DNA of 64,000 nucleotides from Penicillus capitatus (lineage: Eukaryota; Plantae; Chlorophyta). Below are positions 1 through 64,000 of this stretch, piece by piece (position 1 is the stretch's first letter; each line of letters opens with the position of its first letter). Where the stretch lies: NCBI GenBank assembly GCA_965649825.1, contig OZ287696.1, forward strand, positions 229,101 through 293,100, read 5' to 3'. The translations under genes and the position numbers were made by a program. Below the pieces are notes generated by a model. It saw nothing but the letters and a program-made list of their open reading frames with translations, did not search any database and was not told the origin of the DNA.

Positions 1-1219
1 ATCCGACGTATGTTGAGTGGTTTTGTTTTTTTACCTCTGCATCTGTTGTTCTCTTTCCGTCGGATGGCACGTGGAATGGACAGTGTGTTGCATCGGAAGG
101 GATCTCACAGAGTGTCTCAGATTCCATGAACTGCGCCGGGGTCAAGCACAGTGCAAAGAGATTCTGTTTTGTCACGGTGCCAAACGGACACAACGAGGTA
201 AACCTGGTGACATGCGGACCTGCCAATCCAGTCATATCATGCAGCGCATTCGTAGACCAAAGGGAGAGCGACCTGCTCCGAGGTCTGGATTTATATATGG
301 TGCTCGGTTGAAGAACAGGGATGGTTGACTGGTGACGTGATATCTCGGACGAACGATCGTCAGCAATGAAGCAATGTGTGGACTGCCTTCTGGCAAGTCG
401 CCAAGGTCTGCACACAAGGATATATGCAGCTGGGCCTCTAGCACAGGACATGCTCTCAGGTACTCTTCCTACCTTCCACAGAACCTCGAGCGAGGTTATT
501 GGTGACACCGCTTGGCCATTCGCAGGACAGAAAGAAATCCACATCCCCTCCATGAGACTGCACCGACTTTTTCAGCGACGCAATGTCCTGTCCCGTGTAG
601 TAACGTCGATCCAAAGGTTCCTGATCAAAGTGATCTGCATCGTAGATGCCTTCCAAGAATGCAACAGTCAGTCCATTTGGCATCTCGAACTACATGCATG
701 GACAATGATTGCTCTGTCCAATTCTGGATCTATTTGATCAGAACGTACGATGCCGCTTCTTCCTAGGTAATGGACGTTGCTGCTGTTCATCTCTTCCATT
801 TTCTGTATGGCCACATCGCTACCGCGGCCTAAGTTTGAAAAGACAGGAGACATTAAGAGCAGGAGTGAATATTCTGGACGCTGCGTGCCGTAGGCTCCGA
901 GGATATACGTCTGCATCGGCATCTTCTGACTCGAATTCAAGAACTGCACAAACGCGTCGTCGTGGTCATCTTCATCATCTGCCACTACTCCTGACGCCTT
1001 TTCTGTCGTTTCTGTTGAGACAAGGGACGTCACAATGACGTCATGTCTGTTCACCGCGTGTTTACCGTTTTCGGCGAAGAAGTGTCCAACACAAAAGAGA
1101 GCGTCAAAGGGACCATTTCTGTTGTGTACTTTCTCGACGCGTTTAAGGAGTTTATTAAAGTTCCCTCGACATGCTCCAGCAAATAATACACGAACAGACA
1201 ATCCTTGCTCACCCTCCAT
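1..1219 (-). CDS. CWF19L1: CWF19-like protein 1 (Drn1/CWF19L1 family, calcineurin-like phosphoesterase fold); 3' part runs off the window start
   Basis: MEGEQGLSVRVLFAGACRGNFNKLLKRVEKVHNRNGPFDALFCVGHFF; later exons VDFFLSCEWP, IVRPRYHV, FFNRAPYINP, HVTRF; GT-AG introns between exons. Confidence 0.8.
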
Positions 1220-1417
1220 CCTTTGAGAAAAGGACAAAGAGAAAGAGCGAGACGCGAAATGGCTACACGAAACGCATGAACCGACACGCGATGCTGTGAT
1301 GTGACGGATAGACGGACAGCTTGCGATGTGCTGCTTATCGGCGACGTCTCTGCGCCACAGTCGTTGTTGTTGGACACAGAAATAAGGTAAAGGGTCACAA
1401 GAGATCACTTATTTTCC

Positions 1418-3247
1418 CTAAAGGGTGGCGTGGCCATTGACACGACCCAATTCCAACCCTTCGCTTTCATCATGTGTTCGGGCTCTGCCTTTGGCCGTTG
1501 TAAACGATCGCATCGTCTTTAACAGTCTCCTGGTGAGTCCAGGCTGCCCATTCATGATTCCTGGCACAGAGCAGAGATCGTATCCGATCAGAAATGTCGA
1601 TGGACTGCATCAAATCGGAGACTTACGTGTTCGGGCATCAACGCATTCGGATGGACCCCATCCCCAGGCAAACATCCATAGGTAGTTAACGGTTGACAGA
1701 ATGACGAGCCCAGCAGCAGAGAACCGAATTTCCCAACGTCCATCGGGCGATTCAGAGTCCGCTTGTGCATTCCAGTTCTCCAGAAATCGAGTGGTGTTGA
1801 TAATGTACGTAAAGGATGGAAGGCAAGCTAGAGCGATAAACATGGAACGGACGCTTTCTCCCGGTTGACCAAAAACGGAAAGGATTCCAAACACCACGAT
1901 CATGATTTCGAGACAGATCTCCACCCACAGTCCATCGTACCTATCCCTTCCTTCAATTCCCATATTCAGTAGAGAAGTGGATATTACCAACTGCATGTGG
2001 GATCATGCCTCTTGCAGACTTCGTCTTGAACGGAGCTCAGTCCGATACCAAAGATGACGACGCCTAGGAGACCCGTAAAGCTGAGCATGGCTCTGAAGGA
2101 TCTCGTCCTCTCCGGTGCAGGAGACTTCCATGAGAAATGCAAACAGCCTACAACGTGAAAGAGTGAGATGTCTGTGCATAATAGGGACGCGGGACTGACC
2201 CATTGAGATCACTAGAAAGGCACCGGCAGCGACGATGAGAGAGCTCCCGATGACTGTTCCCACAGAGTCATACGTTTCGTAGGCGCTCTCCTGGTTTTTC
2301 AGATAGAAGAAATCGGTACGTGCTGTGTTGGCCACACGAAGGAAGACGGAGACGGGAATGGATACTAAGACGCAGTAGGCTGCCAGGACTTCAAACGTTC
2401 TTGACAGTCCCATGGCCAGAATGTACATCAGAAAGAAGAGCATGGACTGGCCCAGTGCCCACCACTGAGGTTTTAGCTCGGGACATGTCTCCTTGTCCAT
2501 GCATTCTTTGAGCCAGGCTGAGAAATTCAAAATCCATCCCGTCACGCCCAATCCAAGACCCGCAATACCCATTCCAAGTGCAAGCAGATCACGAGAGGCG
2601 CAGCACGTCATTGGCGCATTGGATGATGCACTGTAGCCATCGGACATCGATGAGACATCCGATTGTGAATCCCAATCGATCTTGTCGTCGACAGGATCAT
2701 CTTCAGGAACAATCTCTGTCGATGCAGAAACACCCGTGTGTGCATCGAGCTTGTCTTTTGTCAATCTGCCAGCAGAGAGATCACGAGAGATGCATCGTGA
2801 GGGTGTCTTCTCTACTTGTTCGTGGGAATGGGCATTCGGCTGGATCTGAATCGCAATCCGATTGAGAAGATGAATCCGAGATTGCATCCAGCGAGGAGCA
2901 TCAGGACATAGGAGACGGTAGGGTCGACAGAGTTGGAGAGGACACCTTGTGTGGCTACTGTTGAGCCAATGATTCCCAGCAACGACAGACGTCCTTCGCT
3001 GAAGCGATTCAGCCACAGTTCCACAATGACATAGTAGCAGAGGCCAATCGTTTCCAGACTGAAAAGCCACCAACAGATGTCTGAGTGAGCCACAGTGCGC
3101 TGCGTCTGGCAAAGCACAGCTTGTCTGTCTCTTGAGATTGATGTGACAGCAGGGACAAACCAGAAGGACAGCTAGACAGATGTTCAGAAAAAAGGCGATG
3201 AAGAAGAAACAGAGTCTCAGCCAGTAGAGATAGGACGCTTTCAGCAT
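1418..3247 (-). CDS. Polytopic membrane protein with three tandem ~4-TM repeats, LCI1-like
   Basis: Five exons joined in frame by GT-AG introns (four of ~47-55 nt, the last somewhat longer); each repeat has TM1, then (W)W-x4-5-E/Q TM2, TM3, and AG-x4-7-N/A-x-L-x-F-x2-G TM4; stop TAG at 1418. Confidence 0.7.
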
Positions 3248-3436
3248 TGTGCCGTTGATGTTTGTTGGGTAAGGCTCTCTCGCGGCTGTTTCGACACCGA
3301 CGGAATCCGTCGCTCGTGTTGTTCTCGGTGTCTGATTGCCACAGCGCGACGAGACGGGCGGCGTTAACTGACAGCGATGATGATGATGATCATCCGAATC
3401 AAAATCAGCACCGATCCATAAACACTTTGGTGTTCT

Positions 3437-3844
3437 CTACTGCCTCGAGTTCCAAATTAAGAAGGCAATGAAACCGGCATTGAAAAACAACAACGTCCAA
3501 TTCTTGACTGTCGGTGCCCAGTGCGATGGCTTCTTGCGGTGCAAGGTGCGCAGGTGACGGGCATCCACTTTCCCACTCTTGATATCGTCATACAGCTTGT
3601 TCTGCAGTTTGAGGAGTCGACGCAGATTCTCGTTCGGTATCGCCAAATCTGGATATTCTTCGGCAGATCTGTCGACGGGAGATGGAAGAAAAGGAAAGAA
3701 AGCGGTGTGCTACTCATAATAGGGGCAGATTTTTTCGAGTTTCGGTTCCCGTGATCTCCATCTCTGTACAAAGCGAATGGTCGATGTGGTTTTGTCCCAC
3801 AGATGCGCTGCCCATTTTACGTCGCGTTTCTGGGTGTCGTGCAT
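3437..3844 (-). CDS. Small hypothetical protein with C-terminal TM helix (tail-anchored-like)
   Basis: Spliced model MHDTQKRD|RWRSREPKLEKICPYYE|SAEEYPDLAIPNENLRRLLKLQNKLYDD...WTLLFFNAGFIAFLIWNSRQ*; start uncertain. Confidence 0.45.
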
Positions 3845-4061
3845 CGAGGACTGGCTGGCTGGCTGGCTATCAATGGTTGCATCACGTCACATCTCCCTTT
3901 GAGCAAAAATCCGTCTCGTCTCAGAGTGGTTGGGTCGTTCGAACGGAGTGCACTCTTTATCGATTTTGAGTGTGCGTCACTTTTGCTCTGAAACGGCCAC
4001 AAGTGTTTGGCCCTGCATCGACGACGTCTTTTCGGTTATCAGCGCAGAACAGAGTGGCAAT

Positions 4062-6087
4062 ATGGTCGATCCTCATGCGTTCATGGACGCATTGCGCGAA
4101 TTTCACCACAGTCAAGGGGAAGACCTCAAGGTACAGGACACCATGCATCTCGTTGTTCAGCCCACGAGCGACTCTATCGCGATTGGCTCACGCTTCGCGG
4201 ATTTCTTGATGGTAACATGTCTAACCGGTGATGCCAAGAACGACGCGGCGCGGGCCTACCAAACAATCAGGCGGCGATGATGACGACAGACGGGACCTGT
4301 CGGTGGACAGAAGTCGACTAGCGACCGCCCCTTCGCTCATACGACATTGCAGTCCGTTTCAGACGCGTGACTCGTACTGTCATCTGCTGACCGACTTCAG
4401 CGGCATTCGCTGCTGCAGCTTCTCGTCAGCGACTCATCGTTCTCTTTGAGACAGGCACCGATCTTCAACCGCCGCGTGATGGATCTCGAAAAGCTCTGGG
4501 AACTCGTCTTTGCTCATGGTGGCTCTGCGCAGGTAAAATGAGAGAGCGTTGCGTCATCCAAGCGATGCTGATGGTTGTCCCACGCTGTCCAGGTGTGTCT
4601 TAAGAAGCGTTGGGCATCTATTGGTCGTTGTTTCAATCCTCCTCCCTCCATGACAAACCTCTCTTTTCATATCAAGCGTATCTTTGAGAGATACCTGCTA
4701 CCATTCGAACAGGCAATGTCCCATCGGAGACGGTCCTTCTGTTGAAGGAGATGATGTGCTCGGCAGTTGCATTTTCCGGATCGGGCGATGAAGGCGAGTG
4801 CAGATCGGTCGTGTGACAGTTCTTCCTCCTCTTCGGCGGCTTCTTCATTATCGGCCTCCTGTTCTTCCCCTCCGGCAACGAAATCTGTGGAAACGGTGTC
4901 GCCCGCTTTCGATCAGCCGACGTATATCCCCAAGAAGAAACGATCGAAGCTCTCCAGGGACAGCCGTTACGGACAGAAAAAACAAAAGGCATGCGGATTG
5001 GACGGCAAGCATAAGACCAAACGAACGTTCTTTGGAAAAACCATTAATCCTAAAGTATTGTCGGATGTTGCATCCACTTCTCCCTCCTGAAATATACAAC
5101 TAGGAGTTTGCCATGCCACAGACGCTCGTACGCACGAGCACTGCATTGAATGTGGATGACTGTGAGATTCAGGCCGCCAGTGCCCTGCAACAAATGAAAG
5201 GAGTTCCATCGTTAACAACCGCCAGCACGATCACCAGCAGTAACGCAACGACCAATGGGCTACCACCCGTCATTGGTCCACCAAGTATCTCGCTCCCAAC
5301 CGTCATTATGTTCTTGATTATGTTTACAGGTTTTTTGGAGATGGGAAGTGGGTACAGACATGCAGAATGCATGCCCGCTCTTAGACCATTAGAGAGCCCT
5401 CGATTTGATCAAAGTTTTTTGTCCTCGGCGCCGGTTCACGATACCCTTCAGAGAACGCTCGTTGCCGATACCGCCGCCACAGCAACGAGCGACATCTATC
5501 TATCAAATGGGATTCGTGTTATCCCGATAAAGGTAACGAGACGCCAGCAGAGAACGCACGTACGTACTGACCCACTGACTGTTTAGCCGGTTCCTGATGG
5601 TTTTTTTCCGATTAGTATTGAGAGACCGACTCCTGAACTGAGACCAACGTCACTAGTTGTAAGTGATGCCATCTGTCTAGGAACACACCGTGGCACCTGC
5701 TTGGATGGATGTCTACAGATTCCGCCATCCATGTCACACGTCGAGATGACACCCAACATGAGTATCGTTGAAGATACAAAAACGAAAGAAATCGAAAGAC
5801 TTCGAAAACAGGTCCAGCACATGCAGTCCGTCATCCTGAGACAAGAATCAAAGATCCAGGTCCAGATGGACACCGTTTTGGACATATCCCGTGATGCCTT
5901 TTGTAACTAGGCTGCGGAATCATCCTATGTGGAATGCAAGAATTGTTTCCAGGCCATCGTTGCTCAGATGCAGCCTGCATCGGTCCCGATGCAATCGAAT
6001 GAATTAAGACCCTCTCAAACGCAACCACCATCGCTGCTGCCGCCGACGCAAGACATCCACTCGACGGGCATTACGGACCCCAATTAA
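4062..6087 (+). CDS. ARID/BRIGHT DNA-binding domain protein
   Basis: PPIFNRRVMDLEKLWELVFAHGGSAQ|VCLKKRWASIGRCFNPPPSMTNLSFHIKRIFERYLLPFEQ is an ARID consensus; low-complexity middle, short C-terminal coiled coil; multi-exon. Confidence 0.8.
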
Positions 6088-6261
6088 CAAACACGCCGAC
6101 GGATGATTGAGTAGGCTTCGTCGTTTAGCTCGCAACTTCTCTTCCCGACGCGATTTTGTAAAGTCACATCATTTAACGGGCCTGCATGACTGAAAAGACG
6201 CTTACCCCTTGCAGTCAGTGAACATTCGCGTGGTTGTCAGTCACAAGACTCTACTACAACA

Positions 6262-7942
6262 ATGTCGGTCGACGCTCTCACAGCCGATATGGGCAGCAAG
6301 GCGGCCATCTCAGCCGAATACGTTTGCAAACCGCATTTAGGTATGTTCGTTCGCCTCTCTGGGCGCAGGGCCCGAGGCATGACGACGTTTAGAGTACCGC
6401 ACCATTGGGGGCGTGAGTGGCCCTCTGGTGGTCGTTGAATTTGTGAAGCACCCAAAGTACGCGGAGATTGTCAATCTGCGTTTGGGCGACGGGTCTGAGC
6501 GTCGTGGACAAGTCTTGGAGATCGATGGCAACCGCGCCGTCGTGCAGGTCTTCGAGGGCACGTCTGGAATCGATAACCGCAAAACGACGCTCGAATTCAC
6601 GGGCGAAGTGCTGAGGGCGCCTGTGTCGGTGGACATGTTGGGTCGCGTCTTCAACGGCTCCGGAAAACCGATCGACGGCGGTCCTCCTGTCTTGGCCGAG
6701 GCCTACCTCGATATCCAGGGATCCTCTATCAACCCATCCGAACGTACATACCCCGAAGAGATGATTCAGACGGGGATTTCGACCATCGATGTCATGAACT
6801 CCATTGCTCGTGGACAGAAGATTCCACTGTTCTCTGCTGCCGGTCTACCCCACAATGATATTGCAGCGCAGATCTGTCGCCAGGCAGGCCTCGTGAAACG
6901 AGAAGGTAACGATAGGACTGCCTCGTGATCACGAGGAGACGCCGTTGACTGTGGGTCGATCACAGGTGTCGATGCCGAATCTGAGAAATTTGCCATCGTC
7001 TTCGCCGCCATGGGTGTGAACATGGAGACATCTCACTATTTCAAACGCGTAGGCCGTCATATCTGTTGCTGCTGCATGTGTGACCTCTGTGGAACAGGAC
7101 TTTGAGGAGAATGGATCTATGGAAAGGACGGTTCTGTTCTTGAACTTGGCCAATGATCCGACCATTGAAAGAATCATCACGCCTAGAATTGCATTGACGA
7201 CGGCCGAATACCTTGCCTATGAAAAAGGTGACCTCCCGATCGCCATGTGCCGCGCATCTAAGCGCCTCGGTGTGTTGTAGGGATGCATGTGTTGGTCATC
7301 TTGACAGACATGAGTTCTTATGCCGATGCTTTGCGTGAAGTGTCGGCTGCCAGAGAGGAAGTGCCAGGTCGCCGTGGGTACCCTGGATACATGTATACCG
7401 ATCTGGCGACGATTTACGAAAGAGCCGGACGTATCTCTGGCAGAAGCGGTTCCATCACGCAGCTGCCCATCTTGACCATGCCAAACGATGACATCACACA
7501 TCCCATTCCCGATTTGACAGGGTATATCACAGAAGGACAGATCTATGTGGATCGTCAGCTTCACAACAAACAAGTCAATCCTCCGATCAACGTCTTGCCA
7601 TCTCTATCGCGTTTGATGAAATCGGCTATCGGCGAAGGTATGACGCGCAGAGATCACTCTGAGGTGTCCAATCAGCTCTATGCAAACTACGCCATCGGCA
7701 AAGACGTGGCAGCCATGAAAGCTGTCGTGGGAGAAGAGGCGTTGTCAGATGAAGACAAGCTCTATCTCGAGTTCTTGGATAAATTTGAACGCAAATTCGT
7801 TTCACAAGGCAGTTATGAAGCCAGAGATGTGTACCAGTCATTGGATCTGGCCTGGTCTCTGTTGAGAATCTTCCCCAAGGAGCTTCTCAGACGTGTGACG
7901 CCAAAGACCATTGAAGAGTTCTATGATCGAAAAGACGACTAA
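6262..7942 (+). CDS. VHA-B: V-type H+-ATPase subunit B
   Basis: [75 protein letters not shown]; four GT-AG introns. Confidence 0.98.
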
Positions 7943-8422
7943 TTGACAGTAGTATCTTTGCTCAGACTCCTTTTTCCCTCGAGGCGATTCGATTCGATTA
8001 TTCTGTTCTTTTGTGACATTTAAGAATTCAGTTATTGATTGAAGATAACTGTGTTCGAAAGCATTATTTGCTTTAAAGAGAATTCAAAGAGCTTATCGCA
8101 TCGCATCGTAGAGAATCGATCCACATGCATACAGGATAGCAGTTCGGTGCCATCTATCTTCACCCCTTTGCAGACACAAGCCAATGGCAAGCAGAGCAAC
8201 AGTATTCTAGCCAAAAGGTTCCTATCCAACCCATCTGATCAGGGTCTAAGAAAACGGATCAGAATATACAAAGCAAAAACTCTATCACCATCTGTCTGTC
8301 GTCTCTTCGTTCGTCCAGTACTGCTGAGCAATGCGCAGAGAGTGCGTGTGCGTCATCAATCAAAACATTCCTGAGTTGGAATGGATTGGTAAGAATAGAA
8401 AATGGAAAATCGTTGGCATCCG

Positions 8423-10706
8423 TTAACCCTTGAAGCATTCGGCCGATAAGGATGCTTCCGATTCTGTTTCGTCCAGATCTGAAAAATCGCCTGCGTCGGC
8501 AAAGTGTGTTTGTCTTAGACACACATTCCCTGCTGTCACAGCAACGATGGTTGCCCATGTCCACACATTTCTGGACAGCTCAACACCACCCTTGGCTGCA
8601 GCAGATACTCCTGCGAAGACAGACAACGTGTGTCATCGTCAACGATTGGCAGATGAAAGGTACCTGAACGAACGCCGCCCCAGATGTTGTCTCTTCCTTT
8701 GCGTGCCCATTGAAGCGGGTTCCGCCCTCGATGTTCTCCAAGTCTATGAGCGGATCCACGAACGCTGTCGTAGTCGTCGGATGTGGGTGGAGAACTGATG
8801 GAACTGGATCCTCCGTAGTCATACGAATCGATTTGGGTGATTGAAGTGTTGTAGTGGCTTGAGGACTGAAAGGCGTCAATGGCAGGGTCCTCTGCTGTCG
8901 CACTGTCCGTGGATTCGGACGGCAATGCATGATCGGATGATCCTGGACTCCATTGCGCCGAACTTCGCCGATGGTCACGGTTTTTCTACACAACAGGTCA
9001 TCTCAGCAGGAATGCTGTGATATGGACGAAAAACAGGACCAGTCTCTGAAGTCCACTGCCGAGGATGACAGGACCTGAGACAACGGACTGTGGAAGGGCA
9101 GATATGCCCTTGCCGAAAGAACGATCTCGTGAATCACACTCTAGTTGCCGTCTTGCAAAACGGCCTCCTCCTTCGCTTGCCAGATGTTCGCCGTTTCCAC
9201 GAGTCACAACGCGTCGTTGGTAATGAGGTGTGAAATGGAAGGCAGAAATGGAATCGGTGCGGTGGCGAGTGGCGTGAGGTAAAACAAGTGTTCTTGACAG
9301 ATCTCTGGGCTGTTTGGATGGTGACACCCTCCATTGTGATGTGACGTTAAGCGGCGGGGCTGATGGCCCCTCTGGTGATATAGGCATATCATCATCGTCC
9401 ACAGGAACGATCTCATTCATTTCGCCTCCTCTTGTTAATGCCGCCTAAAAAGAGTGAGCAGGTGATGATGGTAATGGATGGATATACCTCAAGAGATGCA
9501 TTTTGGGCTTCTTCTTTTCTCTCTTCTTCTGCGAGAAGTTCCTCAAGTGCCGTTCCTTCCGCACGAGTGCTGGCACAGACATTCCATAGCTTCTTAAATT
9601 TTTCTTCGGCCTAAAGAACAGAGCGTAGATGGATGGGGAATTGTGGAGGGTGTTCTGCAGACATGTCGTTTTTCTTCTGCAAGTTGTGTCGTTCTTTGCT
9701 TCCAGACAAGATTCTCTTGCTGGGACTTCTTGAACAGAATCCGTTGCTGGTCGACAGCGGCCATTGCCTGTTGGCAAGCCAACTCTGCCCTTCTCCTGAA
9801 CACCACGTATGATGCATCCATCACAGTACTTAAGAACCAAAACCCCATACCGTGCAATCTCTAGCTTTGCAACCTTGGACTCTGCATCGAGATGCGCTTT
9901 GTGTGCATCCGTCTTACTCTTCTTTTCTTCATTCAGCTCTTTGGCAAAGCGCTCCTCCATATCCCGCATCTGCTGCTGTGCTTGTCTCAGGCTCTTCTCC
10001 AACTGCACATGCATACACGCATCGCCATATCAATTGTCGTTTCAACACCAGCGATGTGACGGACTTTGTCGATGAGATCCGTCTGCTGCGAAATCTGTTG
10101 TCCTTGGCGATGAGCCAGCGCTTCAAATTTGTCTCTAGAGAAGACCATTGGCAGATCAGAATGATCTTTGACTTCCCTGCCTGTCTGCTTCAGAAACGTC
10201 GAGTCTCTCCCTGACCTGACACGCATACATATGTTCTTGATTTTGCTGCGCCCTTTCACGCTCAGCCGTTTGTCGATACTCAGCAAAGACTTCCTGAATC
10301 CTGTAACTCTCTCCTGTCTCAGATGACCCGTCCTCCGTGTGAGAATGGCAGGTACTTTTTGAACGTCTTGTCGACATCGCTGTCAAAATTGCAGTGCACA
10401 CCGAGTTTCTGACAGAGCTTCTGCAGCTCGCCGAACACCAGGCCATACTTCTCGACTGTTCGTATCAGTCCAGTCACATTAGCAGACGCTTCGTGCCCTT
10501 CTAGCACTAGCAGGACGATCACACGTTCAACACCGAGACACCATCTCCCGTGCACAACCTGGCATGTCCATCCGATCTTCAGTCTCTCGGGACGGCATGC
10601 CATTCTTCTCAGGCGACGGATCAGCGTCGGCCTCCGTCGGCGTCTCGAGCAGTTGAGGTGTTCTGTCCCCGGACATCGGAGGAGAGTCCCCAAGCGACGT
10701 TGCCAT
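8423..10706 (-). CDS. Hypothetical coiled-coil protein
   Basis: MATSLGDSPPMSG... start; exons with heptad-rich segments (LEKSLRQAQQQMRDMEERFAKELNEEKK; RRRAELACQQAMAAVDQQR); no family recognised, 3' end approximate. Confidence 0.6.
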
Positions 10707-10953
10707 TATGATAGATCACGTTATCTTATGTCTTATGAGCAGCACTCGACGGTGGATCGGACGCTGCCGATGTTCAACGGCGAATACGAAATCACTGACG
10801 CCGTCGACGACGTCCTTGTGCAATAAGGCCCTCGATGCACCAAACGACTGTCCGTCAGCGAAGGCACCGCGCGCGGCTGAGGAATGCTCGGTCGCACAAT
10901 GGAAAACAATTTCGTGCCTTAATTGACCCATCCGATACGCCAAGGCAAAAGAA

Positions 10954-13258
10954 TCAAGGCCAATCTCCCGAATAGTAACTGTTTGGCATCCCCAGCCAGA
11001 ATTTCAATCTCTCCAGTCCCAGATTCGTCTGGTCACCACGACACTCCTGTTCGAGACGACGCAGCATCTCACGATACTTGCTCAGATCGATCCTCTTGTC
11101 GAGCAGCTCCGTCGCTCTCAGGATCTTTAAAGCATGTGACAAGTCGCGCTTCATAATGCAGCTCCTGAGAAGTGTATCCAGCATGGCGCTGTCTGGATGT
11201 CCGCCCATGTTACAGAACCATCGGAATTTTGTAATGGCGGCGGACAGATCTCCTCGTTTGGTATAGCCTTGGATGATGGCACCGAAGGCTTCGACGGGAA
11301 TCGATTGTTTTCTTTTCTGAGCGCACTGCACAGCGCCTCGCAACATCTCTTCTGCCTCTTCCATCAGACCCGCTTTGGCCTGAATGGATACCATGGCATT
11401 CCAGCACACGACATCTACTTCGATCGATGGCGTATTCTGCATCGTCTCGAAAATCCGGCGGCATTTTCTGATGTTACCGGATCGCTGTGCTGCTTTGAGC
11501 AGACAGGTATAGGAGACGGTATCTGGTGAGAAGCCTAACTGAATCATGGCATCAAAAAGCGACTGCACAGATGCGTCGCTGTTTTCTGTACGCATCATCT
11601 TTGTCAGGAGGGTGTTCATCGTGTCCACTCTGGGTCTGATGTGACGTTTCTTCATCTCTTCCAAAAGCTGAATGATGTGATCTTTGGATCCTTCGCCTTC
11701 AGCAGCGTAGCCTTTTAGCAGTGTGTTGTACAGAATGCTGTTTGGTCGTAGTCCTGAACGGATCAGGGTATCAAACTGTTCACGGGCCATATCCAGTCTC
11801 CCTTCCTCCACATAAGCATCCATCAACACACCGAATGTTACCTACAGACAAGATCGTGAGGATTTTGCCCCTCACGAAGTAGGTCACTTCGTTTGGCTTT
11901 CCTCCCTGCGACTGGAAATCTCCAAGAAGACGGAGCGCTTCGTCGATCTGTTTTCGCTTTGTATATCCCTTCATCAGTGCCGTGTATGACCAAACATCTG
12001 GTCGGCATCCTTGACTGAGTGGTGGGTGCAAACGCTTCGAATCGAGATGGACGTCTTTGTATGACCATACCTGATGGTGTCCTTGAGCATTTTTTCGCCG
12101 TCCTCCACACGATCGCAGAGGACAAATCCCTGGATGAGCGTATTGTATGTGATTCTGACTGGAAGAATGCCAGACTGTTTCATTTCTTCGTAACACTTTA
12201 TCGCTCGTTTCATGTCTCTCAGTTTGCAATAGCCCTATTGTCCAGATCCATAAACAGTCGTCAACGGTGTCGAACACGGACGGACTTTGATCAGTACATT
12301 GTAGAAGCGCCCGTCTGGCCGAAATCCTTTCTTTCTCATAATCGGCATGAGCTTTTCGGCTTCTTCCATTTTGCCAAGGGCCACACATGTACCACATCCT
12401 GAAGCGGCATCATCGATCGACACTGGGCAGTTGCTGCAGGATGTCGACCTGCTTGGAAGAGTGCGGCATCGAGAGGGCAGTTTGTATTCTTGGCTTCATT
12501 CCAGATTTCATAGGCGGTCAAATGACTTCGACTTCCTCTTCGTTTGTCGTGCAAGAGTCCATTCAAGATCACACTGTAGGTCACTGCATTCAAAGAATAT
12601 CCACTCTCTTTGATATCTCTGTACAATTTAATGCCAAAGCTGTAGGCATCCGCCTGACCCAAACCATTCCTCCAGTCCTGTCTCGATCGTCAAAGTGGAT
12701 CTACCTTAAATGCAAACTGAATAAGGAAATGAAAAGTGCGATAATTCAATGCATAGCGCTGATCCCCCAGTCTGCCATACAGCTGCATCGCTCTTCCAAA
12801 GAATTGCTGAGAACAGAGACCTGTCACATCATTGACCCATGCATGCTCCATGTTCAGCACGCGTGTATCCAGTATCCACCTTGGAATAACGGATTCAGTA
12901 TAGCAGTGTCGATCACAGTCTCTGTATCCATCAGGACTTGAGCTGTCTGGAAAGCTCTCGGCCAGTTCTCCTGTCGAATGTCTTCCGAGAGCGAGTGCAT
13001 GAAACCGACCGTCCTGCCTGTCTGATGTACAGGAATCTGGTTTTGATTGTCTGCAAATGGCGAGGCAGATTCGACAATGCTGCCCACAAACGGAGAGCAC
13101 TCTTCTTTCTCTCTCCCTCTTGTCCATCTCGCTTTGGGACGTGAGGGTCGACGTGGAACAGAGCTTGAGGATGATGCCGATGCTGTTGTCACACTCTTGC
13201 GTCCATTCTCATGATCTCCAGGTGCCGTTCCTGGACGCAGAGATACACACAGAAACAT
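10954..13258 (-). CDS. P-type pentatricopeptide repeat protein, HCF152/PPR1-like, probably plastid-targeted
   Basis: Many PPR motifs (PNSILYNTLLKGYA, PDTVSYTCLLKA, PDVWSYTALMKGY, PVRITYNTLIQGF); C-terminal LERLKFWLGMPNSYYSGDWP resembles the HCF152 tail; Ser/Arg-rich N-terminus; start uncertain. Confidence 0.9.
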
Positions 13259-13324
13259 TCACAGAACGCGCAATGATTCGCGTCATCCACATCAGTTCAA
13301 CGTGATTGGCCAGATTTCTTAAAC

Positions 13325-14882
13325 ATGGACGACCGTGCTGTCCATCGCGTCCGCCAACACTACGACCGTCATGCCAACGCCGGATCGAGTCAAGAAGTGT
13401 GACCTACTGCGGTGCCGGAAAGAGTGAGAAGGTCTGTTCGAAGGCGCTCCGCAGAAGACGACAAGGACCTGCTCTACCACTCAAGAGATTTCATAACCTT
13501 ATCAAAGAGAGACTCATTCACAGGTCCTCGCCGTTGTCTCTTCTCTCTCTGTCTGCACCATCTCGTCCAGGTTTTGTTTCGGAGTCGGCAGTGTTTTGGA
13601 CCTCTGCTGTGGGAGAGGCGGCGACATTCGCAAATGGGCCGTTTCCAAAGTGAGAATCCTGCACCGTACATGAGCTCTGCCTTCTGGTATTTATCCTTAT
13701 GTATCGCGGCACGGCAGGTGCGTTACGTCAAGGGCATCGACCTATCGGCAGAAGAGATTCGTGAAGCCAAGAGGCGATGGTCCGAGTACTCAGAATCAAG
13801 TACCATCTCCAAGAGATCATCCACATCGATACCATCCGAACATTGTCTGATCAGATACCAATACCACATTGCACATCGAATTTGAGAGTTCGGACATTCT
13901 GGGCAGGGGATTGTACACCGATGATCGCGAATCCTACGACGCTGTCACCTGTTTCTTCGCCCTGCACTACTTTACGGTGACCGAATCGGCCATCGACAAT
14001 CTGCTGCTCAACGTATCGAGAAATCTGAAGATGGGTATGCCGATGCTGTGTGCCACAAGTGTGTACTGGATGTTGCGATCAGGTGGTTACTTCGTATGTA
14101 CATGTCCGGATGGAAAACGCGTGATCTCTGCATTGACGCAGTCCACAGATCGGAAGAAACTACAGACGCCTATGCTGACGATTGTACCAAAATGGAGCGT
14201 ACGATTCGAGCCTGGCATGCGATCCTGGTAAACTGTAGGCGTTTGTTAGGGAAGCTATCAGTGTTTTGGCACCGCTTTTACCTGTTCCATCACAGACACG
14301 GTGACAGAAGGGGCAGCGAATGTTGACGGCTCGTATGAGTATCTCGTCTTTACGACACCCCTGAAGCACATCGGTGCGAAATTTGGCTTAAAGCTGGTCA
14401 GTCAAGAATCTCAGAGATGCATGACACTCGGTATCTGTGTCTATAGATATCTGATTATAAAGACGAAGGATTGAACAGACTCTTCGATAAAGTGTGACAT
14501 TGGTGGATGGATCGACGAAGTGTCACGGGTTTCGTGTTGTAGGGAGACGAACAGTCGGGATTCAAACACTTTCGACCACAGTTCCGTCAATCGGATCCTT
14601 CTCTAGAACTGGTCGTGCCTCCCTTGTATAAGATTGCTGTAGTGATGAGGGGTTTCGTAGGCCAGCGCTCTCAACATGGCATTTGTGTTTCAGAAAGTAG
14701 CAGATGTCACATCAGGAGAGCGAGATTACAGCCTTGCAGAGATTGAAAAGCTTCCGACGACTTTGCCTTCTTATCAAGAGGCAGTGCCTTCCGAGGTCGT
14801 GACCACCAAAAAGCGAAAGGGCATCGTACAGGACAGCCCAGAAACAAAGGCAGTCAGCGGTGCACCAAAGAAATCCAGGTGA
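13325..14882 (+). CDS. RNMT: mRNA cap guanine-N7 methyltransferase (Abd1/RNMT family)
   Basis: MDDRAVHRVRQHYDRHAN...LKRFHNLIKERLI|...VLDLCCGRGGDIRKW|VRYVKGIDLSAEEIREA; YDAVTCFFALHYF; GGYFVCTCPDG. Confidence 0.92.
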
Positions 14883-15122
14883 TGTGACGTGGCATGGCGT
14901 CTCGTCTTTCTCGATCTCTTCCCACAGGACGCACGAAATGCCAGATGACAAGCAAAAAGCTAACGGCGTTCTCTATTATGCAGAATAAGTGAGTGGAGAG
15001 TGTCCATCCACTATCTGTCCATGATCCTCGTGCAGTTTGTTTGTTTGTTTGTTATTCATTTGCATCGAGTTCCATCGTGTGATCTCATTGTGCGAATGTT
15101 CGTACAATATATGGGAAAAGCC

Positions 15123-16944
15123 TTAAGGCCGTTGTAAGCAATACTCTTCTGGATCAACCATTTTCAGACCAATGTTCGACCGTTCCTTCCAGTACAGATC
15201 CTTATGCTCCAGAATGTCAAATGCCATTTGCTCCGAAGGCTTCACAGGCCTTGGACGATTGTCATAGTGGATCCTGCACACACAAACATCTCTTCTGCCA
15301 AAATGGAATCGGAGGAGACTCGTGGATGTGTTTTTTCTTGAGGCTCGTGAGAATCGCGCCTGCCTGGCGCAGAGCGTCGTGCGTGAAAAGCGCATAGCCT
15401 CCGCACGACTGGGGAAACTTGTTCATGAGATTCTTGGATAGTGTGGCAAACAATCCGTCCTCTGTTTGCCTGCTCAACTTTTCCAGTTCTTTCTTGGAAT
15501 CGTCGCTCTCGATCTACAACCATGATACGGGATGTCTTCTTGCTGTGCTGGTATCGATGCACGCACATCTTTGCTTTGGAGTCGATGGCGCATTCGCTGT
15601 ACATCGTAAGCAAGCATAGGCGCTGCAATAACAGCCACCATTGTCGCGTCATCCAGCAATTGTTGTCTCTGCTTCCGTTTTTGATCGCAGACTTCTAGGA
15701 GCTCAAAGAAAAAGTCCGATTGGTTTCCATCCCTAGCATCCAGAAAACCGACAGTCCGCATGGGTCATGCAGAAGAGTAAGCTGACGACCGAGGACATTC
15801 CTTCGCTGTCAAATACTCGGCATATGCTGGTAACAACCAGTCAAGGATCTCATACTTCCACATGACTTTGAAGGCTGCTGTCAGAGATCCGTAAGTGAGA
15901 ATGGTATTCAGCTCGTGGCGCACTCGCGACTGAGAGCATCCATCAGCCACCAGGCGCATGTAGCATGCGTTCGTGGAATACCTGTGGTAAGTTGGCCAGA
16001 AGCTTTACGTTTTCTCGCATGGCCGTGCCAATTAGATCATCGATTTCGAATCTAAGCCTGGAACTGAAGCGAATTGCTCTCAGAATTCGGGCGGGGTCTT
16101 CTTTGAAGGACTCGGCTGGATCTTTGAGGCATTTGAGCTTCTTGTTCTTCAGGTCATTGTATCCATTGGCGTAATCAAACAGCAACTGGGCGCATGGCTC
16201 ATACATCATGGCATTTACTGTAAAATCCCGTGAAAAGGCATTCAGATATCGAACCATGGACCAAGTGATGGGACTCTTGCCCGTCTGCTCAGCGTCCAGT
16301 TCTTTCGCTGCTCTCTGGACAAGTCACACCATTCGCCGACGATGGTTAAGCAACGCAGTACTTTGTGTCTGTGGACACTCTTGTCCAAATCGGGTGGGAG
16401 AGTGTATTCCTGCATGTGCGTGTAGAAGCTGGACACCTCAACTGTACCCGATGGCATCATGACCAGACAGATGGGAAACCGCTTGCCAACGATGACACAT
16501 TTATGGAAAATGCCTTTTACCTGAATACATACCTAGATCTCACTCTTTTTCAATGATCATCTCACTCACTTCATGTAGCTCAGCGCTAGTAACGACATCA
16601 ATATCTTTTGGGACCATCTTGGTGCAGAGATCTCTTACTGTCCCACCGACAAAGAAAGCTTCGTGACCTAGTCGTCAACACAGAAGCACAGCGAGATCGT
16701 TTGAACAAGGACCCTTGTGGGCTTCACCGTGTTTCTTTAGTCTCCAGATGACGCACAGACCATAGTGTGGGATCGCGTCATGTTCTATGGGGTGCTGTCC
16801 ATCTTCGAAAATGCGTCCTCGACCTTTGGTCTCCGAATCGAATTCGGTAATGGATCGGTGATAATCTTCAAGAGAAAAAGCGCGGATCCGGGTTAAAAGA
16901 AAACTAGCGTGGCGTCTGCAACGAGCGCTCAGGAGTGAAAACAT
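15123..16944 (-). CDS. Bacterial-type (PcnB-like) poly(A) polymerase with N-terminal organellar targeting-like peptide
   Basis: FVGGTVRD..DIDV, PAP signature IVGKRFPICLV, RDFTVNAMMY, EDPARILRAIRF; N-terminus MFSLLSARCRRHASFLLTRIRAFS. Confidence 0.9.
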
Positions 16945-17136
16945 CGACCGAGCTTTTTGGGTTCTGATGTGACGTCTGCGTCCTTCCACTTCAAGTCCCT
17001 CATCTACCTCAGGTCCCTCGCCTGACAGCGACAAATCGTGTATAAGAGGAAATTCTGGCACAGTCGATCGAAATGGATCCAATATGGACAGAATACATTA
17101 CTCTATCTATGTGCATTCGTCCGTGAGGGATATGAC

Positions 17137-18512
17137 ATGACTAGCACTTCATCTGACTGCAGTGAACTCACTCTCTTAGCCTCTCTCACCGCAGTTATAC
17201 CATAGCTATAATCTCATGCGATGGTGATGGTGATGTGACAGTATGAGACTGCTGCCCGAAGCGTACCTAGCGTATCACGGTTCGACAAGCGTGAACTCAA
17301 TGCGAATTTCTCAAATCAGCAACCGCATTGACAGCCTACGATTTAAGAGCGCTGTAACTGTGACTGTGACTGTAAAGAGAGTCCATTCCTCAACGCTGTC
17401 TGCCAACCGGCAATGGATTTCGTGGCACGAGTCCCTTGGCTCGTCTGGACGCTGTTGATGGTGCGTCGAAGATGTTGGACGAAACCCTCAACCAGCAAAT
17501 GTCATGGATTTAGATAGTGTCCGTTGTGTATGTCATCATCGGAGCACAAGCCTTCGGTATCCTTGGTGATGTGTGTCCATGATGCTTCAACGTTCTCTCT
17601 CCCTGAACGTCTCGCTGGCAGATTGAAGATCTCTACGACAATGTAGAAGATGGTAATTACAAAGACCAAGTGAAAGCCAATTTACGAGGCGGACGGGCTG
17701 CACTTGTGTTAAGCATGATTGCAGTGATCATTTACGCGGCCTACACTTTTGTCATGACCTACAAGTGGACACACAGCGTATGACCGATGGCATCTTTCGA
17801 TGCATCTGGCTTTGTAGGAGGTGGTTCAGCGAGGCAACATTGAAAGGCGTCATGTAAGAGACCGCTTCATCGACTGAGATGTCATGCAGCATGAAGCTTT
17901 CAGGTTTGGAATCTTGCTGACGGCATCCCTCTATACCTCTGTATTCATGTTGCTCACTGGGATCATATTGGAGGCCAATGATCTGATCGTGTGATCTGAA
18001 TGTCGATGATCGCATGGATAACGTGCTGTTCTGTTGTAGGTAGACGACTCGCGCTCCGATGAGACGCTCCGAACATTCCGAGCGTCCTTTGTCATTGCCT
18101 ATGCAATGACAGCTGTCTATGTACTCTTGTGTTTATTCCACCTGTATCGGCGGATGTATCTTGTGAATGGTCCGTTCTCATGCGGAGGACGGTGTCATAC
18201 AAATGTCCCTGTCGTTTGTAGATTGGCCGCCGTCTGGCGGAAACATGGCGGTGGGCATGACATCCAACGTGCCACGAGGAGCTGTGTAAGCATGTATGGC
18301 AGATAGGATGGTGTGGCAGATTAGTGGAAGAATAGACAGAAGCTGTCGAACTCGTGTTTTTATATGTAATATGTCATCATCTGTTGGAAACAGTTGAGAA
18401 TCGTAGCACGAGTGTCCAGAGGAATGATGGGTTTCTAGAAACCGCATGCATCCGTGACGTGGGGTCAGTCAGCATTGTCGATTCTTTCAATGCGAATCTT
18501 ACGTCGACATAA
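17137..18512 (+). CDS. Hypothetical 4-TM membrane protein, paralog A
   Basis: Spliced: VPWLVWTLLM|IVSVVYVIIGAQAFGILGD|IEDLYD...RGGRAALVLSMIAVIIYAAYTFVMTYK|RWFSEATLKGVM|FGILLTASLYTSVFMLLTGIILEANDLI|VDD..FRASFVIAYAMTAVYVLLCLFHL; both termini approximate. Confidence 0.62.
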
Positions 18513-18719
18513 ACAACGTTTCCTTAAACCAGGTCAGTATTCCTTGCGGAATGTGGATAAGAGTCGAAGGTGCAACATACATGTCCACAACTGGAGGGAT
18601 ACCGCACCGATTCACGGTCGCTGCATATCCTCCACTTCGAAAGACAAATTGAGCGTCACACAGATCGTCATGATGCGTCATTGCAGTCAAAAGAGCTTTG
18701 CCTATCCTCAATCCACTTT

Positions 18720-19428
18720 TCAGCCGACGAAGAAAACGAAGGGGATGTTCAATTTGGACTGTGACGAAATCGACATCTCAGTAGTCGTCAATCGAGACGG
18801 AGACAATTTTGGCATCAATGCTTTCCTGCAATGCCATATCGCGTGAACACACGTCCTCGTGGAATAAAGGCCTCACCGTGAGTGGAAGAGAAGTGCCCTC
18901 AATCTCCGACTGGTCCAAGGTCGAACAAGACGAGAGATTGTCCGTCGTATGGCAGATCAAGAGCATCGATATTTTGCAGGATTTGACCATCACGCCACCC
19001 ACAAAAGTCATGGAGCAAGTGGCAGTGTCGAACCTACAGAGATGACGCATCGATGCGACTGAAGCAGTCCATCCGCGAAGGCGAACAGTTTGTTTCCGCA
19101 TTCGGTGACTTCTTCATAAGAGTTTGCCAGAAGTTCTTTCAGCTTCTTTTCCAAACCGGTCGTCGAGAAGAGCGCAGATGCGTCGTACTGGAAGCCAACC
19201 TAAAGAAAGGCAATGGGCGTAACATGTGTGTGAAGAGTGCAGGGGGAATAGGTCAGCGTACGTTGAAACTACACTTGCGACCATCTACAACAACAGCGAA
19301 AATGCGTCGTCATGGAAATCGATGGCGGCGTGGTTACCGTTGTAGGCTAAGGACCCTTGAGTCAAAGCAGCGTTACAGCTGATGGCGACGGCGCACAGGG
19401 CGAGGAAGACAGCGACGTGTTTGGCCAT
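18720..19428 (-). CDS. Small secreted hypothetical protein
   Basis: Signal peptide MAKHVAVFLALCAVAISCNA, then exons ALTQGSLAYN|DGRKCSFN|VGFQYDASALFSTTGLEKKLKELL...; 3' exon structure uncertain. Confidence 0.55.
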
Positions 19429-19558
19429 TTGAAAGGCGACAAAGGCAATGCGGCTTGAGAATAAATGACGGCGTCTGAACCATCGCGTGCCGCAGGCGCC
19501 GTCTTTAATGTCGTAGCGTTTGACTAAATCTCACCTCATTTTGGCGCATTAAACACTT

Positions 19559-20817
19559 ATGTCCAGGAAACGGGTAGAAATGTGAGTGAACGCCAAAAGA
19601 GTGATCTTTGCCATTGGACACTTCACTGGACACATCACATACGGCATGCATTTGTAGTCACCATGAGATCACATTTGAGAGGACGCATGAAACTGCATTG
19701 CTGTGTCTGCCTCGATGGTGTCCGTTTCGACGACCACTCTGCAGAGTACCTAACGATGCGTTACTTCTGCGGTTGCCTTTTGCAGGGAAGATGTTGCAGT
19801 CGTGGTAGATGATGTTATCTCACGTGTCGAATGAGATCTATCTCACACAGCCTTGAATGAGAATGGGTCAAATGACGATCGCATCCAGGTCATCACATTC
19901 CTGTTCGTGTACCTGCGAATTGTGAAAAGATGGAGGCTCTTGCAAAAGCGTCTTGGGCGATATGGTTTGTTATGGCGGTGATAAAAAATCGACCCCGCTC
20001 AAAAGGATTCAGAAGGCAACTGTAGGTTATCTCACTCGTATACATCATCTTCGCCACGAAGAGTTTCCGTATCCATGGCAAAGTGCGTCGTAGAGATTGC
20101 TTTTCATATCCTTCTCATTTTGTCGTGGCGTCGCAGATTCAGGAAGCAAGCGAATATATCCGCGAAAGCGATGAGAAAGACTATTACGAAAACGGTGCTC
20201 GGGGTGGTCGCGCTGCATGTGTACTGAGTATGATGGCGGTCATCGCTTATTCAGGATATACACTGATGTATATCATAAAGTCCGCTTAGAATGCTCTGAA
20301 AAATGAAAACCCTTGACACATGGATTTCTGATATCGTTGCCAGGAACTGGGCGACAGAGGGAGCCCTCAACGGAGTGATGTGGGTTGAATTTCTTCCCCT
20401 CTGCCCCTCAGCTGGTTGATGTAGGTATGGAATATTGATCACATCTTCTCTCTACTCCTCCGCATTCATGTTGCTTGTCGGAGTGGTCTTACAAAGCAAT
20501 GATTATTTGGTGTGATCTTCCACGTTGAAGGTCGCGGGCAGATCTTGTTTTTTAGATAGATACGTTTGATAACAATCGTGGATCCGACTGGCAGAAGGAG
20601 AATACGGTTGCCTTCGCATTGGCTTACTTCTTGACGGGCGTCTATGCCTGCTTGCTTATCTTTCATATCATCCAGGGAATCTCTTCTCCGCGCAGTTAGC
20701 ATCGATGATATCACTCAATCGCCTTTTACTGCACTCGTGGTCGCAGGTCCCCTTGTGCCAACGAGGCCAGAGTCATTTGTCATCAGCAAAGAGACAAATT
20801 CTGCCTCTATACTCTGA
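19559..20817 (+). CDS. Hypothetical 4-TM membrane protein, paralog B
   Basis: ASWAIWFVMA|VISLVYIIFATKSFRIHGK|IQEASEY...RGGRAACVLSMMAVIAYSGYTLMYIIK|NWATEGALNGVM|YGILITSSLYSSAFMLLVGVVLQSNDYL|...VAFALAYFLTGVYACLLIFHI; introns match paralog A in position and phase. Confidence 0.7.
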
Positions 20818-20967
20818 TTTTTTTGATAAGATGCAGAAAATGACGACGGCGTTTGAATCGTCTGTGGTAGCGTCAGTGTCATTGCATGTCTGAAATAACC
20901 GTTATGCTGTGCGTTTGTCGATTCCTGTAATAAAAAGGAAACGATCCATTATGAGCACCATCCAAGA

Positions 20968-22851
20968 TTAAACTAACGCCAAACCGTCGATTGCTGCTCC
21001 TAGTGTCCACGACGTCTCAATGTTTTGTCCCCTGTCCAAGAGAAGTCTTGTCCAGCCAGGTAAAGATCAGAGAGGGTCGAGTGACCTGTATTTGATCTGC
21101 TTTGCCAGGTGCACCGTCTGAACCGGGTCCATTTTGAAGCCATCCATTAACAAGGTAGCGATGTAGGACACATCCATACACAGATAAGGCAGTTGACTTT
21201 CAGGAATTTTGGAGAACTGGACCTTAAGATGTCCAATAGACAGTCCACAAATTCTCTATATGTGCGTGGTGGTCATTAGAGCAATCCAATTCTATAGAGG
21301 AATAAATTGTACGTACTTTGGCTTGCTCGAGAAACTGAGTTGGCTGCATTTCCCATGTTATTGCTTCTGTTGATGCAATGATTCCAACATCCACCGCTCG
21401 ATCCCAGAAATAGGAGAATAGGTAAACTGGACGTGTGTTTCTGTTGCGTCGAATGGGACCGCCCCAGACACCGTTGAATGTACATTCCTCGATTGGCGCT
21501 GAACAAGGTTGTGTTAGATTCATCACATGTTTAATCGCCTGCCTACATGACGCAGTCACACATTTGAGAACCTCGGTTAACCCTCTCCATTGCCAACCTG
21601 CACTCTGTCTCTGTGTGGACAGATGTACTTGTCGCCATGTAGTCCTTTCCGCCATATGTATAATGTCCACTGTACCCCTGCGGAATGCACGGATTATCTC
21701 TACTGTCGCCTGCAGAAGCAGGAAGCGAAAAGATCAGCATGATAGAAGCTTCGACCTGTTAAATCAAGAATGAGTGCTCGTGCCGCCATGAGACCATAGT
21801 TGAGGTAGCTGTGCACATAGACGGATCGCTTCACGAGTCCACTGCGTACATCGACTGTACTCTCCTAAGCAACGACACCCCCAGGATCAACGATTCTAAG
21901 ATCGGCAGCGGAACTGCGTACCGTATTCGCCAGAGGTGCTCTTCCGGGCACTTCGTAAGACTCCTGAACTGATCCGCCACCCAGATCGATGGCACAGACC
22001 GTTTCGCCCAAGCCATCTAGTCTAAGCAGTGTTGATGTCATAACATCTGCACATTGGCAAAGACGGTTCACTTTTCAAGCAGGTAGTTGAGTGTCAACCA
22101 TGCATAGGCCCCTTCATATCGCCCGTCCAATATGGAAACAGCATTTGGTCGAATGGAGTAATCCGTTCTTGCCAGTTTTTCCTGAACGGCACTTAAGATC
22201 TCCTCTGCCTGATTTCCAGACAGCAACCGCAATCCAGCCGTTGCTTTCAGTTGACAGGGCGTCTCCGCCAGCGATGAAGGTGGAACAGAACTTTTGACAG
22301 CCTCCAGCAGCATCGACAGCGATTCGGCTGCTTCCTTCGGTCTTCCTGCATAAGAACTGAGGCCTGGCTCTGTTTGATGAAAGTCATCATGTTTTAAAAC
22401 CAGTCCACCACCACTCGCCACAGAAAAATGGTAGACATGGATACGACTGCCGGTGCTTCCGGCATCAAACACGACAGAATACTCTTCCCGAGTGTCTCTG
22501 TTGACAGAGACCCTGCCTCGGGGTGTCCAAAACAAAAACAGGACGATACAAACGAGCAAACTTCCAACGATGAGTCGTGTATGTCGCCGGTAAAAGGCTA
22601 CCAGTCGATATCTCGTCGTCTCTTCTTTCCTGAGCATCCCATAATTCATATCCTTGGACACCATCTTCGAAGGCATTCCTGACGACGAGGAACTGACAGC
22701 GACAGCAGGATGCATGATGACACGTGCATGATGCGCGAATTCTCCATGGGCTCAGACGGTTGAGCCGACTGATTTCTGAAGAGGCACTGTTGAGCGATAA
22801 TTCGTTTGATCCGCTCTTCCGTTTCGCGCCGTAATCTCCGCCTCTGAGCAT
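20968..22851 (-). CDS. Apyrase / nucleoside diphosphatase (GDA1/CD39 family), type II membrane protein
   Basis: Apyrase conserved regions VVFDAGSTGSRIHVYHF, KATAGLRLL, EGAYAWLTLNYLL, DLGGGSVQ, C-terminal SWTLGAA; N-terminal TM. Confidence 0.95.
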
Positions 22852-23191
22852 CAACACGAACATACATCTGTTACATGTGCCGCCGTCTATTGTCCGTGCT
22901 GTGAAGAGATTTTCGTCGACTCTTTCGTTCTGCTTCTCCGCGTTGCCGGATCTTCTGCGGCAAGGATCCAAGGTAAGAAAACGCGCCGAAAAAGAAACCG
23001 CTTTCTGTTTTTCTTGCCGCTTCTTTCTTCAACGGTCTTCCGTTCCACATGCGACTTTAAGTCCCGAGTGACGGCGCGAAGGCGATTCTGAGCTCCGGCC
23101 TCCTTTCTCAGTGTCTAAAAGACAACGCCACTCGTCCGACCGTAGATCGCTGACGGCGCCGTTGTGAATGTTCTGTAGAGTCGGAAGGAAG

Positions 23192-25411
23192 ATGCGTGTG
23201 CACCGCGTGGCGGCTGTACTTGTGGTAGGCAGCACTAACCCTGAGTCTCGCGCATCTTGTGCGGTTTGCGTTTTAGGTCGTCTCTCTTGTCTGCGCCGCC
23301 GCCTACCCAGTCTACGGTACATGTTGTCTGTTTGCAGTTCTCGTTGACAACGAAGGTCGTTTACTGGTTCAGACCCGAAAGATTATGACGGGAAGAAATG
23401 GGTATCGTCAAAGGGAGATCAAGTGAAGCACGAGTACAAGTACATCGGTGTGCGTCCCTGGGCACGTCCAGGGACAACGTACGGATCACCAAAACCTGAA
23501 GAGGTGAAACCGGCGAGAAAGAAGAAGTCAGGGAAGAGAGCGCACACGGGGGAGCATTATGCGAAAAGTGAGGAGGAACCTGAAGTGGAGATTGAAGTTC
23601 CTGAGGTGAAGACAAAGACACCCAAACATGGACATGAAACAGGGATACCAGCATCCCCCATGGCGGAACATGGTTCGAAGGTTCCTGTCTCACCGGCGTA
23701 CGAAGTTGAGCCATCTATTGAACCGATCCCACCGGTGTTGCCTGAACCGACCGAACCTCCATCTGTGGAGCCCGCGGCTGCCATGTCAGAGGAGGAACCC
23801 GAAATCTACACATATGAGATGGAACTTGAATATCCGGAAGAGATTCCGTGTGCTGTTGCCGTTGAATCTATGGTGATGCCGGAAATCTTGGAAGAAGAGG
23901 CTCCGGGTTCAATTGTTGGAATGCTCGAATATGAACTCGAAGAGGAGTATGACGTTAAGATTAAGCCTGGGCATGTCATCTTGCCGGAGGAGCCTGTAGA
24001 GGTACCTGCAGTCGCCGAGCCATCGGCACCTGCACCATTCGTCGAGCCATCGGCACCTGCACCATTCGTCGAGCCATCGGCACCTGCATCGGCGCCAGTG
24101 GTCGAGCCATCGGCACCCGCACCGGCGCCAGTGGTCGAGCCGTCTCCTTTGGTGGTCCCTGTGAAATCGCCACGCTCCAGGAAACACAGTCCCAAGCCAT
24201 CGCCACTGCACTATCATCATCCACCGAAAGTGAGTACTGTCCCGTCTCCAGTTCCTCCCAAGGCGGAGGTGAAAAAAGAGAAGACACATCGCAAAAAGAA
24301 AAAGATTACGGTCTCCCCAGCACCAAAGCCGGTGGAGGAACCCAAAGAAGTGGAAGTGGCACCTCCGATGAAGAAAAAGGCAAAGAAGCCAGAACCATGC
24401 TGCTGCGAATGTGCCAAGAAACAGCCTCCTGGATGCTATTGTTATCCAGTATTGCCAAAGAGACATTTCCCATCTTACTACAGACCCGTGTACAGTCCCT
24501 ATAGCAGGCCTGGTGCTGTCTACGAAAAGCCGCCTGTTGAACCGCAACCTCATAAACCATCGAAACCTTCCAGGGCCAAGAAGAAGATCGAGCCTGAGCC
24601 TTTGATGTCAGTGGCGCCACCGAAACACAAGAAGAAGAGTCCGGTGCCATCGCCTTTGACGTCAGTGGAGCCACCGAAACACAAGAAGAGTCCGGTGCCA
24701 TCGCCTTTGACGTCAGTGGAGCCACCGAAACACAAGAAGAGTCCGGTGCCATCGCCTTTGACGTCAGTGGAGCCACCGAAACACAAGAAGAGTCCGGTGC
24801 CATCTCCTTTGACGTCAGTGGAGCCACCGAAACACAAGAAGAGTCCAGTGCCATCGCCTTTGTCGGTGACACACGAACCAGTACTACCGCACGGCAAGAG
24901 AAAGGAGACGAGGAAATATGAGGTTGAAAAGAAGAAGACAAGACATCATGCTCAAGTGGAAGTACCTGAACCGAAGCAGATCGAGATTCCATCTCCGGCA
25001 CGCATCGAGATTCCGTCCTATCACTTCCCACAAGAGAGATATAAAGCTGGCTATCCTCATCATTACTATGGACCAGCAACTCGAGCGAAGCTGCATTGCG
25101 GTCCAGACGAGTACTGCAAGCATGGGGCGAAGAAAGAGGCAAAGAAGAAGGCGTATTATCCTTATGGCGCGGAGAAAAAGCACAAGCCAGAACCTTCGCC
25201 TCTTGTCACGCACTCGACCGAGGAAACATCCGTTGTTGAGAAACACCATGTGCTCTCTGAGAAAACAGAGACGCATACAACGGAAGAAACAAAAACGTCT
25301 AAAAAATGTAGAAGATGCAAGAAGAAATGCAAGGGATGCGAACCATGTGTAGAAGATGAGAACGGGTGTGCGGTGAAGCTGTCTACTGATGCGGTCTTGG
25401 ATCAACTCTGA
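23192..25411 (+). CDS. Secreted Pro/Lys/Glu-rich extensin/HRGP-like structural protein
   Basis: Signal peptide MRVHRVAAVLV|VVSLVCAAAYPVY over two short exons, then a ~2-kb exon with EPSAPAP repeats, KHKKSPVPSPLTSVEPP repeats and Cys clusters (CCCEC, CYCY, CRRCKKKCKGCEPC). Confidence 0.85.
24014..24145 (+). repeat. Coding tandem repeat, 27-33 nt unit (VEPSAPAPF / VEPSAPASAPV), 4-5 copies
   Basis: gtcgagccatcggcacctgcaccattc repeated directly. Confidence 0.9.
24617..24865 (+). repeat. Coding minisatellite, 51-nt unit (PPKHKKSPVPSPLTSVE), ~5 copies
   Basis: ccaccgaaacacaagaagagtccggtgccatcgcctttgacgtcagtggag near-identical copies. Confidence 0.95.
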
Positions 25412-25640
25412 GGGCACGACAGAGGTGCTGCACCTCGATTTTTGTTCAGAACACGATTTCAAACGTACAGCTTAAGAAGTGCCTTATTTTTTCTTTGTTT
25501 GGTGCATGTCAACAAATCCATTGCCAACAGAAATGCATCGCCATCATAGGATTATAAATCTTTTTCAGAGCCAATCCGAATGCTGGATCATGTGTTCACA
25601 TTCGATCGCCATTCTTGCTCTGAGAAGATGTTGTTTGCAA

Positions 25641-27936
25641 TTATTGTTGTTGTTGCCGGAATCCTATGGTCTGTTTTGCAAGAGATGCAATGGGAACTGT
25701 TTGCTGGAGCTTTGATTTCAAGGCATGCCCGGCAAGCGTTTTGCCAGAAGAGAAACGCGTCATTTGAATCTTGTTTTCCCTGTGTGAAGGCGCGGTACGC
25801 TTCTTTAATGCTCCTCTGTCGGAATCCTTGCTAATGAAAACGTCGAATACGGCCTCATCATCGTCGGGATGATTCACTCGGGACTGATAACTGGTGAGGG
25901 CAGCAATCGCCGCAGCTGATCTCTCTATTTCTGAGCTTTCACTTGTCTGATGCAATGAACTGTGCCCTTCGGGGGTGCGTAGTTCGAGACTGTCCATCAA
26001 TTGACACAGGGAACTGTCGTCGAGACTTCCATCAAAGCTAAAGGTTCCCAGAGATCCACTGTCACAATCCGTTGATTCTATCACCTCGTCTCCTTTCGTA
26101 AGATCTGCAAACAAATCAGTGAGTAAGATACTGCACAGACAGCATGTAAGAATGAGCTCAGATGCACCTTCTTCTTTGCGTGTTGGTGCAACAGTAGGTG
26201 ATGGCAGAGTCGATAATTGCTGTTTTTGAACGTTTCTTGCGTTCTGCTGACTGATTGCTAACTCAGCCTCGGTAGAATCCGGGGGTAAGAATCCTACATC
26301 GGTGTAAACGTGTGATAAAGCAAGGCAAGAAGAATTTTCCGAAACCTTTGGCAACAAGCTGCGCGTGTTGCTTCTCAATCAAACGTTCTAGCTCTTCGAG
26401 GCTTTCCAGAGATGATCCAAGGCTTTCTACATCATCTGGGGCGGTTTTTGTCCTCGTCTTGTCCTCAGATTTGGAAGTCGACTTCCCGGGGCACAGAAAT
26501 CCAGAATCGGCCGTTTGTCCTTTGTGGACTTTCTGTGGTGATATTTTGAGCAAATAGCTGGATGGCTTAGAGGCAGAATGTCTTTTGATCTTCTTTGTTT
26601 TCTGCTGCTTGTGTTCTTCATCGTCGTTGTTTGTCCCCAAGGAGCGATAAACGCTTGCAGAATGAACACATTTCTGATGATCTTTCCCATCTCTCGTCGC
26701 ACGCGGTTTCAAGGAGACCCTGTCCTTGCGAGCTGCCAGATTTTGTTTCTTTTTCGAGGAATCGTGATGAGAGACAGATCTCGAAACATCCTGCCTCTGC
26801 AAGAGACCATCCAACGGCATGGAACTTTCTGATCGCGATTTTTGCTCTATCTTCGCTTCATCGATGGAACCATCCTCATCGTCGAGAGCACGAGCTGCAT
26901 TCAAGTGTTTGATCTTCTCTTGCTGCATTGGAAGTGTGATTTTGTTCCTTTCCGCCGATGTCGAAGAACACAAAGCTACAGGTCTTATCTGTCGATCCAT
27001 TGCTAACGCACGGGTCTTCAAAAGATTCCGCATTCCTCTATTCCCTTTCTTCTTCTTCACTCTTTTCCTAGCTCTGTGTGGAAAGAGTTGCACTTTCTCT
27101 GCGAGACTGTCTGTTTGAGTGTGCATTTGACTCGTTGGGACTGGCACAGACGACAACTTTTTAACCCCGAATGCATTTTCTGTCGTCTTCGTGTGCACGG
27201 CCTGCCGATGACTGTGCTTTTCGACAATCTCCGTTTGGGTTCCCGTATCTAGAACGGTCTGGCATCCGATGTCTGCAAGGATCGGTCTGTTCTGGATAAC
27301 GGGTGACACTCGGTTTCGTCCTCTTGGACACTCTCCTTTCTCGAGATCTGTAGGAAGTGTGTGCAGAGGAGCAGTTTGTGCCTCTTTCTGAAAAACAAGC
27401 GGCGTTGCAGGATACCGATTTTGAAGGTATCTCCATGGAACGGACGGCACCATCCATCGGAGCAGACTCTCTGTATTGACCAGTCGAGGCGGTTCTTGGT
27501 AGAAGATCCTGGCTGCTGCGCTCTTCTCCTGTTCCATGACCTCCGGGAAAAGATCGGGAAAGTGAAATCTCAACCGCTTGCTCGGCAGCTTTCCTCTGCT
27601 CAGTTCATGCATGATCTCCAACTCTGGACAAGTCTTTACGTTCCACAGCGCCTTTCCATCACAATCTCTTTCCTTGCATGAGGCATGGATGACCTGTGTG
27701 CTCTTTCTCTCCTCTCGTTTGGTCAATGGCCATGTCCCTGCTGCCTCCAATGCTGCCAGGCGAGGATTCGCTGGTGTGTGTCGAACGACGGCCTTCCATT
27801 TCTTGGTGGCATTCCCCTGGAGTCTGCATGGTTTCCTCAATGTGCCGAACTGCCCGGTGGAATTGTCTCCTTCGGCTCCACGGTGCATGTTACATCCATA
27901 CACACAAGACCACACCATGTGCACACGTCCCCTCAA
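25641..27936 (-). CDS. Hypothetical low-complexity Lys/Ser-rich protein
   Basis: 557-aa ORF joined by a GT-AG intron (QLVAKG|FLPPDSTEAEL) to a downstream ORF; no domain recognised; start uncertain. Confidence 0.6.
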
Positions 27937-27997
27937 GCATGCAGAAACGCCTTCACTGACGACACGTTTGACGCCCGACGCAGATCATTGATTCATC

Positions 27998-29035
27998 ATG
28001 GAAACCTTGCGACGAAAGGACAGAACACCAGAAGACTTGGCAGAGCGAGGCGAGCTGCTCCGCGACAAGCACGTGCGCTTCATCGTCGACTTCGCAAGCA
28101 AAGACGACAGCTTCGAGCACGTGGCGACAGAGCACTTGAAGATGAGCGGGATCTATTGGTCGCTGACGGCCCTCCATTTGCTGAACGCCGAATCCGAACT
28201 CGATACCGAAGAGCTATGCGCCTGGGTGATCTCCTGTCAGAAGGAGAGCGGCGGCTTCGGGGCCAGTCCCCGAAACGACGCCCATCTGCTGTTCACTTTG
28301 AGTGCCATCCAGATACTGGCGTTGCTGGATCGATTGGACATCATTCAAACGGACAGAGTGGTAGAGTATGTTGCCCGACTGCAGAATCCAGACGGTTCCT
28401 TCTGTGGCGACGCGTACGGCGAAGTGGACACGCGTTTCTCCTACTGCGCGATCTCTGCCTGCTCCCTCCTGAAACGAAGAGATGCTATCGACATGCAGAA
28501 GGCTGTCGAGTTTGTGCTGTCCTGTCGCAACTTTGATGGTGGATTTGGCGTGATCCCCGGCGCAGAGTCGCATGCTGGTCAGGTCTTTTGCTGCATCGGA
28601 GCACTGAGCATTGCCGGTGCTCTGGATCAGCTCAGGCAGCCGGATGTCAGCGCCTGGTGGCTCTGTGAGAGACAAACGCCTTCTGGCGGATTGAATGGAC
28701 GCCCAGAGAAGTTACAGGACGTGTGCTACACTTGGTGGTGTCTCTCTGCAATGCACATCCTGAATAGGTCAGATGGCGGGATCGTCCAAAACGAAGTGTG
28801 AGATGTGTGTAGATTGCATTGGGTCGATGGCAAGGCGCTGCAGAGATTCATTCTCTACTGTCAGGATGAAGAGAAGGGTGGGATCTCCGATCGACCCGAT
28901 GATGTCTGTGACGTCTACCACACCTTCTTTGGTATAGCAGGTCTTTCTCTCATGGGATATCCTGCACTTAAAGCTATCGACCCGAGCTATGCCCTACCTG
29001 TAGCTGTTCTACAGCGTATGGATATTACGTTCTAA
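27998..29035 (+). CDS. RABGGTB: Rab geranylgeranyltransferase (type II) beta subunit
   Basis: [75 protein letters not shown]; one intron. Confidence 0.97.
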
Positions 29036-29267
29036 AGACTAAAGAGTCAAACTACTGATACGCCTTGAGAACTGTTCTCTTAAAAGGTTCGTTCTTGCTA
29101 CAACACCCCTGTTTCATAACGCTCCTCGAGCATGACGTCATGATTTGTGTCATGCTGATTGGATGTTCTCCTCCCCTTTCCTTCATCATCCTGACACTGC
29201 AAACACGAATGTCAACGGCAATTCGACTCGAGCTATGTCCTGACCCCATGTCGTTCTAAAGAGTATA

Positions 29268-29862
29268 CCGTGTTCTCCCTATTTATAACCCGGGCTTGTT
29301 GAAAAAATAGAGCAGTATTCGCAGAGACAGGGTTTCTAATAATGTAGGGCTTGTATTGCACTGATGCAATTCCGCGAAGCACCTGTGTACGAGTGCGCCA
29401 GTGTCGTGGCCTCTGTCCAAGGAACCAGTCACCAGTCACCACTCTTCTGAAACGCTCAGTGCAGAAGCATCTCATCGTCGATGTCATCTTTGCGTTCGTC
29501 CGAATTGGACTCCTGTGGCTTAGATAGGAGGACTTCGCGAAACTGACCTCCCAGTGTTTCACGTTTACACACATATATGCGTTTGTGCAGAATGAGCTTT
29601 CCGATGTATTCTGGCCAATGTCCGGGGATATCTTTGACCATGATTCTCGGACCCATACCAAGACGTCGAAACAGCACCTCTATAATGACAAAAGACTAGT
29701 TCGGCGGAGTTCATGACATACGGTACTCCTATATCCAACCTTCTTCGAGCAGAGGAAGGGGCTTCTGATCGGGGAGGGCGTCCGTTTTGAGACAGTTTGT
29801 GAATAAGCGTAAAAAACCACATTGGCTTCTAATCGGATTGGCTACAAACAAGGAGAACACGG
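29268..29862. mobile_element. Tc1/mariner (pogo-like) non-autonomous element / MITE, 595 bp
   Basis: 23-bp imperfect terminal inverted repeats (ccgtgttctccctatttataacc at 29268-29290; ggctacaaacaaggagaacacgg at 29840-29862; 19/23 match) flanked on both sides by TA. Confidence 0.72.
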
Positions 29863-29882
29863 TACGTAGTCTTAACGATGAA

Positions 29883-30024
29883 TGACCTGTTAATTTCCGG
29901 GATTAATTCAAAGGGAAATTCGATCCTATCAAAGACTGACCTGTCAATTTCGGCTATAAATGTCAAAAGGAAATCTTAATGTTCTAAAGCGTATGGATAA
30001 TCTTCCTACAAATTGACCTGTCAA
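29883..30024 (+). repeat. Three dispersed direct repeats TGACCTGT(C/T)AA
   Basis: Copies start at 29883, 29937 and 30014 in an AT-rich tract next to the MITE. Confidence 0.6.
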
Positions 30025-30109
30025 CACAACCACATAAACTCCTTAAGTGAAGAACGATAATATAATCCTACTATTTTCTTTTCCTCTCTCCCGTCTACTC
30101 ACTTGCTAA

Positions 30110-32395
30110 AAGGTACCTCCCATCGCTTGACTCTACCTTTGTTCGCTCAAGATGTCTTCTTTGTTCTTCCACTTCAATCTGGAATTAACGTTGGTAGTCC
30201 AGACAGTGAACGCCGACCTGACGGCCGAGTCCGGACGGGGTGGCGAGTCGCGCTGGGAAGCTCCGTCGGCAATGTATATTTACATAGTTAGACGGATACA
30301 ACAGAACAGTTCCCGTGTAAATATTCAGAATGAGGTCACTTCTCTCTCATGCCATCGTTGTACATGATGAGCCTCTCGAGCACCGAACGTCACACAGACA
30401 AAGCTTTCTTTTTTGTTGAATCTTTCAACTTCTTTTCGCTGTTCTTCCTCTCTAATTTTATCTTTTTTACAATTTCGCTCATAAAAGTTGAATTACACAA
30501 GTGCTTGTCTTTGTTCTTATTCTGGTTCTTGTCCCGGTGTTCTTCTTAAATCGTTGGTGACTTGTCCATGGTTACTGGTCCGTACATCGCTAAATCCATC
30601 AAATATTGTTAAGAAATGAGTGGTGCTGATTTCTCCTTCCAGGGCCGGCAGGACACCAGTAAAGTACGATGATATAATAGACGTCTTTCTTTTCTTACGC
30701 TCTCGCTAAAAGGTTTAATTCCCAGCGCTCTAGCATGATGTCCGAGAAAGAAGTAAACAAGTTAACAACAACAAAAAACTCACCTTGCGATCTCACTCCC
30801 AGTCGACTTCTAAGGCCTTACTAATTCCATTTTCCTTAAAAACAAACAGCTAGTAAACCTACAGAAAGAATTACTTACTCTGCTTCGATTATCTGAACAT
30901 GTCGGTGTTCTGTCTGGAGATAAGTTACATCCATACACGTCATCTCTAATACTTTGACTTCTGCCACAACCGGCTCCGTTGTCGGATTCATTTGGGACGT
31001 TAATCATGACAACATTTGTATCTGTAACATTCCGTTGAAGCTTTAACTCTGCGCCGCCGCCATTATTTAGCTCAGATCTGTCATCCATGCTGGCAAAGTA
31101 TCCTATCTTCTCAATCTCTTTCTTCAGTTCTGCATGTTTTTGCTCTTGCCAAGGCTCAACCATGCAGAGTATTGTGTACAATGTCCATATCTCCATAAAG
31201 GACATAACTCTCATTGGATGAATCAACTTTTGCACATCAGATTATCGAACGCCGACGTCTTTACTGGGTTGTTGCGACGTCATCAGAGGGAAGCACTGAG
31301 TGTGAATCGTGCCAATGTGCGTAACACCTCTCTCAACTCATTCGGCACATCGAACAATTGTTTGTGTAATAAGGCATGCTATGTTCACACGTCAAATATG
31401 CAGATCAAAAAATGACAAAAGATCCCTGAGAAAGTTTTGTAGCTGCCAATGATGAATGCTCTTGTACATAAAATATGCCAAGTCTACAGTACGATAGCTT
31501 ACATTTTGGAGCACTTTCTTGCTAGAATCGGCTGTATCATGCTCCATACATAGTTTTTGTCTTTTCCATTCGATTCTATGGATAACGCGAGCTTCCGATT
31601 TTGTTAGAGAGTCTTCAATTTTTTTTGTCTTAAAGATTGACTATTGCATTAATAAAGTGTGCCATAGAGAGAGACCTTTAATCGATCGGAGGATCTTCTG
31701 TTGCAGGCAGGCTTTTCATAAATCGATGCTCAAGTTCTCTTCGAAGTTTCTTCAACGCCCGGGGACGTTCTCTGTGAAGATGACGAAAGCTTTTTTGCCG
31801 CCTTCGACAAGTTCGAAGAGCTTTTATGCGAAACCGGCTGATGGTTTTCGTGCTTTTTATCGGAATTTTGAGTTGTCGACCTCCCAAACAACTGAAGTTC
31901 GTTGGAGTTTTCGTTGTCAGGTTGTTTTTGTCTCTTCTGGAGAATCGCAACTTGGAATTCGAGCAAAAAAGGGATTGGCACAATTAGATTCTTCCGGGAA
32001 AGACTCGCCATTATAGAATCTTTTGCATGAACACTTTTCATCTTGTGTATAAATCTTGTCGAAATATTCTTCTCTGCGTTTTACCATCCGAAATAAAGAC
32101 GAATCCCTGAGTAGGGATCGCGGACTTATCTCCAAATAAATCCTCTTTGTAATCGCATAATCAGAATACCTGCTCGCTTCATCAAATGATTCTGCCTCGA
32201 AAGTGCTATGAGGCACACGTTAAACATCAGTCCATAGAACCCTTCGGCAGTTCCATGTCTAATCTCGGCAGCCAGATGGACATGCATCAGTAAGTGAACT
32301 CTATTGAACTCATCCATTCGAAAGTGGTTATAAAGGATCACAGGTGCACCTGAGAAATCCATATTCGTGACCGCTATGTCGTCAAACGCATACAA
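30110..32395 (-). pseudogene. Decayed transposase-like reading frame(s), superfamily uncertain (partial MULE-like motifs)
   Basis: AT-rich, no clear introns, long frames broken by many stops; motifs AFDDIAVTN, CSC..C, VIFTEN, LSLWH, YTNN. Confidence 0.4.
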
Positions 32396-32548
32396 GATGA
32401 AGGAAAAATTCTTGATCTAGCGAATGCCACTTCAGATGGGCCACGTTGTTTAACGTCGTTTCAAAACCTTTTGTCATCCGGAAGAATAGATTGAGCCAGC
32501 GCCAAAGCGTTTTCGTGCAAGGAACGCGTGAACAGGCCAAAACAGTAC

Positions 32549-35500
32549 ATGTCCAAGCGCGAATCCGGCGCCGTCACTGTCGATTACTTGGGAAAGAAGC
32601 AAAAGATGTCGAATGGAACCGCCGTCCCGACGGAACTCGACGAGGCGCTGCACTCGCGTCAAATCGCCGTCTACGGACGCGAATCTATGCGAAAACTCGC
32701 CTCTGCCTCCGTCCTGATCATCGGCGCCGGAGCTCTCGGCATCGAAGTTGCCAAGAACGTCGTACTGGCCGGCGTCAAGTCGCTGACCCTCATGGACAGC
32801 AGTGTTGTCGCACTCAAAGACCTATCAGCGCAGTTTTATTTGACCGAGGAAGACGTAGGCAAAAACAAAGCCATCGCATGTCTGGAACGTCTTCAGGAGC
32901 TCAACGTCGCCGTCAATTGCACTGTGAGCGATGCTCCGGTATCAGCGGAGAACATCTCACAGTGGAATGTCGTGGTCATGACGAATGGCACATTGGAAGA
33001 GGCTTTGCGCATCGATGCTCTCTGCCACCATCACTCGCCGCCCATTTCTTTCATCACCTCCGAAATCCGTGGTCTCTTTGCTTCAGTGTTTACGGATTTT
33101 GGCCCTGCCTTTGAAGTCGGCGATGTGGACGGCGTTGATCCCTTTACGGGCATTGTCGCACACATTCAGAGAGGCAATCCTACCTTGGTCTCGTGTGTGG
33201 ACGACGAGAGATTGGAATTCGAAGATGGTATGTTCGTGCAGTTCTCTGAGGTAGAGGGTATGGGAGAGTTGAACACGGCTGGACCCATCTCGATCGGAAA
33301 GTGTGAAATGCATGCGTTTCAGTTGGATCTAGATACCAGTGACTTCGGAGAGTACACGACAGGCGGCATCGTCACCCAGGTGAAGCAGTCAAAGACCTTG
33401 CATTTTAAGCCATTGGAAATGGCACTCAAAGAACCAGGCGAGTTCTTGCCAAGCGATTTTTCGAAACTGGATCGACCGCCTATGCTCCATATCGCCTTTC
33501 AGGCTCTCGATGCCTTTCGTGTCCAGCACGGTCGTTTCCCATCCCCTGGCGCCTCATCTGATGCAGATCTGCTGTTTCAGCTGGCAGAGGACATTAACCA
33601 AAAGACAGCAGAGAAGGTGGAGTTGGATCGCGAACTCTTCCGTCATTTCGCTTCCGGCGCTGCAGCAGAGTTGAATCCTATGGCAGCTATGTTTGGTGGA
33701 ATGGTTGGGCAGGAAGTGGTGAAAGCCGCATCGGGAAAATTCCATCCTCTCTATCAATTCTTCCACTTCGACTGTCTGGAATGCCTTCCGGAGACGCCGC
33801 TGACACAGGAAGAGGTGCAGCCGACTGGCAGCCGATACGATGATCAGATCTCCGTTATCGGCATCACTCTCCAGAAACAGCTCGCTGATCTGAATCTCTT
33901 CTTGGTTGGTGCCGGTGCATTGGGGTGCGAGTTTTTGAAGAACTTTGCTATGATGGGCATCTCCTGCGGGGAGAAAGGAAGTGTGACCGTCACAGATGAT
34001 GACATTATCGAAAAGAGTAATCTCAGTCGTCAGTTTCTCTTCAGAGATTGGAACATCCGTTCTTCCAAGTCGACTGTCGCAGCCGAGGCGACTCGAAAGC
34101 TGAATCCGGCCATCAAACTCCGCGCCTTGCAGGATCGCGTGGCTCCTAATACGGAACATATTTTTCATGACGCTTTCTGGAAGGGGCTGGATTTGGTTGT
34201 CAACGCCCTGGACAACTTGAATGCACGTCTCTATGTCGATTCCAAGTGCGTTTACTTTGGAAAGCCTCTTTTGGAATCTGGCACCCTGGGGGCCAAGTGC
34301 AACACTCAAGATGTCGTTCCTTTTGTCACGGAAAACTATGGAGCATCACAAGATCCTCCGGAAAAAGAGGCACCGATGTGCACGTTGCATTCATTTCCTC
34401 ACAATATCGATCATTGTTTGGCGTGGGCCCGTTCTGAATTCGAAGGCATCTTTGAGAAATCCCCCTCGGATGCCAACAGTTTTTTGAAAGAGCCCGAAAC
34501 GTACAAGAAGAAACTGGAAAAGCAAACGGATGCTTCGGCACGTGACAAGTTGGAACATGTGCTGCAGGCATTGACGACAGATCTCTGCAAAGATTTCGAA
34601 GAGTGTATTCACGCAGCGCGCTTGAAATTCGAGGCCAATTTCCACGACAGAATTGCCCAGTTGGTTTTCACTTTTCCAAAAGACAATGTCACAACCAACG
34701 GGTCACGATTCTGGTCTCCTCCTAAGAGATTTCCCACGGCACTGACATTCAATGCCGAGGATCCAGCCCATTGCCGTTTCGTCCAAGCCATTGCAATCCT
34801 CACAGCCGAAGTCTACAGCGTTCCTGTGCCTTCATGGGCCAGTGATGCAGCTAAAGTTGCTTAGCGCGTGATATAGACCGTCGAAGGTGTGACACTTTTT
34901 ACTGTAGGTCGGTGCCTTCGCCGGAAATGTGATTGTCCCTGACTTCGTACCGAAGTCTGGTGTCTACATCGAAACAGATCCGTCTGCAGAGAAGGAACCA
35001 ATGCAGCGCTCGACGGACGATTCCATCGAAGTCGAGAATCTATGGAAGCAGTTGATGCAGTTGAAGCAAGAATTGCCTCCCAATTTTGAACTGCGTCCAA
35101 TTACGTTCGAAAAAGACGACGATGAAAACTATCACATGGATGCCATCGCTGGACTGGCAAACATGAGAGCACGCAATTACAGGTACAGACGCGATCATCG
35201 CATTCATTTCTGCCTCTGAGAAAACAATGTTCTGGAAACAGCATTGGAGAAGTGGACAAGTTGAAAGCCAAGTTAACTGCCGGCCGAATCATCCCAGCCA
35301 TTGCAACAACGACAGCTATGGCTACCGGCTTGGCATGTTTAGAATTGCTCAAGATTATTCAGAAGAAGAAAATTGAGGCCTACAGGAATACCTTTGCCAA
35401 TTTGGCACTTCCACTCTTTGCCATGGCCGAACCGATTCCAGCCAAAGAGATCACATTCAACGATCTAAAATGGTCCCTCTGGGATCGATGGGAACTGGAA

Positions 35501-35876
35501 GGTACAGCTGACGATCGTTTCGTCTTCTTTACTGTAAGGTATGGCGTCTGTATAGGAGATCTGACGGTTCAGAATATCGTGGACTACTTCAAAGAGAGGA
35601 AACTAGAATGCTACAGGTAACGAACGTATCAGCAGAATTCAGACATGAAGATAATGTGCCTGTTTGCTCAGTATTTCTGCCGGACCCAGTCTGTTGTATA
35701 ACAACATGTTTCCTAAGCATTCCAGTCGTCTGCAGACGAAGTTGAGTGAACTGATGGTCACAGTGGGGAAGCAAACGATTCCGGATTACCGAAAGCATTT
35801 TGACGTCGTCGTGGCTTGCGAAGATGCGAACGGTGAGGATTTGGATGTGCCCTTGGTTAGCATCTACTTTAGATGA
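32549..35876 (+). CDS. UBA1: Ubiquitin-activating enzyme E1
   Basis: [35 protein letters not shown], catalytic [27 protein letters not shown]; 2.3-kb first exon then four introns. Confidence 0.98.
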
Positions 35877-36062
35877 ATAGTATCGAACGCTTCCTTTGTT
35901 ATTAAGAACAGAGATTAAACAAGGCCTGTTCCATGATCCATGTTGCCTGGAGCCACATCTGATTGTTGAGTATCTTCATCCATCCATGCAACATCATACC
36001 TCGTGTCCTGTTCCAATTCCTACTCTTGCTTGTTTTAAAAACAGTGTCTCAGATCACCCATC

Positions 36063-38660
36063 TTAGACTTTGCCCTTGTCAGGAGATGCGCTTCGCGTAC
36101 GATGTTTCTCATCACTGTGTCCACTCTTCTTAGAGAGACTGCTGCTGCGTCCTCTCTTGCGACCTCCAGAAGACGACGAACTCGAGCGCGAGAAGCTTCG
36201 ACTGCGCCTTCTGCGAAAAGAAGCGACGATAGAAGAGGCAGGTAAGGTGCAAGAGATTGACCTCCGTTCCTTCGAACGTGAGCGAGAGCGTGAGCGAGAT
36301 CCATGTCGATCGTGCCTTCTACCAGATCTCCAATCTCTGTAGCCTCCATGAGAATTGTATCCATATCCAGGTCGACGATAGCCACGGTAACCACCACGGT
36401 AACCACCTCGGTTCATATCATAACCGCGCCAACGGCCGCCATAACGACCTCCGCGACGGTAGTCTGGAACCCTGGTATTTCAAACGTCACATCACAGACG
36501 AGTTGACCCAGGCACCAACCTCCTGTCATCGTAATTGCGTCTGGGAGATGCATAGCGTCGTCTTCGATCTCTTGCGGAACGACTGGAAATGCTCGACACA
36601 CTTCTGGACGAAGAACGTCCTCTGGACTTGGCACTTCTGCCGCTTGAACGACTCCTGGCAGAAGCAGGTGTGACACTCTTGCGCCTCTTCTCCGATCGGT
36701 GTCTCTCTTTGCGGCGTTCTTCCGGATGATTCTTTTGAGCAGCTGGACTTGGAGAACGATGTGGCTTCTCGGCAGCTCCCCCGTTCTTTTTGGCGTCTTT
36801 CTCCCTGCCATCCGCATCATGAATACCTGCATGTATGCAACGACGAGTTTACTTTGACGAAGGCGAAGGAGATGCAGAGCGATAGTTCTTTGGTCTCCTG
36901 TAGCACTTTGGTTGAGATGGTGACTGCTTCATAGAACTGGGAGACCGTGGCGCTGGACTGCTGATGCGACCTTTCTGTCTCTCTCTTGCTTCTTTTCCAG
37001 CCAATGCAGCATGAGCATCGTATTCTGCGACATATGCTCCAACGCGATCCGGATCCTGTTGTCGAGGCGCATCTGCCTTTGCAGCTCTTGCCATCTTGCG
37101 CTCTTCCATTTCTAAATCCACCTTCTGCCAGCGATCTTCATGTTCTGCCGGACCATCTGGAGCGGCACTGGATGGATCGTAACGCTCAGGAGCCGCTTCT
37201 CCGATTCTATAGTACCCAGGTCCACTCATTTCGTATGGACGGTAACCACGTCCAGGAAAACGGCGCCCTCTTCCACGCATGAATCTGCCGCGATCGTAGT
37301 ACCTTCCGCGAAACTGCACGAACGCACCAACCCATACAGCCAACAAAATCTGGAAAGAGCACGCACAGGCGGTCTATCTGGATCACGATAGCCAAATTCT
37401 GGAGGAGGCGGTCCATCTTCGCCATAACGTCGAGGTGGATAGGGCGGCCTTCCTCTTTCATGCATCCACGGATCTCGTCCACCTACTTGCACTCAAGTGC
37501 TCATGCGAGAACAAAAACGCGTCGCTCATAAACCTTCGTGCATATCCATGGGCGGCATGCGGTCCATTGGGTGGCGCTCGGTCTCTGGAATCCATCGTTC
37601 GTCTCTCTAAATCAAAAGTTCGTATGGCAGACAGAAATGCGCGATCCAAGCGACTCTTGGTCTTTCGTAAGGACGGTTGGCGTCTTCGCGCCACGCACCG
37701 CCACGTCGTTCTTCTCGCGGAGGCGACAGGCGTTCCTAGAGCATCGACAAACGCCTTGAATGCTGCTCGACGGTCCAACATCCAGTTGACAAGTGTCGCT
37801 TGGGATCGGCTGAACGTTATGGAGGACGGCAAAGTGACGTACTCGTTCCGGACTTCTCTCACGCGACTTGCGTTTTTCGTGCGATTTGTGTCTGTCGTCT
37901 CGACTCGTCTTCTTTCGTTCGCCGCCGCGCTTTTCCGTTGCTTCTGGCGAATCGCGTCTCTTCCTTTCCTCTTTTGTTTGGCGTCTTCGCTCACGCTCCA
38001 TCTCTTCACGTTTGTCTGCGGCTTCCTTCTTGCGCTGCGCCTATGCAGAAAAGGCGGGCATTGACCTTAAATGACAGACGTGACAGCTGAGCCAACACGT
38101 CCAACCTGCAATTCAACATCAAAAGCCTCCCCTTCTTTAGCACCGGGGCGAATTCTCAATGCTCTGCGAAAGCGCTCCATCTGTTCGATCTTGCGCCGAG
38201 CCACTTCATGCGTCTCTTGCGCCGAAGCTTTGGCAGATTCTTGTGCTTTCTGCTTCGAGAAATTTTCCTCCAGAACTTTGCGTTCCATAGCCAGTCTCTC
38301 TTCCACTTCTTCAGGAGGTAATCTGAACACATTTCGTCCAACATACATATGAATGGAGAGATGGGCGATGTACTTGTCTTCGTCTTCGAGTTTCAGACGC
38401 AATTCATAGAGCTTCACTTCGATAACGCGTTTCTTATTGTGCATGAGGATATCTTCGTTCGGCCTCTGCTGTTTGGGACCTTCCGTTGTCCGGCGCTGTT
38501 CCTCGTTTTGCACAGGAGCACGTCTAAGGCACGCCACATACTTAGACTAAGAACTACCGTGTATGGGACGCGTCCTGTGCCTGAGATTGAATTTGTTGCT
38601 TGTAACGTATCCGGACGTCCCCGAACCTCGAGGCGTCAACAATCCGATGCCGTTGTACAT
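36063..38660 (-). CDS. CWC21/SRRM2-like splicing factor with long RS/RG-rich tail
   Basis: N-terminal MYNGIGLLTPRGSGTSGYVTSN; cwf21 domain PNEDILMHNKKRVIEVKLYELRLKLED; THEVARRKIEQMERFRRAL; RS repeats to stop at 36063. Confidence 0.88.
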
Positions 38661-38801
38661 CGTTGCCGATGCACAGCAGAACGCGATGCGAGAATCGAAG
38701 CCTTTATCGCGCAGGAATGCGTCTACGGCTGTCTACGGTTCGATTCGGAAGAGTCACTTGAGATCACAATTGTCCCAAAATCATGTACAGATCCGCCACT
38801 A

Positions 38802-39536
<735 letters not shown>

Positions 39537-39812
39537 TAGGATAGAGAAGATAGTCTCGGCTGCAATGGACTTCTGTGGAAATCTCTGCTCCGACCAGACC
39601 TTCAACGACGAAACGGATTTGCAAGATGGACTGTGCGAGGCACAAACGCGACCATGAAGTCTGTCGTACTTCACAATGGATTCCGCTGACATGACCTTTG
39701 CGACGCAACGCACAAACGCGCCAACCGTTCTTTCTCTCTTCGCTTTTGGCAATTATTTGTCTTTTCTACTGAGCTGTTTTTAAGAATTATTGCCAGAGGG
39801 CAAAAAAACGAG

Positions 39813-42088
39813 ATGCCGTGTCGGGAATGTTTATTTTTCGCTCTCTTCCTTGTTCTCTCGGCGAAATGTCTTGGTCGTCGTCATCTTTCCCAGTTTACGG
39901 ACCCGAAGACATCTTTTTTGCCGGATGGTTGGAAACGTCTAACAGAAGAAGATTATCTCAAGGGTGCCCTGAAAGAAAACGAGATGCCTTTTGGATTCTC
40001 CGTCGTTCGACAGAACACCACGTTTCCGGACATTCTACTCTCGCTTGACGTCGTAAATCCCGCTGCGAACGCTGACATCTTCTGTGCGCCCTTTAATGCA
40101 TCTGGACCGAGATTGCAGAGTCGTTGGAATAGCCAAAATGCTCAAGGCATTGATTATGTGTTCATCAGCACGAATTCCCCTTACTATGCTCATGCCATTA
40201 CGGACACCGTCAATGGCGTTGCGGAATTCGAATGCATTCTGAAGCACGTGTCCTACGAAGATCCAATCTACTTCATTGACATGGATGTCTCCTACACAAA
40301 GCGTCAAATGCGCGATGAAGAACTGGAAGCGATGGAAGAAATCTATGATATGTGTTGCCAGACAGAAGGTTCTTGCGTTGGATGGAACGAGCAAATGCAT
40401 TCCGTTGAACACGAGACCAAAACTGCACGTCGAAAAGTGGTCGATTTCGATTTCTGTCATATTGCGTCAAATGTCTGCGATGAAGACGGGTACATGCTGA
40501 AGCTGACGATGGACAGATTTGGACTCGAATGTCAGTTCCCGACAGAGCAGATAGCCAAGTTCGAGAGGCTGCGCAAGCTCTCTATGACTGGCAACGCACT
40601 CGGCGGCAACATCTTGGACATTGCACGGTCCTTTAAGGTACAGCAGCTGGTCTCGATGCCAAGTGTATCCCAGCAGTCGTGTGTGGTTATGTGCAGAATA
40701 TGAAGCACTTGGACGAAGTCTCCCTGGCATACAATCGCCTCTCGGGCGCTATGGGAAAAGAGATCGAGGACAGCACACAGAATCCATTGTGCACGATTGT
40801 GCTTCGCGGTTTGGAACACCTTCATCTGGAGAATAACGATATCAACGGTCCTCTGCCTGAATGTCTGTTCTCTGAGGGCAGTCGTCTCCGCGATCTGGTT
40901 TTAGACGACAATCCGATATCGGGATCCATTCCAGACTCTATCGCCAAAGACAGCCCTCTGGAAACCTTCAGTGTCCGAGATGGAAATCTCACAGGCGTCT
41001 TCCCAGAGACATTCGTCCACGCAGACCACCTCGTCTTGCTGCAGCTATCGAACAATCAGATGAAAGGAGAACTGCCGGATGCGTTCGGTCCAGCGCCAAA
41101 ACTGAAGAATCTGTTGATGAGTGGAAACGCATTCACAGGAAAGATCCCTGCTGGTATTGCTGCCTCGGAGACCCTCGAATCCGTCTTCCTGGATCACAAC
41201 GCATTTACCAGTATGCCAGATCAGTGGCTCGACGAGGGACCGAAGACACCGTTGGTGAACTTGGATATCAGTTTCAATAAGATTGATGAGGACTTTCCTG
41301 CGGCACTCGCTCTGGTGCACAATCTCTCGCGACTATACTTGAATGATAACAAATTTCGTGGTCCGTTGACAGACCTACCTGGCATGTTTCCCAACGCTTG
41401 GGTGCTAAATCTATCCAATAATGCCTTCAGTGGGAATATTCCGGCGCAATGGACCAAAATTGGGATGTTCCAGGGGACAGCGAAGGAGCTAGAGTACCGC
41501 ACTCCAGTCCTGGATCTGTCATACAACAACCTGGTGGGCAAAGTGCCAGAGTTCTTTTTTAATATCGACAATTTTCCGAAGAAACTTCTCGAATCTGCCA
41601 CTGTCAACTTTGAGGGCAACAGTTTTATTTGTCCACAAAAGGGGATCACTGCCCACCTGAATGGCTTTGAGCATTGCACTGAAAGCAGAAAGCCTGTTTT
41701 TGGGGAATCGCATTTTGATGTGTCTCGTAACGGAGGCCAGACCGTTCCCTTCGGAGCAGATACTGTCGATAAGAATCGAGAAACGACTGCGACGGAAGAT
41801 GAGGACGCGTTGCAGCTTTCTAGCTCCGAAGACGATTCTTCCTCCAGCAGCAATAACGATACCTGGATCATTGTTATCTGTCTTACGGCAGCTGCTATCT
41901 TTGCCTCTGTGCTTATTGCCTTGGCTCTGCGTTTCAAGCTGTATGGTTTGGCGAAGAAAGCGATGGGAGCCCCTCCGAGTGATGTGGAAATTGCAGCCGT
42001 TAGACATGAACCTTTGGAATCGTCCAAGGAACTCGAAGAGGCGCGGCTGAGAGCTGGCACCCAGAATTCTGATAGCAATCCTCTTTAA
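39813..42088 (+). CDS. LRR receptor-like protein (signal peptide, N-terminal domain, plant-type LRRs, one TM, short tail, no kinase)
   Basis: Repeated LxxLxLxxNxLxGxIP motifs; TM WIIVICLTAAAIFASVLIALAL; one intron near 40637. Confidence 0.85.
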
Positions 42089-42368
42089 ATTTATACGGCA
42101 CATGATCAATAGTTTTCTCCCCTTTGACTGCATCTGTCTCTATCAAATTCATGAATGGCTCCCGCTGGAAAACTGAAGAGCCGCTGCGATAGTTTATCCA
42201 TTCCCGCTGACGACCAACATAGACACCTTGATTCTGAAAGACATCGCTGATTTAACATGATCAAATCTTAAAGGCATGTGAAGATGATCATATTGTGATT
42301 GCGTGTTACATAGCCGTCCGTCGTCTCTTTCTTCTCAGGCAGTCTTCTAGTCACTCTACAGACGCAAT

Positions 42369-43870
42369 TCAATCTTCCATCATCCGACTCATAGCTTCAA
42401 TTAATCGTTTTAGACTGGCCATGACTTTCCGATCAGAGGTAAAACCACTGGCGTCACTGGCCATCTTCTACAAGAACACTCTTCTGTGTGAGATGGGTGC
42501 GGGATATGTGTCGGCTATAGTCACTTCAATGCTCTTAAGTGTATTTGCCAAGGTTTTGACAGTCTCTCTCAGGGCATCGACATTCTCGTTGTCTAGCACA
42601 GCTCTTTGAAGCTGCTCGACATGTGCCGCGGCCAATGAGACCGACTTTGATAACGATTCCATTTCGTGTACCAATCCACCGCTACGCAGTTCATTCAAGA
42701 GAGGCGTCACTTCCTCCACCAATCGTGCTGACTACATGTATCCCAGTCAAAGCGAGAGAAAATCTCATTGGCACGTCACACTTGGTCAATCAGCGGCTGC
42801 GCCGTATCCAATGCGGCAGAAAGGCTCTCTGCCGCCTTGAACATACTGTCCACTCCCTGCTGGTCAAATTGCCGGGCGAGCTTTGTACACATGTACACCA
42901 GGTCATCCAAGCAAACCCCTACACCGACGTACTCGCACCCCACGGCACCTGACCGTGTGCGATGTACCTTGCTCTCCTTGGATGCTGCCACCTTGGCAGG
43001 CGATGAGGCCTTCTGTTGCACAGTCCGAATCCAGAGGTCCGTGCTGGTACTGAGGAATCGGAATTTGTGGCGTGATATCAATAAACGGCTCTGCAATGAG
43101 TCCGGACTGATTTGCTTCAATGACAGAATTCTTGGGAATAACAACCCCCTGATCGTGCACTTCGATTTGAACCTCGACCGCTTCCAATTTCGGCTTCACG
43201 TGAATGGCACTTCCAATTCGAACGCCTCTGATCTACACCTCCTACCTCAGCATCTAACCGCATGACATGACAGAGAACGCATTTACTCGGACAGGAGTGC
43301 CGACGGTAATGCCGGAAGCCTGAGGGAAAGTTAGTGTGACCTAGAAGGTGTAAAAGAGTGAGAATCCACAATCGACATGCAGTTGATGATGACAGTGTAA
43401 GGTTTGCCTTGATGCAGCTGTTTGCCGTTGACCCACGTGGTCACTCCGAAAGCCGCCATCATCCCCGCCAGTACGAATGCCCCAACACCTCCTTCCCAGA
43501 AATTACGCCGACCCATGCCAATATTTCCAAGGAGCTTTGACAGTTTGTCAAAGAATCCAGGCTCCGAATCCCGTTCAGCGCCCTTCTGGCTTATCGAGGG
43601 AGCTTCGTCCAGTTCCGTCGCTGAGCACAACAGATCCTCTCTCCAGGGATGCGATGACTCCGTCACTCGGGGAAACGTCATAGGGCCCGTATCGACCTGC
43701 TGATGTCCCGGCCAACGATACCGTCGTAACATGACGGGTCGCCACTCCCGACGTAACACCGAGCGATGGGGCGTCGTCCCACAAAATGAGCGACAAAGAA
43801 AGGCGGCATTTCGAAAACGAAGAGTACGTAGATGCGAAGAGGAGGAGAAGAGATGGCTTGCTCGATGCAT
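42369..43870 (-). CDS. TGD2: Trigalactosyldiacylglycerol 2 (MlaD/MCE-domain plastid lipid transporter)
   Basis: WEGGVGAFVLAG TM; CGITVGTPVR; VIPKNSVIEANQSGLIAEPFIDITP; EGLIACQGGSIQGEQG|VCLDDLV; transit-peptide-like N-terminus. Confidence 0.9.
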
Positions 43871-43952
43871 GGCACGTCCGTCCACCCGCACGCACGCAAA
43901 GGAGAAACAAATAGACGGATTAAATGAGAAAAATGCTGTTCATTCAAGGTTC

Positions 43953-46189
43953 TTAAGGCATCGCTGTGGTCGTTACCGTTTCTGGTTCAGATTCTTCGCC
44001 TTCATCGGCGGATGACGTCTCTTCTTCTCGCGTCGCCAGGAATGATATCAGTTTGTTAAGGGCACTGATATAGGCGCGCACACTGGAGACCACGATATCG
44101 CAGTCTGTTCCGTTTCCTGAGAAGGATCGTTGGTAATGACGACCCTGAGACGTCTGCACGTATGCCAACGTGCCCATCTCTCCACGCGGCTGTACTTGCA
44201 CCCGAGTATCGGCCAGCGCTTCGATACCGGCGGTCACACTGGTCATATCATATTGTGTGAGAGTCAGCGGCACTTTTACCTAGACAGCGATTCTCTTAGA
44301 TGATCGAGTGGGCGAAGGAGGCACAACCAAGTTGTCCACGGCTTTGTATGCGGCATCGACGGGACCTGTGCCGCAACCCGTCGAGATTCGCACGATCTTG
44401 TCAGGTCCACGCATTCGGACAGTGGCAGTTGACAGTCCCATCGTCCCGCACACGACTTGGAGATCGACCAGTTCCCAGACGATATCAGGTTGATGCACCT
44501 GGTCACCCAGCAACGCCAACAAATCCTCGTCTGTGATGCCCTTCTTGCTATCTGCCAACGCCTTGAAGCGTTTAAAAATGTCTGAGAGTTGCTGGTCGTC
44601 GACTTCGAATCCCAGATCCACAATGCGTGTCTTGATGGCATGGCGGCCACTGAGCTTTCCGAGAACAATACCAGCTTGATCGTCCCTTAAGAGTCCAATG
44701 CTCTCAGGCGACATGATCTCATAGGTGTCTTTGGATTTGAGCATGCCGTCTTGATGAATGCCGGATTCGTGTGCAAAAGCATTGGCGCCCACAATAGCCT
44801 TATGTGGCTGAATGATCATCCCGCTGTAGTCGCTCACCATCTTGCTCGTGGGGCTGATATGTACTGGATCCACAGCTGTCCACAGACCATCCATATGCGA
44901 ATCGCTGAAGACAGAGGCGTTCACTGATGATGTATGTATGCATACAGGCAGATAGATGAATTACCCTTTCAGTTTCATGGCCATGACCACTTCTTCCAAG
45001 CTCGCATTCCCTGCACGTTCGCCGATGCCATTGATGGTGCATTCGATCTGCCGAGCGCCGTTCATAGCACCATACAGACTATTGGCAGTCGATAGACCCA
45101 AATCGTTCTGACAGTGCGTTGAAATCACTGCATTCTCAATCCCTGTCCCATCGAGACGATCGCGACTAGAGGGGCAGACTGAACAGCGCTCACCGGGCGT
45201 GTTTTCGTGAATCATCTTGATGAGCTGACCGAACTCGTGTGGCAGATTCCATCCCGTCGTGTCAGGAATGTTCAGCGTTGTTGCGCCGGCTTTGATCACC
45301 TCAGAGAGAATCTTATACAGAAACGCAGGATCCGATCGGCCAGCATCTTCTGGACTGAACTCGATGTCTTCGCATCCCAGTTTCCGCAAACGATCCACAG
45401 CTGCCACCGCTGCAGCGACCACCTGGGCACACATTCAAAAAGAGATCTCCACGAATGAGATGGTGCTCTGCCTCATCCGGTGTCATTCTGAGCTTCATCT
45501 TCATGTGGACGTCCGATGTGGCGATGAAGGTATGGACCCTCGGGTTCTTGGCAGATTTTACGGCATCCCATGCTGTCTCTACATCACGCAGACGTGTTCT
45601 TGACAGTCCACAGATCACAGGGGCGTATCTAAAAGATCCATTCCATGTTGCTGCCGGATGCATATGTATGAGAAAACAGACGAGGAGTCGTCATCGGCCA
45701 CTCGGTTCCCCACCACTTCTGCAATGCGCCGAACAGCTTCAAAGTCATCCGGAGAGGCGATCGGAAATCCAGCTTCGATGATATCCACGCCGAGTCTTGC
45801 CAACTGATGGGCAATGTCCAATTTCTCTTTGCTCGTTAACGTGGCTCCGGGAGACTGTTCTCCATCTCGCAGCGTAGTATCGAAGATGCGAACGTAGGAT
45901 GGATCAGATATGCGATGCGGTACATACTCAGGACGCTTTTTCTTCGATGTCGCTCCGGTCGAAGCGAAACAAGGCGGAACAGACTGGCGAATTCTGCAAT
46001 GACGTCGCCGAGTCGTCGAGATCGGCATAAACGTCGTTGCTGCCTTCTGTCCGCACCACGTCAAATGCATCATGATGCCGATTCCGAATGCGATGGCTCT
46101 TCTGTGTTTTAACCAGACCCAGCGACGATTTGCATCGAAGCTGTGCGGAAGGTGGGTGATGGGACGGCCAATCTGTTAAAAGAAGTCAT
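43953..46189 (-). CDS. IPMS: 2-isopropylmalate synthase, plastid
   Basis: [72 protein letters not shown]. Confidence 0.97.
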
Positions 46190-46595
46190 GTACACAGACA
46201 GCTTAGACAAGCAAACACATCTCAACAAACAGATGATGAAATTATGCATCACTGTAACCAACCACAACTTGACGCGTTCATTTCAGACGACTGATGAAAG
46301 ACATCAGTGACCTTGACTGCCCATAGGCAGTTTATCGGTAGGTAGAGATATATACACTCGAGAAAGCAAAGTCGTAACAGGTCAAGCAAGGACAATGTGT
46401 TGAATCCACAGAAAAGAGAATCGTCAAATGTCCACAGTAAAAGGACGATCGCACGAAAAGAAGAGAATGAGCGAGTCGGAAACCTGCTGGGACAGTTTTC
46501 TGAGAACGCCTCTCATCTGACTATTTGATATTTGCTCGTTCAAATAGAGTAGATCGCCGTGACCTAATGTATAGCTTTGTGTCTGATTTGTCGGC

Positions 46596-47110
46596 TTATG
46601 TTTCAGACTTATCTACATGGAGGACAGGGGAGTCATGGAAAAGGGATAGAGGCATCGGGGGAGGTACCTCACGCTTGCATCCGAAGAGACAGGCAAAAGC
46701 AGCCTGTCCTTTGGTCTTCTTGAATGGGCAGAAATCCATTCCGTCTCGGAGATAGACAGCTTCGGCTGTGCGGATCTTTGTCTGGAAAGTGAATTCGAGC
46801 TGGTGTTTCAAGGTTTGTAGATTTGGGTTCGACTTCTTCTGGTCTATCTCAAGACGCGTCCAGGGTCGTCTGTATCTGTCTCCCTCGCACGGATGTCGCC
46901 TTGCAGGGGAACAACCCTTGGACGATTTTGAGTTCAGTCTGTGTCGGAGAGAAAAGAAAAGCACATCCGAAAGTTCTTCGTCGAAGAAGAAAGGAAAGAG
47001 TTCTGTTTCGCCGTCAAAGAAATACTCAAACGCTTCGTAGAAGAGCATTGATAAATTGATATTTCTTATAGGACGCACCCGTGTCGAGTAATGCGTATAC
47101 TCTTTAGATA
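46596..47110 (-). pseudogene. Frameshifted retropepsin-like aspartic protease relic (LTR-retrotransposon or DDI1-type)
   Basis: RVYALLDTGAS (~47068-47100) in one frame and YLRDGMDF (~46732-46755) in the neighbouring 160-aa ORF frame; stop immediately upstream. Confidence 0.45.
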
Positions 47111-48100
47111 ACGGCAGAGAAAGGAGAATAGGACGATAGGAATAAAGAAAGTCGGCTGGTTCTTATGTTCTTAGGGACTAACAGCAGTCGTTGGTGGAAT
47201 GAATCTTAGAGCACTACAGAATGGAAGGCGAAGATTGCGGGCGCGTATTGCGCTAATTCGGACGGAGAAACAAGTAATAAATAATGACGTTTTGCCCGAC
47301 GGAAACCGCGGCTCGTGGCCAAAGGTCGAAGTACGAACGTAATGCGTGCTCTCGAGAACGACAAATGAACGTTTACGTCTCCGTGTCGTCGTGCTTGACG
47401 CGTTAACCGCTCTTTTTAATGGTGTGCATTTGACAGGTGAATTTTTGTGGTCTGTAAGTGATCTCTTGCGTCTGGGTGTCCTGTCGTTTTCTGCTCAGTA
47501 GATGCGTGGGTTGTCGAAACAAGGCATGAAATGCAACAGCTAAGGATTTTGCAAGGATATTGCAGCAGTCACATCGCTGAAAGGTCTTAACCGAAGCCGA
47601 AGGAACGCTTCACGTAGATGCATGGATCAAAGTGGTGAAGGTTTTCTGATCCGTCTGAGCCACCTAATCCCTACGGCATGGACGCTCATCAAACAGCCGC
47701 CATGTTAAATGGCACTTGCGCCCACCATTAATCGCTTTTGCAAACGACCTTTTTGTTTCGCGTTCGCGGAGGAGCTTTCGCGAATTTCTTGAAACGTACA
47801 TGCAACATCGAGTCTCGGTGTGCAGACACTACTGACTCCCCAGAAGAGAACTTGAAAAAGGTGCGGGTATACCAACCGCCGTTTCCATTCGCCTTTTTCC
47901 AAACACCTTTTTTTCTTGCTGCGCGATCCTACGCGCTTCCCAAACCGTGCTGTCGCCGGATGCGTCACCTCCGAGGCGCGTGGCGTATTTTTTCGGCCGC
48001 CAGTGATCTTGTTAGATGACACGAAGATCTACCTACCGGCGTTCAGTAGCCGCGGCTTCGAGACTCAAAAAATGCTCGTAGGTTTGTTTGCGGCAGCAAC

Positions 48101-50387
48101 ATGCGGTGGCGTGTTGTTTCGCGCGCACTACTTGTGGCGCTTATCATCGTGAGTTTCGTTGCATGGATATGAAGTCAAATGACGGCGGTGTTCGTAGGCG
48201 ACGACGTCGATCTCTTCAACTGCCGCCACGCGTCAGCTGACGTATGTCGACGGAGGTAAGGAGCAGTCCGCCGACTGTAACCAACGTGAAACGTCGGGCT
48301 GTGCGCAGAGTATACGCAATACACTGTCCCAAAGAAATTTGCTCGATATGGTCCACTCTTTACGTACGAACACGCGCACGGCTTCAAGCGCTCGTCGGAT
48401 TGCAGCTGCGTTGGAGAGGCTGACTGCGACTGCGCGAAGAGTTCGCCGAAAGATGTAGGGACGGATCTCCCCAACTGCAAAGACTGTGACTGCAACCAAG
48501 AAGATCCTTGTGTGCCGCCGGCGAAGAAAAAATACAAGAAGCTTCCACACCCCTGTGTGTGCCGCTGCGAAGAAGGAGGCGGTGGAGGTGGTGGTGCTGG
48601 AGAAAAAACGACCGCTGGTGGAGGTGGAGGTGGTGCGAGTATCTGCTTTGGTGGAGGAGGTGGCGGTGGTGGTGGTGAAGTCGGTGCCTACGGTGAAGGA
48701 GGCGGTGACGCGACAGGTGGTGGTGGAGAAGGCGGATCTCTTGAAGAATCCGTGGGATCTGGTGGTGCTGGAGGAGGTGGAGGAGCAGAAGGTCATGCAT
48801 TGCATCATCCTCCCTATCATGTGTAATGGGGTCATTTCCAGGTGGAGGAGGCGGTGGAGGAGGCGGACCTACTGGTGGAGGTGAAGGAGGAGGCGGTTAC
48901 TACGCTGGGGGCGGCGGTACTGGTGGACAAGCTGCCGATGCCGAAGGAAAAGGTGTGATGTGAACAGATTGAAGGAGATCTGTGATCTTGAATGTGATTC
49001 GCATCTAGGCGGTGGCGGTGGAGGCGGCGGTGGCGGTTTGAGCCATTCCAAGAAAACCCGTGATGGCGGTGGAGGTGGAGGAGGCGGTGGAGCTGAAAAG
49101 GGTTTCGGAAGTGCCGGAGGTGATCGCTTTGGAGGAGGAGGACAAGGAGGAGGCAGTGACTCGGTGGGAGGCGGTGGTGCTGGTGGTGGAGGAGGAACCG
49201 GCGGTGGAGGAGGAGGTGGTGGTTCTGGACACAAAGCTGGAGGATCCGGAGGCGGTGGCGTTTCTGGTGAAAGAACTGGAGGTGGAGGAGGTTCTGGTGG
49301 TGCCTTGAAGAGACACAGAGGTGGCGGCGGTGGAGGAGGTGGCGGAGGTCACCTGAAGAAACATGGAAAGACTGGTGGCGGTGGAGGAGGAGCCGGTGGC
49401 CAAGAAGGTGGAGGTGGCACAGCCGGTGGTGATGTTTCCGGTGGTGGTGGATCTGGCGGTGGCGGAGGAGGAGCTGGAGGCGGAGGAGGTTCGTCTGGTG
49501 GTGGTGGAGGCGGTGGTGGCCATGGAGGTGGCGGCGAAGGTATGTGATGATCTTCAGCAAATGATCTAGATTTCCAAGTGTGGCGCTGTAGGTGGTGGAG
49601 GTGCCGGAAAAGCTGGAGGCGGTGGCGGATCGGGCAAGGCCATTCATGGCGGCGCCGGAGGCGGTGGAGGAGGTGGTCGAGATGAAGATTGTGATGACGG
49701 TGTTCCACCTGGTGGTGGCGGTGGAGGAGGCGGTGGCGGTCTCAAAGGTGTCGGAGAAGGTGCTGGCAGCCGCATCGGAGGCGGAGGATCCGGTTCCAGT
49801 GGCGGAGGCGGCGGTGGTGGAGGAGGATCTGCAGGAGGAGGCGGTGGTGGTGCTGGACATGGAGGAACAGGCGATGGTGGTGGAGGATATGGTTCAGCTG
49901 CCGGAGCTGGAGGCGGTGGTGGTGGAGGAGGCGGATCCTCTTTCGGAGAAGGCGGTGGTGGCCGTTCAGGCGGAGGTGGATACGGAACGTCAAAGAAGCA
50001 CAAAGGAGGTGCAGGAGGTGGCGGTGCTGGAGCCATCGGTGGAGGAGGAGGAGGCGGTGGTGGTAAACACGGTGTCGGAAGCGGTGGAGGCGATATCGCA
50101 GGAGGTGGCGGTGGTGGTGCCATGGGTGCTGGAGGCGGCGGCGGCGGTACAGGCCGAGGAAGAGGCAAAGGCAAATGGTCTTCCGGAGGTAATGCCCTAT
50201 TCACTCTCGATTCGTCTTACCATGCATTTCGGATGTTTGTTCAGGTCTCTGGTCGGGAGGAGGTACCTGGGGTCACTCTCATTCAACGAAGAAAACGAAA
50301 CTCAAAAAGACAAGCGCGTACAAAAAACAACATGCGGCCATGGTGCACAAGCGCCAGGCTCGTCGGGCTAAGCTCGCTCGTCAATGA
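48101..50387 (+). CDS. Secreted glycine-rich structural protein with Cys-rich N-terminal domain and basic C-terminal tail
   Basis: Signal peptide MRWRVVSRALLVALII|ATTSISSTA; domain CSCVGEADCDC..CKDCDC..CVCRC; poly-Gly exons separated by + strand GT-AG introns; tail KKTKLKK..KRQARRAKLARQ*. Confidence 0.85.
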
Positions 50388-50981
50388 GATCTTTTTCCTG
50401 GTGGGCAACGCGGTCCACTGGGTTGCCTTCAGTTTTGTTATGTTTGAACTCGAAACGTGGTGTGATGGGCTTTCGATCTTGGGAGGCTTGAGCAAGCTTT
50501 GAAGCAATCTCTCGTTGGCCCCACTGATTTTTCTTTAACAGAATCTCGACGAGCCTGCTTCAGTGAGAGTTGGTCTACCTACCCCATTTGAGATGTTACG
50601 TCGTTTTCAGTGCCTTTGTTGCTGTCTTTTTGAAACGGTCGCGAAATTTATGCCTTCGAAAGTCTCTTTTGGCGACCGCCACTTCTGTTTTCCAGCAAAG
50701 CACTTTGGACACATGTACGTCAATGTGCCAATCGACGATACCTAAGTTGTGCAACATCTCGTGTCTGCACATTTAAAAGAGGCTCTTTGCGTAAAAACGC
50801 ATCTCCCACAACAAACTTAACCACAAAAAATCAAGACAACCATTCACAGAGCAAAGACGTCAGGGAGAATGTCCTTCCTCGGTTGTGAACAACCTGCCAA
50901 CACGATTCTACGATGCAGCCCGGGATGGATCTCCCGCGTGGCGCCGTTAGCAGATATCTCTCGCCGTTCGTATCCCAGTCG

Positions 50982-52740
50982 TTAGAGAGATCCAGAACAA
51001 GCGTCATTAAGGACATCCACCTAATGAAGATAGGGAGGTACGAATCGCGGTGCATTGCATGAGACGGACCATCCAATCGCTGTCGATTCCGAAATGCTTC
51101 TGAAGATCTGGGACGCAGCACATGTCTTCTGGTTCAGCATGCCTCGGTCTTTCAACCCACCTGTGCCGTTCACGGTTAAGACGCACACTTCTCTCGACAC
51201 TTGTCTCGCCAATGGCGTTATTCGAAGTCTCTTCTAAGAGAACATAAGCATCCATCATATCGAGCATCAAGTTTTCGTCTTCGAGCGCACGTGAACGTGG
51301 TCGAGTGGGGGATTGTGTTCTTTCTTCGCTAGTAACCGTCAAGAAACTTTGAAAAAGCCGATTCCCTTTCGACACTGCCGGCGCCCTTTGTATGGTGGAT
51401 GTCGCCGATCGTCCTTGGGCTGCGAGACCGTCCAGGCGCAGTACATTGCATTCGCCTGTTTGTGATGACGACCCATATGGCGGCGCGTCGGACGAAACAA
51501 CCCAGCGACGTGCTTTGGGTCTCCCAAACGGTCTTGCACGCGAGATGATCGGTTTCGTCACTGTCCAAAGAATCGGCGTTTTGGGTCGCGACCCGTCGAC
51601 CTTCTCCTCTTGACGACCTTCCACAAGAGCGAGCTGCTTTCTTCCCGCACTCAATGTGCAATGCTCTCTTGTTTTTGTTCTCCTCGCAGAAGAAGAGGCG
51701 ACGTCTTCTCTGTTAACGAAGCGTGCCTGTGCAGAGGTGGGTCTCTTCGCAAAGGGCGCCTCTCCTATCGTCAAGAAGTCGCTCGCCTGTGTTCAACAGG
51801 AGTATCTCGGAATCTTCATGACATTCTGCGTCGCATACTTCGAGGTGGTGCGCCGATGAGGGGTCGTTCGAGGGCACGCCGTTTCTGGTGCGTCGTCCTG
51901 CAGGCACGAAATCCAGAAGTTCTCTCTGCGTATCTGCGCCTTGCCGAGGGACGGAGCTGAATTTGTACGTCTGCCTTTCTGTGTCTCCGTCTCTGAAAAT
52001 GGAACAACCTCTCGCCGTGCACAAGATCGGCAGGAGCACGCTGGAAATGGAGATGCTGTTTTTGTCGTCATGGCCATTTGTGTTATGCTGCTGCACACGT
52101 GTTGAGGCCAGACCCACGTCGCAGCCGCCGTTTCGTCGAACTCTTCTCCCCGTTCGCGCGGAATACATTTCAGTTCTTGCAACAATTCCCCCAGACAAAC
52201 GCGTACACGTGACAAAGCGCCTAGACATGGTCGACGACGCCATTCTTTGCATCGTTCGGGTATCGCAATACATCGACGAGGGTATCAGAACCTGCAAACA
52301 GTGCATCCTCTTTCCCGGGAGATCGAGTGCCGCCCCCACTCAGCCTTGTCTCTTGTCTTCTCCACACAGAGATGCGATGTGTCCAGGGGTTGGACATGAC
52401 GTCTGGTCAGGCGCATTGCGTATTTTCCGGTCGATATGGCAACGACGACGATCACGTGCTTTGAGCGGACTCCGTTTCGGAATGCTCTTCCAGGACGACG
52501 CGATGATGTTCTTCGTCAACTGATCGGCGCTCGTCTTGTTTTGAAAAAACGCCCTTGTCTTTCTAAGAAAGTCGAAAACCGGGACAGTGCGTTAGACAGA
52601 CGACAGTTTCGATTCGTAGCCGATGTTGCGTAGAGTCTAAGTCCCTTGTGCGACGCAAACGGGCTACTGGATCTATCGTATGCTCTGCGTCCTATCCGTA
52701 CGCTCCTGGACCCATGCCGCACTCCGAGTTTACGTATCCA
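50982..52740 (-). CDS. Hypothetical protein; exon structure only partly resolved
   Basis: 255-aa ORF 51007-51774 with a GT-AG junction to WM|VDVLNDACSGSL*; upstream exons ambiguous. Confidence 0.4.
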
Positions 52741-52801
52741 TCGCAGAACGCATCTCAAGCCTCCTCAGTGATCTCTCATTTTTGAGTGAAGAGCATAGAC
52801 A

Positions 52802-53548
52802 ATGACTTCTCTGCAGGAGGAGGGTGTGTCAGATGATGGTATATCTCTGAGCCGGACATTGAAATCTGTATGGAATTTCTTTGGCTTCTCCGTCACAGCC
52901 ATTTCGCGCAGTATTCTGCGCCTCTGCCCAGAAAACACTTCGCAGCATAGCGTTATGGACAGCATGCATCTTCTCACTCTTTTTACCGTTTTATGTGTGA
53001 TCAGGTCGAAATGGGAGTCAAGGGAGGACTATTGCTGTTGGTGCTCGTGTTCGCTCGGGCCATCCTATCGGTAGATCTCTTCCAATCCCGACGATAATGT
53101 GATGCATGTATGGATTTTTAGTTGCTCATCGCCGTAGGCAGCATCGCAGGTCTGCTCTTTCTCGGGACCCGAATCATCAACCCAAAGCCAAAACGACCTC
53201 CCCCTCAATGTATGCACTCACAGTGATCACCCACACATGAGATCTTTCTTGTTTGATCAGATAACGCTCCTAACCCTGCCCGATACCCATCGGGCGTCTA
53301 CTATACTCCCGGGGTCTATTATCAGGGCAGCTTCGTTCGGTCTGATGTGCCGGCCAATCCGTACACAGCCGATGTGCTGCATGTCTATCGAGAACCCTCT
53401 GTGCCGCCGACATTTGTCTCCCATCCTGTTCAATGGCCCCAGCCGCCACGACATGGCTTTCCTCCTAGTCAGCCGCCTCCACCACCCCTGCAATCCTAAA
53501 CCAGATGAAGCCTGTCACATCATGGGCAAAATCTACCATCCCCTTTAA
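52802..53548 (+). CDS. Hypothetical small membrane protein
   Basis: + strand GT-AG introns join hydrophobic exons GGLLLLVLVFARAILS|LLIAVGSIAGLLFLG; last-exon frame ambiguous. Confidence 0.4.
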
Positions 53549-53598
53549 GAACGCGTGCTACCATACCTGTTGCGCTTTGGTGTTTCAAGAATCGCACG

Positions 53599-56500
53599 AT
53601 GAGTTTCAGACGACGCGCCGTTTCGTCGCTCTTGAGATCGATATCCTCCTCGTTTGTCACACCGTCAACCACAACCGCCCCCATTACACGTTCATGTCCC
53701 GTGCCCCTCGGTGTGACAAGGACGTTCAACATAACCTCGTTTTCGAAGTTCTCGTCTTTAGGGGGCGGCTCTGGGCGCGATGTATTCTCGACCATTTTCA
53801 ATTCCCCTGCCAGTCGCGCGATCTCTGTCGCTTCGCTAAGACCCAGTGACAAGTAATGATCATCAAGACAAAGGGCGCTCTGCAACGGAGATCGCTGCTT
53901 TCAGATTTCAACCGCGTCACAACAGCATCACGCCGACAGAGGAGAAAGAGATGTTGAATGCCTGCGGCTTTCAGTCTTTGGAGGCGATGATGGAGGCAAC
54001 GGTGCCAGCTGCTATTCGACGGCGGCCGATGCAACTGGGAAAGTACCACGAGGGCTACACGGAACACGAATTTCTCAAAAAATTCAAAGAAATGGCATCG
54101 AAGAACAAAGTCTTGAAATCCTACATCGGTATGGGCTACTACAACACATATCTCCCACCCGTCATCCAGCGAAACCTCTTGGAGAATCCTGGCTGGTACA
54201 CACAGTATACGCCCTATCAGGCAGAGATCGCTCAAGGACGGTGAGTGGATCGAAAGCACGACGCCGTTTTGTATGAGATGGCGGCGCTGTAGATTGGAGT
54301 CGTTGATGAATTTCCAGTCAATGGTGTGCGATCTGACAGGCATGGATTTTTCCAACTCCTCCCTTCTGGACGAAGGCACGGCGGCGGCTGAAGGAATGAC
54401 GATGTGCAATGCGTTGCTGCGGGGAAAGAAAAAGAAATTCTTCATTTCTGAGAAATGCCACCCGCAGACGATTGCCCTCTGCCAAACACGAGCCGAGGGA
54501 CTCGGCATCGAAGTGGTCGTCGGAAACGAGGCCGAACTGCCAAACGACATCTGCGGCGTCCTAATCCAATATCCAGCCACAGATGGGCAGATTCAGGACT
54601 ACGCAGAATTCACAAAGAAAGTCCACAGTCAAGACGCACGTGTTGTTGTCGCGTCAGATCTGTTGGCCTTGACATTGCTGACGCCTCCTGGAGAGTGGGG
54701 TGCCGATATCGTGGTGGGCAGTGCTCAGAGATTTGGAGTGCCGATGGGTTACGGAGGACCGCATGCAGGGTTCTTTGCGTGCAGCGATCAGCACAAACGC
54801 CTCGTTCCGGGTCGCGTAATCGGTGTGAGCAAAGATGCACATGGAGACGCAGCATTTCGTATGGCACTTCAGACGCGCGAACAGCACATTCGACGCGACA
54901 AGGCAACGTCCAACATCTGTACAGCGCAGGCGCTTCTGGCAAACATCGCTGCGATGTATGGTGTCTATCATGGACCAGAGGGATTGAAGACCATTGCTAG
55001 CAGAGTGCATGGACTGGCATGCACGCTGGCAGCAGGTGCTCGGAAACTAGGATTGACCGTCAGTCCCAATCCTTTCTTTGACACTGTCTGCGTCCACGTC
55101 CACGATGCTCAGAAAGTGCGTTGCCTCGTTGTTAGATGGCCGGCCGAATTGTGAAGATTGTGGGCGTAGATGTGTGAACTGGCAGTGCAGCATGGTATGA
55201 ATCTGCGCAAACTGAGTGACAACGCTGTGACGATTTCGCTGGACGAAACGACAGAGATCAGCGACGTGGATGCACTGCTAAAGGTCTTGAACCATGGAAC
55301 GGCACCCGGATTCACTGCCGCCACCTTGGCCGAGTCCACAGAGAGTCCGCTGAAGGGATCTCTACAGCGAAGCAGTCCATTCATGACGCAGTCGGTCTTC
55401 AACTCCTATCACTGTGAACACGAAATGCTGCGTTATCTGAAGCGGCTGGAGAACAGAGATCTATCCCTCTGCCATTCCATGATTCCTCTGGGGTCGTGTA
55501 CGATGAAGCTCAATGCCTCGTCTGAGATGATGCCTGTGACATGGAACGAGTTGGCCAACATGCATCCCTTTGCTCCGGTGGATCAGACGGAGGGTTATCA
55601 GGAGATGTTCAGAGATCTGTGCGATCAGCTCTGTGAGATTACGGCATTCGACTCCGTTTCCCTTCAGCCAAATGCCGGCGCTTCTGGAGAGTATGCTGGA
55701 CTCATGGCCATACGTGCTTATCACCTCTCTCGTGGAGACAGCAGCCGAAACATCTGCATCATTCCGACATCGGCACACGGAACCAACCCAGCCAGCGCCG
55801 TGATGGCTGGAATGAAGGTGGTGACCATCAGCACCGACGACATGGGCAACGTCAATATCCAAGAGCTAAAAGACAAGGCCGAAAAGCACAAGGAGAATCT
55901 AGCTGCCTTTATGATCACGTATCCCTCGACGCATGGTGTCTACGAGGAAGGGATCGATGAGATGTGCCGGATTATACATGAGAATGGTGGACAGGTCTAT
56001 ATGGATGGAGCCAACATGAATGCTCAAGTGGGACTGACAGCTCCTGGTGTGATCGGCGCAGATGTCTGCCACTTGAACCTGCACAAAACCTTCTGCATTC
56101 CTCACGGAGGTGGCGGACCCGGAATGGGACCCATTGGTGTCAAGGCCCATCTGGCGCCTTTCTTGCCATCGCATCCTGTGATTCCGACAGGTGGGCTGCC
56201 CGAGCCAGAAGCGCAGAACTCTTTTGGTGTCGTATCGGCCGCTCCCTTTGGATCGTCGCTGATTTTGCCGATCTCCTTTGCCTACATCGCAATGATGGGC
56301 GCTGGTGGACTGACCCATGCCTCACAACTGGCCATTCTGAATGCGAACTACATGGCCCAGAAGCTGCGCACACACTACCCTGTTCTTTTCAAAGGAAGGA
56401 ATGGCACCAATGCTCACGAGTTCATTATCGACATACGGCCATTCAAAGAGACGGCCAACATCGAACCCGAAGACATCGCCAAGAGACTCATCGATTACGG

Positions 56501-56885
56501 TTACCATGCCCCGACGATGTCCTGGCCCGTTGGTGGAACTTTGATGATCGAGCCGACAGAAAGCGAAAGCAAAGCCGAGTTGGATCGCTTTGTGACTGCC
56601 ATGATCTCCATTCGCAACGAGATCCAAGAGATCGTGGATGGCAAACTGCCTAAAGATGATAATCCATTGAAGAACGCACCCCATTCTATGGGATTCCTGA
56701 TGAAGGAGACATGGGATAAGGCTTACTCACGGGAGAGAGCCGCTTTTCCGGCTCCCTGGACGCGCATCGCCAAGTTCTGGCCAGCGACTGGACGTGTCGA
56801 CAATGTCTATGGCGATCGACATCTCATTGCCCGACTGCCTCCTGCTACAAAGGACAATTCTTTGCCCGAGGCTGCGACGGCTTGA
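53599..56885 (+). CDS. GLDP: Glycine decarboxylase P protein, mitochondrial
   Basis: Presequence [14 protein letters not shown]...[11 protein letters not shown]|FQPRHNS; [20 protein letters not shown]; [22 protein letters not shown]; PLP site [19 protein letters not shown]. Confidence 0.98.
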
Positions 56886-56981
56886 TTCAATTGTGTTCTG
56901 GCGCAACCGTTATTCTTCATTCTTGACGATTATTTTGCTATGACATTATTTTTTGTGCGGAGGATCTACGATGAGGAGAAT

Positions 56982-57863
56982 TTACATGTCATCCCTGTCC
57001 ACAGATCGTGCTTGTTTTAAAAACTGAGCCATTCTCTCGGTACTCTTTCGCAGTCCGCTCTCATCGCAGACACCACTGCTGACATCGAGACCGCTTGGAA
57101 ACAGAGATCTCTGCCTGAGGGTACGCATCGCCTGGGTGACATTACTCGGAGTCAGTCCTCCTGCTAACAACCATCCATGCTTCACGATCTCTCTGTCGTC
57201 GATCCACGCAGGTAGCTTGAGCATCTCGAGAGGAAAACGCACACCACTGCCGCCTTTCATCCCATCGATCAAGACAAAGTCCACAGGTACTGGAAGACGT
57301 TCCGGACATTTTTGCACCTCCCCTGCAGGCCACATCTATGAGGAAGGGATCAAAGTCATCGCCTTCGAAGACCTTTATCATCAACATGCAGAACATAGAT
57401 CTTTGGAATAGCAGGGTCTAGATCAGGCAGGGCATCGCGGGCGTTGTTTCCGTGGAGCTGAAGCATATCGATACACGTCTCTCTCTTCATCTTCTCGATC
57501 TGATCGGCATCTTCGTCCACAAAGATGCCGACGACTTTGGGAAAGCCTTCCCGATCTTTGGGACGGTTCTTTACTAAAGATGTTATCTGTTGGGCCACTT
57601 GAGATGAAACCGATCTTCTGGATTTCGGCCACAGAATCATGCCCAGTAGATCGGCGCCGTGATCCAAGGCGCAACAGGCATCCTCTTCATGTGTCAGTCC
57701 ACAGATCTACAGATGCCGATGGCATTCTTTCGCATCGCGTTTGTCGACGGCACTCGATTCTTGCTTTGACTCTTGGTCGTCTGCCATGCTTCTCGGATGC
57801 ATGGGCCACAACCGAAATACGGCTTCTGTGGAAATGCAGACGCTGAATGCAGAACGAACGCAT
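56982..57863 (-). CDS. trpF: Phosphoribosylanthranilate isomerase (TrpF/PAI)
   Basis: RPRVK|ICGLTHEEDA, GADLLGMI, VVGIFVDE, QLHG, GGSG, WLLAGGLTPSNV, GLDVSSGV. Confidence 0.95.
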
Positions 57864-57901
57864 TTGAATCGCATTCCGTACGTCCGAGTGCCATCCTTCA
57901 C

Positions 57902-59163
57902 ATGTTGCACGTGCAGGTGTCCACTTCGCCGTCTACGTTAGATCTGCAGCGACGCGCAGCCACATCGACGACCATCACGCGTCCAGCGCTCGTTCGCCCG
58001 AGAGTATGCACGTCTCTCTCTTATCCTCGGGAACGCTCTATTCGATGCCACGCTTCCAGTCACGATACCTCATTGCTCGTGAACGAGATACACAATGTTG
58101 TTGCCCAAATGGCCTGTTCCTGCCATATCTACACAGTTTCTCTTCTCTAGACGACGCCTCTTGCACCAGGAGGGATCCAAAATAAAAGCGTCCGTGCTTT
58201 TCGTGGTCTCAGAGGAGAAGACTTTCGGCATCCTCTCGATCAACAGAATACAAGACTGCTGCAAACTTTTCCCGGATTGCAGACAGTGGCTAAGTCTTTG
58301 TTGGGACCTGTAACAGAACAAGTGCTGCTACTGGAGAATATCTCGACTTCTGTCAAAGTGGGTCCACAGCAGCTGCCATCCATCCATCGTCTCTTAATCG
58401 AAGCGGCAGAGATTCTGCAAATGGAATGTCCTGAAGTCTATATCCGACAACATCCTTCGCCCAATGCCTATACGCTTGCGATCTCAGGCAGAAAGCCATT
58501 CATCGTCGTGCACACTTCACTGTTGGAGCTGCTGACAGACAAGGAGATTCAAGTCCGTCTAGATGCTGTTCAGGAAAAGGGGAATGTGTTTGAGATGCAG
58601 GCAGTGTTGGCCCACGAGCTCGGTCATCTGAAATGTGACCACGGTGTTTGGCTGACAGCAGCAAATGTGCTCGCTCTCGGAACAGTCTCGTTGCTTCCTA
58701 TCATCTCCGATGCCGTCGAAGCAGGTCTGCCCTGTCGACTGTGACTTTGTTGATCGAGTCCACTGTCGTTGCGCAGGATTACTAAGGTGGTTGCGAGCGG
58801 CAGAGCTGACATGCGACAGGGCAGCTTTGTTAGTGGCACAAGATCGAAGCGTGATCATCTCTGTTTTGATGAAACTGGCTGGCGGAACACCGTCGTTTGC
58901 CGATGAGTTGAATATCGATGCCTTCTTGGAGCAGGTATGGAAGACAATCTGTCACGGGTTCGCAGAACAGTAGAATGATTGCTTAGGCTCGATCGTACGA
59001 CGAAGCCACGGCATCTCCACTGGGTTGGTACTTGAGAAACGCACAGACACGTGCACTGTCGCACCCCTTGCCAGTCATGCGGGCGCGTGAGGTTGATCGA
59101 TGGGCACAGTCCACACAGTACAAGGCTCTGTTAGCGAAAAACGAAGAGAGATCTCTCGGATGA
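57902..59163 (+). CDS. M48 Zn-metallopeptidase, plastoglobule PGM48-like
   Basis: FRHPLDQQNT, VYIRQHPSPNAYT, AVLAHELGHLKCDHG (HExxH), WLRAAELTCDRAALLVAQD, LSHPLPVMRARE; transit-peptide-like start. Confidence 0.92.
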
Positions 59164-59242
59164 ACGATGACACTTTCTTACAGAGCAGTGGTCTTTGCTT
59201 TCTGTCTTCTGCCTCGATGCACATTGCGAGCAATGGATGACG

Positions 59243-60180
59243 CTATTGCGCAAACAAGAGCACCGAGTCAACAACGCTGTGAACCGTTTGAATATACATT
59301 CTGCGATAACACAAGTGCCTATCATCTGTCTGCAAAGAGAGAGCTGATGTACGCTGCGCTCTTCGATAATGCGTTCATGTTTTCTCCGAGGGCCAGATGA
59401 TCGAATTCGTCAAGTATATAGAAAACGGAGATGTTGGCGTAAGAGAGCAGCTTTTTCAGCGCATGCCAACACTCCGGCTCCGTCATATGCGAAATTCTCG
59501 CCAAGAGGAAGACGAAACAGTTCGCATCACCTGATAAAGTATTGCTTGCCTGAATGCAAAGGCGTCGTTTACTTTGAAGTCCTGCACTTTCTATGACCTT
59601 TGTCAACTCCAAGTCGCCAGCGATCTGGTTCAGATCCCAAAAGAAGAGTTGCAATTGAGCCGGTTGCCGCGCAGCTTGACAAAGACACATTCCCCTTTCG
59701 GCGAGGAATACGTTGAGCTCGACCAAGAGCGACAGATGGTCATGCTCCGTCTGCCCGTTGGCGTGAAAAGTGATCACGCCCCGTCGTTGCCCATGAAGCA
59801 CTTGGACAGGTTCAGCGACGTCTTCTGTCGAACGCTCGCGCAAGGACTTGTATGATCTTCTCGTATATGTCTACGTGAAGAGATCGTTGATCGTTGGCGT
59901 GGCGGCTGCGGGCTTTACATAGAGAATGTGCAGCAAGACGCTTCCGAAAACGATCCCTGTCCACACATCGGAAGATCCAACGGCATCGAGCAAGGGATAC
60001 AGAGATGGCAGCGCAATTCCATCGTATCCAAAGGTCGCCATGGAAGACTCCCGTCTTACGTGTCTGGACCTCAGGAGCAATCGACAAACGGCAAAATCGA
60101 GGTAAGGGTAGCCCCTTACGGCAATGCTCTAGGGATGCCCCCTGCAGGCGCTTTGCATAGCTGGCCGTTGTCCGAAATCC
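59243..60180 (-). CDS. Hypothetical protein with Walker-B-like VFYILDEFD (possible degenerate ORC4/AAA+ relative)
   Basis: ORF 59322-59843 carries LLVELNVFLAERGMCLCQAARQ and FYILDEFDHL; no intact Walker A; boundaries uncertain. Confidence 0.3.
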
Positions 60181-60247
60181 GTGCGCGCAACAGACACGTC
60201 CTGTCGTTGTCGACAGTGAGTAGCTAATGCCACTGTCTAGACACATC

Positions 60248-60769
60248 ATGGTGAACATCCCTTCCGCGCAAGGTCCGTCGCTCTTCTCTCGACCCGCACC
60301 TTCGCACCCGTCCCCGGTATCAGATCTCATGTCTGTGCAGAGAGCGCTTCGAACGGTCAGGCGACGACGGAGAAGAGAGCCATCGAAGAGGACATCGACC
60401 GGGAGATTGAAGCTGCTCTGTCCTGTCCTTGCGTTTCAGACCTCAAAGAAGGACCCTGTGGAAAACAATTCGTTCTTTCTTTCTCCTGCTTTCTCCGCTA
60501 CAACTATGACAATGGCAATCAATTGGACAAGTGTATGGATGCCTTCAACGATCTCCAGGCACGCCGCCTTCCCTTCTTCACGACGCTTGCCGACAGAGAA
60601 GTCTTACAGGAATGCATGGTACAGCATCCAGAACAGTTTGCGGATTTCGTCGAAGCAAAACCTCTGAATCAAGAAGTCTGCTTGCTGCCTCATTCGTTGT
60701 CCCTTCCAGTTGCATCTGTTGTCTTTAGTGTGTGGCCTCTTCCAGCAGCCAACCACAGAAAAACGGTGA
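60248..60769 (+). CDS. MIA40: Mitochondrial intermembrane-space oxidoreductase MIA40
   Basis: CPC motif (ALSCPCVSDLKEGPCG) followed by twin CX9C (CGKQFVLSFSC; CMDAFNDLQ|EC after removing a GC-AG intron). Confidence 0.88.
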
Positions 60770-60799
60770 AGGCGGAGGCGGAAGGCAAAATCTTTGAGA

Positions 60800-61580
60800 C
60801 TATGGTATGCGATCAAAAGGTGCTGTATCTTTGAAGCACTTGGGAAACATCTTCTCGACGTAAGACTTCGAAGCATCGTGATTTTCGCAATGGGGATTGA
60901 GTGCGACAGACAGGGCCGCTCTTCTCTTCACACAGTCCTGGAATTTACCTGTCATCGCACCGTCGTTGTAGACATTGACTGAGTGTTGTGTGAAGTGGCG
61001 GCGGACCTTTGATGCGAAAATTTCCGCGAAGGATTTCCATGGAATAGTCACAGTCGCCACTCAGAACAGCCGCACGGATCTGAGATGCCAATCGTGACCT
61101 GGCTGTCACCCAAGTGAACGGCATACTTCGCTGCACGCATGATGTTCACAGTCTGTCCAATCCATGTCCTTTGCTCGACAGTAATCGTAGGCGTGGATCA
61201 GTTCATGTACCAAAGCTCGATCGATGTCTCCTTGACGAGTGAGATAGTTATGGCACAGCACGACCTAGATTCAGGAAACAGGAACAAGATCGCAGGCAAT
61301 CAGGGCAGAATGACGCACTCCTTGTCCAGGAACGAAACCACCGCCCACTTCCTGAGAGCAGCAACTGGCTTCGAAGAATTCTCGAGGGACTTCGCATCCT
61401 GCCTGTCGGCTAAGGTCGAGGAATGGCAGTGGGTGCAGATCACGAGACCTCTTTGAGTTTGTCACGCATGAACTTCACCGTCATGTTTCGCCTCAGAGCT
61501 CTGTCGATTTTTTTCTCGCAGTCTGCTTTCGTAGTGCCTGCCCAATTCGGCTGGCTGCTGCAGATGTCGGAAGGAAACAT
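60800..61580 (-). CDS. ATP23: Mitochondrial inner-membrane protease ATP23 (peptidase M76)
   Basis: GGGFVPGQG|VVLCHN, ALVHELIHAYDYC (HExxH), DWTDCEHHACSE|IRAAVLSGDC, QDCVKRRAALSV, CFKDTAPFDRIP*; start approximate. Confidence 0.93.
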
Positions 61581-61955
61581 CAAGTCTGCCAGCCGGTGAA
61601 CACCCACCACACTATGTCTTCACAGGGAAACCGGCGTGATGTGACGTGCAGGTTCGTCCGTTCATCGAAGTCGACGTGTTGGTTATACCGTACACACAAC
61701 ATAACCAGCCGCCACGCGCTGGGCACGCGCGCAGGATTCGTACACAGGTTCTGCAAAAATCTGCTTTTCCCATCTTATTCTCTACATTCTCCGCTGCGCC
61801 CTTTCAAACGTGGACCTTAGCCCGACGCGGCCTTTGGCACCAATCGTTGCGTTTGTCGCTCTCTTGGATGTAAGCATTCAACGAATCTCTGTGGAGTGCA
61901 TGCTCTCCACGGACCGCCGTAAAGGAACGGTCGAATGGTCGTGTTGTTCTTGTAG

Positions 61956-63333
61956 ATGCATTGTCACTGTCCGGCACGCAAAATCCAGTGCTTCGCACTG
62001 TTTATTGCCTTTGCAGTTTTCCTATTGAGCGGAAGTGTCCAAGGAGATGGATGTCACGAGCCCTCAAAAGAAATCGGCGACGAAGCAGGTCTGACGGCGG
62101 ATATCTGTTCGCTCACGAAGGGTACACAAAAACTACTCCCCCGACAAAGATCTCACCTTTGTGCAATGGTGCAGCCCTTAAACGTTCGCCGCCAGACTAC
62201 GTCACGGCCGAGGCTTACTACCGCCTTGGCTACGAGAGTAGAGATATCAAGCTTGAGGAGATTGCCAAGGGTCTCGCTAACGTCACAAGTGGCGAGTATG
62301 TGGACGGTTCGATGGAGTTGTTCGAAGACGAGGCGTGGATGCACGATATGCTCCAAAATGCCTTTGAGGGGACCGGTATTTTTGAAGACATGGATGATCT
62401 CAGACGTGCAACGGTATGTGACTGACATGACAGCTTGGCACACATCTCATGGGTCATGTTCTTATGCAGTTTATTGAAAAGCTCTTGCAGGGCGGCGCCC
62501 TATCACACCGTCTCTTTTCAAATCTTGACGAAGCTTATGCCCGTGCCGATGCGGGGAGGCGAAACAAAGCGATTGAGTCAATGGAGCGCGCCATGGCCAA
62601 TTTCTTTGGAAAGGATTCCGAGTGTTCGATTTTTGGAACGGGTCAGTTGAGAGGTATCGAATTCGGTGTCATCAAAGGCGGCGCTGCTTTCACCAACTAT
62701 GACATCGTTGAATCCTTCGCCGACGGTACGTCGTCACTGAACTCACGGCATGTCAGATGCGACTTTTCTTTGTGGACAGGCATCAAGGCCATTGACAGCG
62801 ATCCTGTTGACCTCGAGTCCTTGCAGGCCGCAATTGACCTGATTCGCAAAAATGTCATAACCATCTATCTGCATGCAATCACCAAGTACTCGACAAAGAT
62901 TGCTGAAGAAAACGACTCTTTTGAGGCACAAGTGCGAAGAGATGGTATGTGCGACTCGATGCTGAGCTCTCTCTTTGTAGGCTGAAGGATATGGATATTA
63001 CCTCGCCATTGCCGCCGCCATTAACAATATGCTTCCAGAAGCGCATGAAGTGATTAACGATGCGCTCTCCTTGGAGAACGATCCCGATGCAGAAAAAGCA
63101 GCCAAGGTCTATCGATGTCGCTTCATTCACTACTTCATCGAAACGCTTTTCTGGGCGAACAGGTGAAAGGAGCCGTGGATGATATTCTGGAAGAGCTCGG
63201 GGTCAATGAAGACGATTTTGGCACATACGATCCAGATGCTCGCGACAACTACAAGGAGCCGGCCGAGGTTGCATGCGAGGCTGTCAATCCATTCCAGGAG
63301 TCGTTTGTCCAACTCATTGACTTTGACCGCTAA
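61956..63333 (+). CDS. Secreted FEA1-like (low-iron-inducible) protein
   Basis: Signal peptide (CFALFIAFAVFLLSGSVQG); CSIFGTGQLRGIEFG, AAIDLIRKNVITIYLHAITKYSTKI and Q|AEGYGYYLAI resemble Fea1-domain motifs; acidic; five introns. Confidence 0.58.
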
Positions 63334-63594
63334 ACACACGTCACGTGTACCTCCACCATGACAAACCAAAGAGATTCGACTGTTTACTGTCGTCGCAACG
63401 TTCTAAAATTCCGTTTCGTTTCAGATGCTAAAACGCTGATGCGTTGTCGCGTTCCGTGCCGTGAATCCAATGAAAGGCTCTTCGCTACGAAAGCGACGCT
63501 TTCGGTTTTTTGCGGTCTCTCCGTCGTGACTCTTTTTGTTCGCTTTCTTTGCGCGTTTTCCTTACGTTCGCTGCCTCAAACGCGTCACCATGGC

Positions 63595-64000
63595 ATGCGG
63601 CTCAGCTCCGATGATGGGTACAGAGACCGAAATAAAGAATATCATCGACCAGCATCTCTACAGTTACTTCAAGCCTATGAATCAGCATGGACGTGTGATG
63701 GCGGAGTATATTTGGATCGGAGGCAGTGGAGAGGATTTGCGTTCGAAAACCAAGACGCTGTCCGAACGGCCAAAAACGATTGACCAAGTGCCACTATGGA
63801 ATTTCGACGGTTCGTCGACGGACCAAGCCACAGGAGACGATTCCGAGGTCTACCTGAACCCTGTTGCCATATATCATGATCCACTGAGAGGAGGGGAAAA
63901 CATTCTGGTGCTCTGTGAGACGTACGAGCCTCCACGGATCGATGCATCTGGCAATGCCGTGACAGCACCAAAGCCATTGAAATCCAACACACGACATGCC
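63595..64000 (+). CDS. GLN: Glutamine synthetase type II, 5' part (runs off window end)
   Basis: MRLSSDDG|[32 protein letters not shown]...[29 protein letters not shown]. Confidence 0.97.

Follow-up and report, generated by a model that had tools for sequence, protein, structure and literature searches.

A 519-residue, 12-helix protein of Penicillus capitatus with three putative LCI1-like units, a possible single-chain pseudo-trimer

A 519-residue protein with 12 TM helices is encoded in the window, the whole 64-kb stretch of Penicillus capitatus DNA analysed here, and it is probably composed of three diverged LCI1-like units that may form a single-chain pseudo-trimer. Each unit would be very distantly related to the four-helix protomer of LCI1 (low-CO2-inducible protein 1, Cre03.g162800; structure PDB 6BHP), a plasma-membrane protein of Chlamydomonas reinhardtii that is induced by low CO2 and serves CO2 uptake. 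LCI1 is one of a handful of proteins put forward as dedicated CO2 channels and has been targeted in efforts to transfer algal carbon-concentrating mechanisms to crops.

The manual model places one gene on the minus strand, from 3247 to 1418, with six exons and five GT-AG introns of 47–66 nt; the gene opens with the ATG at 3247 and ends with the stop codon 1420-1418. Splicing to the acceptor at 3105 yields the 519-residue product, and use of a tandem alternative acceptor for exon 2 at 3099 would give 517 residues. A spliced protein-to-DNA aligner written for this analysis and guided by Caulerpa proteins recovered the same exons and favoured acceptor 3105. An earlier note on this DNA had proposed that GT-AG introns join three ORF pieces into one protein, a proposal borne out by the manual model, by the guided aligner and by orthologues that align end to end. 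The peptides it quoted are all present in minus-strand ORFs at the place it gave, and the junctions it expected near 2760-2810 and 2150-2200 are introns 2 and 3, with three more introns also present. Against L001, a 95%-identical relative, the exons are 87-94% identical with few gap columns, including one in-frame 3-nt gap in exon 3; the introns are 73-86% identical and carry indels whose lengths are not divisible by three.

Features of the gene on the minus strand of the window, with residue numbers of the 519-residue product
Feature	Position	Residues	Content and basis
Whole gene	1418..3247 (-)		ATG to stop; manual model, spliced aligner, full-length collinear orthologues
Exon 1	3161..3247 (-)	Met1-Leu29	Unit 1 TM1; start aligns with Caulerpa N-termini
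Intron 1	3160-3106 (or -3100) (-)		GT-AG
Exon 2	2816..3105 (-)		Unit 1 TM2-TM4 (WW41-42, E47, N104, G112)
Intron 2	2815-2766 (-)		GT-AG
Exon 3	2200..2765 (-)		Acidic Ser-rich linker (residues 114-182) and whole unit 2 (TM5-TM8); unit 2 features CxxxxxC loop, QWW226-228, ANTAR, G299/G307/G315
Intron 3	2199-2148 (-)		GT-AG
Exon 4	1988..2147 (-)		Conserved connector HFSWKSPAPERTRSF, unit 3 TM1, Cys-pair loop
Intron 4	1987-1941 (-)		GT-AG
Exon 5	1627..1940 (-)		Unit 3 TM2-TM4 (W373, E379, QPGES, G445, N453, G461)
Intron 5	1626-1561 (-)		GT-AG
Exon 6	1418..1560 (-)		Basic C-terminal tail and stop codon
Unit 1	2854..3247 (-)	1-113	Genomic span including intron 1
Unit 2	2137..2596 (-)	183-318	Genomic span including intron 3
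Unit 3	1649..2097 (-)	332-465	Genomic span including intron 4

Hydropathy, like DSSP on the two AlphaFold models, shows 12 hydrophobic helices that fall into three sets of four, in agreement with the single protein of about 12 TM helices put forward earlier. Each set has four TM helices, as an LCI1-family protomer does. An acidic, Ser-rich linker of ~70 residues separates units 1 and 2 (U1 and U2), a short conserved connector joins unit 2 to unit 3 (U3), and a basic tail follows unit 3, its exon 6 motifs LLK...S and G.E[LM]G being conserved in the orthologue alignment. A Cys-pair loop is common to U2 and U3 and absent from U1. Four-TM families of the claudin or tetraspanin type were rejected, as there was no profile match and the order of Cys and Trp motifs differs.

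Orthologues collinear end to end and across every junction were found in Caulerpa lentillifera (hypothetical proteins g6811.t1 and g1410.t1, of 530 and 526 residues and 52-55% identity) and in Bryopsis sp. KO-2023 (BSKO_03321, GMH35453.1; 541 residues, about 28% identity), and further orthologues lie on several unannotated contigs. Searches with the family profile of 1.84 billion and 5.8 billion proteins retrieved full-length collinear orthologues only from siphonous green algae, and no further family members were found in metagenome scans; the 12-TM family is restricted to Bryopsidales-type algae.

For comparison, we obtained the LCI1 sequence with an X-padded query anchored on its termini, which published cloning primers allowed us to deduce. 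In the 6BHP chain, TM2 contains ...YQWWIIQFELF... and TM4 contains ...AQAGLIMVGVANGLTIFFLG..., in agreement with the motifs that the earlier note had cited. Its description of LCI1 as a homotrimer was also accurate: the entry contains three chains, and the trimer described in the literature has been confirmed by native MS. The LCI1 relatives that we found (n=38, 105-242 residues) are every one single-unit and mainly from Chlamydomonadales; Ulva reportedly has no LCI1 orthologue. An HMM was built from 29 LCI1 homologues, among which the invariant residues W81, W82, E87, G153, N161 and G169 are present in 26-29 of the 29 members.

Run against 10 family proteins by hmmsearch (Z=1), this HMM gave P values of 6e-8 for L003, 1.6e-7 for Caulerpa 2, 6e-6 for L004, 3e-5 for L007, 7e-4 for Caulerpa 1 and 1.6e-3 for the window protein, which alone scores 3.8 bits, so that the result is a family-level one. 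Separate domains fell on U1, U2 and U3, all at HMM positions of about 81-180, corresponding to LCI1 TM2-TM4; no unit had a domain match over positions 1-80, which hold LCI1 TM1 and loop 1 (GAALLQ..AN.L ... YIIPYP..P.YQFQYQ). The summed score was 68.2 bits, compared with -28.5 ± 17.6 (maximum 30.9, none of 1000 reaching the observed value) for column shuffles made inside TM and loop segments, a null that preserves topology and composition and may be somewhat lenient because shuffling within segments destroys helix periodicity. The best single score was 18.2 bits against a shuffle maximum of 10.4, and the reversed family sequences summed to -13.5. When the 1447 six-frame ORFs of the window and the loci were ranked with the LCI1 HMM, family exons took the first four places (E = 0.0015, 0.006, 0.098 and 0.22), with orthologous U3 exons first; among the 1027 ORFs of the window, its own U3 exon ranked second at E = 0.8. 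Unit 2 was the best tblastn match of any LCI1 homologue within the window. In a gapless TM-by-TM profile matrix, LCI1 TM2 and TM4 selected TM2 and TM4 of every unit, and TM1 and TM3 failed to select their counterparts, leaving 6 of 12 on the diagonal (about P = 0.05). We regard the in-register resemblance of the units to the LCI1 family at TM2-TM4 as statistically supported at the sequence level. The LCI1 likeness noted earlier holds in that the profile matches all three units in register, with a summed score beyond that of every shuffle, but it is of twilight level and confined to TM2-TM4.

An alternative that we consider unlikely is that the family is an orphan bryopsidalean 12-TM transporter or channel unrelated to LCI1, in which the WW/E and G-N-G motifs arose by convergence or chance. 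Such an origin would fit the outcome of general searches: Pfam gave nothing above noise for the protein and all family members, phmmer and the family profile did not retrieve 6BHP from PDB sequences at E <= 10, and the family profile recovered orthologues alone, and no LCI1, from the 1.84 billion and 5.8 billion proteins. It would also fit the window protein's own LCI1-HMM score, which is indistinguishable from those of the best random window ORFs, and the behaviour of the most divergent members, Bryopsis and L005, which gave no LCI1-HMM signal on their own. HHpred- and Foldseek-type comparisons, proposed in the earlier note as a check on the LCI1 link, were negative. HHalign placed the LCI1 profile in register with the unit profiles, with probabilities of at most 2.6%; it was not relied on, because shuffle P values were 0.03-0.14 and reversed U3 outscored real U3 in the control. 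AlphaFold reached a pLDDT of 37 with 3 sequences, and of 55 (pTM 0.51) with 14; Foldseek of the latter, weak model against the PDB returned generic helical bundles, none below E = 0.08 and with 6BHP absent among the 50 matches listed. What argues for a link to LCI1 is that no shuffled or reversed set reached the observed HMM score, that the matches never fall out of register and appear repeatedly, on three units and across several species, and that both families are green-algal. Moreover, three family members outscore every PDB protein except LCI1: the LCI1 profile found only 6BHP among 177,635 PDB sequences at E <= 10, and under identical settings E was 0.011 for L003, 0.03 for Caulerpa 2 and 1.1 for L004.

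The strength of the resemblance differs from unit to unit. LCI1 has W81/W82, E87 and G153-x7-N161-x7-G169. In U3 these correspond to W373, E379 and G445-x7-N453-x7-G461, the second Trp being absent, and in U1 to W41/W42, E47 and N104-x7-G112. U2 has W227/W228 and G299-x7-G307-x7-G315, with no Glu and no Asn; Ser and Gly occupy the positions of E87 and N161. As in LCI1, TM2 of the units opens with a Trp(-Trp) and TM3 is preceded by a basic residue; the TM2 Glu is present in units 1 and 3. Other LCI1-invariant positions (A111, L112, N127, T164, I165, Y171) are mostly not retained, LCI1 TM1 and its long conserved loop 1 (..VFQST.YIIPYP..P.YQFQYQ) are not recognisable, and in units 2 and 3 there is instead a short loop that holds two conserved Cys residues. 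Between the LCI1 HMM and U3, none of 400 shuffles reached the observed score in either direction, and exon 5 is the most LCI1-like portion of the protein. For U2 the shuffle P was 0.0175 (reciprocal 0.078) and for U1 0.005 (reciprocal 0.015). Judged from sequence, unit 3 is clearly, unit 2 moderately and unit 1 weakly LCI1-like.

These differences bear on a second alternative, likewise improbable in our view, in which a lineage-restricted domain fusion joined an LCI1-derived unit 3, and perhaps unit 2, to an unrelated four-helix module, unit 1. Most of the signal indeed lies in U3, whose exons also head the ORF background, a combined LCI1+U3 profile does not detect U1, and U1 is the unit without the Cys-pair loop. 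Direct comparison of the units is in keeping with this: HHalign (3 or 8-9 sequences per profile) found no significant unit-to-unit similarity, and by HMMER U1-U2 and U1-U3 were not significant; over these comparisons U2-U3 alone was marginal (P = 0.03-0.06). The 'three divergent repeats' described in the earlier note therefore hold as a repeated topology with LCI1-type motifs, but not as significant sequence similarity between one unit and another. However, the LCI1 HMM matches U1 in register, at TM2-TM3 in Caulerpa 1, Caulerpa 2 and L003, and U1 retains the WW, the Glu at +5 and the TM4 N-x7-G. Adding U1 to the LCI1 profile improved detection of U2 (z-score 2.4 to 3.7; LCI1+U1 HMM to U2, P=0.0075), as adding U2 did for U3 (5.0 to 7.4), and P was 0.008 when U1 and U2 were aligned globally with HHalign.

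The locus holds one nuclear gene, which encodes one chain, an integral membrane protein. That it instead comprises three small head-to-tail genes or has decayed, the single chain being an artefact, is scarcely credible: a prokaryote-style ORF list does break the locus into pieces, and public gene callers also fragmented related contigs, but three separate genes are excluded because exon borders and unit borders do not coincide, full-length proteins are annotated in both Caulerpa and Bryopsis, at least 7 taxa keep the frame and the junction residues, and exons evolve more slowly than introns. In L003 and L005 a single open frame runs through unit 2 and TM1 of unit 3, and in L005 a single exon carries unit 1 and part of the linker; the units are therefore not separate genes. 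A pseudogene reading was likewise rejected.

Starting from three LCI1-like units in one chain, we propose that the protein could reproduce the LCI1 trimer of protomers within one covalent chain, as an asymmetric pseudo-trimer; LCI1 has three chains and the Penicillus protein three units per chain. With an even helix count in every unit, all three should share one membrane orientation, and a single-chain pseudo-trimer could therefore form from units lying the same way round. Three units of the same predicted orientation are compatible with a threefold assembly, and, to judge from the basic stretches that follow units 1 and 3, both protein ends may be cytoplasmic. The units would have arisen by common descent through triplication and fusion, would pack with pseudo-threefold symmetry and may form a channel for a small solute, CO2 or inorganic carbon. 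Units 1 and 3 keep the intramembrane TM2 Glu (LCI1 E87) and TM4 Asn (LCI1 N161). The three unit positions are not equivalent, because unit 2 has Ser and Gly where units 1 and 3 have Glu and Asn. More tentatively, we speculate that Bryopsidales possess an unrecognised, far-diverged branch of the LCI1 family, a fused and obligatorily asymmetric pseudo-trimer in which units 1 and 3 bear the Glu/Asn pair and unit 2 has lost both, and that it serves CO2 entry in marine siphonous algae. We know of no LCI1-type component in these algae.

Tandem repeats of one chain that derive from the subunits of a homo-oligomer occur in two-pore channels and in the four-repeat Nav/Cav channels, where duplication and fusion likewise make protomers non-identical and permit asymmetry. 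Those proteins, however, are fused dimers or tetramers of six-TM units of the voltage-gated type and have no sequence relation to the Penicillus protein; to our knowledge, the tandem-repeat channels of this kind include no fused trimer of four-TM units. LCI1 and the Penicillus protein are both membrane proteins of green algae and have a four-TM unit as their building block, but LCI1 and its relatives are single-unit and mainly chlamydomonadalean, whereas the three-unit family belongs to Bryopsidales. If the relationship is real, the LCI1 family would extend across green-algal classes, and the features that outlast so deep a divergence would be candidates for function, namely Trp and Glu in TM2 and the Gly-Asn-Gly spacing of TM4. 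As a natural concatemer, the protein would also allow the three positions to be mutated one by one, which is impossible in a homotrimer.

The Caulerpa and Bryopsis genes, true full-length orthologues of the Penicillus gene, are labelled 'hypothetical', with no LCI1 link or repeat structure recorded, and the LCI1 likeness offers a first functional lead for them. Synteny around the gene is conserved: its two neighbours are an ATP-synthase alpha/beta-type gene and, at the opposite end, a CwfJ gene.

Several hydrophobic ORF pieces lie in differing frames on the minus strand of the window between 3247 and 1418, and manual removal of five GT-AG introns (47–66 nt) joins them into one frame running from an ATG at 3247 to a stop at 1420–1418. 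A purpose-written protein-to-DNA spliced aligner, guided by two Caulerpa lentillifera proteins, returned the same six exons, the acceptor of intron 1 being the sole difference. Tandem AG acceptors occur there 6 nt apart on the minus strand, at 3105 and 3099 (..cag acg cag/); the aligner and Caulerpa homology favour 3105, which adds Thr-Gln and gives a protein of 519 residues rather than 517. As both acceptors preserve the frame, two-codon alternative splicing is possible. Hydropathy and both AlphaFold runs place twelve helices in the protein, arranged 4+4+4 as units 1, 2 and 3.

Features of the LCI1-like gene (exons from the spliced aligner; residues in 519-aa numbering) and other genes of the window
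Feature	Position (nt)	Strand	Residues
Exon 1	3247–3161	-	
Exon 2	3105–2816	-	
Exon 3	2765–2200	-	
Exon 4	2147–1988	-	
Exon 5	1940–1627	-	
Exon 6	1560–1418	-	
Unit 1			1–113
Linker, acidic, Ser-rich			114–182
Unit 2			183–318
Connector, conserved			319–331
Unit 3			332–465
Tail, basic			466–519
Cys-pair loop, unit 2	2509–2465	-	212–226
Cys-pair loop, unit 3	2037–1933	-	352–371
PPR protein	10954–11829		
Ubiquitin-activating enzyme E1	32528–34864		
LRR protein	40679–42088		
Glycine decarboxylase P-protein (GDC-P, GcvP2_C domains)	55170–56885	+	

The nearest proteins among 5.8 billion clusters were two predicted C. lentillifera proteins (530 and 526 aa; Caulerpa 1 and Caulerpa 2), both 52–55% identical over 97–98% of the length and collinear through all exon junctions. 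A three-sequence profile retrieved 11 proteins in all from 1.84 billion representatives, among them the full-length, 541-aa Bryopsis sp. KO-2023 'hypothetical protein BSKO_03321'; the remaining matches were ORF fragments on unannotated contigs. The orthologues are annotated as hypothetical proteins. Genes on eight contigs with related loci (L001–L008), modelled with the same aligner, all follow the order unit 1, linker, unit 2, unit 3, tail, and their intron positions vary among species. In L005, unit 1 shares an exon with part of the linker, and another exon holds the remaining linker, all of unit 2 and also TM1 of unit 3; in L003, unit 2 runs on into TM1 of unit 3 in one open frame. Exon borders are therefore out of step with unit borders, a mismatch that rules out three separate genes. 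The locus is one gene, and the earlier note's claim that GT-AG introns join the pieces into a single chain of about 12 TM helices is borne out by this mismatch and by the collinear Caulerpa and Bryopsis orthologues.

Compared with L001, the exons are 87–94% identical; gap columns in them are few and include an in-frame gap of 3 nt in exon 3. The introns are 73–86% identical, and the lengths of their indels are not divisible by three. Synteny is kept in L001, L003 and L004: upstream lies a gene of the ATP-synthase alpha/beta type, downstream a CwfJ (CwfJ_C_1) gene. In the window, the downstream position is taken by an ORF at 668–1408 (minus strand) that by itself has no Pfam match. L001 and L002 (1.39 Mb and 0.44 Mb; ENA ERZ26696514) come from the same assembly and have a nearly identical locus with the same neighbours, each encoding a protein about 95% identical to that of the window; the pair suggests that a close relative of the source organism has haplotypes, subgenomes or a recent duplication here.

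The Chlamydomonas protein LCI1 is described in one review as a plasma-membrane CO2 channel of the carbon-concentrating mechanism, and another reports a trimeric crystal structure, with the trimer confirmed by native mass spectrometry. Its cloning primers are listed in the supplement of PMC5102585. The primer-translated termini, X-padded, led to PDB entry 6BHP, and a full-length X-padded query then showed residues 3–193. The entry holds three chains; chain A is a 200-aa 'Membrane protein'. YQWWIIQFELF opens TM2 of this chain and AQAGLIMVGVANGLTIFFLG lies in TM4, so the LCI1 motifs given in the earlier note are correct. A query with the LCI1 sequence, whose top match was 'low-CO2-inducible membrane protein [Chlamydomonas reinhardtii]', gave 38 relatives of 105–242 aa, all single-unit and mostly from Chlamydomonadales. 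In Edaphochlamys debaryana, a single 679-kb contig carries two LCI1 paralogues whose locus tags differ by two, HYH03_011274 (P0018) and HYH03_011272 (P0019). LCI1 genes with one unit therefore do duplicate in tandem, which supplies the starting material for a fusion.

Conventional searches did not connect the family to LCI1. Pfam gave no match for the window protein or any family member, PDB sequences none at E ≤ 10 for the window protein or a 10-sequence family profile, and LCI1-like proteins were absent among the matches of the 1.84 and 5.8 billion searches. An AlphaFold model from 14 input sequences reached pLDDT 55.3 and pTM 0.51; Foldseek of this model against the PDB listed generic helical-bundle matches only (best E = 0.08, TM-score ≤ 0.19), and 6BHP was absent among the matches listed. 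By HHalign, a 29-sequence LCI1 profile matched the unit profiles with a probability of at most 2.6%, and unit profiles did not match one another significantly. The best local alignments were in register (LCI1 TM2–TM3 with unit 1, the TM3 end with unit 2, TM4 with unit 3), but shuffle controls gave P = 0.03–0.14 (local) and 0.025–0.075 (global) and reversed unit 3 outscored real unit 3, and we did not rely on HHalign for these reasons.

HMMER Forward scoring is more informative. With all filters off, the 29-sequence LCI1 HMM was run against ten family proteins, giving per-sequence P values (Z=1) of 6e-8 for L003, 1.6e-7 for Caulerpa 2, 6e-6 for L004, 3e-5 for L007, 7e-4 for Caulerpa 1, 1.6e-3 for the window protein, 3e-3 for L001 and about 0.02 each for L005, Bryopsis and L006. 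The matches form separate domains on units 1, 2 and 3, each at HMM positions ~81–180 (TM2–TM4). In 1000 column shuffles of the family alignment, confined within each TM or loop segment and so preserving composition, hydropathy pattern, conservation and relatedness, the summed score was -28.5 ± 17.6 (maximum 30.9) against 68.2 observed, and the best single score was at most 10.4 against 18.2; such shuffles abolish helix periodicity and may be lenient, which the reversed, real-ORF and PDB controls offset only partly. Reversed family sequences summed to -13.5. When the window and six loci were translated in six frames, giving 1447 ORFs of 40 aa or more, the top four matches were all exons of this family: unit 3 of L004 (E = 0.0015), of L003 (E = 0.006) and of L007 (E = 0.098), then unit 2 of L003 (E = 0.22). 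Against 177,635 PDB sequences at E ≤ 10, the LCI1 profile found nothing beyond 6BHP itself; at that database size and those settings, L003 would have E = 0.011, Caulerpa 2 0.03 and L004 1.1.

Unit by unit, none of 400 shuffles reached the score between LCI1 and unit 3 in either direction; P was 0.005 from LCI1 to unit 1 (reciprocal 0.015) and 0.0175 to unit 2 (reciprocal 0.078). With unit 2 added to the LCI1 profile, unit 3 was matched at a z-score of 7.4 instead of 5.0, and with unit 1 added, unit 2 was matched at 3.7 instead of 2.4; the addition of unit 3 brought no gain in detecting unit 1. Direct unit-to-unit similarity was not significant apart from a marginal value for units 2 and 3 (P = 0.03–0.06), and the units are closer to the well-sampled LCI1 profile than to one another. 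Of the 'three divergent repeats' first proposed, the three sets of four helices and the LCI1-HMM domain on each stand; direct resemblance between repeats is at best marginal.

In the window itself, tblastn with LCI1 homologues ranked unit 2 first (2479–2222, E = 0.019), with TM4 of unit 3 within the top ten. The window protein scored a weak 3.8 bits, and its unit 3 exon ranked second of 1027 window ORFs (E = 0.8), so the case for LCI1 rests on the family rather than on the window sequence alone. The highest-scoring of these ORFs, 50567–50773 (plus strand; 5.8 bits, HMM 20–56 in the TM1 region), was judged noise at E = 0.4. Overall, the likeness to LCI1 suggested earlier is not recovered by HHalign and Foldseek and emerges by HMMER with its nulls: the statistics support an LCI1-like ancestry, the main caveat being that the sequence link is twilight-level.

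W81, G153, N161 and G169 of LCI1 occur in 29/29 members of its family, and W82 and E87 in 26/29. Unit 3 has W373, E379 and G445-x7-N453-x7-G461, spaced exactly as in LCI1; unit 1 has W41-W42, E47 (Trp +5, as in LCI1) and N104-x7-G112. Unit 2 retains Q226-W227-W228 and G299-x7-G307-x7-G315, with Ser replacing Glu and Gly replacing Asn. Both polar intramembrane residues are thus present in units 1 and 3 and neither in unit 2, a built-in asymmetry. LCI1 TM1 and its long conserved loop 1 have no counterpart in the units. Units 2 and 3 instead have a short loop 1 in which two conserved cysteines (C-x5-C in unit 2, C-x6-C in unit 3) lie a few residues ahead of the first Trp of TM2, unlike unit 1 and LCI1; these pairs may form extracellular disulfides.

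With an even number of helices each, the three units would insert in the same membrane orientation. By the positive-inside rule, the basic segments that follow unit 1 (RFRSSR...K.K.K) and unit 2 (K...R.R..R), like those of the tail, would be cytoplasmic, and the Cys-pair loops would face outward. If the LCI1 homotrimer were linked covalently, it would be expected to look like this, with three LCI1-like four-helix units parallel in a single chain. By analogy with LCI1, the protein could act as a channel through which CO2 or another small solute of this kind passes; pseudo-threefold packing and substrate we only infer. Tandem duplication followed by fusion is a plausible origin. A literature search found no mention of an LCI1 relative in Bryopsidales or of a multi-unit LCI1, in agreement with the earlier note, to which no description of such an architecture was known. 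The Ulva genome is reported to be without an LCI1 orthologue (2026 preprint).

Elsewhere in the window, the genes are ordinary ones of a eukaryotic nucleus. Some 52 kb separate the LCI1-like gene from the ORF for the glycine cleavage P-protein, a photorespiration enzyme. A 662-aa ORF at 23423–25411, which has no Pfam match, contains near-perfect tandem repeats at 24012–24862 (plus strand) with units of 27, 33 and 51 nt, as many as 5 copies and 87–98% matches, and looks like a repeat-containing coding region. GC content falls to 0.417 at 30001–32000, against ~0.50 elsewhere, and is 0.595 at 48001–50000, where the GC skew (+0.395) is the strongest of the window. Imperfect GGN-rich repeats of 30 and 39 nt, at 49195–49291 and 49810–49891, overlap ORFs 48832–49860 (minus strand) and 49592–50371 (plus strand), which have no Pfam match.
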